In this document: piece after piece, positions 1 to 64,000 of the stretch
Layout: every line of letters starts with the position of its first letter
Numbering within the stretch: position 1 is the first letter of the stretch
From: an uncultured virus (IMG/VR IMGVR_UViG_3300033149_002227)
Taxonomy: Duplodnaviria > Heunggongvirae > Uroviricota > Caudoviricetes
IMG/VR virus record: IMGVR_UViG_3300033149_002227
Span: 1-64,000 of that record
Reading direction: 5' to 3' (one strand)
DNA: 64,000 nt
Translations under genes and position numbers: made by a program
Notes under the pieces: model-generated
The model's database searches: none
Seen by the model: only the letters and a program-made list of their open reading frames with translations
What the model was told of the DNA's origin: nothing

Positions 1-692
1 ACAAACTCCCGACCGTGTGCTTGATGCTTATTACCGTCGGTTTTATTTCCCCAATGGCGATGCTGGATGTGAGCGGCTTCGTGTAACAAAACCAAATGGT
101 TGAGATGACACGGGAGTAAGCGAATTCCACAATAACCGGCACTGGAACAATTACCACCAGAACGGAATTTCAAATCGATGTCTTCCGCCCCTAATTCATT
201 ACAAACAGTTTTGAGGAACTTGCGAATGTATCTGCGATCATGTTTCTGGTGCAGCAGATCAACCTTTCTTTCCGAATTGAGTTCAGTCGGACCGATCTCG
301 CGAGCCATGATATGCTCCCAACGATACAGCTTTCCTTTCTGTGAATCACGGGGGCGATAGCGTTTCGGTTTTTCGGGGTGCTCGAAGTTTTCCTGCCAGT
401 GTGCAATAGCAGCAATAGCATCTTCCTCGGTTGGGTACTTGATTTCTTCCTCGCGAGGGTAGTTAGAATAAGATACCTCGATCTTCTCACTCATTACTTT
501 GATTTTCCACTCGGTAGTGCAATTCCGGTTGGGACGCCAGAATACCATCCACTCCTCGTCGTCGTAGTATGCGAACACACCAAACAATCCGTAATTTTCG
601 GATTTTTCCTCGTGAATAACCTCAAACTCGTCACACCAGCTACCGATGCCGGGACGAATCCAATTTCTGTGATGTCTACCTTTCCAACCCAT
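1..692 (-). CDS. SprT-like HEXXH zinc metallopeptidase (TIGR04338-like), 3' end runs off the window
   Basis: Absent from the ORF track. I translated it by hand from ATG 692 (AGGAG RBS upstream); the frame is open to base 1: MGWKGRHHRNW...PRDSQKGKLYRWE...LVLLHEAAHIQH...HQAHGREF. Confidence 0.8.
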   Translation of the reverse strand, partial: MGWKGRHHRNWIRPGIGSWCDEFEVIHEEKSENYGLFGVFAYYDDEEWMVFWRPNRNCTTEWKIKVMSEKIEVSYSNYPREEEIKYPTEEDAIAAIAHWQENFEHPEKPKRYRPRDSQKGKLYRWEHIMAREIGPTELNSERKVDLLHQKHDRRYIRKFLKTVCNELGAEDIDLKFRSGGNCSSAGYCGIRLLPCHLNHLVLLHEAAHIQHRHWGNKTDGNKHQAHGREF

Positions 693-722
693 AAAACTCT
701 CCTAACTCTCTGAATATACTGC

Positions 723-751
723 ATATTAGCATATTACGAGAAGCGTGTCAA
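723..751 (-). promoter_or_regulatory. sigma70-type early promoter TTGACA-N17-TAATAT
   Basis: Near-consensus hexamers with 17-bp spacing, 30 bp upstream of ATG 692. Confidence 0.75.
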
Positions 752-767
752 GTTTCTTGGGGAAATT

Positions 768-1253
768 TCAGTCGTTATATGGGTCTGCCGACATGTTGCG
801 CGTCGGTGATTCTTCTATTGTATCCACCACCGTGGCTTTTACTAACTCCTCATCGGATTTTTTCTCTGGTGGTTTAACTGTGTAAACCTTTGCGTAAACA
901 GTTCCGGTGCACGGAATACAGAACGAGCCAAACTTCCTAAAACCCTCCGGGTCGCGCTTGTGTTCCCATTCTAGAACACCGAGGTGATGTAGGAACCCGT
1001 TGGATATAATTTGCGGGATGTCTGCTATTTCGGATAGTACTGAGAATTCTGCTTCGGATACTTCGTTCACTATTGAATCCAATATACCGATGGCTTCCTC
1101 TCTGCCGTAAGTGCGTTTATCGTCTTCCATCTCTGGTGGGTATTTTACATCCTGCGCCCCAAAGGCCAAACGATAATCGTCATCCTCACAATGCCAAATA
1201 GCGATGACCTCACCCTTCTCGGGTTTGTTTCTTATTTCGAACCACGTACTCAT
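768..1253 (-). CDS. hypothetical protein
   Basis: 161-aa ORF with an ATGA overlap with the gp46 stop. Confidence 0.75.
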   Translation of the reverse strand: MSTWFEIRNKPEKGEVIAIWHCEDDDYRLAFGAQDVKYPPEMEDDKRTYGREEAIGILDSIVNEVSEAEFSVLSEIADIPQIISNGFLHHLGVLEWEHKRDPEGFRKFGSFCIPCTGTVYAKVYTVKPPEKKSDEELVKATVVDTIEESPTRNMSADPYND

Positions 1254-3154
1254 GACTGATTATGTGGAATAACTTGCTCATACTCGATTCGTGATTGGTT
1301 GTTTTCCAGTACCACATTCATCACGTCATCCACTCTTGCAGCGATGTCGTCGCGGTGTGTAATTAAGAACACACGCTTTTCTTTCTTACGACAAATCTCT
1401 CTGAGGGCGTTGACCGCGTTTGCAGCACCACTAGAACACATTCCCGAGTCGAGTAATTCATCTACTGCCAACATATTGATGGGATAGTTCATATACTCGA
1501 ACACGTCCTGAAACGAGAAATTTAGTGCTACGCGCACGCGCAAGCGCTGGCCCTTGGAGAGGTTTCCGTAGTCGAACTCCTCGCTGTAGTTTGTGATGGT
1601 CACCGTTAAATCGGGATTGAAGTGAACATGGTGTGGCAATTGAAGAATGTCGAGCCAGTATGCAATACGTTGGTTCAAGATTGGCATCCATCGGTCGATA
1701 ATTATCTGACGCAGGAAGCTGTCACGCTTCGTAAGCAATTCAATCAGGTACGTGTAGTGGCGAATCAATCGGCGTAGTTCGTGTATCTCGGACTCGTCAA
1801 CCACCTTAATGGCGTCTGTTTGTAATCCTTCTATGCTTTCACTGTGCGGGTTCGTTTCAGCAGATGTTGAAACAAGCTGCTTTCGTATGTTATCTAACTC
1901 AGTACCAGCCGATGCAGCTTCCTCGACGGTTCGGTATGTTAATTCTATTTGGTTCAAATCGGCCAACCGTTCCTCTATAATCGGGAGGGGTTTCCGTATC
2001 CCGTCAAGTTTCTTAACATGAACCTCGATGTCTGTTACCATTTCTTCAAAAGAAGCGAGCGCACCGGCACCGGCATCCTCAGCCGCTTTCTTCGATGCTA
2101 GAGCTTCCTCACGAAATTCAGGGTCCGGTTCCCAGTGCTGTTTACAGGTCGGGCATTCACTGTGATCTAGGGCGGCGATAGTCTCTTCTGCCTTCTCTAT
2201 ATCAGCCACAGCACGCTCTGCATCGCGCCCGTGGGCATTCATAGTATTAGTCCGCTCGCGTTGCTCTGCATCGAGTTCACGAAGACGTGATGTAACCTCT
2301 CGCATTGTTGAATCGAGTTCTTCTATTTCTCTCAGTATAGCTATTTCTTGATCGACATCAACCGACTCCAATAGAGAAATTGCTTCTGTCAACTCGGTGA
2401 CGGTGGCGTCCTTGCGCCCCTCCCATGCGACAGAACGGTGTTTCAAATCGTCAATCTGTTGGGTGATGCGTAAGTTGGCTTGTTTGGTTGCTTCAGCAGA
2501 AGACTCTGCATGAGCTAATTCTTTATTCCGTTCCTTGCGGTCTTCCTTGAGCGCTTTGGCTTTAGTGGACATGATAGTAAACCCGAATAGGGGCTCAATC
2601 ACAGCACGTTGCTTGTCTTCTGACAGCTTAAAAAACTCGGTAGACTCGGATGAGTTGGCTACAATGTATTCGAATAATGTGATGTCGAATCCGAGGATGT
2701 CGATAATCTGGTCAGTGGTTTCAGTTTTACCACGAGCTATATCAAATTTCATTTTGCGCTTGACCTTCGTTTTGAAATCCTCATCACTATCAATGGGTTT
2801 GCGCAGAAGGAGCAATCTACCCGGACGCTCTGTGCGTTCTACATGATATGCAAAATCACCTTTCTCAAACTCGACCCATACAATCATCTGCCCCTTGTCG
2901 GACATTTTGTTGATGAGTTTCTGATTTGATATACCACGAATGACTTTACCGAAGAGCACGTAGCATAGAGCGTCGATGATGGCAGACTTGCCGACACCGT
3001 TACGAGAATCTTCACCACCGTCATCCAAATTTTCACCGAGGATAACGGTAATGAAGTTACCTAATAGGGGGATTATAACTTCCTTCGGACCATAGGACAG
3101 GAAGTTTCGAAAACCTAAATCACCAAAATCTAAAGCGTTGCTGGACATGACCAT
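1250..3154 (-). CDS. gp46: SbcC/Rad50-like recombination nuclease ATPase subunit (T4 gp46-like)
   Basis: Walker A with insert GENLDDGGEDSRNGVGKS, coiled coil with CPTC zinc hook, signature LSKGQ, Walker B LAVDE, H-loop ITH. Confidence 0.95.
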   Translation of the reverse strand: MVMSSNALDFGDLGFRNFLSYGPKEVIIPLLGNFITVILGENLDDGGEDSRNGVGKSAIIDALCYVLFGKVIRGISNQKLINKMSDKGQMIVWVEFEKGDFAYHVERTERPGRLLLLRKPIDSDEDFKTKVKRKMKFDIARGKTETTDQIIDILGFDITLFEYIVANSSESTEFFKLSEDKQRAVIEPLFGFTIMSTKAKALKEDRKERNKELAHAESSAEATKQANLRITQQIDDLKHRSVAWEGRKDATVTELTEAISLLESVDVDQEIAILREIEELDSTMREVTSRLRELDAEQRERTNTMNAHGRDAERAVADIEKAEETIAALDHSECPTCKQHWEPDPEFREEALASKKAAEDAGAGALASFEEMVTDIEVHVKKLDGIRKPLPIIEERLADLNQIELTYRTVEEAASAGTELDNIRKQLVSTSAETNPHSESIEGLQTDAIKVVDESEIHELRRLIRHYTYLIELLTKRDSFLRQIIIDRWMPILNQRIAYWLDILQLPHHVHFNPDLTVTITNYSEEFDYGNLSKGQRLRVRVALNFSFQDVFEYMNYPINMLAVDELLDSGMCSSGAANAVNALREICRKKEKRVFLITHRDDIAARVDDVMNVVLENNQSRIEYEQVIPHNQS

Positions 3155-3342
3155 CCAAATGACAGAGTGGGACGAGGTGTTCCATTTTCAACGAACACGG
3201 TATGTCTTATAACTGTACCACTTTTTACCTCGTCGTTCAAGGCAGCAGCCAAGTCGAGTTGATTTATATTTGTTAGGTCTGATAAATCGCGGGTGGTAAT
3301 CTTTGGATTTGTTTTGATCACTTCAATGATATCATTCATCAT
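3130..3342 (-). CDS. small winged-HTH-like protein
   Basis: IIEVIKTNPKITTRDLSDLTNINQLDL pattern. The start at MMND (3342) is chosen over the track's 3372. Confidence 0.55.
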   Translation of the reverse strand: MMNDIIEVIKTNPKITTRDLSDLTNINQLDLAAALNDEVKSGTVIRHTVFVENGTPRPTLSFGWSCPATL

Positions 3343-3520
3343 CGGATTCGAACTCCTCAGAGTCATGCTCAACTTGAGCGGTTAGTGGGGCTAGTTGATA
3401 CCGCTTCATGCATTCACATTCCGCATCAAACCGTAGTTCGGTTTCATCCCATTCCCAGTGTAGTGACTCACCACAGCACGGTGATGTCGCTTCAAAAACG
3501 GTGTCAAATACATCAGACAT
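3332..3520 (-). CDS. small Cys-containing (possible zinc-ribbon) protein
   Basis: 62 aa with SPCCG...AECEC, in the gp47-gp46 operon. Confidence 0.65.
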   Translation of the reverse strand: MSDVFDTVFEATSPCCGESLHWEWDETELRFDAECECMKRYQLAPLTAQVEHDSEEFESDDE

Positions 3521-3588
3521 TATTTTTCTCTCTTGTAAGGTAGTGTATCGTCATTGTTTATTGTTTTTGTAAGAAAACCTTGTACGGT

Positions 3589-4629
3589 TTAATCGGTCTT
3601 GACCTCTTCGTACAATTTCACCATCAAGTCAGCATCAAAATCTGAACCCTCGGTATCCAACAAACGCAGGTGTTCGATGACCATTTCATCCACGGATTGT
3701 GAATCATCACCGATATTAGTTTCGGTGGCGACATCTAAATCAGGATTCGCCGGTCTCAGGCGTATCTCTCGGAATTTATCCGCGAGTAGTTCTTTAATTT
3801 GTACCGCTTCTTCGACCTCGATACCCATATCATCCTTAACCTCGATGATACCGTTAGAGGGTTCGAGATCATCGCTTTGCTCTAGTAGTTCACTTAGTAG
3901 CATGCGTGAGTAATACGGAGCATCTGGCCAGTCTATAAACTCGGGATCATGACCCCACTCCAACATCATACAACCACGATCCCTATCGTTTACGTCATTG
4001 AAATTATGAGGGAAGGCGTTACCCGGATACCATACCGGTATACCGTGCTCGTTGACTTTGAGTTGGCGCTTATGGAAGTGTCCAGAGAATACGGCGTCAC
4101 AGTTGGTAAAATGGTCTGCGTGCAGTCCGCCCTTGTCCGGCATCGCCACAGACTCGTTCATTAAAAACAAGGGCAACTCGAAATGACCAAAAACGTATTT
4201 CACATCGTAACCGGGAACCTCTGCAAATTCACTACCAGTTAGCCATGGAGATAACAAAACGTTATTTATCTCCACTAACTCGTTGATTACAAAGATGTTC
4301 TCCATAGAGCCCAAGTATGGCAACGAGGTGATATTACGGTTGTTTCTGAAGTACAAATCATGATTTCCGACTAACCAATATACCGGAACGCCGAGGCCAT
4401 TGAGTAATTCAACCGCTTCCCATGAGTAATGGATAGAATCGACACGTATGCGGGACCGGTTATCGAACCAATCCCCCATAAAGATTACCGCATCACATTG
4501 TGCTTCGCGTACTTGGGCGCAAAACCATTTGATGAAATTCAAACAATCGAGATTGTGGCGCTCGCTGTCGTTCTTATCACCGAAATGAATATCGGTGAAT
4601 ACAGCCGCACGGTCGAATAATTGATCCAT
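3589..4629 (-). CDS. gp47: SbcD/Mre11-like recombination endonuclease (T4 gp47-like)
   Basis: Metallophosphoesterase motifs DIHFG, GDWFD, GNHD, GHFE, SGHFH; lies next to gp46. Confidence 0.95.
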   Translation of the reverse strand: MDQLFDRAAVFTDIHFGDKNDSERHNLDCLNFIKWFCAQVREAQCDAVIFMGDWFDNRSRIRVDSIHYSWEAVELLNGLGVPVYWLVGNHDLYFRNNRNITSLPYLGSMENIFVINELVEINNVLLSPWLTGSEFAEVPGYDVKYVFGHFELPLFLMNESVAMPDKGGLHADHFTNCDAVFSGHFHKRQLKVNEHGIPVWYPGNAFPHNFNDVNDRDRGCMMLEWGHDPEFIDWPDAPYYSRMLLSELLEQSDDLEPSNGIIEVKDDMGIEVEEAVQIKELLADKFREIRLRPANPDLDVATETNIGDDSQSVDEMVIEHLRLLDTEGSDFDADLMVKLYEEVKTD

Positions 4630-4658
4630 TATGATTTACGAAGAAACTTCATTCAAGA

Positions 4659-4687
4659 ACTATAATCCTGTCGGGACTATAAATCAA
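4659..4687 (-). promoter_or_regulatory. sigma70-type promoter TTGATT-N17-TATAGT
   Basis: Intergenic, upstream of gp47. Confidence 0.6.
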
Positions 4688-4689
4688 CC

Positions 4690-5370
4690 TTATTTTTCGC
4701 CGTCGAGTGCGTGATTGCGTTCATGGAATACACTATCGTATCCTTCTACATCCACCACACCGTACTGGGTAGTGATCACGCCTTCCTCCTTCTCAACCTC
4801 AATCTCGCGAATCCCCTCTCTCTCGTTGGACATTAGTCTGCGTTTTTCCAACGTTGGTGCTTCGTTTTCAATCTGACGAGTATTCGATGGATCGAGCCCG
4901 TATTGTTCCAGAATGTCATCACGAATCCGTCGTACCTTCTTCTCTTTGTCGAGGGTGGTAAGAAAGGAGTGGGTGACAATCTGAGTCATATATCCAAATG
5001 GGTTCTTGGATTTTTCAGGATTGAATTTCAAACTACCGTTCAATAGTGACAACAAGGCTTCCGATTTCATGTCATCGATGTACGTGTACCCGCGCCAGTT
5101 GGCACGTTGCGCGTACCGGTCAACCAGCATCATAATCATCTTGACCATCGGTTCTGTCATACATTCAGCAGCGGACGGCATCTTGTCGGGATTTTTGCAT
5201 TTCTTTTTAGCTTTTTCCCATGCAACCTTCGATAAAGCAATGTGCTCCAGTAGCCGAGCGTTGTTTAAATACTTCTGTACTCTACGTTTTTTGACTGGCT
5301 TTTTAGGTGCCGCCTTTATGTCCGTAGCCTCTTCTACTGCCGGTGTGACAGTCCTCTTTGTAGTTCCCAA
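4690..5370 (-). CDS. gp55: late transcription sigma factor (T4 gp55-like)
   Basis: YLNN...RYAQRANWRGYTYIDDMKSEA...FNPEKSKNPFGYMTQI...KEKK motifs; usual synteny with gp47/gp46; TTG start with GAGGGG RBS. Confidence 0.93.
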   Translation of the reverse strand: MGTTKRTVTPAVEEATDIKAAPKKPVKKRRVQKYLNNARLLEHIALSKVAWEKAKKKCKNPDKMPSAAECMTEPMVKMIMMLVDRYAQRANWRGYTYIDDMKSEALLSLLNGSLKFNPEKSKNPFGYMTQIVTHSFLTTLDKEKKVRRIRDDILEQYGLDPSNTRQIENEAPTLEKRRLMSNEREGIREIEVEKEEGVITTQYGVVDVEGYDSVFHERNHALDGEK

Positions 5371-5395
5371 AATAGTCCCCTCAGATGATTTGAGA

Positions 5396-5445
5396 TTTCC
5401 TCACGAAAGTTATACTTATAAGATGGTTACTTTCCTCACGAAAGT
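5396..5445. repeat. two exact 15-bp direct repeats TTTCCTCACGAAAGT (5396-5410, 5431-5445), candidate operator
   Basis: Read directly; 35-bp period. The second copy is palindromic ACTTTC-N5-GAAAGT. Near copy at 19616-19630. Confidence 0.7.
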
Positions 5446-5449
5446 CAAG
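5421..5449 (-). promoter_or_regulatory. RpoH-like promoter CTTGAC-N17-CCATCT upstream of gp55
   Basis: Same layout (CTTGA...TAACCATNT) as the site upstream of the rpoH-like gene; resembles the sigma32 CTTGAA...CCATNT consensus. Confidence 0.5.
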
Positions 5450-5461
5450 GCAGTCGTAATG

Positions 5462-5467
5462 TAAATA
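5462..5467 (+). promoter_or_regulatory. gp55-type late promoter (R)TAAATA
   Basis: T4 late consensus is TATAAATA. The same hexamer recurs before virion genes at 13128, 19671, 29936, 30638, 50405, 54166 and 63846(-). Confidence 0.7.
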
Positions 5468-5493
5468 CACTTTGAACTTAGCAGGGTTTAATA

Positions 5494-6372
5494 ATGGCCG
5501 CACAGCAACCACAAAATGATGACTTTCTACCATCCTACGCAATAGAACATGTTGCGGCTAAGTTGGAGCCGTTCGATCTATTACGTCTGGGTCTTAAACT
5601 AGGTGGAACAGACCGGCGTTCTGATACTTCTGAGGCTCTTCAGGGTGGTCAAGGTTCCAATATCCCTAATAAGGCAGGACAAGCTGCCGCCAAAACTAGT
5701 CCTGCAAACTCCCAACAGAACTCAAAGGATAACCACGCGCTCGCTCCTATCTTTGCTACCAGTGGATTGGTGTTCCCGTATAACCCAACGATAACCGAAT
5801 CAATCTCTGTGAAATATGATTCCATGGAATTGACTCATACCAACGAATCCTTCCATGTGTATCGTGGTACTGATAACGTTCGAATCAATATTTCGGATTC
5901 TCAATGGACGTGTGACACATTCGACAATGCTGTTTACGCGTTGTCTGCATTGCACTTTTTACGAACATACAGTCAGATGGACTTCGGTATCGGCAGAACC
6001 GGTCGCCCACCGAGTCCGATGTGGTTTTCGGCTTACGGTAATTATGCCTTCCATCGTGTCCCCGTTCTGATGGAAAAAGCAGACTGGTCGTTTCCTGCGG
6101 ATGTTGATTACGTCGGTATCCCCGAATTCGGAACACCAGAATATGCAGCACGCACTCTGCTATACGAAAGAAACGCCAGTACGCAATACACATGGCTACC
6201 CATGATATTCAAGGTGTCATCAATAGCATTGGTTGTTCAGCATTCTCCGTCCTTCTGGTCTAACTGGAATTTGGACATGTACCGTTCTGGTGAACTACTA
6301 CGAGCGCGTAAGAGTTTCCACATAACCAATCCATCTCTCAATTCGAGGAAAGGTAACGGAGGCAGACCATAA
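5494..6372 (+). CDS. baseplate/tail-tube initiator-like structural protein
   Basis: GLVFPYNP...LHFLR...GRPP...YG motifs, late promoter, immediately before the gp53-like gene. Confidence 0.65.
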   Translation: MAAQQPQNDDFLPSYAIEHVAAKLEPFDLLRLGLKLGGTDRRSDTSEALQGGQGSNIPNKAGQAAAKTSPANSQQNSKDNHALAPIFATSGLVFPYNPTITESISVKYDSMELTHTNESFHVYRGTDNVRINISDSQWTCDTFDNAVYALSALHFLRTYSQMDFGIGRTGRPPSPMWFSAYGNYAFHRVPVLMEKADWSFPADVDYVGIPEFGTPEYAARTLLYERNASTQYTWLPMIFKVSSIALVVQHSPSFWSNWNLDMYRSGELLRARKSFHITNPSLNSRKGNGGRP

Positions 6373-6671
6373 TGGCTTATAATCCCGATTACGAACAGGT
6401 ATCCCCATTCGGTGTGACACCAATCATCAACCGTTTTATGGTTTATTATGCCCACCGCACGATAAGCCCACACAACCTCGATACTGTTATTCAATTGAAT
6501 GACCACAGATATGTTCATCGTCCTGACATACTCGCGAATGATTTATACGGTGACCCTGATTTGTTCTGGGTCATTGCCGTGCGTAATGGGTTACAAGACC
6601 CTGTGTTTGATTTTAAACTGGGTGAACTGTACAACATCCCCCATCCTTCATACGTTCGGTCGATTGTATAA
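6372..6671 (+). CDS. gp53: baseplate wedge subunit (T4 gp53-like, LysM-type)
   Basis: RPDILANDLYGDPDLFWVIA motif. Confidence 0.88.
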   Translation: MAYNPDYEQVSPFGVTPIINRFMVYYAHRTISPHNLDTVIQLNDHRYVHRPDILANDLYGDPDLFWVIAVRNGLQDPVFDFKLGELYNIPHPSYVRSIV

Positions 6672-9265
6672 TGGTTGCTACTAAACAATATAGTAACAAC
6701 GTCAGTAACAACGATGTTGTGCAAGACTACGATAAAAATTCGGACACTGCCGTCAAAGAATCGAAGAAAATCATGAATGCGGAGCGACTAGCCCAACTAG
6801 CCGATGCAGCCAACGAAGCACAAGTACCGCTAGCGCGATTAAATAATAGCGCACTACTACAACCGGGATTCGCACCGGCAGGAGTAACAAAACTTGACGG
6901 CGGATTTAATGCTGAAGGAACAGAATCCCCATTGATTAGTAATCAGGAGAAAGAAAGCCCCCAAGTTACTAATTCAGCCCTAAGTGTTCGTGCGAAGAAT
7001 TCTGATACATTGACCATCCCCGATAACGTCTTGTTACCTTATGTCAGTCTGCAATACCATATGATATGGTCGATGGTGCCTACAGAAAATCTACCCAAGG
7101 TTCAGCAGAATATACCAGTCGGTGCAGGAAATAATAATGCTGGAACGTTCGATGAATTGATACGAGCTATATTAGCAGAAGGATCAGTACCATTCGCTTC
7201 AACCGGTGATGTATTCCGATTCGAACGTGCACCCGAAGAGTTTGACCCAAGCTCTAATGATCCACGGCTGATTACTCCAGACACATCCAAAATATTCAGC
7301 CAACAGTGGACACCAGCGAAGGGTAGGCATTACTATAACATCGAATCAGTGACGCTGGACAACGTAATGGCACCGACGGCACAGAACCCATATATCAATG
7401 CAATGGTCACGGGTAAAATGAACATTATAGAGCCACACGGATTCAAGTGGAACGAAGATGCCCGTAGGGTTGCTAACGATAACGGATATAATGGAGTCAG
7501 TCTAGGTCGCGTAGTATGGCGGTTGGATATATTCTTCTCTGGTTACAATCAGGATACTGGCGAATGGTCTCCATTCATCGAGTTGGATACCCGTGTCAGG
7601 AAGACTAAAGTCATAACCTATTACATGAACATCACCACGGTTGATGCTAAGGTTACCAATATGGGAACAACTTACGACATGAGCATTGTCCCTAGTGGAC
7701 ACTCCGCGTACCGACCAGAGGAAGTCATTGTGGATGCTGGTGCTATCTTTACTGGTAGCCAATCTCAGGCACAAACATTTGGAGGATTCCTCGAACGTGT
7801 TTCTCAGGTAATGAACAAAGCGGTTTCTGATAGAACAAACCAGCAGGTTGTTAGGAAGTACGAATTCAAAGCCCCACCAGAACTACTTGCCGCTGAATTT
7901 TTCTCAGGAGAATTCGAACGCAAACAGGGATTCTTGAAGAATAACCCCAAGGGTGGTTCTACCGTTTCAACTCCCAGAGACGCCAACGTCATTTCGCTAC
8001 TAGAGGATGCTCTGAAAGATTTGGAAATGACTTGGAATCAAATCCTCAAGAAAGATGATCCGAAACATCTTAAACCCCGAATACATTGGGGAATCCGATT
8101 CAATGTTGTTTATGGTTCGGGAGTTAACCCCGGAACCAATGACTTTGACGGAATCACGAATCAATATATCATCGAACCGTTTGTAACATACAAACAGGCA
8201 ACGATTAACAACAGAGACGAAATGACGAAGGTTGTTGATGTTAATGCACAGGCTGACCGTGTCGAACAGATGCTTCGACTGGGGATGATTAACAGAATTT
8301 ATAATTATATCAATACGTCGGAAAACAACGAAGTCATTGAAGTTGACATCGCGTTGAAGAATTTTTATTATCATACAATGTTCACTGGAGACGCTGGTAA
8401 ATCGGGTGCTAATCAAGCAACTGGTGCTAACTCTAAAATGAAGAAAGTATCAGAGGACTCCCTCCGAATCGATAAGGAAGGTGTTGGTAGCATCGACCAA
8501 GGCGAGGCTGCTGTACCGAGTAATCTAGAGAATAGTGTTCAATCGTCACTACGAAGACTGTTCGGAAGTTCAATCGATAATCCGTCGGCGACCTGTAGCG
8601 CACGAATATTTAAAACTCCGTATGACACTTACGGTGGTGGTTTTGGTGAAATGCCCAAAACGGATGCACGTGGTTCTGTTGGTAGTGAAGACATACTCAC
8701 GCGTAATGAATATCAAGCCAATATCAACCAACACATCAAAAATGATATGATAAAGATCGATGTAGAAGTTCGCGGCGATCCTCTGTGGTTACTGTCTCCG
8801 TATGGTAAGGATAGTGGAAACCTGTTAACAATTGGTAACGAAACCACCGATACGACATCAACATCAGCACTGGTTCAAACACAATCCGCTAGATGTTTCT
8901 TCCTTCGTATGTTCGCTCCTCACCAAGATGATTACATGAATCCAGATCGCAATGAATCGTCAACAGCTTGTAGTATTTTGGGTGGATTTTATGAAACCAT
9001 TAAAGTTAACTCTGTTTTCAAGGGGGGTAAGTTTACGCAAACCATAACTGCTGCAAAGATGAATCACCTAAATTATGTTGAGAACAATATTAGTTTAGCA
9101 ACAAATTCTCAAGTGGTGGGTGAAGGAGTAACTACGGATACGGATGTTTCACAGTCGGCTTCTCAACCAACCGTATCCGCTAAAGTGCCACCAAGAGACC
9201 CGCGAGATTTTGATCCTAATTCTAGCGTATCACAGGCAACATCCCGAATATTAAGCAACGTATGA
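6671..9265 (+). CDS. baseplate hub protein (gp27/VgrG-N-like)
   Basis: 864 aa between gp53 and gp5; C-terminal VRGDPLWL and GFYETIKVNSVFKGGKFTQTI motifs typical of hub proteins. Confidence 0.7.
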   Translation: MVATKQYSNNVSNNDVVQDYDKNSDTAVKESKKIMNAERLAQLADAANEAQVPLARLNNSALLQPGFAPAGVTKLDGGFNAEGTESPLISNQEKESPQVTNSALSVRAKNSDTLTIPDNVLLPYVSLQYHMIWSMVPTENLPKVQQNIPVGAGNNNAGTFDELIRAILAEGSVPFASTGDVFRFERAPEEFDPSSNDPRLITPDTSKIFSQQWTPAKGRHYYNIESVTLDNVMAPTAQNPYINAMVTGKMNIIEPHGFKWNEDARRVANDNGYNGVSLGRVVWRLDIFFSGYNQDTGEWSPFIELDTRVRKTKVITYYMNITTVDAKVTNMGTTYDMSIVPSGHSAYRPEEVIVDAGAIFTGSQSQAQTFGGFLERVSQVMNKAVSDRTNQQVVRKYEFKAPPELLAAEFFSGEFERKQGFLKNNPKGGSTVSTPRDANVISLLEDALKDLEMTWNQILKKDDPKHLKPRIHWGIRFNVVYGSGVNPGTNDFDGITNQYIIEPFVTYKQATINNRDEMTKVVDVNAQADRVEQMLRLGMINRIYNYINTSENNEVIEVDIALKNFYYHTMFTGDAGKSGANQATGANSKMKKVSEDSLRIDKEGVGSIDQGEAAVPSNLENSVQSSLRRLFGSSIDNPSATCSARIFKTPYDTYGGGFGEMPKTDARGSVGSEDILTRNEYQANINQHIKNDMIKIDVEVRGDPLWLLSPYGKDSGNLLTIGNETTDTTSTSALVQTQSARCFFLRMFAPHQDDYMNPDRNESSTACSILGGFYETIKVNSVFKGGKFTQTITAAKMNHLNYVENNISLATNSQVVGEGVTTDTDVSQSASQPTVSAKVPPRDPRDFDPNSSVSQATSRILSNV

Positions 9266-9275
9266 GTATTGTATA

Positions 9276-11816
9276 ATGTCAAGTTTTGAAAGCGGTATTA
9301 ATCGATCTGCGCGGGCCAGTTGGTCGGGCGGGCGTGATACTCCATCAGCCGAAGCTCCATTACCGGGATTTTATACCGGTATCGTTATGGATGATGCTGA
9401 TGATCAGCGCATGGGTCAGGTGTGGGTCTACCTCCCGGGCGTATCACAGCGCCGGTTGAGAAAAGAACAAGCCCTCCCGACATATGGCGGTACCGCTCCC
9501 GACCGTGATAATGCGGGTGGTAACATCAATTGGGATCAAGACCTTCGTATGGGGTGGATTCAGTGTGCCCCACTGTTGCCGTTCTTTGGTGGTGATGATT
9601 TCCGCGTATCGAAAAGTCCGGGTGGTGATTTCCGAAATGCAGGCAACGGCGATGTAAACTCTTACGGAATGTGGGCGCAGCCGAGAATCGGTGACGAAGT
9701 TGGTGTTCTGTTTGCCCACGGTGATTCAGCTAAAGGTTTTTGGATTGGTTGTATGCCGAAGTATGCCCGCAACTTCATGGTTCCCGGAAGTCCCGGACGA
9801 CCACCAGAAGACCTTGATGAGAAAGCTGACGCGGAGGACGAAAACAATCCTAACCCAGTGATCCATAAACTGACCAAACAACTAAAAGACGAGGCTTCAC
9901 AAACAGCTACTCCTGCACTGGTACCAGCACTGGATAAAGCCCGCCGTTTGAGTTCTAACAGTGCCATTCCGGTCGAACGAGAACTGATTGATGTCCTCGT
10001 TGCCCCTGAAGCCGCACAGAACGTCCAGAAAGCCGGTTTATTGACTGACCCCTTACGTGGTGCAGGCACATCGAGTTCGCGCCGAGAGAGCCCATCCTAC
10101 GTCACTGGATTCAAATCCGCAGGCTGGAACTTTGACAGTGAGAAGGGAAACCTGAATACTGCCAGTGGAAATCGTGTGCAGTTCAGTGCTGCCGATTCCG
10201 ATTACAAAGATATCAATACCACCGGTCACCAGTTAACATTTGACGATCACCCCGACCACCAAGGAGTTCGTCTTAGAACCTCGGCTGGTTCCCAGTTATA
10301 CTTCGCCGACCGGTGCAACGAACCATTCATTTACATTTCGACAGCACAGGGTAATGTGTGGTTGGAGTTCATCGACAACGGAAAGGTTAACATCTTCGCC
10401 GAAGATAGCGTATCCGTCCACGCACGCGGGGATATCAACATGACGGCTGACCGTGATATCAATATCGATGCGCAGCGTAATTTCAATCTTCAGGTTCGGG
10501 GCAATACCAATTTAACACTGAAGGGTCAGAACAACATTGAACTGGGTAAGAATGATTTACCCCCAGAGAATCTGAAATATAACACCAGTCCGAATTGGGG
10601 AGGTGGAACGCCACAGGGTACTTTTATCCATAATTACGGTAGTCTTAATTGGGATATCGATGCTGCGTTCACTATGGATATAGGGAGTGATCTCAATATT
10701 CATTCATCAGCGAATACAACACTCGAAGCTGACTCGAATATCAACATTAAGGGTGGTTCTAATGTTAACGTGCAAGCTGGTTCTAATGCGAACTTACTGG
10801 CTGGTTCAGAAGCCAACATCGAATCCGGTTCTGATTTGAATTTATTGGGTGGTGGTGATATTATTGGTACCGGTTCCGAGATTCATTTCAATGGACCACA
10901 AGCGGGTTCGGCAGGATCAGCAGCGAGTGCGGCACCCGTTGTGGCAGAGACTATTCCTACCACGGCACAGACATTCCGTGTGCCAACTGATTTGGAAGTG
11001 CGGAACTGTGAAGAACCTCCAGCAGAATTTAATACGCTGGATGAAATGTCAGTACCGCAGCACCAACCATGGCCGGAGCGTTGCAGATCGTCTGCGGGCA
11101 CCCGTGGTTTCGTAGATGAGGCTCCAGTTGAAGTTTCCCGTGCCGGATCAACCACAGAAATTTCTATTGCACCGTTGAACCTCCCTGAAGAAAGTAGATT
11201 CCGAGAAGGACAGCCGTTCTCCACCAGCAACCTAAATGAAGCACCGTCGTATGATGATGTGGCTCCACAGGGTGACTTCGCCGACTGTAGCACATACACT
11301 ACCTCCGAGAAGGGTATTGATTTCTTACATCGCCAAGAGGGATTCCGAACGAAAGCGTATCCCGACGCCGACGGTTACTCGATTGGTTACGGACACTTCA
11401 TTAAAATCGGTGATACCATTAATGGTGATACCATCAACGGACGGGTTACACAGGCTGACATCGATATGCTGCGCCGAACGAAGGGACAACTGAATGTTGC
11501 CCCCGAAGAAGCAGAACGGTTATTCCGTCTGGACTTGGTTAAGTTTGAAGCCGGTATTTGCCTCGAAGTTAGTACGAACATCACCCAAGGGCAATTCGAT
11601 GCCATGGTGAGCTTTTCATACAATGGCGGTCGTGGTGCATTGCGTCGAATGATTCAGCGTAGCAACCTAAACTCTGGTGATTTCTCTGGAGTGCCGCAGG
11701 AATGGATGAAGCTATCCACCTGTAGCCGGTGTTCCGCTGCCACACGCCCGCGCATAGAGGCGGCTCTATACAGCAGGCGTCGGCAGGAGTTGGAAACCCT
11801 ATTCGCTCAGGTTTAA
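9276..11816 (+). CDS. gp5: baseplate central spike with C-terminal GH24 lysozyme (T4 gp5-like)
   Basis: OB fold (GIVMDDADDQRMGQVWV...PRIGDEV...FWIG), beta-helix repeats, C-terminal QEGFRTKAYPDADGYSIGYGH...QGQFDAMVSFSYNGG...RRRQE. Confidence 0.9.
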   Translation: MSSFESGINRSARASWSGGRDTPSAEAPLPGFYTGIVMDDADDQRMGQVWVYLPGVSQRRLRKEQALPTYGGTAPDRDNAGGNINWDQDLRMGWIQCAPLLPFFGGDDFRVSKSPGGDFRNAGNGDVNSYGMWAQPRIGDEVGVLFAHGDSAKGFWIGCMPKYARNFMVPGSPGRPPEDLDEKADAEDENNPNPVIHKLTKQLKDEASQTATPALVPALDKARRLSSNSAIPVERELIDVLVAPEAAQNVQKAGLLTDPLRGAGTSSSRRESPSYVTGFKSAGWNFDSEKGNLNTASGNRVQFSAADSDYKDINTTGHQLTFDDHPDHQGVRLRTSAGSQLYFADRCNEPFIYISTAQGNVWLEFIDNGKVNIFAEDSVSVHARGDINMTADRDINIDAQRNFNLQVRGNTNLTLKGQNNIELGKNDLPPENLKYNTSPNWGGGTPQGTFIHNYGSLNWDIDAAFTMDIGSDLNIHSSANTTLEADSNINIKGGSNVNVQAGSNANLLAGSEANIESGSDLNLLGGGDIIGTGSEIHFNGPQAGSAGSAASAAPVVAETIPTTAQTFRVPTDLEVRNCEEPPAEFNTLDEMSVPQHQPWPERCRSSAGTRGFVDEAPVEVSRAGSTTEISIAPLNLPEESRFREGQPFSTSNLNEAPSYDDVAPQGDFADCSTYTTSEKGIDFLHRQEGFRTKAYPDADGYSIGYGHFIKIGDTINGDTINGRVTQADIDMLRRTKGQLNVAPEEAERLFRLDLVKFEAGICLEVSTNITQGQFDAMVSFSYNGGRGALRRMIQRSNLNSGDFSGVPQEWMKLSTCSRCSAATRPRIEAALYSRRRQELETLFAQV

Positions 11817-12034
11817 CGGACAGGCTTTCTAGTAAACTGACCAGTCCTAGTCCAGACGCCTATCAGAACATTATCGTCGTTGAAAAACTGATGCTGGAGT
11901 TTCTTGCCGACCCGAACAACTTCAACGCGGGCATCATTGAAATGTACGCCGACCGGATTCTCCGCACGCATCATTTGAGTGAATACACCCTTGGTAAAAA
12001 ATCGGACTACTGGTTCAAGTGTTGAATCAATCAT
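11813..12034 (-). CDS. hypothetical early protein
   Basis: 73 aa with AGGAG RBS and its own sigma70 promoter. Confidence 0.75.
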   Translation of the reverse strand: MIDSTLEPVVRFFTKGVFTQMMRAENPVGVHFNDARVEVVRVGKKLQHQFFNDDNVLIGVWTRTGQFTRKPVR

Positions 12035-12065
12035 TGGCTCTCTCCTGCCTAATTGCTATAGTGTG

Positions 12066-12094
12066 ATTATAGCAGTCCAGAGCCATTTGGTCAA
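12066..12094 (-). promoter_or_regulatory. sigma70-type promoter TTGACC-N17-TATAAT
   Basis: Near-perfect consensus in an intergenic gap. Confidence 0.8.
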
Positions 12095-12097
12095 GTA

Positions 12098-13078
12098 TTA
12101 ATCGTGGAACAGGTCGGATACTGCTATTCCTTTTTCTGATGCCAACCGGTGAAGCTCGTGATCCATCTTACTCATGGCCTCGATTCGTACTTGCCGAATT
12201 CGTTCCTTAGAAACACTGAACTCCACACCGAGATTATCAAGCGTTCGCTGATTGTCCTTATCCATTAGGATTTGGGCAACGAATACTGTCTTCTCTCGAT
12301 GTGTGAGAACTCGCATGGCTTCACTCACAAGGCTTTTATGGAAGTCAACTTCACTATCAGCTATTATGGTCTCTTCAACACCCACACCAGCATCCTCAAG
12401 GGTATCACCGAGCGTGGGACGCCCACCATGCTGAAAATCGGATTCACCCGTGGTAACAGGGTCATCCATTGATTCGTAAGGCTTTTGGAACATCTGAAAC
12501 ATCATCGTCACATCGGTTTCGTCCAGACAATGGCCTTCAGCTAATTCTTCGATAATTTTGGGGGTCATCAGGAAAGAGCCTTTACTCTGAAGCTCGATAG
12601 CAATGAGTTTTCTTATGGAATAGAACAGACGCTTCTTGTTGTGGTTCGTGCAAAACTGAACCACGAAGTAGTTTCTCATAATATAACCTTGCATCATTCC
12701 CTTCACGCACACCTTAGCGTATGCGGCAAAGCGCACATCACCGTGTTCTGACGGGGCAAACCTACGAGCGGCTTCCGCGAGGGCAATCAACCCTTCCGAT
12801 AAAAGTTCCTCATCTTCGATTCTATGATTAGACACTTCTTTTATAGAACGACGAATCGCAGGGCTGTATGCCATGAGAATCCGCGTCAAATATAGGTTAT
12901 CATCCCCTCCACTGAACTTCCTGACCTCCGGCTTCAGCGGGTCCATGAAGTCCGAAAACCCCTTGCGATTTGTTGCCCACCATGATTCAAAGAGGTTTCT
13001 CTCCTCTTCGGCAGTCAATAATGGTAGATAACCTTTGACAAATGTTTTTGCGTCGCTGGTCTTGATTGGATCACGCAT
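12098..13078 (-). CDS. rpoH: RpoH (sigma32)-like RNA polymerase sigma factor
   Basis: Region 1.2 LLTAEEE, region 2 EELLSEGLIAL..AARRF...RFAAYA, degenerate RpoH box NKKRLFYSIRK, region 4 TLDNLGVEFSVSKERIRQV. Start MRDP at 13078 has a GGAG RBS. Confidence 0.88.
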   Translation of the reverse strand: MRDPIKTSDAKTFVKGYLPLLTAEEERNLFESWWATNRKGFSDFMDPLKPEVRKFSGGDDNLYLTRILMAYSPAIRRSIKEVSNHRIEDEELLSEGLIALAEAARRFAPSEHGDVRFAAYAKVCVKGMMQGYIMRNYFVVQFCTNHNKKRLFYSIRKLIAIELQSKGSFLMTPKIIEELAEGHCLDETDVTMMFQMFQKPYESMDDPVTTGESDFQHGGRPTLGDTLEDAGVGVEETIIADSEVDFHKSLVSEAMRVLTHREKTVFVAQILMDKDNQRTLDNLGVEFSVSKERIRQVRIEAMSKMDHELHRLASEKGIAVSDLFHD

Positions 13079-13127
13079 TTTTCTTCTCCAGTTCTTAATG
13101 TTTGTTTTTCCATGACGGATTGGATGG

Positions 13128-13133
13128 TAAATA
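13128..13133 (+). promoter_or_regulatory. late promoter TAAATA for gp25/gp6
   Basis: GTAAATA about 70 bp upstream of the gp25 start. Confidence 0.5.
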
Positions 13134-13171
13134 GTCTTCATGCAAGATTAAAAGCATCGAACGACTAAACA

Positions 13172-13200
13172 ATATGGTTATAACATAACGGGTTTTCAAG
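13172..13200 (-). promoter_or_regulatory. RpoH-like promoter CTTGAA-N17-CCATAT upstream of the rpoH-like gene
   Basis: Exact sigma32 -35 (CTTGAAA) and a CCATAT -10. Confidence 0.6.
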
Positions 13201-13201
13201 T

Positions 13202-13573
13202 ATGGCTGCACCTCTATATCGCGGTTTTTCAACGGTTGCAAACGACGGCATCGATACACGCCTGTTTGACGTGAACCTTGTTACGCAAGATTTGCTTAAT
13301 CATTTCGGCACCCGCGTAGGCGAGCGTGTCGGACGACCCTCGTTTGGTTCTATTATACATGACTTGCTATTCGACCTCTTTGATACTAGGACTGAGGGTC
13401 TGGTTATTGCAGACGCTCAACGCATTTTCAGTGAAGACCCCCGGGTTGTATCACAGGAAGTCCACGTTGAAATTGACCCCGAAGAGCATCAGATTAGGTT
13501 AGTGGCGACTCTACAAATGGTAGAGTTCGACATGAACATAAATTTCCACGCTATATTCGAGGCTAGAGGCTAA
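13202..13573 (+). CDS. gp25: baseplate wedge subunit / sheath initiator (T4 gp25-like)
   Basis: T.GERVGRPSFGSIIHDLLFD...DPRV motif. Confidence 0.92.
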   Translation: MAAPLYRGFSTVANDGIDTRLFDVNLVTQDLLNHFGTRVGERVGRPSFGSIIHDLLFDLFDTRTEGLVIADAQRIFSEDPRVVSQEVHVEIDPEEHQIRLVATLQMVEFDMNINFHAIFEARG

Positions 13574-16500
13574 TGGGCGTACTACAACGACAGAATACCC
13601 TGTTCGTATCTGAAGACTGGGTTCGCATTTACGAAGCCATACAGAATGTCGATTTTCGTGCTTACGATTTCGACAACTATGTTGCGGCTTTGCTCGACCA
13701 TCTTCGCGATGTATTCCCCGAGGAATTCAACGACTGGATTGCCTCTTCCGAATTTATTATGAAAGTAGAAGTTCTGGCTTGGTTGAGCCAAAACATCTCA
13801 TTCAGAATAGACCTTAACACAAGAGAGAACTTCCTTGCAACTGCTGAACGAAGAGATTCGTTAATTCGTTTAGCTCAAAACGTTTCATATAAGATTTCCC
13901 GTGTTCGTGGTGCGTCTGGACGCGTCCGTATTGAATCTATTAGGACAACCGAATCCCTATTTGATTCCAATAACATCGATCTCCAAGATCGCGAGATTCG
14001 TTGGAACGACCCACGGAACGAAGATTACTTCGAGCAATTCATTATCGTAATGAATGCCGCCTTCACTAACCGGACTCAGTTCGGTCGCCCTTTGACTAGA
14101 GTAACCAGCGGAAATTCCCGAATTGAACAATATGTATTCAATGGACGTGCGCCGTCAAACGGTTCTTACCCATTCACTACATCGATTAACGGTGTTTCTC
14201 TACCGTTTGACATAATCAATGCCATGGTGGATAAGGACACTGGTCGTACTGAAGAACTAGCACCCAATCCTGATAATGCCTACAATACTCTCTACATAGC
14301 AGATGGTAAAGGTCTTTCTTCTAACGGCACCGGATTCTTCCTAGAATTACGCCAAGGAACCATGCAGTTCCAAGAAGAAGAATTTGTACAACCCGAAGTT
14401 GTCCGTATTGTCAACGTCGATACACAGTCCATAAACAATGACGATTTCTTTGTTGAACAATTGGACGCACAGGGTAGTGTTGAAGTAATATGGGACCAAG
14501 TCGATACTATCTTTGGCGAAAGTGTATCATTCCTACCGACAGACCGTTCTGATTTTATTGATGAAGGGGAAGACACAACAGGTAATCAAGCTACAGGTAA
14601 TGCACGCACCGTTTACGAACTAGACACACTAGAAAACGACCGAGTCCGCGTCCGCTTCGGTGATGGTTCTTACGGTGAAATTCCACTGGGTCGATTCCGC
14701 TTTTGGTATCGTACCAGTAACCCACAGCCTCAGTTGGTAACACCATCAGACATCGGCGAGCAAACCTTCACGCTTCCGTATGAATCCGGTGGTACCATTT
14801 ACTTCCTGACTATTACGATATCACTGAAAGAAGATATCGGAAATGCTGCGGGGTCAGAGACAAACTTTTCTATCAGAACGCGAGCCAATCAGGTTTACTA
14901 CGCACAGAATCGAATGATTACTGGTCGTGACTACAACGCGTTCTTCCTTCGTGATACTGCTATCCGAAAGGTTAAGTCAGTCAACCGTACCTTCTCTGGT
15001 CAGTCAAGATTCGCGAAGCTACATGACCCGACAGGACTTTATGAGAATTTGAAAATCGTTGCCGAAGATGGACGCTTCTATCAGGAGCGCGTCACGGGCG
15101 TGAACTTTGCATCTGCGGATACCACAATCTTATCGAATCCATTATTGATTCAGAATGTGATTGAGCCCCAAATCGAAGAAGCCAACAAAGAACAATTGTA
15201 TTTCAATGATTATCCAGAACAATTCTTCCCGACTTCCCATTTCTGGTACGAAGACTCTGTGGTAAATCAGCAATCTCGCGGACGAATCGTCGAGACTCAG
15301 GGTGATACCAATACATCCATCGCCGTTGGTGATGCTACAGTTGCAATACCAGCGAAATATGTGCTGGTGGACTCTGTTTTGCGTTTGGATAATCCTCGTG
15401 GTGTCACGGTACAAGTGGACCGCGTTCCAGACGACACCGGAGCATCTGCTGATAGTATTATTCTAGAAAGAGATACCGTTGATGGTATCCGTATAGTTTC
15501 TGTTTTCCCACCGTTCCGTACCAAATTTACGGAACCTGAGAAGGTATTGATTGAGCAACAGTTGGAACTGAAACTGGATTTTGGTCTTTCATGGGTTCAA
15601 GATACCCAAACATGGATTATTATTCTTTCAGACAATCTAGACAAACAAGAAAGTGGCGGTATGTTCTGCTTGGATGACCAAGGAGATACCAGTGGTTTGA
15701 ACTTAGACCAATCTTGGATGGTGTATCTTGAATTTGTTCCGGGTGGTGACGCCGACGATCAATGGAAAGTTGTTGATCGTGGCATCAGCGAGTTCTTCGA
15801 ATCTGATAGAGAAAATGATTTCTTCTTTGCAGGAAACGAACCCGTAATTGATCCCGAAACCGGTGCAGTGAAAACTGATACCATTCTAATTCTAGAGTCC
15901 AACGAATCTAGGGATAGTCTCCGTCGGCGAAACATTATAAACCTGAGCATTTCTGCTATATTGGAATGTGACGTATATTGTTATAAATTTACTGGAGATG
16001 GTGTAACCACAGGGTTCACCACTTCCGAAAACCCGCTGAGCCCGAACGTCGCGGTAACAGTCGATGAAGTGTTACAGATTAACACCATTGATTTCAATAT
16101 CATTTCTAAGGTATCTGGCGACACCATCGAATTTGTTGTTGCACCGGCAGATGGTGCTGAGATTTTGGTTTGTATTTCCATAAGCAACTCTTTGAAATCC
16201 GTGAAAACTGATGTGTTCATCGACGTGCAGGGTAATGGTCTTCTAGATACATATGATTTGGGAACCGAACCCCCAATGCAATCTGAAAACTTATTCGTAT
16301 TCTTAGACGGTGTATATCAACGACCGTTTGTGGATTTTTCTACTGCAACACTAATCAACGGAAATGCTGCTATTGTATTAGCGTCGCCATTGCCGTCTGG
16401 TGTGAATATGTTTGTATATGGTGTTGGTGGTATTGCTGATGTGCTGTTTGGAAGATTTGATTTCGTTGCTGACGGTGTCCTAACCGATTTCACAGTAGCG

Positions 16501-18153
16501 ATTGGTGAAAATACTGCTGATAGTACATGGGTATGGAATGATGGTATCTATCAAGGGAAGGATGAATACTCAATCGTTACCGCACCAAATGAGACCACCG
16601 TTTCTTTCCCAGTCGCCCCCGGGGCAGGAACAGTCGTCTCCATTTCGGTACAACTAAATCCAGTGTTTGTCAGTAGCGATACCTATGATTTTGGAGCTTC
16701 TGACGGTATACAAACAAATTATGTGTTGACGGACTCAACCAATGTTGTCGCTGATACCACGATGGTATTTCAAGACGGTATTGCTCAGGCCGGTGCGCCA
16801 TGGGCGGTCGTGTCTCCATCATCATGGTCGGCTCCCGGATCAAACAATGTAACGTTTACGGCACCACCCGCACTCGGTGTTAATATAGCCATGATTAATT
16901 GGCCCGGTGGTGTGGGTACAGACCCAACTTCCACACAAGGTCAAACCGGTCTTGGTTTTGGTGGTGGTGATATCACCGACCTTCCAACAGGAACGAATAA
17001 CCTCGGTAACATCTCCGTTCAATCGTTGCTGGTATCATATCTTGGTCAGAATGTACCGCTATACATCGAAGACACACTCAAATCCCCAGACGGATACGTC
17101 AACGCAAATGGCGTTGAAGTCCGTCCGGCTGATGAAGATAATAGTGGTTTCGCAGACAGCCCATTCATATTCAAGGATATTGTTTTGCAGGATGGTTTTA
17201 CCGATCTTGTATTATGGAGAAAGATTGAGGAATTTGGATTCACCGTACTTGATCCAATCAGCCTGACAACCGGTCCGCGAGGAACATACGGTTTGTCTAC
17301 TGGTGGAGATGTTGGGGACGGCACAGCAATCGATAATAGCGGATATACTTCAGGTATTCCAGAACAGGTTGAAACCTCATTACCGGAATCTCAGTTTACC
17401 GTGCAAGAAGGTGACGTTCACTACGACATTGCAACCGAAACATGGTTGGTAGCTGACATCGCTACAACGATTACGTGGGTAGCCGCAGCCGACCAAACCG
17501 CATTCAAGGTTTTGATTGGTCGTAGTAATTTGAAATTCATGTGGTTGCATTATGCACCCGATGCTTACCGTATTGACCCATCAGTATCGAATGTCATGGA
17601 TATCTATATCCTAACAGCGACATACGATGACGCGTTCAGAACAGCACTGGATAATAATACCCCAACAGAAGATTTGCCGGATGCACCAACATCAGAGTCA
17701 CTGCGAATCGACTTCGCCGACTTCGATGACTTTAAGGCGATGAGTGATGCGATGATTTATCATTCTGCGCGTTACAAGATTTTGTTTGGTGAACAGGCAA
17801 TAACCGAACTGCAAGCTACGTTCAAGGTTGTTCAATCTGAAGGCTCGTTGCTCAGTGAGAATGATTTGAAACTGCGAATTCTTGACGCGATTGATACCTA
17901 TTTTGGTGTTGATAACTGGGATTTCGGCGAAGTGTTCTACATGACGGAATTGTTGGCGTTTATCCATCAGGAATTGGCACCAAATATCCAGACCGTAGTA
18001 GCAGTACCGAATTCAGACACAGAATCGTTTGGGCGGTTGTTCCAGATTCGTTCTGAACCGGATGAGCTTTTCATCTCTGCTACCAGCGCCGATGACATTG
18101 AAGTTGTTAACTCGTTCACTGACGAAGAACTCCGAATCGGTATCCTCTCTTAA
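13573..18153 (+). CDS. gp6: baseplate wedge subunit (T4 gp6-like), extended with repeated beta modules
   Basis: DFDNY...ENFLATAERRDSLIRLA, VRFGDGSYGEIP, AQNRMITGRDY motifs. Confidence 0.9.
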   Translation: MGVLQRQNTLFVSEDWVRIYEAIQNVDFRAYDFDNYVAALLDHLRDVFPEEFNDWIASSEFIMKVEVLAWLSQNISFRIDLNTRENFLATAERRDSLIRLAQNVSYKISRVRGASGRVRIESIRTTESLFDSNNIDLQDREIRWNDPRNEDYFEQFIIVMNAAFTNRTQFGRPLTRVTSGNSRIEQYVFNGRAPSNGSYPFTTSINGVSLPFDIINAMVDKDTGRTEELAPNPDNAYNTLYIADGKGLSSNGTGFFLELRQGTMQFQEEEFVQPEVVRIVNVDTQSINNDDFFVEQLDAQGSVEVIWDQVDTIFGESVSFLPTDRSDFIDEGEDTTGNQATGNARTVYELDTLENDRVRVRFGDGSYGEIPLGRFRFWYRTSNPQPQLVTPSDIGEQTFTLPYESGGTIYFLTITISLKEDIGNAAGSETNFSIRTRANQVYYAQNRMITGRDYNAFFLRDTAIRKVKSVNRTFSGQSRFAKLHDPTGLYENLKIVAEDGRFYQERVTGVNFASADTTILSNPLLIQNVIEPQIEEANKEQLYFNDYPEQFFPTSHFWYEDSVVNQQSRGRIVETQGDTNTSIAVGDATVAIPAKYVLVDSVLRLDNPRGVTVQVDRVPDDTGASADSIILERDTVDGIRIVSVFPPFRTKFTEPEKVLIEQQLELKLDFGLSWVQDTQTWIIILSDNLDKQESGGMFCLDDQGDTSGLNLDQSWMVYLEFVPGGDADDQWKVVDRGISEFFESDRENDFFFAGNEPVIDPETGAVKTDTILILESNESRDSLRRRNIINLSISAILECDVYCYKFTGDGVTTGFTTSENPLSPNVAVTVDEVLQINTIDFNIISKVSGDTIEFVVAPADGAEILVCISISNSLKSVKTDVFIDVQGNGLLDTYDLGTEPPMQSENLFVFLDGVYQRPFVDFSTATLINGNAAIVLASPLPSGVNMFVYGVGGIADVLFGRFDFVADGVLTDFTVAIGENTADSTWVWNDGIYQGKDEYSIVTAPNETTVSFPVAPGAGTVVSISVQLNPVFVSSDTYDFGASDGIQTNYVLTDSTNVVADTTMVFQDGIAQAGAPWAVVSPSSWSAPGSNNVTFTAPPALGVNIAMINWPGGVGTDPTSTQGQTGLGFGGGDITDLPTGTNNLGNISVQSLLVSYLGQNVPLYIEDTLKSPDGYVNANGVEVRPADEDNSGFADSPFIFKDIVLQDGFTDLVLWRKIEEFGFTVLDPISLTTGPRGTYGLSTGGDVGDGTAIDNSGYTSGIPEQVETSLPESQFTVQEGDVHYDIATETWLVADIATTITWVAAADQTAFKVLIGRSNLKFMWLHYAPDAYRIDPSVSNVMDIYILTATYDDAFRTALDNNTPTEDLPDAPTSESLRIDFADFDDFKAMSDAMIYHSARYKILFGEQAITELQATFKVVQSEGSLLSENDLKLRILDAIDTYFGVDNWDFGEVFYMTELLAFIHQELAPNIQTVVAVPNSDTESFGRLFQIRSEPDELFISATSADDIEVVNSFTDEELRIGILS

Positions 18154-18572
18154 CGTTCAAATGTACGCTTACGTTTACCACCCTTTTCACAAGGGTGGTG
18201 TCCGTATTTGTAAAAGTATTTCTTTGCATGGACGAACTTACCGTTTACCCAGAATCCGAACTTGCGTTTCTCTGGTCCACACAAACAGATTGTCCAGCAT
18301 GGTTCGTCTACAACGACGGTGTGGCGATGAAGTGCGGGCCAGTATGCGAGAGACCACCGAGAGCGAATTTTGGAACCTTTGGGACTAACGTCAGTATAGC
18401 TACCAGAAATTACCCAAGTGTAGAACCACCAAGCGTGGTCGTGCATGTAGAGGTCATCATCAGACTTAAACCAATGATGTAGGCGGATGGAGAAGTAGTG
18501 AAAATCAAGAACCCAACGCTCCATGTAGGGGCATTCGGTCAAACCAAGTTGTTCTTTCTAAGTAAATTTCAT
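18150..18572 (-). CDS. cupin-like His-rich protein; in-frame TAG at codon 5 if the ATG at 18572 is used
   Basis: RLHHWFKSDDDLYMHDHAWWF...ISGSY...HRHTV cupin-type motifs. GGAG RBS, then ATG AAA TTT ACT TAG AAA GAA..., in frame with the track ORF (TTG 18542). Confidence 0.7.
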
Positions 18573-18589
18573 CTCTGTTCTCCAGAAAG

Positions 18590-18801
18590 TGGGTACCCGG
18601 GGATGGATTCAAACCACCGACACACGCCATGTACTCCAGACTTTTAACTCAGTTCATTCCGATATCCGCTTGGCTGTTCCCCCCGTCCGCGTGACGGGTT
18701 CCATTCCCCTTGCTTCAATCGACTTCATTTAGTATAGACAGGTTTCGTGATCCTTCCGCCTGTCATCTGGGGCGCTGCTCTGTCAACTGAGCTACCCGGG
18801 T
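18590..18801 (-). tRNA. tRNA-like gene (Val-like body, TAC in register) with a 135-nt insertion in the anticodon loop
   Basis: Acceptor ACCCGGG/CCCGGGT-A(CCCA), D arm GCTC-AGTTGACA-GAGC, anticodon stem GCGCC/GGCGT, variable GTGTC, T arm GGTGG-TTTGAAT-CCATC. The loop is 142 nt rather than 7. Confidence 0.85.
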
Positions 18802-18821
18802 ATAAAATCGAATATGGATTA

Positions 18822-18850
18822 ACTATAGTACTGGTCTAAACCAGTGTCAA
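18822..18850 (-). promoter_or_regulatory. sigma70-type promoter TTGACA-N17-TATAGT driving the tRNA-like gene
   Basis: Near-consensus; spacer carries the inverted repeat ACTGGT-TTAG-ACCAGT. Confidence 0.85.
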
Positions 18851-18888
18851 CCTTTTTCTTTTATTTAGGTAAAATAGCCCCAAATTTC

Positions 18889-18916
18889 TTGACAAAAGTC
18901 GGTAAACCTGTATAAT
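18889..18916 (+). promoter_or_regulatory. sigma70-type promoter TTGACA-N16-TATAAT
   Basis: Perfect hexamers, divergent from the tRNA promoter. Confidence 0.8.
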
Positions 18917-18939
18917 GTATCAATCAACTGAGAAGAGAG

Positions 18940-19197
18940 ATGCCCATGTTCAAATCAATCAAAGAAATCAAGAAAGGCGACACAGTAACACTTACTGCAA
19001 TTCGCGGTGGTCATCGTGAAGTGAATTATGAAGGCACCGCGTACAATGATTATAGCGAGCAAGGCAACTGTGTTTCTCTGGTCATGAAGGGAACCAAGAA
19101 GATGTACTGTCTTCGTGAAGGCAAGTTCGGTCTTCGGTTGACCTCATACAAAGGAATCAGCCTTTGTAATGTCGCCCAAGATGGATGGTTTATTTAA
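18940..19197 (+). CDS. hypothetical early protein
   Basis: 85-aa ORF with its own promoter and a purine-rich RBS. Confidence 0.75.
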   Translation: MPMFKSIKEIKKGDTVTLTAIRGGHREVNYEGTAYNDYSEQGNCVSLVMKGTKKMYCLREGKFGLRLTSYKGISLCNVAQDGWFI

Positions 19198-19568
19198 TAA
19201 CGCATATACAAAACAGGCAAGGTATCGAATGCAATATGGGTACCATATACCGCCTCGCTTATGTTCTCACAGCATAGCTGAACGGGGCATTCCTTACCGA
19301 CGTATAATGGATTCACGTCCAGCACGGCAATAGTCCCCTTTGATTCTGGCTCGAACATATCATCACTATCGAAGTTGAAATATTGAATTTCGTATGTGAA
19401 ATCTATCACAGTGGTATTTTTGGTAAGCGTGGTGCATTCTAATTTTCCCAAGGTAAGCATCCCAACACGCTCCTCGGTCTCGATACGAGCCACAGCCAAT
19501 TTCGGCCATTCTCCCCGATAATCCGGTGCTACGCCTACGTCACTTATAATGATCCAAGATTCATACAT
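19194..19568 (-). CDS. hypothetical protein (probably leaderless)
   Basis: 124 aa; the ATG lies 8 nt below the -10 box and there is no SD. Confidence 0.7.
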   Translation of the reverse strand: MYESWIIISDVGVAPDYRGEWPKLAVARIETEERVGMLTLGKLECTTLTKNTTVIDFTYEIQYFNFDSDDMFEPESKGTIAVLDVNPLYVGKECPVQLCCENISEAVYGTHIAFDTLPVLYMRY

Positions 19569-19575
19569 TTGGCAA

Positions 19576-19604
19576 ATTTTATACCACTAAAGTGATCCAG
19601 TCAA
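19576..19604 (-). promoter_or_regulatory. sigma70-type promoter TTGACT-N17-TAAAAT
   Basis: Hexamers with 17-bp spacing upstream of 19568. Confidence 0.65.
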
Positions 19605-19670
19605 CCTTGCTGGATTTTCTTCACGAAAGTGACTATCTTATTCATGTTATTCTTCAAGAAGGTTAAGGGA

Positions 19671-19676
19671 TAAATA
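19671..19676 (+). promoter_or_regulatory. late promoter ATAAATA
   Basis: Directly upstream of the RBS of the 3409-aa gene. Confidence 0.7.
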
Positions 19677-19702
19677 ACCAGTGACTCAAGGACAACTATT
19701 CC

Positions 19703-22700
19703 ATGGCTAAAGAACGCAGAGCCTTTACAAATTACCCAGAAGGTAGTCAGACACGGCAAAACAACCAAGAGACATTCATTGCGGATGATCCCTCGTTTGA
19801 GCCCGAACAGGCTAATTTCCTTAATGGATTCATAGGTGACCTCACTAACCTCACTGCTGAGGATTTAGAACGTACTCCGCCGATCCTAGAAGGTTCCGCA
19901 GAACGGCAGAAGTATCAACTCGCTGTCGGCTCTACGTTCATCGATCCTGACACCCAAGAACGGGAGAGCGTTGCGTCCTACACCGATTTGGTGAACCAGA
20001 TTGATTCTAATGGTGGTGATGTTTCAGACCCCAACAGAATCTTCGCCGTGGATTTCTACGCTTGGACTCCACCAATTGATTACGACAAGCACATCAATTT
20101 CTCACGTTATTTGTGGATTGGTACTGGTACAGCCAATGTACAGGGTGAATACGTCACCAAAGAACAATCTCATTCCAAGACCGTAATACATCATTGGGAC
20201 GGAGCCACACTAACTCCAAATGCAGCACTCATCTTCAATGGACTTCCGACTGTTATGGCGGCTGGTACCTATGTGGAAGATGCCAGCACCACACAGCGAT
20301 TGGTTTATCTTTCCGATGGTGCCACATGGCAGCTTTTGAATTTGGAAGTAGTCTCGGACGTACCTACCGACTTTTCGGAAGTGGTCACGCCAACCTATTT
20401 CTACGTAGCCCGCACGGGTCCAGATTACCAACGTCCGATTGTATGGAAATACAGCGGTGGGGCTGGCCGATGGATTCCTCTCCCTGTTGTTATAAACAAT
20501 TCGCTGCCGGAATTCCCACGGGAGAATATGATTTGGGAAGATAGCCGTCTTGCGGGCGAGCGCGTACTGAAGTTCTTCGACAGCGGTGCATACCAGATAT
20601 TGACGTACACCGCAGCGGGTGGTCCTCCCGGAACCGCAGGAACCGATGGCGAATACATTTATGATACCCGAGAATTTGAGTCGCTGACCGATACATGGAC
20701 AACGGAGAACTGGTGGAGACATCAGGAAGACTTATCTCCCATAGATCGTGCAGCCACCGATAACGAAGACCAAGCCATCCGTCCTATCATTGAATTCTGG
20801 GACGGTATCGAGGGCATCGTTGGTGATACTAGGGATTACCGAAACGATAGTCCTGTATACAAGAAATATGCAATCGACCAGTCATCCCTCGACGGGTTTG
20901 ATACTGGCGAAGAAACCACGATATTCGAATACACACGTAGTGTTACTGGACAGGATGATCCCGTTTTGGGATTCCCCCTTACCTTCAACAATACTGGTGA
21001 ATTTCTATTCGGGCTCACTTTGGAATCTGATACAACTACGGTTATCGGGTACCATTACTTTTTGGACACAAACACCGGACTGCTACATGGCATATGGCAT
21101 AAGGCTGATGAATTGACCGAACAGGCAGTTGATGCTAACGGGTTGTACGATGTTCCTGTTGGCATGTCGGCGAACCCAGACCATGAAATATTGGTATCTG
21201 CGTCGCGTTCACGCATGCTCCGACACATGACAGGTGTCATAGGGGCTCAGGACGGCTTTGCAGGCTCGACGACGGGTCAGAACTCATACAGATGGACTGA
21301 CCGTAGTCCGACCCTCGGAGCGTCTATAATCGACGCTGAGGAGACCCTGCTGCGTACCACGGCTACGTTACAGGATGCTAATTTGGATTTCCCTGATGCA
21401 ATCCGTCGAATGGCTAAAGATTACAATAAGGTTCTGTTCCGGTTCACCAACAAGATGAATCAACTGTGGGATAATTTATCGTTTACCAATGGTAACGGTT
21501 CTTTGTACCCGGGACTAACTGCTACTGAAGCCTGTGACGCAGTGTTGACTTCTATCTTTATGGGTAGAACGGAAGATTTCCCATACTACAATTCTGAGAT
21601 GGGGACATTCCTAGAAACATTGGTTACTACCGGTACAGCGACGAATATTGATCCAAACCCACGACCAATTTATATTCCCCCATCACCACCGCGTGTTGGC
21701 GCAGCACCAGTATACGAACCCCGTTCATATGAACAACGGGACGGACAAACGGTGCTTATTGGGCATGAAGGGACGGTCATTCCTACATTCACGGATGAGC
21801 GTGATTTGATATGGCTGGAATTTCAGAACCGATTCTTCGGTGCAACACCCGATACGTTTAAGGTAGAAAGTGCGACCTACTCTTCGCGATTCAACGAAGC
21901 TGGAATCACATTATCTGACCATTACGGAAATTATGAACCCGACACGTCCATCCTACCGGTTGAAGATGTGGTTGAGGATTTCAATGCAATCGCCGGACCG
22001 GCAGACGGCTTACGAGTCTTCTCAACTAACACAGCCGTGTTCGCATTATTCAGTGCCGGTCAGTGGTTGACACGACCAGCAATAGTAGATGACATATTTT
22101 TAAACAATGGGGATGGTGAATATTACATTTTCAACGGAGTCGGTACATTTTCCATCGACAGTTGGAATCGACCATTTGCATTTGAGTACACAACTAATGA
22201 ATTCAGACAAATCATTCGTCGCGATTTTGAACGCTTCATCGTCTTCCGTGAAAACGATTTCAGTGAGAATACCACATTCGATGATTCCGATCCCTTCACT
22301 TGGAACTATCGTTCAGCAGGTGTCGAAGGGCATTATGTCGGAATCTACTCACGGGTTTACAACTCTTACCGGCCTCACAGTGCGCCTTGGGAAGTCGTGG
22401 GCTATAGTGTCGAGCCCGCGTGGTGGCGTACTAGCTACGTGCCCGATAGCACTGCTTCCGATGGATCGCCAAGATATGGAAGCGCTAATTCGATGTGGAC
22501 GGATTTCGCGGCTGGCATTGTTGATCATCCTGCGGGGTCGATCCAAAACGACCAATTTATAATGGCTGGACCGGTTCCGGTTGATGCGGTTGGTGAGTTA
22601 CTAGACCCAATCGCTGCCGGAGTTGTGGATAACGCTAAGCTGGATCAGCAACGAATTGACGATATTTGGATATTCGGCGACGGTGCTTTTATTGAGCAGG

Positions 22701-25700
22701 AATTCCTCAACAGTTCCTACTTCTCCTATTCGATAGCCCTTGCTGGTTACTTGATGAAGAATGGTCAGTGGACTGATTCCTTATGGGTATCCAATCGGGT
22801 TCCGATTGGTCAAACAGGCACCTACCCAATATTCAACAATCCTCACATTGTTAACGGGGACACACTCACACGACCAGCTATCAGTTCTCGCCCAATTCAT
22901 CTCGAAATAATCGATGGTGTTACCCAAGTAAACCTTGGTGTTCATGCGTGGATATCTGAAAAAGTCAATGTCGAAGGTGGTAGTCCCACTACGGGTTTCG
23001 CACGGATTGTAAAAAACACCTCTCCCGCTCTTATGTGGAAATGTGCGGGATACATCAACGAAGCACGAACAATTATATCGACCCTATCGCGTGCGGAAAT
23101 TCCGTTCAGTGACGTGCATGTTATTCTGCACAAATCTCAACCTATATCACAAAACTTCACCTCTGGTGTTTTGGTCGCACGAGAAGAAACTGGTGTTGGC
23201 TACCGTGTATTCGGATTTGATCCATTTGATCCATTCTTCACCATCGAACGTTCTACCATTCCGACATCCGGTGGTCAGGTGCTTCTCGCGCAAGACTTCA
23301 CCGTCGTGTACACGGATAATGACGACCCCAATATTACTGGTGGTTCTGTATTCCCAAATAAGACACTTCAGCACACATTTGAAGTTACGGATTTCAGACT
23401 CCCATCCAAATCCACAATTAAGAACACTGCGGTGCTTGCGGTTTTGGTTAACGGCTCGCGAATGAAGTCTCAGCACATAACAGTGGACAATACGAATAAC
23501 ACCGTAACCATCGAAGACCTCGTAGACCTCATAGAAGGAGATGCGATTGTAGTTCAGGTTTTGACCACACAGTCTGATACATCTGCGCAAATACGACAGT
23601 TTGTCGTTAACGGTGTGACCTTCCCATACTTTGCATCTGGTAGTGGTGAATATGATCGCATTGAGTACGGACGCTATTTCGAAACCTCCACTGAAGTTAT
23701 CAACTTCATGCTTGGTTACGGACGCTTCTTGGTAGCACAGGGTTGGATTTTCGATACACTCTCCGAAGGTGGTGCTACTCGTGATTGGATGCTTGGTGCA
23801 CAAAGATTTGCCCGATGGGTTTTGGATGTCGAAAGTGTTTGGAACAGAAATCCAAAAACAGACATTCTCGACGAAGGAACGTTCTATTACAGCCCAATCA
23901 TGAATGAGGCTAACTTCGTTTCACCATTTGGTCAGACTACTAGCGTAGAAACCATCGAGAACGGTGCATATGGCATTCTTAACCGAAACGCCGAACCCAT
24001 CAAGTCTGATGGAACATTAGTATCCCGAATCGATGACCGCATCGAAGTGACCCGTACCGATATAACCGATGACCAAACCGAAATATTCGGATTACGTGTT
24101 AATCTCATTGAAGCTGAACATGTTGTGGTATTCTCCAACATCACTCGATTCAATGATGTTATCTATGACCCTATTAGTGGTCTGGCACAACGTACATTGG
24201 TGGTTGACTCGTACCGCACATTGAACTGGCAAGGACGACTGGAAGCTGATGGTTATATTCTGAGTGGTGGTTCTATTCTGCCAAACTTTGAAAAGCAAGC
24301 ATTCGATTTTACCAGATTCTATGACCGTTTCAATACTGTTGATGACCCGACGAAGCGAGAGCTTGCCCGTGACCTATATGGTTACGTTCCGGCAAATCAG
24401 TCACGTTCGGTAACAACTGGAAACCGTACCCCGAACATTGAGCGTCGTGTTACTTCCGATAGTTCACAATACATGATACCTGTTGGAGCAGCCGACCGCT
24501 CGCGCTTTGATTATTATCGCGGAATGGTTCAAGCCAAAGGTACGAACCGTGCCATCTACGCGTTTACACGTGGTAGCACAATTGGCCGTGATAAATTCAC
24601 CATCAATGAAGATTGGGCGTGGAAGATTGGTCCTCCAGAATTTGGTGACACTCGCAGAGAAGTAATCCGCCTTAATGTGTCTTCTTTGGACTTCCGTGAC
24701 GAAGCTCAGGTCGTAAACTTTGGTGATCCAATTGACACCCGCAACAACACTATTGAGGTGCTGGACTTTGACCGTACCGATCCTGATAATAATCCTAGAT
24801 GGATCGTGCCACCGTCGGAATGCGAAACAGAAGACTCTTGTAATTTGAAATTCCCTATTGACAGAGATACGGGATTGATTGATGTTGACCAGTACGCTTA
24901 CTACGCCAAACTGTATGATATACCGAATAATATCAACATATTAAATCACGTTCAATACGATCCTCAATTGGAGAAGTTCGATACCGGCGCTACATGCTTC
25001 TTGGACTATAGAGTTGACAATGATCCAGCACGATACAATGCTGGACCGGGCGCTTCGTTCTCGAACGACCGATGTTGGAGAGAGCCCCAAGTTGGTTCCT
25101 TATGGTGGAACCCTCTCAGGAAGTTGTACATTCCATATCGCGACTTATTGCCTGAATACGAATCCGCTGCTAAGTTCTGGGGAGACCCACTGTATTACAA
25201 GTCTACCATCGAACGGCCAGATGATGACGACCGAACAGTCATCACCACGTATGATTACTTGGACATCACCCGCATCACACCGGTACCCCATGGCATAACC
25301 ATCGGTGATACTATAGTTGTGTCAATTCAAAAATGCACACAGTCGGAGTACAATCTGACAAATGTTGAAGTGACAGCAACGTCAACAACCGAACTTGAGT
25401 TTGAAATAGAGTCAAATCCAGATACTCCTGCTACGGGTGATCCTGAAGTAGTATTCGGTCACATCGACATATATGAGTGGGTGGAATCTCCCGTTCTTCC
25501 ATCTGAATGGGAAGAATACGTGGAGGGACTGAATGACCCGAATCATCCTAATGGTACTCCGCTGAATGTGGACGACCCATCGTTTGTAGAAATCACTACC
25601 CTTACCACTGGTAACGCACAGACCACTCTTTACTATTTCTGGGTTCTGAACAGCACCGGGGACAACCCAAGAGGCAAAGACCTGACTGCTTTCCAAATTT

Positions 25701-28700
25701 CATCTAGAATAGCCGACCCTACTGCTAATCAGGTACCGTGGTTTGCTCCTGTGGATGAAAATAACATGATCATCTTCACTGATGGTGAAAAGGTACTTGA
25801 TAATTACGGTCTAGAAATAATCATCGACCAACGATTCCTACAAACCCACGGAGCGTTTGTTCTATTCACACAAGGAAGTGATTTCTTCCCTGTTCCTCCA
25901 GAAATTGTAGAAAAGATGGCAGACTGCCTCGCGCAACTCGACGGAAAGGGTAGTGTGGTTCCATCACCAATGTTGGCTCCATCAGAAAAATACGGTTCAT
26001 GCTTTTTCCCAATTCAAACGGTATTTGCTGATGTATCTTCGGCGGTTGATGTTTACGTCAGTTCAATCAACCGAATTTTCAGTAGAAAGAATCTATCGGA
26101 AATCGATATCCTGACCGGTATCTTCAAATTGGATGATGAATTCTCTGATACCAATCCTGATGGTTTTTGGCAACGGGCACCATACGTTAACCGGAGCGTA
26201 GAAGGAGATGAAGTATACGAAGCCGTACAGACAACCGCAGAACGAGATCGTCGGTTCGCCGAAAATCTTTACGCTGAAGGGGACATCGTTCGAGTGATTG
26301 AATCCGGGCAAACTGACCCATGGACAGGGCTTGAAGTTCCTTCAAATTACCAACTCACTGATGGGTTGTTCATAGAGGTAGGTGTTGACAATAATACCGC
26401 GACTATAAACAGAAACATCGTAATCGACCAAGAACGCTTCCGTGGTTCTGCTGGACAAATCGCTGGTGCGTTGTATTTCCTAATTTACGACGTACTGGAA
26501 AAGGGTGAACAGAATGATCTGATGTACTCCTTGATGCACGAAATGAAAGTTCAGCATCCAGACCCGCGTTGTGATTGGTTCTTCAAGACCTCATACATTA
26601 CTACGTTGGTGAGCACGTCTACGGATAACTCTCCATTCGTTCGACCAGATGAAGTGTCAGCAATTCGGGACAATATCCTGAACACCAAACCATTCCGAAC
26701 CAAATTCCGTGGCGACGTTAATGCTGTTTCGTCGGCTGAAATAGAAGATTTCGGCACGAACCTGTTAGAGTTTCCTGACAAGAAGATTACCATGGTACTT
26801 GACCGCCTTTCGTGTAATGCGTTGGATGATTGTGGGTGGGAATCTGGTGCTTGGGACTCTCGACAACTTCCTTGCTCTGTATGGGACAAGCCACTCTGGG
26901 ATTACGACGATTTGGGTCGCCAAGAATATTACCTGTTGGGAACATTTACAGGTGATAATGCTACTAAAAAATTCGTATTCGATGCCATCTTCGATCCTAC
27001 ATTGTACAACATCAAAACCGTTGTTAAACAGAGCGGTGTCGAAGTTGATGCTGACTACATAGTAGTAACCACAAGTCATACCCAAGTGTTCGTCGATACC
27101 ACATTTTCTCTCGCGTCAACATTCACTGTTGAGGTGTTACAGGCACAAGGCTTCTATGCTGATGCAGACCCGACATTCATCGGTACCACATTAGACGAAT
27201 CGTTGTTCTTACCAGCACCAAGTGACTACTTGCACGCTGTTCCGAGAACTCAGGTTCCTCCGACGGAATTCTATACTGTTGTCGGCGGCGACGGAAATAC
27301 GTTTACCACAACGTCGAGCCCATGGATTGAACTTTATCTGAATGGTGTTCTTTTGGAACCATTTGTTGATTATGTGTACGCATTCGATTATGCACTCTCC
27401 ACGTTTTCAGCAATTCTTACAGTTGCTCCGACCCCGGGTGATGAAATCGCATACGGTTTCATCCGTGGTTGCTACGACATTAATGATCCAATGGGTGGAC
27501 GACCAGAAGAACGCATCGTCACCGCAGTAACGGACAGTGTTAATATCTGCGTAATCAACGATTACACGCAAGCCTACCTTGGGTGGGATACAACTCCGTG
27601 GGATGTAGCTGCATGGGATCAAGGACCGGTTAACGTCGGTCGCCGCGTGTTCATCATGAGTGTGGGTGAGCAAGAAAATATTCCTCCGGGAACAGAATTC
27701 TTTAATACGTCCGAAGACATCACGGTTATCGATGCAGCGCTGATTATGGGTACAAGTCCAATATCCTACGAGATCGTCTCGATAGAACTACAGAAAGGCG
27801 GAATTGGTGTTTTTACACCAATGACGGAAGGGGTCGAATATGGATTCATTGGAACGTTCAACAACGCAATTACAACCTTGGCACCAGATCAGGAAGACTT
27901 CATTACTAATGGAGTAGACTTTGTATTTGCAACTACTGGTGGTACCGAAATTCTGTACGTATTCCTAGATGGTGCATTGAAGACCGAAGGCATTGAGTAT
28001 ACGCTAGACGTTACGCGCACCATCATCACATGGACACAACCTGCGCCAGTAATAAGCCCTAATAATGCAACCGCTGCTAGCACCGACGAAGTAGGTGATG
28101 GATTCACAACGGACTACGAAACCGGACACGCGGATGACTCGTTGAACATAGACAATATGTTTGTCTTCCAGAATAGAGACCTTGTTCCGACCGCAGACTA
28201 CTCGGTTGTTGCCGGTGTTGCCGATCTACGTTTTGATACTGCACCTCTGTTGGATGATGAGCTTATTTTCCACACAGTGGGCAACACCTTCGCAGATAAT
28301 TCGGTAGCGTTCACCGTGGACACCTTCACGGCGGGTGCAGCACAGACTATATTCACTACTACTTCCGGTGGATTTGCTACTTCCGAATCAACGTGGGTTT
28401 TTGTTGATGCTAGATACCAAGTAGAAGGAACCGATTACAACGTGACTGGTGTAGACCAAGTTACCTTCACTGCACCAATGGCGGGTGGTGAAGCGGTTGA
28501 AACGCGAGTCATTAATAAGGGTGTCATTAATGTCGAACACATTGTATTCACCTCAACCGCAACCAATGGTGCACCAACTGACATAATCGCCGGATTAAAC
28601 GATGCAAACCCAATTCATCGCACGTTAGTATTTGTTGATGATGAAATTCAGAATGGATGGAAGTCTGCGCCTGAGAATCCAGATTATTCTATTCTGAACA

Positions 28701-29932
28701 CGAACCCAGACACGATTCTTTGGAACGTTCGTAAAGAAAAAACTGAATTGAATTGGACTGGCACCGATGGTGCATCTCTTCCGACGGGTGTTACACCAGC
28801 GGCGTGGTTCGATCTCTCTACAGTTGCAACCACATACCGATTCTGGTTCTCTGATGGTTCGACAACGGCACCGGTAGCGGGCGGAACTACGTTAGTGCCG
28901 GTTCCGTTTACGGGAGCCGAAACTGACCAAGATATTTCCGATTTGGTTCTGGTTGCAATGCTTGCTGCCGATGTGGAATTCGCTAGTGCACATAACGGTG
29001 GTGGGGGGTCCAGAGAAATTGAAGTTGAAGTAGCCACGGGTGGTTCTGTAACGGATGCAGTAGATGGTTCCGTACCGACCGGAGTCGGGATCGTCATCGT
29101 GATTAATGGTAATGATGTTCCGGCTGGTTCTGATATCAGCGTTCGTGTTATTCGTACTATTCAGATGAGCACCACGCTGTCGATTGACGTGCATCCTACT
29201 CCGGGTATGACCGTATCAGCGCAGTTTATTCCATTCATCGAAGCAACTGATATTGTGAGATACCGTTTCAATGGTTGGGTCTCTGGTCCGTTGGGTGGAT
29301 ATACCGTCGATACGATGGTGGCACCACTGGGTATAGCGCCATATGAATACGATATCGTGGAAGGAATTCTTAGGTTCGATGCCACCCCACCAGAGAATCT
29401 GTTTTTCTCTATTACGTACAACGTGGCACGACCAAACGGAATGCCAGAATCAATATTAGTGCGCATGGAGTATATTGTAGCCGATATTCTACCAGATCAT
29501 TTGTCTTATAATCCACCCCTCGGATTCGATACATCACTAGGGGTTGGCACACAAATCATAAACACTACTACCAATCTGACTTATACATGGGACGGCGCGG
29601 TTTGGAATACCGATCCTGTACCGGTGCCGGGAACGCAATATTACGTGACGCGCCCTCAGCAGATATGGGAGTACGATGGATTTGTGTTTAATCTACTGTT
29701 TAACGTGGGCGACCCATTCACCAAACCACCGGTTGTAGACTATCCGGCGTTCGGCGAAGGAATCCGATATGCAACTTATGCTTTTGGCACATCAACTGAC
29801 GCTTTGGCGCAATGGCCAGATGCATTTTACATCATGGAGCATCCGGGTGATTGCCCCAACACTTTTGGCACACCAGAAGACCCTATGGCACCAGCACCGC
29901 CAGCAGCGCCATTGCTTCCGGGTGATTGCTAA
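19703..29932 (+). CDS. giant virion structural protein (baseplate wedge / gp7-like of jumbo phages)
   Basis: 3409-aa uninterrupted ORF with a late promoter, downstream of gp6. Motifs WTPPIDYDKHINFSRYLW, RPHSAPWE, NEDWAWK, IDIYEWVES..P..W, WFFKTS, KPFRTK; C-terminal repeated beta modules. Confidence 0.8.
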   Translation: MAKERRAFTNYPEGSQTRQNNQETFIADDPSFEPEQANFLNGFIGDLTNLTAEDLERTPPILEGSAERQKYQLAVGSTFIDPDTQERESVASYTDLVNQIDSNGGDVSDPNRIFAVDFYAWTPPIDYDKHINFSRYLWIGTGTANVQGEYVTKEQSHSKTVIHHWDGATLTPNAALIFNGLPTVMAAGTYVEDASTTQRLVYLSDGATWQLLNLEVVSDVPTDFSEVVTPTYFYVARTGPDYQRPIVWKYSGGAGRWIPLPVVINNSLPEFPRENMIWEDSRLAGERVLKFFDSGAYQILTYTAAGGPPGTAGTDGEYIYDTREFESLTDTWTTENWWRHQEDLSPIDRAATDNEDQAIRPIIEFWDGIEGIVGDTRDYRNDSPVYKKYAIDQSSLDGFDTGEETTIFEYTRSVTGQDDPVLGFPLTFNNTGEFLFGLTLESDTTTVIGYHYFLDTNTGLLHGIWHKADELTEQAVDANGLYDVPVGMSANPDHEILVSASRSRMLRHMTGVIGAQDGFAGSTTGQNSYRWTDRSPTLGASIIDAEETLLRTTATLQDANLDFPDAIRRMAKDYNKVLFRFTNKMNQLWDNLSFTNGNGSLYPGLTATEACDAVLTSIFMGRTEDFPYYNSEMGTFLETLVTTGTATNIDPNPRPIYIPPSPPRVGAAPVYEPRSYEQRDGQTVLIGHEGTVIPTFTDERDLIWLEFQNRFFGATPDTFKVESATYSSRFNEAGITLSDHYGNYEPDTSILPVEDVVEDFNAIAGPADGLRVFSTNTAVFALFSAGQWLTRPAIVDDIFLNNGDGEYYIFNGVGTFSIDSWNRPFAFEYTTNEFRQIIRRDFERFIVFRENDFSENTTFDDSDPFTWNYRSAGVEGHYVGIYSRVYNSYRPHSAPWEVVGYSVEPAWWRTSYVPDSTASDGSPRYGSANSMWTDFAAGIVDHPAGSIQNDQFIMAGPVPVDAVGELLDPIAAGVVDNAKLDQQRIDDIWIFGDGAFIEQEFLNSSYFSYSIALAGYLMKNGQWTDSLWVSNRVPIGQTGTYPIFNNPHIVNGDTLTRPAISSRPIHLEIIDGVTQVNLGVHAWISEKVNVEGGSPTTGFARIVKNTSPALMWKCAGYINEARTIISTLSRAEIPFSDVHVILHKSQPISQNFTSGVLVAREETGVGYRVFGFDPFDPFFTIERSTIPTSGGQVLLAQDFTVVYTDNDDPNITGGSVFPNKTLQHTFEVTDFRLPSKSTIKNTAVLAVLVNGSRMKSQHITVDNTNNTVTIEDLVDLIEGDAIVVQVLTTQSDTSAQIRQFVVNGVTFPYFASGSGEYDRIEYGRYFETSTEVINFMLGYGRFLVAQGWIFDTLSEGGATRDWMLGAQRFARWVLDVESVWNRNPKTDILDEGTFYYSPIMNEANFVSPFGQTTSVETIENGAYGILNRNAEPIKSDGTLVSRIDDRIEVTRTDITDDQTEIFGLRVNLIEAEHVVVFSNITRFNDVIYDPISGLAQRTLVVDSYRTLNWQGRLEADGYILSGGSILPNFEKQAFDFTRFYDRFNTVDDPTKRELARDLYGYVPANQSRSVTTGNRTPNIERRVTSDSSQYMIPVGAADRSRFDYYRGMVQAKGTNRAIYAFTRGSTIGRDKFTINEDWAWKIGPPEFGDTRREVIRLNVSSLDFRDEAQVVNFGDPIDTRNNTIEVLDFDRTDPDNNPRWIVPPSECETEDSCNLKFPIDRDTGLIDVDQYAYYAKLYDIPNNINILNHVQYDPQLEKFDTGATCFLDYRVDNDPARYNAGPGASFSNDRCWREPQVGSLWWNPLRKLYIPYRDLLPEYESAAKFWGDPLYYKSTIERPDDDDRTVITTYDYLDITRITPVPHGITIGDTIVVSIQKCTQSEYNLTNVEVTATSTTELEFEIESNPDTPATGDPEVVFGHIDIYEWVESPVLPSEWEEYVEGLNDPNHPNGTPLNVDDPSFVEITTLTTGNAQTTLYYFWVLNSTGDNPRGKDLTAFQISSRIADPTANQVPWFAPVDENNMIIFTDGEKVLDNYGLEIIIDQRFLQTHGAFVLFTQGSDFFPVPPEIVEKMADCLAQLDGKGSVVPSPMLAPSEKYGSCFFPIQTVFADVSSAVDVYVSSINRIFSRKNLSEIDILTGIFKLDDEFSDTNPDGFWQRAPYVNRSVEGDEVYEAVQTTAERDRRFAENLYAEGDIVRVIESGQTDPWTGLEVPSNYQLTDGLFIEVGVDNNTATINRNIVIDQERFRGSAGQIAGALYFLIYDVLEKGEQNDLMYSLMHEMKVQHPDPRCDWFFKTSYITTLVSTSTDNSPFVRPDEVSAIRDNILNTKPFRTKFRGDVNAVSSAEIEDFGTNLLEFPDKKITMVLDRLSCNALDDCGWESGAWDSRQLPCSVWDKPLWDYDDLGRQEYYLLGTFTGDNATKKFVFDAIFDPTLYNIKTVVKQSGVEVDADYIVVTTSHTQVFVDTTFSLASTFTVEVLQAQGFYADADPTFIGTTLDESLFLPAPSDYLHAVPRTQVPPTEFYTVVGGDGNTFTTTSSPWIELYLNGVLLEPFVDYVYAFDYALSTFSAILTVAPTPGDEIAYGFIRGCYDINDPMGGRPEERIVTAVTDSVNICVINDYTQAYLGWDTTPWDVAAWDQGPVNVGRRVFIMSVGEQENIPPGTEFFNTSEDITVIDAALIMGTSPISYEIVSIELQKGGIGVFTPMTEGVEYGFIGTFNNAITTLAPDQEDFITNGVDFVFATTGGTEILYVFLDGALKTEGIEYTLDVTRTIITWTQPAPVISPNNATAASTDEVGDGFTTDYETGHADDSLNIDNMFVFQNRDLVPTADYSVVAGVADLRFDTAPLLDDELIFHTVGNTFADNSVAFTVDTFTAGAAQTIFTTTSGGFATSESTWVFVDARYQVEGTDYNVTGVDQVTFTAPMAGGEAVETRVINKGVINVEHIVFTSTATNGAPTDIIAGLNDANPIHRTLVFVDDEIQNGWKSAPENPDYSILNTNPDTILWNVRKEKTELNWTGTDGASLPTGVTPAAWFDLSTVATTYRFWFSDGSTTAPVAGGTTLVPVPFTGAETDQDISDLVLVAMLAADVEFASAHNGGGGSREIEVEVATGGSVTDAVDGSVPTGVGIVIVINGNDVPAGSDISVRVIRTIQMSTTLSIDVHPTPGMTVSAQFIPFIEATDIVRYRFNGWVSGPLGGYTVDTMVAPLGIAPYEYDIVEGILRFDATPPENLFFSITYNVARPNGMPESILVRMEYIVADILPDHLSYNPPLGFDTSLGVGTQIINTTTNLTYTWDGAVWNTDPVPVPGTQYYVTRPQQIWEYDGFVFNLLFNVGDPFTKPPVVDYPAFGEGIRYATYAFGTSTDALAQWPDAFYIMEHPGDCPNTFGTPEDPMAPAPPAAPLLPGDC

Positions 29933-29963
29933 CTGTAAATATGACTAAATCGAGGAACAACGA

Positions 29964-30632
29964 ATGCACATGTCAGACGAAATGAATATCCGCTTAGAGG
30001 GACACGTCCTCATACGGGAGTATGATGATATGACTGGTCTTCAAAAAGATCGGAAAATGGAATGCGACCAGTCCTTCGCTAATGAGCAGCTTCGCGACAA
30101 GTACATGCGAGAAAGCCAAGGGCGGGTAGTCCTTGACCAGCGTAATGCTATCCATAATGAGCATGCTTCTATCATCCTTGCTCGTGGACTGGCAAACCGT
30201 GATGACGGCTCTGTGTACTCCATGCATTTCGGTAGTGGCGGTGCCACAATCGACCCCCTTGGTGATATTATTTTTGCAACACCAAACACAGTGGGTGCGG
30301 CTGATTTGAATGTACCAACTTATTTCGAAGTGGTGGACGACACACTGGGTGCCCCTCCCGGCAACCAAATGGCAGTCCGTCACGTAAACGGAACCTTATT
30401 TTCAGACGTAGAAATCCGTTGCGTAATCGACAAAGACGAGCCATTTGGGCAGCAAGCCTTTGATAATGTCGGATTCAACATCAATGACGAGTCGCTGTTT
30501 ATATTCGACGAAATCGGGCTCAAATCCCAAGACGGATTGTTGCTCACTCACATTACCTTTTCACCCATTCAGAAATCGGCAAACAGAATCATCGAGGTGG
30601 TATACACCCTTCGAGTTAGAATCTGCGAGTAA
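29964..30632 (+). CDS. virion structural protein (baseplate region)
   Basis: Late promoter at 29936; FDEIGL...LLTHITFSPIQKSANR motif. Confidence 0.75.
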   Translation: MHMSDEMNIRLEGHVLIREYDDMTGLQKDRKMECDQSFANEQLRDKYMRESQGRVVLDQRNAIHNEHASIILARGLANRDDGSVYSMHFGSGGATIDPLGDIIFATPNTVGAADLNVPTYFEVVDDTLGAPPGNQMAVRHVNGTLFSDVEIRCVIDKDEPFGQQAFDNVGFNINDESLFIFDEIGLKSQDGLLLTHITFSPIQKSANRIIEVVYTLRVRICE

Positions 30633-30665
30633 ACAGATAAATACCAATCTAGAGGAATCAAACTA

Positions 30666-31319
30666 ATGCCAGCGTACACACTAGACAACAGCCGAGGAGT
30701 AACCGTAGCCATAATTAATGTTGGCACGACTACCGGCGTGACGTTCCCGATTGAAATTCAGGGACAGGGTATTGGTCCTTATGGAACGATTTACGCGGAC
30801 ACCGTTTATCACATGTTGGAGAACTTTGCCAACACTATCGAGCCAACCAACCCCGTTGAAGGTATGGACTTCTACAAGACGGACACGCAAGTCCCCCATT
30901 TTTACGATGGTTCGGGGTTTGTTCCGTATCTGACTCAGGGAAGTGCAAACGCAGGCAGGTTCGTTATGCTACCAACCGCTACGGGCATCGACATGACCAA
31001 CATCGCAACTATACCATTGTTCACGGCTCCCGGTGACGGTTCTGCGTGGTTACCAACTATGTTGGTACTGGTATCCACCGACGCAAATGCTGTTGCTGGA
31101 CCGGCACACATCAATCTCCAGATTGCTGCTGCTGAGGATGTACTAGAACAGACGCCGGTATCCAACGCTAGTTTGACAACTGCTCATCAATACAGCATCG
31201 GGGGCTCCACAAGGTTTGCAACCGGTATAGAAACAATCAGTATGGAAATCACCATTCCGGCTCCTGCTACGGCATTAGTCATGAATGCATTCCTATTCGG
31301 GTTCAACAACAGGACATAA
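30666..31319 (+). CDS. tail/baseplate fibre-type protein
   Basis: Late promoter at 30638; HMLENFA...PTNPVEG fibre N-terminal motif. Confidence 0.7.
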   Translation: MPAYTLDNSRGVTVAIINVGTTTGVTFPIEIQGQGIGPYGTIYADTVYHMLENFANTIEPTNPVEGMDFYKTDTQVPHFYDGSGFVPYLTQGSANAGRFVMLPTATGIDMTNIATIPLFTAPGDGSAWLPTMLVLVSTDANAVAGPAHINLQIAAAEDVLEQTPVSNASLTTAHQYSIGGSTRFATGIETISMEITIPAPATALVMNAFLFGFNNRT

Positions 31320-31324
31320 AGTAG

Positions 31325-32911
31325 ATGGCTATTACACTCATCCCATACGGATTACTCGAAGATGGCAAATATGGCATCAAGCTAAGTGATGACATTCTTG
31401 GCGTGCCTGTTGCTGCGGCGATAGAAGTACTCGATACGCTACCATCATCAGCAGACCCAGATAACTTTGCGGGTCGTACTGTTTTCGCCAAAGATGCACA
31501 GCTTCCTTATGTATTTTTAAACGACACCACAGAATGGTTTCCACTGGAAGGAATTCCAGCAGACGTTGGTGCCGTCGGTGGCAACCCACCAACAGTCCCA
31601 ATCCCACCAGATGGTTCGCTTTTCTATGATACTGATACTGAAGTATCTTTTGTATGGGACGGAGCCGAATGGCAAGCAATGGGTGGCCGATTTGCTGGTA
31701 GGTACGTCGAACAAATTACAATATCTTCTGGTTTTGCAGGACCGGGCGGCGATACGTTCTCGTTAGGAACAACTCCAGTTTATGCCGAATTCGTAGAAGT
31801 ATTCTTGGATGGTGTACGACAGGTACCGAATCCCGGCGGCGATTACAATGTAATCGGTTCATCGGCTGTTTTCCCTGTCCCGGTTGCAGCGGCAGTTGTA
31901 GTTTACACAAGAACACTAGAGTCTACCGTTTTGGAAGACCCTGCGCTACTTCAGAACGCACAATGCATTAGAGCTATCTATGATAATCAAGCAGCAGGTA
32001 TTACTGATTTTGATATCGGTGCGGCGGGTGTTGATCCTTCGTGTACTATGGTATTCCAGAATGGTTCCTTCTTAGTCGGCGGTGGCGTTGATTATAATGT
32101 TTCATCCGCCAACACAACAATAACTGGAATCGTAAAGATAGCCGTAACTACTGCCGAGGTGACAACATTATTTGCGCACGGCGCAGCAACCGGTGACGTA
32201 GTAACAATCACTGGATGCGACCAACCCGAATTCAATGGAACCTTCACGGTAACCGTCACAGGACTAGCTACGTTCAATATTCCTGTAGTAATAACAGCAC
32301 CGGCATCATGTACGGGAGCACTAGTAAGTTATAGTCCTCCGATGGTTAATGATGAAGTTATCCTGAATGTGGGTACGACACTGGCTGACGACATCACTAT
32401 CATGACATTCCAGAGAATTATTGTAGCACCAGCTACAGGTGAAGCAAACACTGCTTCTAATCTAGGCGTTGGTACTGGTCTATTCTCGACCAAGGCTGGT
32501 ATAGACCTACGGTTCAAATCCATCTCTGGTGGTAACGGAGTATTGGTTACCGATACTGGTGGTGGAACCGTAACTATTTCGGCGGATGCCCTTCAGACAT
32601 ATGAGTCCAGAGTTGGTATTAATACATCAATATACAACTTGGGTACAACGGATAGCTACATTGGTGTCCGTGATACGTCATCCGTTGTAACAGTTGACGT
32701 TTCAACTGTTCCGGGCGGAACATCTGGTTCGGGTCGTCGCTTAGTTGTTCAGGATGAATCGGGTGGTGCAGGAACAAACAACATTCAAATTGCGCACGCG
32801 AGTGCACAATTTGCCGGAGCCGCAAGCCCACTCATAATCAATGTGGACTACGGATCAGTAACTATAGTGTACGATGGCAACGATTGGCACATCGTATCGA
32901 AGACCTTTTAA
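31325..32911 (+). CDS. virion structural / fibre protein
   Basis: VFLDGVRQ beta modules and an AHGAATGDVVTITG...NGTFTV domain; Gly/Thr-rich. Confidence 0.7.
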   Translation: MAITLIPYGLLEDGKYGIKLSDDILGVPVAAAIEVLDTLPSSADPDNFAGRTVFAKDAQLPYVFLNDTTEWFPLEGIPADVGAVGGNPPTVPIPPDGSLFYDTDTEVSFVWDGAEWQAMGGRFAGRYVEQITISSGFAGPGGDTFSLGTTPVYAEFVEVFLDGVRQVPNPGGDYNVIGSSAVFPVPVAAAVVVYTRTLESTVLEDPALLQNAQCIRAIYDNQAAGITDFDIGAAGVDPSCTMVFQNGSFLVGGGVDYNVSSANTTITGIVKIAVTTAEVTTLFAHGAATGDVVTITGCDQPEFNGTFTVTVTGLATFNIPVVITAPASCTGALVSYSPPMVNDEVILNVGTTLADDITIMTFQRIIVAPATGEANTASNLGVGTGLFSTKAGIDLRFKSISGGNGVLVTDTGGGTVTISADALQTYESRVGINTSIYNLGTTDSYIGVRDTSSVVTVDVSTVPGGTSGSGRRLVVQDESGGAGTNNIQIAHASAQFAGAASPLIINVDYGSVTIVYDGNDWHIVSKTF

Positions 32912-32923
32912 GGGTAAACGGCA

Positions 32924-33606
32924 ATGGTAACAAAGGTAACTAGAGACGTTATGGACCTAAGCGTCAGAGCCATTGCGGATGGTATCACCGTTGAAGGTAA
33001 TTGTGGTGCTAATTTTAGTTTTAATGGTGTTCCGATTGGTCTCAGTACACCATGTGATGGTGTTGTGGTGCTAATTTTAGTTTTAATGGTGTTCCGATTG
33101 GTCTCAGTACACCATGTGATGGTGCGTTCGTTAATCTTGATGCAACCAACATCACCGCAACGGGTACCTTTGATGTTACCGGCGCTACGGTTGTTGGTAT
33201 CGTCTCGGTTCCCATTGGTGGTGTGATTTTCTTTAACGCCGCGTTCGCCACTATACCGTCAAATTGGCAGTTGTGCGACGGAACCAACGGCACTCCTGAT
33301 ATGACCAATCAGTTCGTGTATGGCACGAATACTGAAGGTGAGCTTTTAGATACTGGCGGTGATGCTGATGCCGTAGTTGTAGATCACGGTCATAGTCTGT
33401 CTGGGAATGGATCGCATAGTCACACTACCCGAGCAGGCGTGAATGGTAATGGCTCTGGTGGTTTCGACGATGCTAACCATGGCTTTAATGTTGCGGTTGA
33501 CGGTAATGGATCGCATAGTCACACGATTAACAATACTGGTGTAAGCGGGAATAACGCGAACCTTCCACCATATATTAAATTGGCGTTCATTCAACGAATG
33601 TCATAA
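32924..33606 (+). pseudogene. short tail fibre/collar-domain gene split by a 62-bp tandem duplication (frameshift)
   Basis: Removing one copy joins ORFs 32924..33226 and 33223..33606 into a 206-aa protein with an N-terminus paralogous to 33620, a collar domain (IPSNWQLCDGTNGTPD) and twin GSHSHT motifs. Confidence 0.8.
33001..33124 (+). repeat. perfect 62-bp tandem duplication
   Basis: 33001-33062 is identical to 33063-33124. Confidence 0.97.
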
Positions 33607-33619
33607 GAGGAAAAGAGTA

Positions 33620-34243
33620 ATGGTAACAAAAGCAACTAGAGATGTCATCGACTTAAACGTCCGAGAGATCATTGATGGGTTCAAAGTTGATGTCCCCGAA
33701 AATCCGACTGAGAATCGTATGGACGGCGTTACTATCGGTGGTTCAAACCCCGTTGATGCCACGTTCGACGATCTGACTGCAACCAATCTTACTATACTTC
33801 CGGGTGGTACCATAGAGGCTACTGGCGCTACAGTAATTGGTGAATGGCAGGCAACTTATTCTGATATCGCGGAACAGTACGAATCCGACAAAGATTATGC
33901 TGCGGGAACGGTAGTGAAGATTGGTGGCGATAAAGAAATCACCGCTTCTGACGTATCTGTGGATGATGTGTTCGGTGTTATTTCATCAGAACCAGCTTAT
34001 GTGTTGAATTCTGGCAAAGAAGGACTATATTTGCCAGTAGTGATGGTAGGCCGTATTCCCGTCCGCGTCAAAGGCCCGATTGCCAAAGGTGAACGACTTG
34101 TATCGTCCAACACTCCGGGTGTAGCTCGGGCTGTCAAGAAAAGTGAACTTTCTTGCCACACACCAATCTTCGGACGCTCGCTAGAAAATAGCGATGACGA
34201 AGGAGAGCGTTTGGTAGAAGTAGCTTTCGTCACAATCAAGTAA
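33620..34243 (+). CDS. tail fibre protein with C-terminal intramolecular chaperone (peptidase G2-like) domain
   Basis: SDIAEQYESD...GTVV...GVISSEPAY.LN...PV.M.GRIPVRVKG. Confidence 0.75.
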   Translation: MVTKATRDVIDLNVREIIDGFKVDVPENPTENRMDGVTIGGSNPVDATFDDLTATNLTILPGGTIEATGATVIGEWQATYSDIAEQYESDKDYAAGTVVKIGGDKEITASDVSVDDVFGVISSEPAYVLNSGKEGLYLPVVMVGRIPVRVKGPIAKGERLVSSNTPGVARAVKKSELSCHTPIFGRSLENSDDEGERLVEVAFVTIK

Positions 34244-34254
34244 AGGTTAGGTAG

Positions 34255-35205
34255 ATGACTTACAGACAGGGTGAAATAATTGTAGCTACTGATTTCAATA
34301 CGTTCAGAACGGATGTGTTGGATATCTGGGATGTCGGTAACGGCAATCGCGGTTACGGGCAGATTGATACTGGTGGCGCATCACCTATTCCTCTAGCATC
34401 GGTGGGTGCCGATGTATTAAGTGCCGAATGGGAAGCATTCCGACTCGCCGCTCAGACCTGTTCAGACCACCAAGGTAGTTCTACAACTTTTCCACCTGCT
34501 TCAGTATTAGAAGTTACTGACACCATCGTAGCGCATGATGCGCTTGATGGTAATGCTTACGATATCGGTGTAAGTCTAGCTACCATAGAGACCAACCGAT
34601 TGACTGCTGATGCTGGTTCTGTATCGGTTTTTGCAAACTCACTAAACGATAGCCGAGGCACCGCATGGGCTAATACATTACAACACCGATTTACGGCTGT
34701 GCTACCAACAGTAGATGATGCGCGATATTTCTTCAACTCTGGTGGACAAATCCGAATTCGTGGTTCCCGTTCTGGTGGTTCTGGAACACCCCAAAACGCC
34801 AGTTGGACAGAAATTCTCACGAACATGGGAACCGTCATATTCGACCACACCATTACCACCAATACGGGTGGCGGACCCGGATGGTCATTCTCCAATGTTG
34901 GTTACTTCGACCTTACCACTTCATTTCAACAAATCGCCACAGGTGTTGATACGACAGGTGGACAGTATGCTACCAACGAAGCACGAATTGATGCTCGTAC
35001 AACTGATGGTCCGGGTGGGCCGAATGGAGATAGAGGAAGAAACTTAGAATTCCGAGTACGATACTTCGATAATCATAGCAACATATTCGCCGACAATGTA
35101 AACGGTACTATTACATCTGATGTCGATTATCGGATAGCCACATCTCCACTGACTATTCAAACTCCAGTATTCGCTACGTCCATATCTCTCACTGCCGGAT
35201 CATAA
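34255..35205 (+). CDS. virion structural protein
   Basis: GYGQ and ARYFFNSGGQIRI motifs; paralog of the next gene. Confidence 0.75.
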   Translation: MTYRQGEIIVATDFNTFRTDVLDIWDVGNGNRGYGQIDTGGASPIPLASVGADVLSAEWEAFRLAAQTCSDHQGSSTTFPPASVLEVTDTIVAHDALDGNAYDIGVSLATIETNRLTADAGSVSVFANSLNDSRGTAWANTLQHRFTAVLPTVDDARYFFNSGGQIRIRGSRSGGSGTPQNASWTEILTNMGTVIFDHTITTNTGGGPGWSFSNVGYFDLTTSFQQIATGVDTTGGQYATNEARIDARTTDGPGGPNGDRGRNLEFRVRYFDNHSNIFADNVNGTITSDVDYRIATSPLTIQTPVFATSISLTAGS

Positions 35206-35208
35206 ACC

Positions 35209-36216
35209 ATGGCTTATGAAGTAGGCAACAACATACTCGACAATGAATACAACGACTTCATCGGAGTTAGTGGTACGTCTGCGTTCGCCTCTCAGGGCGC
35301 TGTAGATGCCGCTGCACCGTGTGTAGGTGCTATCTATGGTGTTGGGTATGGTAATCGCGGATATGGGCAGGCAGGCGTAACCCTGACCCCTGTGACGACC
35401 TCTACAGTCATCTCAAGCGCCCAATGGACAGACATGTCCGCCGCGTTAGAAGTTTGCTCCGAAAGTCAAACCGGCATAGTTGGCGGGTCAGTATTAATTC
35501 CTCCATCAACTGAAACGCAAGTGGCTGATACAATCGTAGCACACGAATCGAGTCCACCAAGTAGTAATGCATATGATTACAACAGCGTCATTGCAAGCAT
35601 CGACACAAATAGGTTTGTATTGGATTCAGCCAAAGACGGGACAGCCGTCACAACGGGCGTATCAAGTAGTACACGTGGCTCGACGTGGGGTGGTGGTGTT
35701 GGCTCCATTAATTGTATTTTCGATTTTGGTTTTGGTACTGAAGATGCAGCCAGATACTTTTTCAATTCTGGCGGGCAACTCCGAATCGATTTAAGTCATC
35801 CGGGCGGTTCAGCACAAGATAACGACTGGTCCGCTTCTTTGGGTACCCGACTCGGACAAGTTCGTATGGATTATACCGCGACCAGTAGTACCGGTACTAG
35901 CGCATTGTCCAGTAGTATTGGTTTTTATGACCTGACTGGTTCGTATCAAACTATTATCAATGGTGCCAATATTGGTACTGGTGTGTACACAACAAACGAT
36001 GTTCTCATCGAAGCTCACCGCTTAACATTCGCTGGAGTGAATGGTGGTAATGGTGTTGGTGTTAGGGTTCGTATCACCTTAACCGACTCACACGTCGGAG
36101 GAGTAGCCCCAGTCGATTCGGTGTCGGCGGGAACGAATGCCAGCTTTGCTGTCCTAAAAGCCACATTTCTAACCGGTATCGTAACTCCGAGCGGGACAGT
36201 CACTAACCCCTTCTAA
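35209..36216 (+). CDS. virion structural protein
   Basis: GYGQ and ARYFFNSGGQLRI motifs; paralog of the previous gene. Confidence 0.75.
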   Translation: MAYEVGNNILDNEYNDFIGVSGTSAFASQGAVDAAAPCVGAIYGVGYGNRGYGQAGVTLTPVTTSTVISSAQWTDMSAALEVCSESQTGIVGGSVLIPPSTETQVADTIVAHESSPPSSNAYDYNSVIASIDTNRFVLDSAKDGTAVTTGVSSSTRGSTWGGGVGSINCIFDFGFGTEDAARYFFNSGGQLRIDLSHPGGSAQDNDWSASLGTRLGQVRMDYTATSSTGTSALSSSIGFYDLTGSYQTIINGANIGTGVYTTNDVLIEAHRLTFAGVNGGNGVGVRVRITLTDSHVGGVAPVDSVSAGTNASFAVLKATFLTGIVTPSGTVTNPF

Positions 36217-36220
36217 TTGC

Positions 36221-36249
36221 TTGACTCTTCCCACCCTCGTGTGTATATT
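36221..36249 (+). promoter_or_regulatory. sigma70-type promoter TTGACT-N17-TATATT heading the modification cluster
   Basis: Intergenic with 17-bp spacing. Confidence 0.7.
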
Positions 36250-36273
36250 GAAATATAGCCACGAGAGTATCCC

Positions 36274-36675
36274 ATGGAACAATCAGAACTAGACGCATTG
36301 ATTGCTGCTGCCGACAAACGTGCAGTATATGTAAATCAAGTCGAACACGCTAAAGCGAAATTCCGCTCTCTCAACGTATTGTATTGGGAGGGGCACATCT
36401 TTGAATTGAATCAAGGATTCCTGTCTTACCTGTACATCAAATATATGGAGTGGCTTTCCACACGCGAGAGGCACCTCGAAGGCAAGTCAATCGACATTCC
36501 ACTTGAACCAGTCATCCTTCTGGATAAGAACGAGGAACCCGTTCAAATAACCGACTTAAATAGGTTCATCGAAGAAGTAGAGGAATGTCATACAGAGGCA
36601 TTGAACTATTATCACGACACCTACACCGCCTTGAAACTTTCGCGGACTACTTCCGAATTAATTGAGGTCGGTTAA
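36274..36675 (+). CDS. hypothetical protein
   Basis: 133 aa, first gene of a tightly overlapped operon. Confidence 0.75.
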   Translation: MEQSELDALIAAADKRAVYVNQVEHAKAKFRSLNVLYWEGHIFELNQGFLSYLYIKYMEWLSTRERHLEGKSIDIPLEPVILLDKNEEPVQITDLNRFIEEVEECHTEALNYYHDTYTALKLSRTTSELIEVG

Positions 36676-37535
36676 TGCGCGGAATGCTCATGTTCGCCCA
36701 TAACAATGATCTCTTTGATTATGGGAAGATGGCGTATGCTTCAGCACTTTCCGCCATCCACCATATTGGCAAACCCATTTCAATCGTGACGGATCATGCA
36801 ACGTGGGAAAAACTCCTGAGCGAGTACCCACGTGCGATGTTTACCTTTGACCACGCCATCCTGATAGATCATCAGAACACACACCAGCGTCATTTTGATT
36901 TGGCAGACGGTTCTACGAAAAAAGCCAAATACCATAATACTTCAAGACTCGATGCTTATGAGTTGTCACCTTACGATGAAACTTTATTGATCGATACTGA
37001 TGTGTTGATACAGGATACTTCCCTACAGCACGTTTGGGGATCATCAGCTTACGTCAGAATGAATCATGAAATTTCAGAGTTGGTTCTGGGTTCTGACAAT
37101 ACACAAATAAAACTTTCTGATAAAAGTTTGACAACATTCTGGGCAACCATTTGTTATTTCCGAAAGTGCAAAGTAACTGAAGACTTTTTTGCGCTATCGA
37201 AGTACGTAAAACACCATTACGAATATTACGGAAGCCTACATGGATTCCCAATATCGATAGTACGCGTCGATTACATAATGACTGTCGCTGCACATATTAT
37301 GAGCGGATATGTCAGTGGGTCAAAGTCCGTGGTAGAACCGCTACCAGTAGAAGACACTGTGTTTGCATGGAACAGAGATATTATGATAGATTTTGATGAG
37401 GATCGAACAACGTTCTTAACAAAATCTAATGGTAGACCATTCCCTGTATCAACGTACCGAACGGTTCACTGTATGAATAAAGATAGTATGTTGAATATGG
37501 CTGATAGGATCATTGATACTTATGCGATCCTTTAA
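36675..37535 (+). CDS. GT-A fold glycosyltransferase (GT8-like)
   Basis: SPYDETLLIDTD (DxD) motif. Confidence 0.8.
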   Translation: MRGMLMFAHNNDLFDYGKMAYASALSAIHHIGKPISIVTDHATWEKLLSEYPRAMFTFDHAILIDHQNTHQRHFDLADGSTKKAKYHNTSRLDAYELSPYDETLLIDTDVLIQDTSLQHVWGSSAYVRMNHEISELVLGSDNTQIKLSDKSLTTFWATICYFRKCKVTEDFFALSKYVKHHYEYYGSLHGFPISIVRVDYIMTVAAHIMSGYVSGSKSVVEPLPVEDTVFAWNRDIMIDFDEDRTTFLTKSNGRPFPVSTYRTVHCMNKDSMLNMADRIIDTYAIL

Positions 37536-38463
37536 ACGAAAAAGAGGTTTCATCACCATCGCGCAACGGAGTGGGAAACTCAATTACCTACGGATGGCGT
37601 ATGGTCTGGCATTGAGTCTGAAAGCGACACAGCGAGACGTACCCCACTTATCAGTCATGGTGACTCCCGGTACTAAAATACCAGCGAAGTATGCCGCAGT
37701 GTTTGATGAGGTCATCGATATACCGGGGTTGGATGACTCTAAAAATTCAAGATGGAAGATACACAATAAGTGGAAAGTATACCATGTGACTCCGTATGAG
37801 GAAACTATACTCCTCGATGCTGATATGGTCTTTCCAACCGATGTCAGTGATTGGTGGGATATACTGGGAGATGAGAGGAACGTGTGGTTTGCAACGCAAC
37901 CAGCGACATACCGTGGCGACCCCGTTGATATCGGAACATATCGACAAGAATTCCTAACAAATAATTTACCGATGGTGTACACCGCATTTTTATATTTCAG
38001 ACAGAGCGAAATAGCACAAGAACTTTTTGATATGGCGGCTACCGTATACCACAATTGGGTTGCGATGCGTGACAACTATCAGTTGCGCAAAACCGATGAA
38101 GAATTACTCAGTGATATGCAACACTTCCGATCACCACTCCGACATTCGTGGACACACTTTTTCCAAGATTATCCGCGCTCCGTGAGTGGTGATCTGGCAT
38201 TCGCGATAGCCACGAAAATAATGGGCGAAGAGGATAACTTCGCTCCTGATGGGATGTTTCCTACATTTACCCATATGAAACCCGGGGATCAAGGATTGGA
38301 TTTGGTTCCGTCATTATGGTCTAACTCGTTACCCTCGGTACTTCGGGAAGATATGACACTTTTGATTGGAACCTATAGACAACGATACCCATTTCATTAT
38401 GTCGAGAAAGAATGGCTGACTCAGGATGTAATACTGACATTGGAGAAAGCGGCCCGTGGATGA
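37522..38463 (+). CDS. GT-A fold glycosyltransferase (GT8-like)
   Basis: TPYEETILLDAD (DxD), FTHMK, FHYVEK. Confidence 0.8.
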   Translation: MRSFKRKRGFITIAQRSGKLNYLRMAYGLALSLKATQRDVPHLSVMVTPGTKIPAKYAAVFDEVIDIPGLDDSKNSRWKIHNKWKVYHVTPYEETILLDADMVFPTDVSDWWDILGDERNVWFATQPATYRGDPVDIGTYRQEFLTNNLPMVYTAFLYFRQSEIAQELFDMAATVYHNWVAMRDNYQLRKTDEELLSDMQHFRSPLRHSWTHFFQDYPRSVSGDLAFAIATKIMGEEDNFAPDGMFPTFTHMKPGDQGLDLVPSLWSNSLPSVLREDMTLLIGTYRQRYPFHYVEKEWLTQDVILTLEKAARG

Positions 38464-39004
38464 TTTTTACATTTATTATGAACTTGAACACCAATCTCAC
38501 TCGATTGGAACTATTAAGGCGATAGCTCCACGTAAACTGGATGATATGGGTGATATGGAATTTATCAGGGTTCCGTCTAAGATCGGATTGTCGTTCACCA
38601 AAGGTTCGGAATCCCTAAACCGATGGGTAGTTAAATGGCTCCCTGAATTTGCAGAAATGCGCTTGTACAAACGAGAGATCGAGAAGCTGGAATCAGTGAC
38701 TAACTTCCTACAAATTATACCCACCAGACAAACCAAGGCTCATGTCACGGTAACATGGAAACGGGAGAGTAAGCTGTTCAATGTCAGAACTCGTGGTGTT
38801 AGTATTTCCCACCCAAACATAGATATGTATTTCTTTGTGACCCGACTGGATGATCCTAATATAATTTATCATCAATTCAATACATCACTATTGGAGACGA
38901 TGAATAGGAAAGGTTTGGATATTCCGTGTGATATCACTCTCCCCAACAGATTCAGCGTGTGTACTAGAACAGCCTTTGATCGATACCAATTACGGACTGA
39001 ATGA
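38456..39004 (+). CDS. hypothetical protein
   Basis: 182 aa, overlaps both neighbours in the operon. Confidence 0.75.
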   Translation: MDDFYIYYELEHQSHSIGTIKAIAPRKLDDMGDMEFIRVPSKIGLSFTKGSESLNRWVVKWLPEFAEMRLYKREIEKLESVTNFLQIIPTRQTKAHVTVTWKRESKLFNVRTRGVSISHPNIDMYFFVTRLDDPNIIYHQFNTSLLETMNRKGLDIPCDITLPNRFSVCTRTAFDRYQLRTE

Positions 39005-39966
39005 TGAAAACATTTAACACAAACGAATTTGACATCGTTTATATGTCATATGATGAGCCGCGTGCCGAAGAGTTTTACGCAGATGTGAAAGCGAAATATC
39101 CGTGGGCAAAACACGTGCACGGTGTAAAGGGATTTGATTCTGCTCACAAAGCATGCGCAAACCTTGCGGAAACTGAAAGGTTCATCACCATTGATGGCGA
39201 CAATATAGTCGATGAAACATTCTTCAATATGGAATTCACAGTACAGGAAGACATCGAAGATTGTGTATTTTCATGGGCAGCTAGAAACCACGTGAACGGG
39301 CTTGTATACGGGAATGGTGGATTAAAATGTTGGCCACGTCAGTATGTGTTGAATATGCGCACGCACGAAAATGCTGACGAGGATACTGCGGCGGTAGATT
39401 TCTGTTGGGATACGAAATACATTCAATTCAATGAAACATATTGTGAGACATTCACAAACGGAAGTCCGTTTCAGGCTTTCCGCGCTGGTTTCAGAGAGGG
39501 TGTCAAAATGACCCTTGACCGTGGTGTAAAAGTTCGCTTACCAGAAATTCACAGTAACAACAGCGTCCTCTGGCACGGCAACACCAAACGATTGGAAATA
39601 TGGGCATCGGTGGGTGCTGATGTTGAAAACGGACTGTGGTCAGTGTACGGTACGCGTCTGGGTGCCTTCATGACCAACATGGTTGATTGGGATCACGATG
39701 TAATTGCCGATTACGATTGGTTTTATAAATTCTGGATTGAAGAAATTGCTCCTAAATTCCAATCGAACAAACTCAATGTTGATATGGACATGTATTGTCC
39801 GTATACGAAATACAAATGGAGTTACGAACTCTTGTGGGACGCAACTTGCCGGTTGGGACAACCACTCCGCCGGTCCATGGGATTTAATGTTGGTGACCTT
39901 GATGAAGAGGCATCGCGGTTTTTCAAACACGTTTATGTTGCGCCGAGTCGGACAGGATATGACTAA
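39001..39966 (+). CDS. glycosyltransferase (phage GT-A type)
   Basis: DIVYMSYDEP, IDGDN (DxD), NGLVYGNGGLK, AFRAGFREGVK. Confidence 0.8.
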   Translation: MMKTFNTNEFDIVYMSYDEPRAEEFYADVKAKYPWAKHVHGVKGFDSAHKACANLAETERFITIDGDNIVDETFFNMEFTVQEDIEDCVFSWAARNHVNGLVYGNGGLKCWPRQYVLNMRTHENADEDTAAVDFCWDTKYIQFNETYCETFTNGSPFQAFRAGFREGVKMTLDRGVKVRLPEIHSNNSVLWHGNTKRLEIWASVGADVENGLWSVYGTRLGAFMTNMVDWDHDVIADYDWFYKFWIEEIAPKFQSNKLNVDMDMYCPYTKYKWSYELLWDATCRLGQPLRRSMGFNVGDLDEEASRFFKHVYVAPSRTGYD

Positions 39967-41363
39967 TGTCTGACGATTTACTAAAATTTAAGCAAGATGT
40001 AATGGATGCAATTTCTCCAACCTTTTGTGCGTCCAAATGGTATGACGCTGTTATCTTTTTAAACGAAGGAAACACGAAATCTTGTCATCATACTCAGGCT
40101 CATCAAATCAATTCCGTTGAAGTAGAATTCAATCCGTCTGCATTACACAACACCGACGACAAAAAAGAACAGCGCAAACAAATGATGGCGGGCGAACGAC
40201 CCGACGCGTGCCGATATTGTTGGAACGCAGAAGATTCAATGGAAGACGATGTGTATGCTGACCGCATTCCATACACCCGAAGATTCTCCGATGAAGATAT
40301 TCAAATCGCAGCGGATTCCGCAGTGGGTTGGGATTCCCATTTGCGTACACTCGAAATATCTTTCGACCGCACATGTAATTTTGCGTGCTCGTATTGTAGC
40401 CCTCGGTTCTCTACTACATGGGCTAAAGACATCAAGAAAAACGGTGGATATATTCTCAGAACGAACTCACCATATTATGGAAACGATGGATCAGAAGTAG
40501 CTGAACCCTACGGAAGATATAACGAAGGTAATCCATATTTGGAAGCCTTCTGGAAATGGTGGCCAGAACTTTCACAGACTCTAGAGCAATTCCGTATTAC
40601 AGGTGGTGAACCAATAATGAGTGCTTCCTTCTGGAGACTGGTGGAGACGATCAAAAGGGAAGGGGTTCGTGATGACATGCTCATTTCGGTGAACTCCAAT
40701 TTAGGTTCAAAAAAGAGTCTAATTTCCGACCTGATTGACTTCACAAATTCCATTTCCCGTTTCTCATTATTCACATCCTGCGAAGCCCACGGTGACGCGG
40801 CAGAATATTTGCGAGATGGGTTAGATTACGATTATTGGCTCAAAAATATATCCAGAGTGATGACCGAGGGGAACGTAGAACAGACCACTATTATGACCAC
40901 CATTACGGCGGTCGCCCTGTATTCGTTCACAGAGTTTCTGGATGACATATTAAAACTACGGGAAGCCGGTGATCATAACATATTGATTTCATTTAACTTA
41001 TTGAAAGCCCCACCCTTCATGTCGGTTTTGATTTTACCAGAAGAAATGCGTGATGAACGTGCGACGGCCCTCGAAGTATGGGGGAAACAGAATAGTGAAA
41101 GGTTATCGTACTGGGAAACTAATGGCGTTAAGAAAGTTGTAGCATTCCTCCGCGAAGGGGCTGATCCCCTGTGGACGGACGATATCAAGAGCCGAATGTC
41201 AAATGAACTTGACTTCTATCTGTTTTATAGGCAGTATGATGAAAGGCGGGATAAATCCTTCCAAGAAACTTTTCCTTCAGACTTGGTAGAATGGTACGAA
41301 GAACTAGCCGACCAATATGAAGAAGATATTAACAAGTATCACAAGTTTCGTGGTACAATGTAG
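39966..41363 (+). CDS. radical SAM protein with N-terminal auxiliary Fe-S (twitch/SPASM-like) domain
   Basis: CNFACSYC, GGEP; N-terminal FCASKW...SCHH...CRYCW. Confidence 0.9.
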   Translation: MSDDLLKFKQDVMDAISPTFCASKWYDAVIFLNEGNTKSCHHTQAHQINSVEVEFNPSALHNTDDKKEQRKQMMAGERPDACRYCWNAEDSMEDDVYADRIPYTRRFSDEDIQIAADSAVGWDSHLRTLEISFDRTCNFACSYCSPRFSTTWAKDIKKNGGYILRTNSPYYGNDGSEVAEPYGRYNEGNPYLEAFWKWWPELSQTLEQFRITGGEPIMSASFWRLVETIKREGVRDDMLISVNSNLGSKKSLISDLIDFTNSISRFSLFTSCEAHGDAAEYLRDGLDYDYWLKNISRVMTEGNVEQTTIMTTITAVALYSFTEFLDDILKLREAGDHNILISFNLLKAPPFMSVLILPEEMRDERATALEVWGKQNSERLSYWETNGVKKVVAFLREGADPLWTDDIKSRMSNELDFYLFYRQYDERRDKSFQETFPSDLVEWYEELADQYEEDINKYHKFRGTM

Positions 41364-41376
41364 CAGGAGATAAGCA

Positions 41377-42486
41377 ATGAGCAATGGGTCATCAGCAGCA
41401 CCTTCGTTTTCAGCGAGCATGTCGCAAGAGGACGATGTAGATACAGAAATCGCCGTAGCATCGCAGAGCGATGATGAATTAACCAAATCGATCCAGCGGG
41501 CTCAGCGCCACTGGGGTACGAACCCCGAAGGTACATTATACTGGGGAACCAGTAATGTCGAAGATATGGTTCCACCGGGATTATATAAATGTGGACAGCG
41601 CGACGATGTTGGTCCATGTTTCCAAAAACTCATGATCGAAACCGACGCACTCATCCAACTCCCTGATATGGTCTGCAACGAAGTCATTGCGCAGATCAAA
41701 CAATTCTGGTCAGACGAAGTGAAGGAAGCAATGGAAACACGTGGCTTCATGCACAAGCGTGGAATTATGATGTACGGAGAACCCGGTTCCGGTAAAACAT
41801 GTACCATCCAAATGCTCGTGCAAATGCTCATCAATAATGGCGGCATCGCCATCTACGCCGAAGACCCCGGCGTCCTATCAAATTGCCTTCAGTTACTCCG
41901 CCGCATTGAACCCAACCGTCCGGTCATCGTTATTCTCGAAGACTTCGACACCCTGACAGACCGTGACCGCCGCGAAAACAATTGGCTGGCTGTTCTCGAT
42001 GGTGAAGCGCAAATCAAAAACGTCGTATTCTTGGCTACCACCAACTACATCGAAAACATCGACAAGCGCTTCGTAGATCGCCCGTCACGCTTTGATATCA
42101 TTATGCCTGTCCCGATGCCCTCGGCTCGTGCTCGTGCCGCGTACATCAAGTACAAGGAGCCGTCGTTAACCGATGACGAACTGTTCGATTGGGTTCAGCA
42201 ATCAGAAGGTTTCAGCATCGCTCACGTAAAGGAGATAATTGTCTCTGTATTGTGTTTCGGCAAAACTCTGGATGAAACTGTCCGGCGTCTTAATACCCAA
42301 CGGAAGCGCGAATTCAAAAATACAACGCTGGAAAATGAAGCCAAGGGTTCTACTGGTATTGGTTTTACCAGTGATGGTGGAAGTAAGGGTGCATTTCCGA
42401 ACCGCACTTCGTTCGATACCTTCCTTGAGGAATTGGAAGGTTGGGAGTACATTGTATCTGAAGAGGTAGAATCCACAGAGGTATAA
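41377..42486 (+). CDS. AAA+ ATPase
   Basis: Walker A GEPGSGKT, Walker B ILEDFD, SRH ATTN...DRPSRFD. Confidence 0.92.
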   Translation: MSNGSSAAPSFSASMSQEDDVDTEIAVASQSDDELTKSIQRAQRHWGTNPEGTLYWGTSNVEDMVPPGLYKCGQRDDVGPCFQKLMIETDALIQLPDMVCNEVIAQIKQFWSDEVKEAMETRGFMHKRGIMMYGEPGSGKTCTIQMLVQMLINNGGIAIYAEDPGVLSNCLQLLRRIEPNRPVIVILEDFDTLTDRDRRENNWLAVLDGEAQIKNVVFLATTNYIENIDKRFVDRPSRFDIIMPVPMPSARARAAYIKYKEPSLTDDELFDWVQQSEGFSIAHVKEIIVSVLCFGKTLDETVRRLNTQRKREFKNTTLENEAKGSTGIGFTSDGGSKGAFPNRTSFDTFLEELEGWEYIVSEEVESTEV

Positions 42487-42488
42487 TC

Positions 42489-43175
42489 ATGTATGACATT
42501 GTATTTCTATCATACAATGAACCGAATGCAGCAGAGCACTGGGAATTAGTTAAAAGCCGATTCCCACGTGCTCGGCACGTTTCTGGTATAAAAGGAATTC
42601 CAAACGCTCATCGCACTGCTGCCGAGCGATGCAAGACCCGATATTTCTGGGTCATCGATGCAGACAATATCGTCCATCCTGATTTTGACTTTTCGTTTCG
42701 TTGGCGTCGTTCCGATGAGCGACAAGACCGCGTAGCCGTTTGGAAAGCAAGAAACAATGTCAACGGACTCGAATATGGTTACGGGGGAATTAAACTATTA
42801 CCGCGCCGAGTCGTATTAGAGATGCCGAATAACATCGTTGATTTCACCACCAGTATTAGCGATCACTTCTTTCCCATGGGTGAAGTCGCATCAACCACGG
42901 TAATTAATTCATCGCCCTTCGAAGCATGGAAGGCTGGATTTCGCGAATGTGTGAAACTAGCTTCCGGTGCGATCAAATCGAATCACCCAGAGGAAGACGG
43001 ACAACGGGCGGAACAGTGGATGGCAATAACGCTCGATGTTCCAAATGCCAATCAATGTATCGAAGGTGCAAAAGCTGGCTACCGGTATGGTTGGGATAAT
43101 GCGGATGATCCGAAGGCATTGGCTAAGATAAACGATTGGGAGTGGCTACAAGCGAGGTTTACCCGTCATGATTGA
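42489..43175 (+). CDS. glycosyltransferase (paralog of 39001)
   Basis: YDIVFLSYNEP, IDADN, NGLEYGYGGIKL, AGFRECVK. Confidence 0.8.
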   Translation: MYDIVFLSYNEPNAAEHWELVKSRFPRARHVSGIKGIPNAHRTAAERCKTRYFWVIDADNIVHPDFDFSFRWRRSDERQDRVAVWKARNNVNGLEYGYGGIKLLPRRVVLEMPNNIVDFTTSISDHFFPMGEVASTTVINSSPFEAWKAGFRECVKLASGAIKSNHPEEDGQRAEQWMAITLDVPNANQCIEGAKAGYRYGWDNADDPKALAKINDWEWLQARFTRHD

Positions 43176-43803
43176 TTCAATTAAAGTATTACGCGGACTC
43201 GAAGAGATGTATCCAGAAAAGAGCTTCATCAGCCGACTTCTGTGCTGCATAGAAAACTATCCTGAGTTGAACTGGGAAGATGCAATGTCGCGTGGACAAA
43301 TCAGATCAAAACTGTGGCTCCTAAAACAACTTCGGTTAGAGAACCGTGTCCACTTGGGGCGGGTAGCAATCTGTGGTGGATGGGTTGGTATGCTATCCCG
43401 ACTGATGCTCGATCATGATGTAATCCAAACAACACACATTCATTCTATGGACACCGCCCGTGGTGCTACTATTGCAGCGGGAGAATTGAATTATGAATAT
43501 TTTGTGGAAGATGAGTTTTCCGCAACTGCCGTAAATTGTCATGATGTGATCTATAACGACTACGATACCATTATAAACACAAGTTGTGAACACTTCGATA
43601 ACTTTGACGGTTGGTTTAATAGAATTCCGAGTGGGAAAATGGTAATACTCCAGTCAAACAACTTCACCGAAATAGAAGATCACGTTGACTGCGTGCATAG
43701 CGTCAACGAATTGGTCAACAAGGCAGGGCTTCGTACTGTGATCTACAGTGGTGAATTGCCTTGCTACGGGTACATACGGTACATGGTTATAGGTATAAAA
43801 TGA
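43168..43803 (+). CDS. class I SAM-dependent methyltransferase
   Basis: VAICGGWVG motif I, INTSCEH, LQSNN. Confidence 0.8.
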   Translation: MIDSIKVLRGLEEMYPEKSFISRLLCCIENYPELNWEDAMSRGQIRSKLWLLKQLRLENRVHLGRVAICGGWVGMLSRLMLDHDVIQTTHIHSMDTARGATIAAGELNYEYFVEDEFSATAVNCHDVIYNDYDTIINTSCEHFDNFDGWFNRIPSGKMVILQSNNFTEIEDHVDCVHSVNELVNKAGLRTVIYSGELPCYGYIRYMVIGIK

Positions 43804-44720
43804 AGGAAGTCACAATCACCAAAACGTTTGACAATGGTCCGGTAATTAATGATTACACCGTTGCAGAAATGAAGGCTAATAGTTTCAACCTTTTTCAGGA
43901 TTGGACATGCACGGTCGGCACGAATTGCATCTATATAGATTTTGATGGAATGGTGTGGCGCGGTCCGTGCCGCGTTGGTGGTAAACTCGGTAATATGCTG
44001 AGTGATTGGAAAATACCCGATACACCAATCGTGTGCGATAGGTGGACATGTGACTGTGGTACCGGTATTAAATTACCTAAGTGGTGCGATAACGAACGGC
44101 ATGAAGAAATGTACCGCGTAGAGCCAATCGAAGAGCAGGTGTTTAACGTGCAATGGGATTTAGGTCGGAAATGTAATTATGATTGCTCGTATTGTTGGCC
44201 GACCAGTCACAACAAAACCGACAAGTGGGTCTCGATTGAAGTGTTGAAAAAGGTGGTGGATAAAATAGGTGAACAGCATACTGGAAAAATGCAATTCAAT
44301 TTTGCCGGTGGTGAACCAACACTCCATCCCGACTTTTTGGAACTGTGCTCATATATCTGGGCAAGGGGACATCACATTCACGTGCAAACCAATGGCACCA
44401 TGAATGTCATCAAGGCGAGACAACTTGCCTTGGTTGCTGAAATCTCGATCTCGGTTCATTTTGAGTTTGCCAACTACGAAAAACTGATTAACAACATAAG
44501 AGCTATTTTGAGTGCTGGAGGAAAGCTGGAAATCAAAATGATGATCAATGCTACGGGTAACTCATTTTATGCAGCACTTGATTTTAAACGATATATTGAA
44601 GGGGTACCATTCATCAAAAGGGCACGAGTTATCATGTCACCACTGCGTGATCCCAAGACCAACGACTTGATGGGATACACACCAAAACAAATAGAGGAAT
44701 TTGGGGATGTCGAATTTTGA
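43800..44720 (+). CDS. radical SAM protein with N-terminal SPASM-like Cys cluster
   Basis: CNYDCSYC, AGGEPT, QTNG; N-terminal WTC..G..CIYIDFDG...C...C..TCDC. ATGA overlap with the previous gene. Confidence 0.9.
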   Translation: MKEVTITKTFDNGPVINDYTVAEMKANSFNLFQDWTCTVGTNCIYIDFDGMVWRGPCRVGGKLGNMLSDWKIPDTPIVCDRWTCDCGTGIKLPKWCDNERHEEMYRVEPIEEQVFNVQWDLGRKCNYDCSYCWPTSHNKTDKWVSIEVLKKVVDKIGEQHTGKMQFNFAGGEPTLHPDFLELCSYIWARGHHIHVQTNGTMNVIKARQLALVAEISISVHFEFANYEKLINNIRAILSAGGKLEIKMMINATGNSFYAALDFKRYIEGVPFIKRARVIMSPLRDPKTNDLMGYTPKQIEEFGDVEF

Positions 44721-45153
44721 AATACTAACGTGGGAACAAGTTAAGCCTATCTGGGATACCCATTTATGGCCCGGACGCGATAGTGAGCCCGTAACGTCGA
44801 TGCAGTATTTTGGTGGATACGATATGCAATATAAAGATGAAGAGCCTCATTTCATCGGTTTCTCTGATATCGGTGGAGAAATAATTGCGGTCAATAGTTA
44901 TGTCCGCAACAAGGCGCAAACATGGCGCAGTCGTGGGTTATGGGTACATCCAAGATTCCGTGGGTGTGGGTACGCCAGAGACCTACTGCTGTACATGATA
45001 AAGGATGTCAAAACACGGGGTGGTGATTGGATATGGACCATGCCACGCAGGGGTGCACTCGAAGCATATGAGTCTGCTGGATTTATACAGACCACTGATT
45101 GGGAAAAACAGGGTTGGGGCGTAAACTGCTATGCGAAATACGATATCAGATGA
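44707..45153 (+). CDS. GNAT acetyltransferase
   Basis: LWVHPRFRGCGYA acetyl-CoA motif, YESAGF. Confidence 0.88.
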   Translation: MSNFEILTWEQVKPIWDTHLWPGRDSEPVTSMQYFGGYDMQYKDEEPHFIGFSDIGGEIIAVNSYVRNKAQTWRSRGLWVHPRFRGCGYARDLLLYMIKDVKTRGGDWIWTMPRRGALEAYESAGFIQTTDWEKQGWGVNCYAKYDIR

Positions 45154-46103
45154 AACAATTATTTAATTACACGCATGAGAACCACTTCGCGTTCGGATAC
45201 AAATTCAATGATCATCATTATTGGATGGGACCGAAGGCGTCCGACGTGGAGGGGGCCACGTTTGCCGTGGGTTATGGGAGGTGCCAGTACGAGGCAACGA
45301 ACTTCAAGGTAGAATGCTACCGTGCTGCACGTCTAATACACGAGAGCAGCGATGAGATTGTGAATGTCATGTTCTCTGGTGGAAACGAAAGCGAGATCGT
45401 TGTGCGCTCCTTCCATGACCAACAGATACCATTTAAGGTTAGTATCCTGAAATTCAAACAGAATCTCAACCTGCATGATATTTCCTTTGCTGTGGTGTTT
45501 TGTGAACAACGAAAAATTCCATACCGTATTTTCGAACTTGATATCAAGGATTTTTGGGACGACGAAGTTTACGAATACGCAAAACGAACACAATGTCCGA
45601 CTCCGCAACTTCCATCAGCTATGTGGCTCGCTGACCAAATCGACGGACTTCCAGTTATGGGATCGGGCGAACCATATATAGCCAAGATTATACCAGACGA
45701 TTATGTTCCGGGTGAATCCCCATACGAACCAAGTGAATGGCAATTCCAAGAAAAAGAACGCATTCAGGCATGGTACCGACATTTCCTAATTCAGGAACGT
45801 CCGGCAGTTCCGGGTTTTTTCCAATACACACCCGAACTAATGTACTCGTTCCTTAACAGCCCCATCGTGCGCGAACTAGTCAACAACGAGAGGCATGGGA
45901 AACTATCTTCTGTCTCGACCAAGGGAGAAACATACCGCTTATGGTTTGCTGATATGATCCCCCGACCCAAGTTTAGTGGGTTCGAGAAAGTCATGGACTG
46001 GGAAGTAATCGCCCGTGAAGCACTAACAGAAAAATACGGGATGTATGATCGTGTAGTGAGTGTGGAGTATCATAAGTTTCTTGATAATTTGCGATATGGT
46101 TGA
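45150..46103 (+). CDS. PP-loop (adenine nucleotide alpha-hydrolase-like) protein
   Basis: VMFSGGNESE resembles SGGxDS. Confidence 0.6.
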   Translation: MKQLFNYTHENHFAFGYKFNDHHYWMGPKASDVEGATFAVGYGRCQYEATNFKVECYRAARLIHESSDEIVNVMFSGGNESEIVVRSFHDQQIPFKVSILKFKQNLNLHDISFAVVFCEQRKIPYRIFELDIKDFWDDEVYEYAKRTQCPTPQLPSAMWLADQIDGLPVMGSGEPYIAKIIPDDYVPGESPYEPSEWQFQEKERIQAWYRHFLIQERPAVPGFFQYTPELMYSFLNSPIVRELVNNERHGKLSSVSTKGETYRLWFADMIPRPKFSGFEKVMDWEVIAREALTEKYGMYDRVVSVEYHKFLDNLRYG

Positions 46104-46599
46104 GTTCAAGGTAATTAATTTCGATGAGTGGCGGCAGCGCATGCAGCCATTATGGCCGTGGAATACTGATTGGCATTGGATACCGATTATCAATAACCCG
46201 TATGGTCAGATTCAATATACGGGATGCGAGGCGTTCAAACGTGTCATCATGTTCCCCGTGATGTGTACTGTGAACGGGACTCCTGCCGCGTATACGAGTG
46301 TGTTTAACATCTCGGATACTCATCTACGATTGCGGGGAGTTTATACGGAGCCCGAATTCAGAGGGCAAGGGCTCGTCGCCCCAATGCTTGACTGGGCATG
46401 CAATTTATTTCCAGAGCCATGGCATACTGCTATTGGGTATGGACGAGAAACGAGTCTGGATTACTTTCTGAAGGTTTGGTTTGATGAAGTAATGCCTAAT
46501 TACAGTAGTAGAAGAAGATATGAACACAGCGCGGAGGATTTATCTAATGGTGATCCTACCGTCACTTTAATGAGGAGAAAATTCCGTGATATTTCATGA
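46096..46599 (+). CDS. GNAT acetyltransferase
   Basis: LRGVYTEPEFRGQGL. Confidence 0.85.
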   Translation: MVEFKVINFDEWRQRMQPLWPWNTDWHWIPIINNPYGQIQYTGCEAFKRVIMFPVMCTVNGTPAAYTSVFNISDTHLRLRGVYTEPEFRGQGLVAPMLDWACNLFPEPWHTAIGYGRETSLDYFLKVWFDEVMPNYSSRRRYEHSAEDLSNGDPTVTLMRRKFRDIS

Positions 46600-47266
46600 A
46601 AAACTAAATTTAAAATTCGATACTGAAGCGATGCAGCGAGAAGTCGTAACAATTCAACAAACCCTCGGGAATCGGATAGGTCATGGTACGGCTTTCGGTG
46701 GATGGGCACTTCAATCCCAAGACGGTGATTGGCGTAGTGGTTTTGAAAAGGGTGGATACTACAGAGCAGAAGGTGGCAGTCTCGTCGCATGGGAGAAAAC
46801 ACTACCGGTACAAGAATACTCCAAACGAACCGATGCATGTGTTGGGATATTCGCAGAGATAATTGATGAATTAGAAGAAAAAGGATTTTATCCGCTCCGA
46901 TCCCGTATCACCGTTTTTGATCCCGGACAGGCAACCATGTGGCATACGGATGCAATTCCCGAAATGTTTAGCGTTCGTATTCACATCCCGTTTATTACCA
47001 ACCTTGATTGCCGCTTTGAAGTAGAGGATGTGGGTGCTGTACATATGCCAGCGGACGGACATGGACATTTGGTTGATGTGTCTACCATGCATCGTGCATA
47101 TAATAGGGGAGACACAATCCGTATGCATTTCTTGGCGCAAGTTTGGCCCACGAATTATTCCGAGCGCTTCATAGTGACCGAGAGCCAAAAGGACATATCA
47201 AGTTACCACAACGTGAAGGGACATAAGATATATCAGCAGGTGATGCGTGACAGAGCGAAAGGCTGA
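46586..47266 (+). CDS. 2OG-Fe(II) oxygenase, Asp/Asn beta-hydroxylase-like
   Basis: WHTD...RIHIP...HRAYNRG..RMH. Confidence 0.85.
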   Translation: MIFHEKLNLKFDTEAMQREVVTIQQTLGNRIGHGTAFGGWALQSQDGDWRSGFEKGGYYRAEGGSLVAWEKTLPVQEYSKRTDACVGIFAEIIDELEEKGFYPLRSRITVFDPGQATMWHTDAIPEMFSVRIHIPFITNLDCRFEVEDVGAVHMPADGHGHLVDVSTMHRAYNRGDTIRMHFLAQVWPTNYSERFIVTESQKDISSYHNVKGHKIYQQVMRDRAKG

Positions 47267-48257
47267 AAAATTCATAGCCGACAACATTCAGAAATATGGG
47301 CTGGCTGGTAGCAACACACCACACAACGAACCCAAATTTCCGAGGCTTCAGGGAAGCTCCGCTCTCTACTTCTCAAAGAAGAACCACTTCGTATGGGGAT
47401 ATAATGGTGACAGTTATACCAACCGCCGTTCGTCCTCGTGTATGTATTATACCGACTATATAAAACAACCATCCACCGGCTCGATATTATCACTGGATCG
47501 CTCGTTGGTGGATATCGCAGAACAAATGAGAAAGTCCATCGGCGAGTGGAACAATGTTATGATTGTCAATCGGGGGAGGTTTGAAGATTACGCATTCATC
47601 GAGGCGTGCAAAGAAGCAAAAGTCAAATTCAATCAAGTTATCTTGAGGTACGGTCGAAAGTGGGCTACTCCCTTTGATATGGTGGTTCCATTCTCGACTG
47701 TACATATCACACCGGAACGGTTGATAGATACCGCACGTGTCGTAGTACCGTGGTTGCGCACCAAATCTATAGATGTCATTCAAGACATCGCCATCTCGCG
47801 CCTCATGACGGAGGAACGATTAATATATCCAACCCGAATGAGATTCGTAAATCACAACCACGATGGTGAAAAGGTATGTGGTCCCGCATACTGGGCGTTG
47901 TGTGATGCAGAAGAGGATACGGCACTACTACGGTATGATTTCTTTAAGGAGGGGATGACACGCCTTACAACAAATTTAGCCACGTGGTCACCAGAACTAA
48001 TAGAGTCACAACTCGATCATCCCGAAATGAAACGTTGCATGACCAGAACCACAGCAAACGCCGATTTAGCCACGGAAAATATGTGGAAAAGTGTTTCTCC
48101 AGAGCCATACGAATTCACGGACAAACCACGTTGGTGGGAAGGAGTTCAGGAAGAAATCAATGAAATGCACGACGGTGGGAAGTATAATGAAAAATGGCAC
48201 ACACCAGCACACCGACTACTCGGTTACGGGAGTGCTTCATATGGAACTGTCAAATAA
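47247..48257 (+). CDS. hypothetical protein, diverged paralog of 45150
   Basis: KNHFVWGYN vs ENHFAFGYK and WSPEL vs YTPEL; PP-loop not retained. Confidence 0.6.
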   Translation: MTERKAEKFIADNIQKYGLAGSNTPHNEPKFPRLQGSSALYFSKKNHFVWGYNGDSYTNRRSSSCMYYTDYIKQPSTGSILSLDRSLVDIAEQMRKSIGEWNNVMIVNRGRFEDYAFIEACKEAKVKFNQVILRYGRKWATPFDMVVPFSTVHITPERLIDTARVVVPWLRTKSIDVIQDIAISRLMTEERLIYPTRMRFVNHNHDGEKVCGPAYWALCDAEEDTALLRYDFFKEGMTRLTTNLATWSPELIESQLDHPEMKRCMTRTTANADLATENMWKSVSPEPYEFTDKPRWWEGVQEEINEMHDGGKYNEKWHTPAHRLLGYGSASYGTVK

Positions 48258-48262
48258 GTACA

Positions 48263-48291
48263 CTTGAACCACCAACTACGAGGAACTATAT
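48263..48291 (+). promoter_or_regulatory. RpoH-like promoter CTTGAA-N17-CTATAT
   Basis: Matches the CTTGA(A/C)-N15-AAC(C/T)ATNT pattern also seen at 5421 and 13172. Confidence 0.45.
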
Positions 48292-48293
48292 TA

Positions 48294-49094
48294 ATGATTA
48301 TGGATATACTGTCTGCTGAAGAACCAATTTTTGTGTGTGGTGTTCCCAAATCGGGAACAACTATGGTTGGGCAAATATTAGCCAACAACCCCGACCTTCA
48401 AACCGATTCTGACATCGTACCGGCTTTGGATTTCATACGTCATGTTGAAAAGACCTATAAAGATTTCTTCTTCTTTAATGAACAACCCGGAACCATTTTG
48501 GGAGATATGGACAAGTATTGGACAGATAATGATTACAGAGAATGGCACTTACTGAACCTCGAATATTTCAAGAGTATACACTACAGTTACCGGATGGGTG
48601 CGAGACACTGGGGTTCTTCGAGTCCGCTCTGTTATCAGCATACATCACTCTTATGGAAGTGGTTTCCGAAAGCCGTATTCTTAATGGTTATGAGAGACCC
48701 CAGAGATCAATGGAGTAGTTTCAAACACCTGCACATGCGAAAGGGTGCTGATTCGTGGAAAAGTTTCAACTATTGTCACGTCACCCTCCCGTCGAGGGGA
48801 GATAATCATCCACAAATCAAATTTGTAGAATATCATGAAGTGGTACACAACCCGACAATAGTATTTGATACACTCGGATTATCTGTCCCAGAAAACTGTA
48901 CTAAGGGTATGCGTGACATATTTCTCTGCCGTACCCACGGAAATGCCGACATGATTGATGAATTACGTCGCGGCACGGATATGATAACATCCCGAATCGG
49001 GCGATGGAAACGCGACCTGAACGGGGATGAAATTCGAAGATGTACGGAAGCATTCCCAAAAGAATGTGAATATTACGATAATTTAGACTTATGA
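48294..49094 (+). CDS. sulfotransferase
   Basis: 5'-PSB loop FVCGVPKSGTT, 3'-PB RDPRD, IGRWK. Confidence 0.88.
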   Translation: MIMDILSAEEPIFVCGVPKSGTTMVGQILANNPDLQTDSDIVPALDFIRHVEKTYKDFFFFNEQPGTILGDMDKYWTDNDYREWHLLNLEYFKSIHYSYRMGARHWGSSSPLCYQHTSLLWKWFPKAVFLMVMRDPRDQWSSFKHLHMRKGADSWKSFNYCHVTLPSRGDNHPQIKFVEYHEVVHNPTIVFDTLGLSVPENCTKGMRDIFLCRTHGNADMIDELRRGTDMITSRIGRWKRDLNGDEIRRCTEAFPKECEYYDNLDL

Positions 49095-50401
49095 ATTTAT
49101 TGATACCACATGGTAGGACCGCTGACAAATACCTAGTGCAGGCTGCACAGGATATGGATCACTGTGTCCATCTTATGTGCAACCTTCAAGAGCGCAGCCG
49201 ACAGAGAGACGTGGGACGGGAATGTCTACCGGATGTATGGGTACCCCTTCCTTCGAGATATGATTTAAAACTCTCCCTCGAAGATTATCAAAAATGGTAC
49301 CACGAGCAAATCCGCACTTACGTAGCAGACCATGATATCCATGCAATACTTCCGTGCTCGTCAATGGATGTTGTCATGGATGAAGTTGCACAGATCAACG
49401 AGGACTTCACGCTACTCGGTGTCACCCCTGAACAAGCAGCATTCTTTAGGGATAAAACCGTTTATCTCCCTGCTATGATAGCAGCCGGAATTCGGGTACC
49501 TGAAATTTATGAAATAGTGGAGCCTAGTGGTGAGCCAGAAAATTACGATATCCCATATCCCTGCATCGCAAAACCCGGACTCGGATGTGGAGGTTATGGA
49601 ATTTTCATCTCAGAAGCCGAATACAACCTTCGGCGGTTTTTTGGTCATTCCGATAACACGGACGGTTTTTCCGAACGCGCTTTCTTCTACCAAGATAAAG
49701 ACTTTGCCGGACGCCCCAAATCTTACCGTCACTATGGATACGGGGGTCGATACCTTATCCAAAAATATCTTACCGGACCTTGCATCTCCCTATCGGGAAC
49801 GACTGTCAATGGCGTACCTCAACTCGACTTGGTTTACGACATTGGCATCACAGACCCACCCACCTGTGCTGAAATTAACTTCGGGTGGCCGAGTATCCAT
49901 CCTGAAGCCGAAGTCGCCGCTCGACGGCTTGTTGATTCTCTCAGAAAAAATAAACTGGAACCCCCCGATGGGGCGTGGATGGCAGACGCCATCCTCCACG
50001 AAGGAGAACTCTGGCTCGTAGATTTCTCGGTACGGATGTCAAGCTCCGGTACTAAGATGCTTTACCATACTTGTAACGACCTTTCTTACCCAACCAATGT
50101 TATAAATGCGGCTCTGGGCGAAGAATGGCGAATGATAACCCCCAAACCGGTTATCCCTACCTATTATAGCTTCATCCCCTTCCCGAAGGGCAAACTTTTA
50201 AACATCCGATATCCAGACGCTAGCCAGTTGGAAGAAATCGTGCTTTCGGTTGAGGAAGGTGAGCGTGTTTTTGAAATGCGCAATGATGTTCAGGTCGCGG
50301 ACCGTGGTTGGATCGTGGCAACATCACCGAATGGAACACGTGATGACGCAGAGGATATCGTAAAAACCTTCATTAGTAACGTCCAGTACGATGTCAATTA
50401 G
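49091..50401 (+). CDS. ATP-grasp ligase
   Basis: DKT...AAGIRVP, YPCIAKPGLGCGGYGI, LIQKYLTG, D...LVDFSVR. Confidence 0.85.
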   Translation: MNLLIPHGRTADKYLVQAAQDMDHCVHLMCNLQERSRQRDVGRECLPDVWVPLPSRYDLKLSLEDYQKWYHEQIRTYVADHDIHAILPCSSMDVVMDEVAQINEDFTLLGVTPEQAAFFRDKTVYLPAMIAAGIRVPEIYEIVEPSGEPENYDIPYPCIAKPGLGCGGYGIFISEAEYNLRRFFGHSDNTDGFSERAFFYQDKDFAGRPKSYRHYGYGGRYLIQKYLTGPCISLSGTTVNGVPQLDLVYDIGITDPPTCAEINFGWPSIHPEAEVAARRLVDSLRKNKLEPPDGAWMADAILHEGELWLVDFSVRMSSSGTKMLYHTCNDLSYPTNVINAALGEEWRMITPKPVIPTYYSFIPFPKGKLLNIRYPDASQLEEIVLSVEEGERVFEMRNDVQVADRGWIVATSPNGTRDDAEDIVKTFISNVQYDVN

Positions 50402-50452
50402 TAGTAAATATCAACAACCATACCATATAGAGTAAATTTAGAGGAATTAACA

Positions 50453-50761
50453 ATGTTCATGACAGTTTCCAGATTCGCCCGAAAGAACGCGGAGCCGTGC
50501 ACGCAGGCAGACATCGACACCATCATACCGGCTATGCCATCCCGCGTTGCGTATAAAGCGACATTCGATGGATTACAGACGGCGGGTGATGTCATTTATC
50601 GTTCTGGTTCTATTAATGGTGCCAATGAGATTGAGACAGTAACGCTATACCGCACCCAACAGGATTATGATACTTTCAAAATCGCTCCAGAATTGTTGGC
50701 ATTTAAAAACGAACTTCTGATAATTTACAATTTAGTAGCTATTACAGAGGAAGTGATTTAA
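50453..50761 (+). CDS. small late protein
   Basis: 102 aa, GAGG RBS, GTAAATA late promoter at 50405. Confidence 0.75.
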   Translation: MFMTVSRFARKNAEPCTQADIDTIIPAMPSRVAYKATFDGLQTAGDVIYRSGSINGANEIETVTLYRTQQDYDTFKIAPELLAFKNELLIIYNLVAITEEVI

Positions 50762-50780
50762 TCACGATTGTGGAATACTG

Positions 50781-51332
50781 ATGTATCCGTATATTGAATT
50801 TTTTGATTCAGAAGAAATAGGATATACAGAAGATATGCGAGAGAATCTTCTCGCAGTCGCAAAGGGGTTAACCGGCTTCGCACAGTATGAAAGTCTAGAT
50901 GGTACGATTATCCAGCTAGAGCATCGGGCGACCCCCTTCGTCGAGTTCGAAATTACGAAGGCAATGCGCAACCTCATTCAACCACAAGTTCCGGTCACCG
51001 CCGCAACATTCCTCAAACTTAATCCCGGAACCCATGTCCCTATCCATCTTGATAATCATTTATTGCGATCTACCGTATTGAGCTTCCCACTAACGCCAGA
51101 ACCAGAATACTTTGCTCCGACCTTGTTTTATGAGAATGAGAGTAGTACGATACCGATTGAAGTAGGTCACTGGCACGGTCGCCCGGGCGCAATAAACACC
51201 AGAGAATACCATGCCGCTTATAATAATAGATACACGCGGATCAAGTTCCAATTATGTTTTGAAATGATGTTGGATGAATTCATGACACTTTACCACAGCG
51301 GGGAACTTTTCCGTACACAATTAGGCAATTAA
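50781..51332 (+). CDS. 2OG-Fe(II) oxygenase
   Basis: IHLD...YHAAYN...RI. Confidence 0.75.
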   Translation: MYPYIEFFDSEEIGYTEDMRENLLAVAKGLTGFAQYESLDGTIIQLEHRATPFVEFEITKAMRNLIQPQVPVTAATFLKLNPGTHVPIHLDNHLLRSTVLSFPLTPEPEYFAPTLFYENESSTIPIEVGHWHGRPGAINTREYHAAYNNRYTRIKFQLCFEMMLDEFMTLYHSGELFRTQLGN

Positions 51333-51953
51333 ATGGAACACTCGTTTCAACAGCAAGTCATAGATTATGAAGGAGTCCGATTTAACATCAGACCCCTTGA
51401 GTCATCCGATTTCAAAGAATACACACGAGTTGTAGGCACGCAAAAGGGAATCATGGAGCGCAGTCGTGGGTTGGATATTACCGACTTCTTGTCTGAGTTT
51501 CAACAGCGCAGTAGTGGTAGAAACATACTCGTTGGTGCCTTCACTGATGAGGGTATTCTTAGATCGTGCGTGGGTATGTTCTTCTGGGACAAATTACCCG
51601 GAGTAACAGATCACACGATGGTAGTAGATCATTCCTACGCACCCCTTTTCAATCCGAAGAAAAGTGGACAATTACATATCATCAAAAGCCTACATCAGTA
51701 TTGTGAATCCCAAGATCGCTATTATCACTATTGTGTTAAACATGCCGGACACATGAAAGCCGAATTGAAGATGTGGGACAAATACACCGATGAGTTTTTC
51801 AATAGATATGAACGGTATATTGAGTGTATTGTTCCAGCCGGAACACGTCCATCATGGGATAGTTATTGGGGTATCATGGGGAGAATAACTTATCCCTATG
51901 ATATAGCCATACACTCAGTTAGACTTAAGCAAGAATACCGGAACTACGCCTGA
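51333..51953 (+). CDS. hypothetical protein, possible GNAT-like fold
   Basis: IRPLESSD...LVGAF N-terminus; no clear acetyl-CoA motif. Confidence 0.6.
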   Translation: MEHSFQQQVIDYEGVRFNIRPLESSDFKEYTRVVGTQKGIMERSRGLDITDFLSEFQQRSSGRNILVGAFTDEGILRSCVGMFFWDKLPGVTDHTMVVDHSYAPLFNPKKSGQLHIIKSLHQYCESQDRYYHYCVKHAGHMKAELKMWDKYTDEFFNRYERYIECIVPAGTRPSWDSYWGIMGRITYPYDIAIHSVRLKQEYRNYA

Positions 51954-52634
51954 TTAAAGAAAGGTTTTCAGATCGTCGTATAATACTTCGGTAATTAGTA
52001 CAACTCGTGGTTTCGCTGACGCGGTGTTGAGAACCCTATGATTCCATGCGGTATTAAGAAACCACATATCGCCGGAAGCTATATGTATTGATGATTCCTC
52101 TCCCCGCCTTCTGAATTCAAAACTCGAATCGTCCATATCAACTCCTATTTGAACCCTGCATATAACTGATGTGTTCAGATCAATATGCCATGGTATCTCA
52201 GCACCGGGAGGAGTAATAGTGAGCCGTGTTTGGTAAACGGAGCCAAACATACCCTCAAGATATTTTTGGATTTCGCTGGTTCCGTCTCTCCAGTCGGTGT
52301 AGCTAATTTCTCCATCTTGATCGGTGTCTGACGCTTGTTGTTGAAGGAGCAGCAGTTTGTAATTGTCGGGCACCATATTGGCTAACCTACAATTTTCTTT
52401 TCTGGAGATTTTGTACCTGTCCGTATTAAAATCACTAGGAGCGCCACTGGTTGCGATTTCTCGCGCTTGCTCCAGAACCGCTTCAGGAATGCCGTGGTCT
52501 AATTTAACATAGGTTGGTAAATCGTTTCGCCCCGGTCCGTTGATTCCCTTTACGTGGTTCCGGTTCAGTGATTTATTTTCTATTGCTTGCTTGGTGTGTT
52601 TGTCATCAAAGCGAATATCGTGATGGCCTGCCAT
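51954..52634 (-). CDS. 2OG-Fe(II) oxygenase, Asp/Asn beta-hydroxylase-like
   Basis: WHID...FLNTAWNHRVLN...R. Confidence 0.85.
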   Translation of the reverse strand: MAGHHDIRFDDKHTKQAIENKSLNRNHVKGINGPGRNDLPTYVKLDHGIPEAVLEQAREIATSGAPSDFNTDRYKISRKENCRLANMVPDNYKLLLLQQQASDTDQDGEISYTDWRDGTSEIQKYLEGMFGSVYQTRLTITPPGAEIPWHIDLNTSVICRVQIGVDMDDSSFEFRRRGEESSIHIASGDMWFLNTAWNHRVLNTASAKPRVVLITEVLYDDLKTFL

Positions 52635-52647
52635 GAGTTTGTCCTCT

Positions 52648-53421
52648 TTAGTCAGATCGTTGGGTTTTCATTAAACCAAATGTTTCTAGGGTTCGGGCTC
52701 CAATATCAAGTTCCCACCATTTGAAACCGTTTCTATACCGATTTGGGTACTTATGATGGTTGTTGTGCCAACCTTCACCCGGAGCGAGCATGTTCACCCA
52801 CCAGTTATTGGTACTAGAGTCCGCTGGTCTGAGGTCATAAGTTCGGTATCCAAACATATGACTGATAGCGTTGACGTGGCTATATGCATGAAATGCAAAA
52901 ACCGCAGGTAGACAATAACCAAATACCATCAATAATGGATCGATCAAGAATAACAATCCCGCCCATGCGAACAGTATCTTGAAGTAGTGTTGTTGGCAGA
53001 ACCTAACATGCGGGTTCTTCATTAAATCCCGAACCATTCCCTTTGGAATTTCAAATGGGTTCCATAGATGGAAGTACGCTCGCACACCACCAAGGATTTT
53101 TGGCGAGTGTGGGTCTTTCTCGGTATCACAATACGCGTGATGTAAACGATGGGTACCAGCCCACCCCATTGGCGTTCCGCCAGTAGCCAAACACCCACTG
53201 TAGATCATCAGAACCTCAAACCACTTGTATGTGGTGAAACTCTTGTGGGCGAGATAGCGATGAAAACCAACACTGATACCGATTGATCCGATAACACAGT
53301 ACCAGAATGCATATCCAGCAGCCCACATCCACCATGACCCATATATGAATGCGGGAATTAATGCAAGGTGATTCAGTATGTGAAGAATTCGTAGTTTGTT
53401 TGAAAAGTTTAGCTCAGGCAT
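52648..53421 (-). CDS. membrane fatty-acid (delta-9-type) desaturase
   Basis: His boxes HRYLAH, HRLHH, GEGWHNNHH; DPHSP; hydrophobic segments. Confidence 0.93.
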   Translation of the reverse strand: MPELNFSNKLRILHILNHLALIPAFIYGSWWMWAAGYAFWYCVIGSIGISVGFHRYLAHKSFTTYKWFEVLMIYSGCLATGGTPMGWAGTHRLHHAYCDTEKDPHSPKILGGVRAYFHLWNPFEIPKGMVRDLMKNPHVRFCQQHYFKILFAWAGLLFLIDPLLMVFGYCLPAVFAFHAYSHVNAISHMFGYRTYDLRPADSSTNNWWVNMLAPGEGWHNNHHKYPNRYRNGFKWWELDIGARTLETFGLMKTQRSD

Positions 53422-54110
53422 GGCACCATATCCTCGATAGCATTATAGAAGCAGCCCGTAATAATAACGATACGGGGCTCGTCACTCAGCACCTCAACAC
53501 AGTGGTTGTATCCGGTATTTTTAAACCATACTTCCCCGGGCTTCATGACCTGTGTTTCGATTACCCCACAGCGTTCAATTTTGAATTCTTGCACCCCTTG
53601 TATCATGATGCTTGCACGACACGCATAGTTGGTATTGGTATCGATATGCCAACCGACCGTTCCCTTCGGTGGGGCAATTGCGATGCGTGATCGAAAGTGG
53701 GGGTTGACGAATTGATTAATCAACGGCCCGAAACGGGGTTCTTGATAGTTTTGGTATTCCCACTCATCTGGAACTTCGTCTGCGCCCTCGGGGCGATCTC
53801 CGGTGGTCTGAAGTAGAAGTTGCCTGTAGGCAGGGAGACTTTGATGAAAAAAATCTTTTAACATACAGGCTTGTGCGATTTCATAAACGTCTGAATTATT
53901 AACATCGCTATAATCGTCGGGGTGACTCGCGATTCGCGCCATGACTAATTCCTTTAAGGCAAGGAAGGAAGTTTCGTCATATTCCCCAAGTTGTTGGAAG
54001 GTGGGTAACAACTTTCTGTCGGGTCCGTTGTTTCCGTGACACCGTGCTCTCATACGATGTTTATCTTGAAGTGCATATTGGCTCATATTTGTGTTCTCCG
54101 CCATAATCAC
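53409..54110 (-). CDS. 2OG-Fe(II) oxygenase, Asp/Asn beta-hydroxylase-like (paralog of 51954)
   Basis: WHID...NTGYNHCV...R; shares NGP.R..LPT with 51954. True start may be ATG 54104 or 54086. Confidence 0.85.
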   Translation of the reverse strand: MIMAENTNMSQYALQDKHRMRARCHGNNGPDRKLLPTFQQLGEYDETSFLALKELVMARIASHPDDYSDVNNSDVYEIAQACMLKDFFHQSLPAYRQLLLQTTGDRPEGADEVPDEWEYQNYQEPRFGPLINQFVNPHFRSRIAIAPPKGTVGWHIDTNTNYACRASIMIQGVQEFKIERCGVIETQVMKPGEVWFKNTGYNHCVEVLSDEPRIVIITGCFYNAIEDMVPCLS

Positions 54111-54139
54111 AATATATACCGTCGCAGTATAAGTGTCAA
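54111..54139 (-). promoter_or_regulatory. sigma70-type promoter TTGACA-N17-TATATT
   Basis: Heads the oxygenase-desaturase-oxygenase operon. Confidence 0.75.
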
Positions 54140-54155
54140 GGCTTTCAGGTATTAA

Positions 54156-54180
54156 TATTTATCAGTAAATACACTGATAA
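54156..54180. promoter_or_regulatory. back-to-back late promoters (TAAATA at 54156-54161 on -, 54166-54171 on +) within inverted repeat TTATCAGT-N6-ACTGATAA
   Basis: Read directly from the intergenic sequence. Confidence 0.55.
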
Positions 54181-54193
54181 CGAGGAGCTTACC

Positions 54194-55498
54194 ATGACCA
54201 ATATCGACTTACAAGTAGCATTAATGGAATCCGGTCGCATGAATCTCATGCATTTACCGTCGGGAGCCATTTCGTGGTTGTGGGATCGTCCGACAAAACA
54301 AATTGATGCTGCCGAGTCCCTAGCGGTCGCAGCCAATGCACACGGCAACCCCGTGGTGGATGCTTCATTGTTAAAAGCTGACCAGAATGTGTTACTGATA
54401 AAATGCGAAGGAGGTGAGTCTTTTCGAATATACCCTGATGGCGGCTTTTCCCACAATGATTCACCCATGGATATCGGGGGTTGTTCGTCTGTGCTTCAAG
54501 GTATGCAGCAGGATGAGTGCCCAATGGACGACAACGGACACCAAATGCCTATGGATATGCCTATGGATATGCCTATGGATATGCCTATGGATATGCCTAT
54601 GGATATGCCTATGGATATGCCTATGGTGATGGGTGAGTCCGACGAATTTAAGCCATTCGAATTAACAACATACCGGACGGATGGTGATGTATGGATAACC
54701 GGATACAATGATCTGAAGGCTGCTATATCTTTCGGCAAAGGAGAAATGGGTGATGGCGAAACCGTGGGATTTACAGTAACCGCCCCAACCAAAAATGCCT
54801 TTTCAAAACCAGAAATGTACCATCAGGAAGGCGAGGTGGCCGAGGATGCCGGTAATGATGAGCACATGGACGCAGAGGCTCCTGAGAGCGGCGTAGCGAC
54901 GCCCATTGGTATGACCAACCTAGCAGGCGAACCAACCATGGACGAGGCTGACGGGGCTGGTGGTGGCTTCTCAATGGGTTCTGGCTCTGGTGCACCATAC
55001 GTTGGTGACATGGCAATGGATGCTGACCCAGAACTTGAAAATCTGGTAACATCTCGTGGACTTGGTGAAGCCAGTGTTCATATGTTTCGTAACGAGAGTG
55101 ACGAAGCCCTGAGCGCCCTCGCTGAAGCATTAGGTATGGATGAGTATGACCCATCGGACGATATGGTAGATGTTGAGAATATCAATCTGGAAGTTTATGA
55201 CGAATCTACCGATTCATATCAGGAATTTCCTGTCTCCGTTGAGTGGAACGTAGAACCAACTGAATACGAGGGTCAATATCTATTCTACCAAGGTAGTGCG
55301 GACGTGGAAAGTATCAACCTAGTTAACCCAATTCGGGTCAACGGGAAGGTATACCGGCAGATGGATGATGAATTGGCGGCTCTTATTTTACAAACGTATA
55401 ACACGAAAGAGACATCGTTATCGGATTACATTGCTGACCAATATGCTCACAAAATCGACATACCTCAGCACAAGTACCCAGACTCATCACGTAATTAA
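54194..55498 (+). CDS. acidic Met/Asp-rich late protein, possible head-internal protein
   Basis: Late promoter, GAGGAG RBS, (MPMD)n repeat, strongly acidic. Confidence 0.75.
   Translation: MTNIDLQVALMESGRMNLMHLPSGAISWLWDRPTKQIDAAESLAVAANAHGNPVVDASLLKADQNVLLIKCEGGESFRIYPDGGFSHNDSPMDIGGCSSVLQGMQQDECPMDDNGHQMPMDMPMDMPMDMPMDMPMDMPMDMPMVMGESDEFKPFELTTYRTDGDVWITGYNDLKAAISFGKGEMGDGETVGFTVTAPTKNAFSKPEMYHQEGEVAEDAGNDEHMDAEAPESGVATPIGMTNLAGEPTMDEADGAGGGFSMGSGSGAPYVGDMAMDADPELENLVTSRGLGEASVHMFRNESDEALSALAEALGMDEYDPSDDMVDVENINLEVYDESTDSYQEFPVSVEWNVEPTEYEGQYLFYQGSADVESINLVNPIRVNGKVYRQMDDELAALILQTYNTKETSLSDYIADQYAHKIDIPQHKYPDSSRN
54545..54626 (+). repeat. perfect 12-bp tandem repeat ATGCCTATGGAT, 6 full copies plus 10 bp
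   Basis: In-frame, encodes MPMD repeats. Confidence 0.97.
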
Positions 55499-56040
55499 TT
55501 AACCTCGACAGGAAGTCCCTGACTGAGGTCGTAATATTTGCCTGACCAAAAACCAAATTGACCCTTCCGAATGCGACCTTTCCACCAGCGGAACTTAACT
55601 CCGGCTTCTTCAAATATTCCCAGAACTTCATCATGGTCAGCATCCCATACGGCATCGTCATTGCGTGACATCTTGAATGCCATCTGACCCTCCGCGTGAA
55701 CGATGATTTCGGAGATTCCCGATTGAATCACCCCACGAGCGCAGGGCGTACATGGTAACCAATTAATGTAGAGTTTGGCACCAAGGCAACTCGTACCCTT
55801 GCGTCCTGCGTTGTATATCGCATTACGCTCGGCATGCTCGAAGTATTGATATTTCAGCGGGCGCTGTTGTCTTTCAAGAGTATCCTCGATCCCTCGTGGG
55901 TACCCGTTGTAGCCGAAACTGATTGGCGTGTTGTCTTGGTCAGCTATATAACAACCTGAGTGTGTACTTTCGTCGGGGCTGCGATCTGCAACCTCGTAGC
56001 ACATGTTCATGTACATTTGATCCCACGATGGTCTGTCCAT
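55495..56040 (-). CDS. cd: dCMP deaminase
   Basis: RPSWD, GYNG, HAERNAI, PCTPC. Start set at MDRPSW because the promoter lies inside the track's longer ORF. Confidence 0.93.
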   Translation of the reverse strand: MDRPSWDQMYMNMCYEVADRSPDESTHSGCYIADQDNTPISFGYNGYPRGIEDTLERQQRPLKYQYFEHAERNAIYNAGRKGTSCLGAKLYINWLPCTPCARGVIQSGISEIIVHAEGQMAFKMSRNDDAVWDADHDEVLGIFEEAGVKFRWWKGRIRKGQFGFWSGKYYDLSQGLPVEVN

Positions 56041-56068
56041 TTCGAATTCCAAGTTTGGTGTATAAACA

Positions 56069-56130
56069 CATATAGTATCGTTTGTGGCACCGGTCAAGTG
56101 ATTGACAGACCGCCGTGTGGGTGTTATAGT
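56069..56130. promoter_or_regulatory. divergent sigma70 promoters: (-) TTGACC-N17-TATATG 56069-56097 and (+) TTGACA-N17-TATAGT 56102-56130
   Basis: Back-to-back -35 boxes 4 bp apart. The minus one also reads CTTGAC-N17-CTATAT. Confidence 0.8.
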
Positions 56131-56153
56131 TACGGGATGAATGGAGAAACAAA

Positions 56154-57500
56154 ATGAAAACGATTCCAATAGGACCATCAATAGTGATGATGGTCGGTCC
56201 TTCTGGGGCTGGCAAGAGTACATTGATAGAAAGGCACTTCAACTCGCGTGAAGTCATTTCTACCGATGCTCTGCGCGTGGAATTTACCGGCGACAAGCGT
56301 CGGCAAGATAAGGACGATGAGGTGCTGGCCGAGGTCAGTCGCCGTGTCGAAGCGAAAATTAATGTCGGGCAGCGCGTTGTTATCGACGCCACCCACGTGC
56401 GCGACCAAGATCGTCGCCGCTCACTCGAACTCGGACTGATGCTGGATGTCCCAATAACCTACTTGGTGGTGAACCGGTCGGTTGAATCCAAAATGCAAAA
56501 AGCAGGTTGGAGAAAGGACATTTACGTTAAGAAGCTCACTAGCGGAAAACTTGTTAGCCTCATCGAGGCACACGAAGATACCTTCGTAGCCAACGAACAC
56601 AAAATTCTTGCCGGTGACAGTCAAGGTAAGAAAGTCACGGTTATCGATACTCGCGTGGAAGAGTTCAAAGTCGCCCGCGAACTATCACGGGAAAATCCGG
56701 TTGAACAGTTGATATCGAGTGGTTTCAATCGCGTGCGTGTCGTCGCTGACGTGCACGGAAATCTGGAATCATTTCGTAAGGCTATCGACGTACCCGAGGA
56801 CACCTTCCTGTTGTTTTTGGGAGACCTATTGGACTACGATGTCCGTGGTATCCAGATTGTAGAACGTGTGTACAAAATGGTTCAAGAAGGCCGTGCTATC
56901 ACTCTTCGTGGTAATCACGAACGGAAGATTGCGAACTGGGTTGTCAAGGAGCGTGGTAACGGTTTCGAAGGGAGTATCACTTCCGGCAACGACTTCACTG
57001 TTAATATGGTTAAGGCTATGACGCCAGCGCGTCGTGCTTTGTGGGAACGAAGGTTCCTAGCTCTGGTTGACCTGTCTCCTGATTGGATACAACTGGATCG
57101 GTTTCTATTCGTTCACGGTGCAGCACACCGCTCTATTTGGGATGATACATTATTCCGTGCAGAGGAAGAATCGAAGCGTATGGCCATGGCCATGTTCGGT
57201 GAGTCCACAGGCAAGACCATCGGCGGTTACCCTGAGCGGTTGTACAACTGGGTTGATGATATTCCCACCCGACACACCGCTGTCGTTGGGCATGCCGTAC
57301 TGTCAACCGAGGAGCCATTAACCAAAACCAATGACAAGGGTGGTAAGGCTATTTTCCTTGACACTGGTTCCTCGAAGGACATAGATGACTTCGGTCGCGG
57401 TCCTGCTGTTCGTGGACACCTGTCATGGATGGAACTGAGCATTGGGGCTTTGTCACGCAATGGCAGCTATGTGGTGTTCGATGCATTTGGTCGGGACTGA
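56154..57500 (+). CDS. polynucleotide kinase-phosphatase (Pnkp-like: P-loop kinase plus calcineurin-like phosphoesterase, no ligase module)
   Basis: GPSGAGKST, STDALR, DAT; DVHG, GDLLD, GNHE, VHGA, VGH, LDTG. Confidence 0.88.
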   Translation: MKTIPIGPSIVMMVGPSGAGKSTLIERHFNSREVISTDALRVEFTGDKRRQDKDDEVLAEVSRRVEAKINVGQRVVIDATHVRDQDRRRSLELGLMLDVPITYLVVNRSVESKMQKAGWRKDIYVKKLTSGKLVSLIEAHEDTFVANEHKILAGDSQGKKVTVIDTRVEEFKVARELSRENPVEQLISSGFNRVRVVADVHGNLESFRKAIDVPEDTFLLFLGDLLDYDVRGIQIVERVYKMVQEGRAITLRGNHERKIANWVVKERGNGFEGSITSGNDFTVNMVKAMTPARRALWERRFLALVDLSPDWIQLDRFLFVHGAAHRSIWDDTLFRAEEESKRMAMAMFGESTGKTIGGYPERLYNWVDDIPTRHTAVVGHAVLSTEEPLTKTNDKGGKAIFLDTGSSKDIDDFGRGPAVRGHLSWMELSIGALSRNGSYVVFDAFGRD

Positions 57501-57846
57501 AAAACCACACAACCAACGTCGCGTATGGTTTGCATACGCGATGTTGGTTTTAATGAACATCATCGACGTGGTGTTCACCCGCACAGCCCTCTTCGTGAAC
57601 ACCACTGAAGCCAATCCCGTTATGAACCACATGTACCAGAACTTCGGTATATGGGGTATAATTGCCGTGAAGATATTTTTCCTGACATTACTCGGATTCA
57701 CGATTAAACACCTCCCACAACTACATGCAGGTTACCGAACAGTATTTTATTGCGCAGTTGGAATCTACGGATTACTGGCTGCTTACCACGCATACTGGTT
57801 ATTCGGAATAGACCCCCGATGGATAAGTAATATACACTTTGGATAA
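57481..57846 (+). CDS. DUF5658-like membrane protein
   Basis: D...T...EANP motif with three hydrophobic helices; start uncertain. Confidence 0.7.
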   Translation: MHLVGTEKPHNQRRVWFAYAMLVLMNIIDVVFTRTALFVNTTEANPVMNHMYQNFGIWGIIAVKIFFLTLLGFTIKHLPQLHAGYRTVFYCAVGIYGLLAAYHAYWLFGIDPRWISNIHFG

Positions 57847-57861
57847 TTGGAGAAATTAATT

Positions 57862-59487
57862 ATGCTACGTACAAAATCATCAAGTTGGTTCATTCCATTC
57901 TGCTTTGTCGGAGCGTTGATAGGTATAATTCTCACGACCGGTCACTCTCCTGCCGCCCAACTCCGCTACGACACCAGTTCTCAACTGAATTACGGCGAAC
58001 AATTCCAACGGGTACTCGATGCAATACGTGGCAATAGCGTTAATGCCGAGGCAGTAAAATCAGAGGAAGATTTATTCAATATTGCCGTCGATGCCATTTT
58101 GGAAAAAATTGGTGATAAGCACGGAAGATATTTTTCCGCTGAAGAATACCAACGGTTACAAGGCGACCTTCGACCTGCAAATTATACCGGTGTGGGGATT
58201 CAAATTGCTCCCGGCGCAGGTGGTGCCATTATTCTCAACATATTTGACAATTCTCCATTGCATAACATGGGCGTTAGAGTAGGTGATTTAATCACCGCTG
58301 CTGGTTCTCTGGGTGAACCGATGGTTGAATACGATCCAGAAGACCTGATGGTAATCGTAACCGCAATTAAAGGACGGGCAGGGACGGATGTTATATTAAA
58401 CACCAGACGTGGAACTCGGAACCTTCCGCCTATTACTGTTCCACGAATACAGACTAGAAATCAATACGTGTATATGAAACGTTCCGAGACCGGAGTTCTC
58501 ACAATACGAGTGACACAGTTTTCCGGTTCAGTCATCGGTGATATCAAATCTATGCTATCAGATCGAGGGTGGTTAGGTAGAAACGACGTGCTGGATACGA
58601 GTATTATCAAAGGTGTGGTTTTGGATTTGCGGGGTAATCCCGGTGGTATATTGGGTCAAGCGGTATACGTTAGTGATTTGTTTCTCCCAAAGGACGTATC
58701 AGCAGTTCGCGTCATCGAGCGCCCCGAAGTTGAAGGCGGACCGGCTATGGCGTATAATTACCTAACTGCTGACGAAAGAATGTTCCCTGTTGATATTCCA
58801 CGAGTAATATTGATAAACGGCGGTTCGGCGTCTGCATCGGAAATCGTTGCCGGAGCAGTACAAACACATGCCGAAGGTCTCATCATGGGTATTAAATCCT
58901 ACGGTAAAGGTTCGGTGCAAACTGTCATTGATTTGCCCGGAGGAACCGGCATTAAAACCACCTCGGCTATCTACTTTGCGGGTGGCACCATGGAAATCGA
59001 TGGTATCGGAGTAATGCCTGATGCTGTAGTTCTTCAACCCGACCCTATCGGACTGAGTGCCGACGACAAGAGTTTCAATGGTCACCTTATAAAGATTTCA
59101 ATGGACCCCGAAATGGATCACCAATTGAATGTGGCTCATACTTACATCAATGCATTTATCAGTGGTGAGCATGTATTGGACGTACCGGAATCACGACAGG
59201 CTGCGGAAAACAAAGCACACGGTGCTGAAACCAAACTCATAAACATTTGCGACCAACGGGGACTTCGGGGTTGTCCACCAGTGGATATCACATTATTCGA
59301 AAACATTGATCACGGTTCGTTTTTATCAGATACGGATGCTGCGGGTTGGATGTGTTACCCAGACGAAGGAGAAACCGAGTGGGACGACATGTCATTTCTG
59401 GATGGCTACGGCATAAGTGATTTATTCAGCCTTTCTTTATCGGGCCAAATGTGTCCAAATGACGAAATAACATTTACGTTGGAATAA
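57862..59487 (+). CDS. ctpA: S41 carboxyl-terminal processing protease (CtpA-like) with PDZ domain
   Basis: N-terminal hydrophobic signal/anchor, GVGIQI PDZ, LDLRGNPGG, SASASEI (Ser), SYGKGSVQ (Lys), GVMPD. Confidence 0.92.
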   Translation: MLRTKSSSWFIPFCFVGALIGIILTTGHSPAAQLRYDTSSQLNYGEQFQRVLDAIRGNSVNAEAVKSEEDLFNIAVDAILEKIGDKHGRYFSAEEYQRLQGDLRPANYTGVGIQIAPGAGGAIILNIFDNSPLHNMGVRVGDLITAAGSLGEPMVEYDPEDLMVIVTAIKGRAGTDVILNTRRGTRNLPPITVPRIQTRNQYVYMKRSETGVLTIRVTQFSGSVIGDIKSMLSDRGWLGRNDVLDTSIIKGVVLDLRGNPGGILGQAVYVSDLFLPKDVSAVRVIERPEVEGGPAMAYNYLTADERMFPVDIPRVILINGGSASASEIVAGAVQTHAEGLIMGIKSYGKGSVQTVIDLPGGTGIKTTSAIYFAGGTMEIDGIGVMPDAVVLQPDPIGLSADDKSFNGHLIKISMDPEMDHQLNVAHTYINAFISGEHVLDVPESRQAAENKAHGAETKLINICDQRGLRGCPPVDITLFENIDHGSFLSDTDAAGWMCYPDEGETEWDDMSFLDGYGISDLFSLSLSGQMCPNDEITFTLE

Positions 59488-60221
59488 TGTCGAAGTTCCC
59501 AACAATCAAGACAATCGACGACGTACTGCCGTTCGTCAAGCATCACGAAGAGTTCACCGTGACTGAACATCAATGGGGTATATCAATTGATTACCAGACA
59601 CCAGATGTAACCACGTTCAATACCCCACAGGCGAGAGAATGTCGCGGCATAAAATTCCGCTTGGACGGTAGTCTTCTAGCTCGCCCTTATCACAAGTTCT
59701 TCAATATCGGTGGTTCGCGAATGCGCACTGAAGCATTGATTGCGTCAGGGCGCTTCGACAACAAACACACTATCCTCTATATGCCGCATGGCTCGATGAT
59801 TCACCCAATCGTTCATAATGACACGGTGTTCTTTTGCACCCGCTCGGGGATCACTGACGTAGCTGAGCAAGCACTCAGGTTTGTCACGCCTGTCCACGAC
59901 TCACAGAACGCCGGACCGTGGTGTACGGATTTCTGCTATGATTTGGCAAAATCAAATCTCACAGCAATTTTTGAATGGTGCCCCCAAGTTGAACCCGTTC
60001 AAAAATATCCAGCAAACAGGCTAGTACTGACCGCTATCCGTACAAATCAAACTGGGGAATACCTCAGCTATGACAGCATGCGAGCACTAGCCGGTTCGTA
60101 CTATATTCCTATGATCGGTTCCTTCGATGGCGACTGGACAGACGTTGCGAAAAATGAAAGTTATGTCATTCGGTGGAATGATGGTATGATGGGTAAACTC
60201 AGAAATAATCGCGGAAAATGA
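59487..60221 (+). CDS. T4 Rnl1-like RNA ligase homolog with degenerate active site
   Basis: RECRGIKF...ARPYHKFFN, TRSG, AIFEW, LVLTAIR; motif I reads YMPHGS instead of EKxDGS. Confidence 0.8.
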   Translation: MSKFPTIKTIDDVLPFVKHHEEFTVTEHQWGISIDYQTPDVTTFNTPQARECRGIKFRLDGSLLARPYHKFFNIGGSRMRTEALIASGRFDNKHTILYMPHGSMIHPIVHNDTVFFCTRSGITDVAEQALRFVTPVHDSQNAGPWCTDFCYDLAKSNLTAIFEWCPQVEPVQKYPANRLVLTAIRTNQTGEYLSYDSMRALAGSYYIPMIGSFDGDWTDVAKNESYVIRWNDGMMGKLRNNRGK

Positions 60222-60222
60222 T

Positions 60223-60471
60223 ATGGATTTAAGCAATTACGGAGAAGATATTTTGACTGCTGATGGGTTGGACGATGCCATAATCGGTGTCGGTACCCGA
60301 TGTGGTCAACCACCCATTGCAGTGTACGATGTATCGAAGGTGCTTGACATTCTCGTGGATCGCGACGGCATGACATATGAAGAAGCTGAAGAATACTTCG
60401 GTTTCAATATCGAAGGAGCGTGGGTCGGGGGACAAACCCCAATCTGGCTTCGCGTACCAGAGCAAGACTAA
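60223..60471 (+). CDS. conserved small phage protein
   Basis: ADGLDDAIIG...VYD...GMTYEEAEEYFGFNIEGAWVG..TP, a recurrent phage hypothetical pattern. Confidence 0.8.
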   Translation: MDLSNYGEDILTADGLDDAIIGVGTRCGQPPIAVYDVSKVLDILVDRDGMTYEEAEEYFGFNIEGAWVGGQTPIWLRVPEQD

Positions 60472-60488
60472 CTCACTAGGAGAAAGAA

Positions 60489-60680
60489 ATGAACTACGAC
60501 GACCACGAAGATTTTAACAAGCATAGATTACCACATGAAGCAACGAAAGAATTCGCGAATGCTCGTGCCGCAGTGTACGACAACGCCAATGCAGTTTTTG
60601 CTGGCGGCACCCGAGATGGTATTGCTGCCCTCGTATTGGGTGGTACACTTTATCTAATAGCTAGTGCCTTACTTCTGTAA
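60489..60680 (+). CDS. small protein with C-terminal TM helix
   Basis: AGGAG RBS, 63 aa. Confidence 0.7.
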   Translation: MNYDDHEDFNKHRLPHEATKEFANARAAVYDNANAVFAGGTRDGIAALVLGGTLYLIASALLL

Positions 60681-61048
60681 TGAATACTGATATATTGATG
60701 ACATCCATATGCATCGTTTTGGCTATGGTGGCGATATATGTGATCCTCATCAGGAAGCATGCATCCAAAGATGAACGTGCCCGCGTCGAACGAACGTTGT
60801 ATGCATCAGCCGGTGAAATTGTTACGTGCCTGAACGGACATGAGATATGTGAGTTGGCTAAGGATATTTTTGTAGCTGACTTAATCAGTGTTAGTCAGTT
60901 CAAAAACTGGCGTCACCAACCACAGCCACAGCCGCATGATCCAATAACACCGTGTATGGTATGTAGAGCGCCCTATGTTAACTCAACTACAGCGTATGGT
61001 GGAACACAGTTGCACATCGATGGCGAGTGGAGAACCACCCGCTCTTAA
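60680..61048 (+). CDS. membrane-anchored Cys/His (zinc-binding-like) protein
   Basis: N-terminal TM, CLNGH..C and CMVC. Confidence 0.7.
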   Translation: MNTDILMTSICIVLAMVAIYVILIRKHASKDERARVERTLYASAGEIVTCLNGHEICELAKDIFVADLISVSQFKNWRHQPQPQPHDPITPCMVCRAPYVNSTTAYGGTQLHIDGEWRTTRS

Positions 61049-61917
61049 AGTCCTGCGTTGTAATGTGCAAGGATTCGGGCATCGGGTAGCATGTAGTTGT
61101 AGATAGCTATGTTATCGTACTGGCCATCCGTCCGCGAAAAACTATCAAACGATGTATAACCAACTCTGAAAAATGTTTGGTTACCACCCCCATTATAACC
61201 AGTGGCGTAACCCACAGTATCATATTCTACCCCATCGATCCAGAATGTAATCGTTTTCGCTAATCCGTTCCGTGTGGTAACAATATGATGAACGGTGTTG
61301 AGTGATAACTGCGCCGTCGCCGATGTCGTGACTATTGGCGAGCGAACATTGATTTCGTGATAGGCTCCGAGATGACCGGTGGAATTCACCGTTAAACTCC
61401 ATAAGGCATTGTATTGAGCCTGTGGTAGGTTCGTCTGTGTACCACAGTGCACTATATGGTTCCGATCATTCAATGCACCACTTCCGCCACTAAAAGTATC
61501 CAACTTAACCCAACATTCAATGCTCATGTAGCTTATTAACTGCAAGAGATTTTGACCAGTCTGAATCAGGTGCCCTCCATTGTAGGTGGTGGGTGGGACG
61601 ATATCTGCATTTGCTCCGGGAAAATCATATACTCCTCCCCCATCATTGACCAATCCGGGGAGGCCGTTAGGACCAGCACCGGGAAGAAGAGGTGGTGAAG
61701 GATTACCAGAAGTGAGCCGTGCATCAAATCCTGTACTCCGCTCGTGACCGGTCACTTGAGCTATGAATGCATTAGGTCCAGAATCAGTCGTAAATGTACC
61801 GCCAATGCCCCACGCATCGTTCAATTCGTAAAAGACGACAGGATTATCAGCAAGCACCTCGTCAGAAGCCGAGATCGTAGGCTGATTGACCATATGCGCT
61901 GTGATGCCCGCGTGCAT
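61045..61917 (-). CDS. LamG/concanavalin-A-like lectin domain virion protein
   Basis: PVVFYELND, SIECWVK, HHIVTTR...FWIDG, GQYDNIAIYNY; TAATG overlap with the upstream fibre gene. Confidence 0.82.
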   Translation of the reverse strand: MHAGITAHMVNQPTISASDEVLADNPVVFYELNDAWGIGGTFTTDSGPNAFIAQVTGHERSTGFDARLTSGNPSPPLLPGAGPNGLPGLVNDGGGVYDFPGANADIVPPTTYNGGHLIQTGQNLLQLISYMSIECWVKLDTFSGGSGALNDRNHIVHCGTQTNLPQAQYNALWSLTVNSTGHLGAYHEINVRSPIVTTSATAQLSLNTVHHIVTTRNGLAKTITFWIDGVEYDTVGYATGYNGGGNQTFFRVGYTSFDSFSRTDGQYDNIAIYNYMLPDARILAHYNAGL

Positions 61918-63821
61918 TATACAGGCACCAAGTTGCCGAACAATGTCCAAGTAGTGGTGGTCACTTTAAGAGCCGTTGCTACTGCATATTGCCCGTTCAA
62001 TACTAGAGTTAAGTTTGCATTAACATTTAGCGTATCGGTGTCTATTGCTACCGTTGTTGCTCCCGCTCCCAGTTGTTGAAAATGGATTTCTGTTCCTATA
62101 GGATATGCAACAGAAGCATTGGATGGAAGTGTCACTGTGTTTGCACCTGCATTGTCCATTGTAACCATTTTACCAGAGTGTCCCAATGTAAACGCACCGG
62201 GTCCATATGACACTCCTGTTTGTATTTCGAATTCAAGTTTTGCGTCTATACCACCATTCACAACTAGCGTAGACCCATCCCATGTGAAGTTCGGGTCACC
62301 TTCGAGTGTTCCGTCACCGGTCCATACACCGATCTGATTATTAACAGGGGTGCCTACCTTTATTACATCACCAGCACCCGCGATGGTCTGCCATGTTGCA
62401 GTGGTTGCACTAGTGGCTACTAGAGTCTGCCCGATTGTTGGGGGTATTGCTGCGTCCACATTTACGTCTGCACCAGTAGTGGCTAGGTCGGAGGCTGCAC
62501 CGACATCCTGCCATGTTGCAGTGGTTGCACTAGTGGCTATTAGAAACTGTCCGATTGTTGGGGGTGCGGCGAGGTCTATGTTTACGTCTGCACCACTCGT
62601 GGCTAGGTCGGAAGCCGCAGCGCCACTAGCTGTGAGATCGATACCATTCCAAGTAATAGTACCGCCATCGTTATATAATTTGTCTGTTGTAACAGTTGGG
62701 GCTGTTTGGGAAGGAATAACAATAGCACCGGAAGAACCACCACCAGCACCAGCGCCCGGGGTTAGTGTCACGTTACCACCAGCCGCTATTCCGAGTGCAT
62801 CACCAGCAGTCACGTTAACGTCACCACCGACACCACTCAATTGCGGTAGACCGCCGAGGATGTTAACGTCACCACCACCACCAGTACCAGTACCACCAGC
62901 ACCACCGATAACAGACGCAGCACCACCAGCACCGTTGGAAGTATCACCTTCACCACCGGTTATGGAGATCGCACCACCAGTATTTGCGGCACCAACGCCA
63001 GCACCGGCAGTCAATGAAATTGGGGCACCGTCGGCGGCAACAGAAGCACCGGGGTTGATTATTACTTCACCACCAATACCTGTTGTGGAGTCACCACCAG
63101 TAATCGCAACTGCACCACCAGCGGCGGCAGTACCAACACCACCTGTAATGGATACGCTACCACCAACATTACCAGTACCAGAATCACCAGCACCGATGGA
63201 CACAAGTCCACCCAGTCCGATTGCAGCATCACCAGCAGCAAGAACAACACTACCACCAATACCAGCAGCAGCACCACCAGCACCAGCAGTCAAGCCGATA
63301 TCACCGCCGTTACCATTGGTACCACCATCACCGGTTACGAAGTTCATAGTACCACCAGCGGCGGCTATGTTGCCGTCACCAGTTGTGACCGTGAACCCGA
63401 CACCAGTATTACCGGCATTGCCAGTAGGGGTTTCGATATCGAATCCCGCAGTGGACCAATTGAGAACAGAAGCGGGCACAACATAGGTGCCAGAGTTATC
63501 ACCCATGGTGAATGCGATAATGTTATCATCGACACCCGTGAAGTTTTCGACATAAATTTGGGTGTTGAGATCGGCGTCTTCTAGTTTGGACAGTACGACA
63601 CCACTAACACCAGCTAGGATAGCCCAACCACCACTGTATATTTCGAAGTCACCAAAGTCAGTGTTGTACCGCATCATGCCATTGGTTGGTGAGGCAGGGC
63701 GTTGAGCCGTGCCACCAACTGGGATGGTCATCGAGGTAGTCCCGGGCAATTCAACGAGAGTTTCACCCGAGGCTGCAATAGTAGGCCAGAGTGTATCTCT
63801 CCAGTGGTTTTCTTGTGTCAT
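61917..63821 (-). CDS. glycine-rich tail fibre protein
   Basis: IPVGGTAQRP...GMMRYN, about 14 GG.V.ITAG repeats, C-terminal TLP......PIGTEI domain; late promoter TAAATA at 63846-63851. Confidence 0.82.
   Translation of the reverse strand: MTQENHWRDTLWPTIAASGETLVELPGTTSMTIPVGGTAQRPASPTNGMMRYNTDFGDFEIYSGGWAILAGVSGVVLSKLEDADLNTQIYVENFTGVDDNIIAFTMGDNSGTYVVPASVLNWSTAGFDIETPTGNAGNTGVGFTVTTGDGNIAAAGGTMNFVTGDGGTNGNGGDIGLTAGAGGAAAGIGGSVVLAAGDAAIGLGGLVSIGAGDSGTGNVGGSVSITGGVGTAAAGGAVAITGGDSTTGIGGEVIINPGASVAADGAPISLTAGAGVGAANTGGAISITGGEGDTSNGAGGAASVIGGAGGTGTGGGGDVNILGGLPQLSGVGGDVNVTAGDALGIAAGGNVTLTPGAGAGGGSSGAIVIPSQTAPTVTTDKLYNDGGTITWNGIDLTASGAAASDLATSGADVNIDLAAPPTIGQFLIATSATTATWQDVGAASDLATTGADVNVDAAIPPTIGQTLVATSATTATWQTIAGAGDVIKVGTPVNNQIGVWTGDGTLEGDPNFTWDGSTLVVNGGIDAKLEFEIQTGVSYGPGAFTLGHSGKMVTMDNAGANTVTLPSNASVAYPIGTEIHFQQLGAGATTVAIDTDTLNVNANLTLVLNGQYAVATALKVTTTTWTLFGNLVPV
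62388..62622 (-). repeat. imperfect 120-bp in-frame duplication (40 aa)
   Basis: AASDLAT.GADVN.D.A.PPTIGQ.L.ATSATTATWQ occurs twice. Confidence 0.9.
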
Positions 63822-63875
63822 GATTCATTCCTGTCAATGCTGTAGTATTTACTCATACTTAACACGTTAGCAAGA

Positions 63876-64000
63876 TTAGGCATTTGCCAGAATACCAAAA
63901 CAAACACGAGCCAATGTAGAACCCGTATCAGGGGTGGTGTATGTCATTATGAGTTCATCACCTGCGCTAAGGACTAGTGGACCGAGAGCCGCCACGACAC
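63876..64000 (-). CDS. 3' end of a gene starting beyond the window (structural-like)
   Basis: Open frame ...VVAALGPLVLSAGDELIMTYTTPDTGSTLARVCFGILANA*. Confidence 0.6.
   Translation of the reverse strand, partial: VVAALGPLVLSAGDELIMTYTTPDTGSTLARVCFGILANA

Follow-up and report, generated by a model that had tools for sequence, protein, structure and literature searches.

A tRNA-like gene with a folded domain in its anticodon loop

The stretch of DNA analysed here, referred to as the window, is the first 64,000 nt of IMG/VR record IMGVR_UViG_3300033149_002227 (74,825 bases in full), and represents some 20% of an uncultured jumbo phage genome; the phage was found in vent and sediment samples. 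The phage is of a bacterial type, with a sigma-70-like gene and promoters to match. On the minus strand, positions 18801-18590 form a tRNA-like gene with a complete cloverleaf body (stems of 7, 4, 5 and 5 bp), in which 142 nt separate the two strands of the anticodon stem. Its parts, from 5' to 3', are as follows.

18771..18801, minus strand: 5' exon, nt 1-31 (acceptor 5' strand, U8 A9, D arm, A26, GCGCC); pairing kept in the homolog described below
18765..18770, minus strand: 5' strand of the closing helix, CCAGAU, running straight on from the anticodon stem; GUAGAU in the homolog
18737..18764, minus strand: insert hairpin Pb, GACAGG, 16-nt loop, CCUGUC, from predicted folds; sequence not kept in the homolog
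18647..18733, minus strand: insert long arm Pc, an interrupted rod, from predicted folds
18636..18641, minus strand: 3' strand of the closing helix, GUCUGG, from folds and homolog comparison
18629..18635, minus strand: seven unpaired bases, AGUACAU, between the closing helix 3' strand and GGCGU, with UAC in anticodon register, A37 and U38
18594..18628, minus strand: 3' exon (GGCGU, GUGUC, T arm, acceptor 3' strand, A73); 35 of 38 bases the same in the homolog

The acceptor stem (ACCCGGG/CCCGGGU) is followed by U8 and A9, a D stem (GCUC/GAGC) closing the D loop AGUUGACA, the anticodon stem (GCGCC/GGCGU), a variable loop GUGUC and a T stem (GGUGG/CCAUC) with the T loop UUUGAAU; A73 is followed by CCC instead of CCA. 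Every stem is fully paired, and the tRNA consensus features U8, A14, G18, U54-U55 and A58 are all present. The elbow pair 19-56, normally G19-C56, is the Watson-Crick variant A19-U56 (A19 at window position 18783, U56 at 18611). The anticodon register reads Val (UAC), and the body resembles bacterial tRNA-Phe-type bodies.

The insert measures 135 nt and is placed between nt 31 and 32, leaving AGUACAU on the 3' side. Within it, Pc is predicted to comprise the helices UCGAU/AUCGG, GC/GC and GG/CC, separated by purine-rich internal loops, and an apical hairpin CCCGUC-ACGCG-GACGGG. These details are to be read in the light of fold energies no better than those of shuffled sequences (z of -0.13 for the gene and -1.03 for the insert). 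The layout accords with the first-pass annotation, which had described a complete cloverleaf with a 142-nt anticodon loop, a change of both G19 and C56 that retains their pair, an insert closed on the anticodon stem by CCAGA/TCTGG with AGTACAT to its 3' side, and the hairpins GACAGG/CCTGTC and CCCGTC/GACGGG. The minus-strand reading bears out the first three, extending the closing helix by a sixth pair, U.G, to CCAGAU/GUCUGG, and both hairpins recur in the minimum-free-energy folds.

No tRNA-like module lies within the insert. Its complementarity to the phage's own DNA is confined to 12-14-mers, a size expected by chance, and neither a second copy of it nor significant similarity to the insert of the homolog was found. 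We considered and rejected a repeat or mobile element, there being no second copy and, by inspection, no target-site or loop duplications at the junctions.

Promoter and genomic neighbourhood

18822..18850, minus strand: sigma-70-type promoter TTGACA-17-TATAGT, 11 of 12 matches, about 20 nt upstream of tRNA position 1
18525..18593, minus strand: trailer and 5' UTR, with mean column identity of 93% to the homolog in the aligned trailer stretch
18150..18524, minus strand: cupin-type protein gene, phrog_4786 ('cysteine dioxygenase'), downstream and co-oriented

The promoter stands as first annotated, running from 18850 to 18822, and the homolog has TTGACA-17-CATAAT (also 11/12) in the matching place, the rest of its upstream flank not being alignable. 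The trailer holds a four-codon mini-frame, ATG AAA TTT ACT TAG, from which the homolog differs only in ACA for ACT. The cupin-type protein is 79-80% identical in the homolog contig, where gene order is the same, and its likely start is the ATG at 18524, since the homolog has TTA in place of the TTG at 18542. No terminator is predicted between the tRNA-like gene and the cupin gene. The 74.8-kb record has no second tRNA-like gene, nor have the 103 kb that carry the homolog; a related phage has 55 tRNAs, mostly clustered.

The gene is neither a chance match nor an assembly error

We scanned both strands for split tRNAs under strict settings (7/7 acceptor, 4/4 D and 5/5 T pairs, T loop UUxxA). The record gave one match and 25 first-order Markov random sequences gave none, and chance origin can therefore be dismissed. 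Misassembly, which would have undone the original description, is dismissed because a second IMG/VR contig carries an identical copy of the gene and because DNA contigs from separate studies span both insert junctions; none of the four runs examined was insert-less. Runs of several studies contain a near-identical copy; no RNA run is listed among those with the stretch. A diverged strain variant has three listed changes compatible with the structure, among them G135 to U in an internal loop and A139 to G, by which the pair U84-A139 becomes U.G.

At default thresholds, ARAGORN calls no tRNA at the native gene in the whole 74.8-kb record, either in default or in intron mode (-i0,400); calls at lowered thresholds were obvious noise and were discarded. 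With the insert removed in silico, the program calls a tRNA in 8/8 excisions of each gene, with a Val anticodon whenever at least five of the 3' loop bases are retained. None of the 4,227 families of Rfam 15 reaches its gathering score on the window, and at E up to 10 the gene and the insert of both phages return chance-level rows only (snoRNA and miRNA models, E 0.44-9.9).

Compensatory change in a diverged homolog

The same gene occurs in one diverged, related jumbo-phage contig of 103 kb, where the insert is 168 nt long. Among 27 helix pairs compared between the two genes, 22 are unchanged, one differs on one side, four show compensatory change and none is broken. The elbow covaries as well, A19-U56 in the window gene facing C19-G56 in the homolog. 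The closing helix is shared as NNAGAU/GUCUNN, its outer two pairs compensatory and its inner AGAU/GUCU, including the U.G, unchanged. In the homolog, the bases adjoining the 3' stem strand are CACGU (CAC, G37, U38), with one further U on the 5' side, so that N-A-C-R-U beside the 3' strand of the anticodon stem is common to both genes. The insert interiors cannot be aligned between the two phages, though the exons are about 90% identical. Both inserts are predicted to fold alike: a hairpin on the 5' side and, on the 3' side, a long rod interrupted by purine-rich internal loops meet the base helix at a junction rich in A. The homolog insert likewise has a z of about -1.

The tRNA body is real and, as far as sequence comparison tells, under purifying selection. 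The claim that the gene is selected thus gains the backing of four compensatory changes and one one-sided change with no broken pair among 27, of a covarying 19-56 pair and of a kept promoter, all from one homolog. The covariation is a single comparison of two distinct sequences, the searches having covered viral contigs, one metagenome scan and one genome scan. These yielded no third version of the insert-bearing gene beyond the identical contig and the one diverged homolog. A 601-base region queried against GenBank phages by blastn in distant mode gave no match; the gene is absent from the syntenic spot of the related phages G002 and G003 (57-59% protein identity), and the strict scan found no tRNA with a long insert in G002 (347 kb) or other records.

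The homolog searches also returned ordinary tRNAs and an odd tRNA of unrelated appearance, identical in L008, L009 and L011. Brute-force excision of the L008-type RNA does not discriminate: of 1,490 variants, ARAGORN accepted 530, and their anticodons were of many kinds. A tRNA-Gln from an Eremiobacterota MAG shares its T arm with the window gene.

Excision products and known intron classes

To count as an excision candidate, a product had to have a loop of 7 nt and to keep four or more of the five anticodon-stem pairs. The native loop has 142 nt; a purine is available for position 37. U33 is restored by single excision in 0 of 10 candidates for the window gene and 0 of 15 for the homolog, as had been noted for the window gene, and a cut exactly at the helix base would leave seven loop bases in the window gene but six in the homolog.

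The first-pass annotation had also set the gene apart from group I introns, bulge-helix-bulge introns and tmRNA, and this holds as far as Rfam and inspection reach. Group I (RF00028) gives no Rfam match at E up to 10 for the gene or for the insert alone in either phage, and there is no Rfam match that would place the insert in any known intron family. By inspection, the sole conserved U.G has its G at the insert's 3' end, unlike the U.G of a group I P1, and the downstream hairpins lack a U.G; a terminal G is found at none of the junctions that leave a 7-nt loop. A bulge-helix-bulge (two 3-nt bulges on opposite strands of a 4-bp helix) is not present by inspection, the 5' strand having no bulge in the window gene and one of 1 nt in the homolog, and the 3' strand bulges of 7 and 5 nt, respectively. 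ARAGORN reports no tmRNA; the gene has a D stem, and its 3-70 pair is C-G. A hammerhead-type core was not seen by eye.

Repair enzymes and a possible splicing route

56154..57500, plus strand: Pnkp-like RNA end-healing enzyme, P-loop kinase and metallophosphoesterase (Pfam AAA_33, Metallophos)
59487..60221, plus strand: RNA ligase of the T4 Rnl1 family, 244 aa (PF09511, 2.6e-17)

The PHROG families matched by the Pnkp-like protein include ones named polynucleotide kinase and RNA ligase. The ligase matches T4 RNA ligase 1 (chains 5tt6/2c5u) at E 6e-14 over chain residues of about 41-263; it consists of the nucleotidyl-transferase domain only, without the C-terminal domain of T4 Rnl1. No splicing endonuclease of the EndA/Sen family was seen by Pfam among the 52 window proteins, in a record that holds about a fifth of the genome. 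The chemistry of T4 Pnkp/Rnl1 and of yeast Trl1 joins tRNA halves broken in the anticodon loop.

Our preferred reading, which we hold tentatively, is that the insert is a shape-recognised, protein-spliced intervening sequence in a selectively maintained and putatively transcribed tRNA gene. The sequences show the gene, its selection, the build of the insert, the lack of known intron signatures and the repair genes; excision, the cut sites and the enzymes responsible are what we infer. The first step would be a cut at the foot of the closing helix, made by a phage or host endonuclease; end healing by the phage Pnkp-like kinase/phosphatase and sealing by its Rnl1-like ligase would follow. This would yield a tRNA-Val (UAC in the window gene, CAC in the homolog) whose anticodon loop is unusual in having no U33.

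Inside the insert, change is about as free as in neutral DNA, and nothing but the 6-bp base helix that stacks on the anticodon stem is held. Such a pattern would be expected if proteins read the shape of an intron and excise it, and not if the intron is a ribozyme. The position of the insert in the anticodon loop, where the base helix draws the exon ends together, speaks for splicing, as do the continued conservation of the nearby non-coding trailer, the real body, the 8/8 excisions accepted by ARAGORN, the kept N-A-C-R-U and the presence of the repair enzyme pair. Against it stand the lack of U33, the seven versus six bases left by a cut at the helix base, the missing bulge-helix-bulge, the failure of the Pfam scan to show a splicing endonuclease among the 52 window proteins, fold energies no better than shuffles and covariation drawn from one comparison. 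The ligase, besides being short of the T4 Rnl1 C-terminal domain, lies 37 kb off, and its role may be confined to mending tRNAs that host defences have cut.

Triplets resembling Val anticodons occur in the 5' hairpin loops of the inserts (CAC here, in AUCACGA; UAC in the homolog, in UGUACAC), the reverse of those in the bulges; with only two sequences this reciprocity lies within chance, and we discarded it as evidence.

Alternative readings

Where the original description had left a mimic with an appended domain beside a new small intron type, we lean towards splicing and regard the mimic as possible, if on the unlikely side. The insert would then never be removed, and the RNA would be a non-decoding tRNA look-alike with a variable folded domain in place of an anticodon end. 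Such an RNA, its acceptor/T/D body intact and probably subject to RNase P processing and CCA addition, would serve as decoy, inhibitor or cofactor to a partner that recognises tRNA bodies or Val-type anticodon bases, for example ValRS, a tail-modifying toxin or a defence nuclease of the host that targets tRNA. The decoy roles first put forward, towards anticodon nucleases, synthetases or T-box-like sensors, are speculative. That no cut point restores a canonical loop and that known intron signatures are absent both suit such a molecule, as does the solitary gene with its own promoter in either phage, set beside the 55 tRNAs of their relative. A fast-evolving domain would suit an arms race, and the literature has many examples of tRNA-targeting defences and of counter-tRNAs carried by phages (PMC10264068, PMC12445682). 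A 'CNG' motif of the P2-OLD type (PMC12445682) is not evident by eye in the anticodon stem.

A decoy that works through its body alone would, however, need neither the anticodon stem nor the adjoining NACRU, which are both kept, and the insert interior has no conserved sequence that could be a binding site. The elbow change, first taken as a sign of mimicry, proves weaker than it had seemed. A19/U56 occurs in 2 of the 27 ordinary-length tRNAs that the strict scan finds in the 347-kb phage G002, both of which exceed the Rfam cut-off, so that the variant, shared as it is with ordinary tRNAs, is no argument against decoding.

It is improbable, in our judgement, that the tRNA body is a processing scaffold and the insert itself the functional product, a small structured RNA, linear or circular, that varies in sequence from phage to phage. 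The two inserts are predicted to share one architecture, and 135-168 nt have been retained with no shrinking; that architecture, however, comes from minimum-free-energy predictions on two sequences with z about -1, and the insert shows no sequence conservation, no complementarity to phage DNA beyond chance 12-14-mers and no Rfam family.

We give as little credence to a decaying or selfish insertion, that is, a pseudogene kept by chance or retained only as an RNase P/Z processing signal for the cupin mRNA. The neutral-looking interior of the insert, the impossibility of U33, the absence of the gene at the syntenic spot in G002 and G003, and a co-oriented cupin gene with no predicted terminator in between are all in keeping with decay. 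A decaying gene would nevertheless hardly be expected to show four compensatory changes in its stems, a covarying tertiary pair and not one broken pair under a kept promoter, nor near-identical copies in the runs of several studies with three listed structure-compatible changes in one diverged variant. For a pure processing signal, moreover, the anticodon stem and closing helix would be superfluous.

An unrecognised small self-splicing or self-cleaving ribozyme, whether a reduced group I relative or a new class, is very improbable despite an anticodon-loop position like that of bacterial group I introns and a conserved U.G at the inner end of the base helix, since its core should be conserved yet the interiors are not alignable, Rfam 15 gives only chance-level rows for gene and insert of both phages at E up to 10, the G of the U.G lies at the 3' end of the insert and not in a 5' internal guide, and no usable 3' junction has a terminal G.

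Implications

To our knowledge, self-splicing group I introns are the only tRNA introns of known mechanism in bacteria and their phages, and phage Pnkp/Rnl1 pairs have so far been known to us only for mending tRNAs cut by host defences. If the insert is spliced by protein, one might go further and posit that phages own protein-dependent tRNA splicing, in which an endonuclease would read the shape of a helix on the anticodon stem, Pnkp/Rnl1 would act as the splicing ligase, and the U33-less tRNA-Val produced may be missed by host anticodon nucleases. We consider this wider proposal rather unlikely as it stands.

Unclassifiable tRNA inserts in megaphages, few and unexplained, have been in print since 2019 (PMC6784885). 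The window gene adds a clean example with comparative evidence, its body and 6-bp base helix held by compensatory change while the insert drifts, and it ties the puzzle of phage tRNA inserts to an enzyme pair, Pnkp-like and Rnl1-like, on the same phage fragment. If the insert is never spliced, the gene would be a natural tRNA scaffold with a variable domain, which bears on tRNA-targeting phage defences and on phage counter-measures.

Comparison with known systems

Group I introns occur in the anticodon loops of bacterial and phage tRNAs, as in the Azoarcus pre-tRNA-Ile, whose intron is roughly 205 nt long, and in cyanobacterial tRNA-Leu. The present insert resembles them in lying in the anticodon loop of a bacterial-type tRNA gene as structured RNA with no ORF. 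It departs from them in its length (135-168 nt), in having no conserved core and in showing no pairing of a 5'-exon U with an internal guide.

Archaeal and eukaryal tRNA introns are defined by a bulge-helix-bulge and removed by EndA/Sen and a ligase; their sequence drifts and the boundary helix is kept. A drifting insert with a kept boundary helix is what we see here, together with healing and sealing enzymes of the same chemistry as yeast Trl1. In contrast to those introns, the insert sits at 31/32 and not at 37/38, there is no 5' bulge before the closing helix and the 3' bulge is 5-7 nt, the phage is of bacterial type, and no EndA was seen in the 75-kb record.

Engineered tRNA scaffolds carry cargo in the anticodon arm, and the window gene is like them, and like tRNA mimics generally, in being a tRNA body with a foreign folded domain in place of the anticodon loop. 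Y RNA of the YrlA type is permuted, ending in a Ro-binding stem and not in an acceptor stem. Unlike YrlA, the window gene keeps free acceptor ends and bases in anticodon register, and the Rfam search gave no YrlA match.

A close likeness is to the Lak megaphages, whose tRNA genes carry 'enigmatic' introns not of group I (Devoto et al., 2019; PMC6784885). In that account, as here, the insert lies in the anticodon region of a tRNA gene of a large uncultured phage, was tested against Rfam, and is identical across samples where the same gene occurs. The Lak excision points were inferred from eukaryote-mode tRNAscan and insert-less alleles, and one Lak insert may itself encode a tRNA (PMC6784885); the window gene, compared by description, differs in having no insert-less allele among the four runs examined, no U33-restoring excision and no tRNA module in its insert. 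Likened in this way, by description, it fits the loose Lak-type definition of an unclassifiable insert in a phage tRNA gene.

Structure and setting of the tRNA-like gene

The tRNA-like gene lies on a record of 74,825 bases in IMG/VR, which, with an estimated completeness of about 20%, is a fragment of a jumbo phage; four fifths of the phage genome lie outside it. A related phage, G002 (a 347.5-kb contig, about 90% complete, with 55 tRNAs by ARAGORN), shows 57% protein identity to the window in the giant structural gene adjoining the tRNA-like gene. The gene (18801-18590, minus strand) reads, 5' to 3':

acceptor stem ACCCGGG/CCCGGGU, its 5' strand followed by U8 A9
D stem GCUC/GAGC, with loop AGUUGACA
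A26, then anticodon stem GCGCC / 142 nt / GGCGU
variable loop GUGUC
T stem GGUGG/CCAUC, with loop UUUGAAU
A73, then CCC at the 3' end

The 142-nt stretch opens with CCAGAU, whose partner GUCUGG lies 125 nt further on. Beside this closing helix AGUACAU stays unpaired 3', and 5' there is no unpaired base. The first-pass annotation had described a cloverleaf body with a 142-nt, helix-closed anticodon loop, and each element is present at its place in the sequence; the minimum-free-energy fold of the whole gene recovers the cloverleaf and closing helix along with both hairpins named then (GACAGG/CCUGUC and CCCGUC/GACGGG).

Around the gene, the window also holds the following.

12098-13141 (-): sigma-70-like factor gene
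13573-18153 (+) and 19703-29932 (+): giant ORFs of 1,526 and 3,409 aa, without Pfam match, adjoining baseplate genes (gp25-like, plus lysozyme/VgrG-like at 9276-11816)
18546-18560 (-): four-codon mini-frame ATG AAA TTT ACT TAG, inside the highly conserved trailer; the homolog has ACA for ACT, a synonymous change
39966-53421: modification-type gene cluster, an unusual phage cargo, with two radical-SAM proteins, two GNAT acetyltransferases, two Asp/Asn beta-hydroxylase-like proteins, a sulfotransferase and a fatty-acid desaturase

For the downstream cupin-type ORF, ATG 18524 is a likelier start than the annotated TTG, since the homolog has TTA at the latter.

Chance and artefact

A strict scan for split tRNAs (7/7 acceptor pairs, 4/4 D-stem pairs after U8, at most 500 nt in between, 5/5 T-stem pairs with G53-C61 as the closing pair, and a UUxxA T loop) returned one match on both strands of the 74,825-base record, at the tRNA-like gene, and none in 25 random sequences drawn from a first-order Markov model to match the record in size and composition. 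The native gene receives no call from standard detectors (ARAGORN, including its intron mode, and Rfam), and its fold energy is no better than that of shuffles (z of -0.13 for the gene and -1.03 for the insert). When the insert was removed in silico at eight points, ARAGORN at its default threshold called a tRNA in all eight cases, as Val(UAC) once at least five of the 3' bases were retained.

Misassembly, which had been raised as a possible source of the insert, finds no support here: in DNA runs from four studies, independent contigs span both junctions and no insert-less form was found, and a second IMG/VR contig carries an identical copy of the gene. Run X12 yields a diverged strain variant with three listed changes in the gene, all compatible with the fold: C20 to U in the D loop, G135 to U in an internal loop, and A139 to G, which turns the predicted U84-A139 pair into U.G. 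Gene and promoter together show seven differences over 281 bases in this subsurface run. The flanks of the X12 contig are unlike the window on both sides, around 18572-18581 and 18861; this relative may have the gene in another neighbourhood, or the contig may be wrongly joined at these points.

Comparison with a diverged homolog

A homolog, L004, is found in the corresponding position, again upstream of the cupin-type gene, on a 103-kb contig whose neighbouring proteins are 79-88% identical to those of the window. The exons are about 90% identical. Among 27 helix pairs compared by script, 22 are unchanged, one differs on one side (A1-U72 in the window, G1.U72 in L004), four have both bases replaced yet still pair (28-42 and 31-39 of the anticodon stem, plus the two outermost pairs of the closing helix, CCAGAU/GUCUGG against GUAGAU/GUCUAC), and none is broken. 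The covariation evidence is one pairwise comparison of two distinct sequences and not a statistic; because every substitution at a paired position preserves structure, we take selection to act on the tRNA body, on the anticodon stem and on the insert's base.

The elbow pair also changes on both sides, from A19-U56 to C19-G56, in keeping with the earlier claim that the tertiary 19-56 pair is retained despite the loss of G19 and C56. The proposed promoter, TTGACA-17-TATAGT, likewise holds: an 11/12 sigma-70 match ends 16-20 nt before position 1 in both genes, within upstream sequence that is otherwise not alignable. The earlier interpretation, a selected mimic or a new small intron type, is partly supported: it is upheld as to selection and loses A19-U56 as a sign of mimicry, since ordinary tRNAs share it. 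In G002, A19 with U56 occurs in 2 of the 27 ordinary-length tRNAs that the strict scan detected (Arg-UCU at 178211 and Thr-GGU at 206411, about 62 bits each, above the Rfam cut-off).

Directly before the 3' strand of the anticodon stem, both genes read N-A-C-R-U (UACAU in the window, CACGU in L004), with the valine anticodons UAC and CAC in register. The 5' hairpin loop of the insert is AUCACGA in the window (18737-18764, minus strand) and UGUACAC in L004 (about 2252-2304, plus strand), each showing the valine triplet opposite to that of its own 3' bulge (UAC in the window, CAC in L004); this swap may be chance.

Known classes of insert

Group I introns, bulge-helix-bulge introns and tmRNA had been judged not to fit, and we concur. 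For a group I intron there is no Rfam match, no core common to the two versions, no pairing of a 5'-exon U with a guide close by, and no usable junction with a terminal G. For a bulge-helix-bulge intron the geometry is wrong, with zero (window) or one (L004) unpaired base on the 5' strand before the closing helix and a 3'-side bulge of 7 or 5 nt, respectively. The D stem and a C-G pair at 3-70 rule out tmRNA. A DNA transposon or integration scar is rejected on the lack of duplications at the junctions and on the sixth "inverted repeat" pair, a U.G that pairs as RNA only. The statement that no excision point restores U33 also stands: 0 of 10 candidates in the window gene and 0 of 15 in L004 give a 5-bp stem and a 7-nt loop with U33.

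Possible explanations

The inserts measure 135 nt (window) and 168 nt (L004), and their interiors outside the base helix could not be aligned by MAFFT or sensitive BLAST, while the adjoining non-coding trailer, from the tRNA-like gene to the cupin gene, has a mean column identity of 93% over the aligned stretch; the interior therefore drifts about as fast as unconstrained DNA. Because the body is strictly conserved, the exon-joining helix covaries and the interior drifts freely, we tentatively favour an intervening sequence whose shape would be the recognition signal, with cleavage at the foot of the closing helix and sealing by repair enzymes that the phage itself encodes. Two candidate enzymes are encoded in the window:

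56154-57500 (+): protein with P-loop kinase and metallophosphoesterase domains (Pnkp-like); among the PHROG families it matches are some named polynucleotide kinase and RNA ligase
59487-60221 (+): 244-aa ligase of the T4 Rnl1 family, matching the nucleotidyl-transferase domain of T4 RNA ligase 1 and without the C-terminal domain

The two genes flank one for a DUF5658 protein and one for an S41 peptidase. A kinase/phosphatase and an Rnl1-type ligase heal and seal tRNAs broken in the anticodon loop, and in yeast, tRNA splicing by proteins ends with this same chemistry. Here a putative cutting enzyme would recognise the insert by its shape, and the two repair enzymes would join the tRNA halves into a tRNA-Val with a non-canonical loop. 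Against this stand the U33 problem and the unequal remainder after a cut at the helix base, 7 bases in the window and 6 in L004. Odd anticodon loops are part of the repertoire of this phage group, since G002 has two tRNA genes with 6-base, U33-less-looking loops (GUACUA at 64636-64709 and GUUAAA at 178288-178364). The G002 set also includes the amber-suppressor-type anticodon CUA, and 218699-218776 is listed with these unusual tRNAs.

In the main rival, which we consider somewhat less likely, the RNA would stay unspliced and act as a tRNA look-alike with a variable domain, directed, for example, against a tRNA-targeting defence; many such defences are now known (PMC10264068, PMC12445682). It is improbable that the tRNA body is a scaffold releasing the insert as an active RNA. 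The predicted folds of both inserts have in common a base helix, a 5' hairpin, a short U/A junction, an A-rich return strand, and a long, interrupted rod whose internal loops are purine-rich and whose tip is rich in G+C, an outline that, from two sequences with z about -1, is a lead only; no second copy of either insert was found in three phage records. There is similarly little chance of a relic or mere processing signal, set beside the structure-preserving substitutions. An unrecognised ribozyme is very improbable: a conserved body, covarying helix and drifting interior are the look of protein-spliced introns and not of ribozymes, and Rfam (4,227 families, E up to 10) returned nothing beyond chance-level rows for both inserts.

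Comparison with known systems

Other odd tRNA-like genes occur in phages. One of 126 nt (L008:697-822, minus strand; identical in L009 and L011) lies inside the tRNA cluster of another phage, has the same T arm and acceptor end as the window gene, and scores 13.4 bits against RF00005 with no ARAGORN call. It carries two extra hairpins, both with the loop GUUGAUCA containing the palindrome UGAUCA, which could form a kissing pair, and a UCUUC-UACAU similar to the 3' junction of the window gene. On two other viral contigs, L071 has a tRNA-Phe-like 5' part that stops partway through the T stem and may be what remains of an attachment site, and L078 has a tRNA-like gene with a 4-base "anticodon loop" and no ARAGORN call.

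In the literature searched we found no description of a phage tRNA gene that carries at position 31/32 an insert both helix-closed and U33-less. Non-classifiable inserts in phage tRNA genes were reported from Lak megaphages in 2019, in a paper noting that no intron in a phage tRNA had previously been described (PMC6784885). The Lak inserts are like ours in being non-classifiable and in lying within phage tRNA genes. The kind of insert is thus already in print for phage tRNA genes, yet unexplained, and the tRNA-like gene adds a new version of it.
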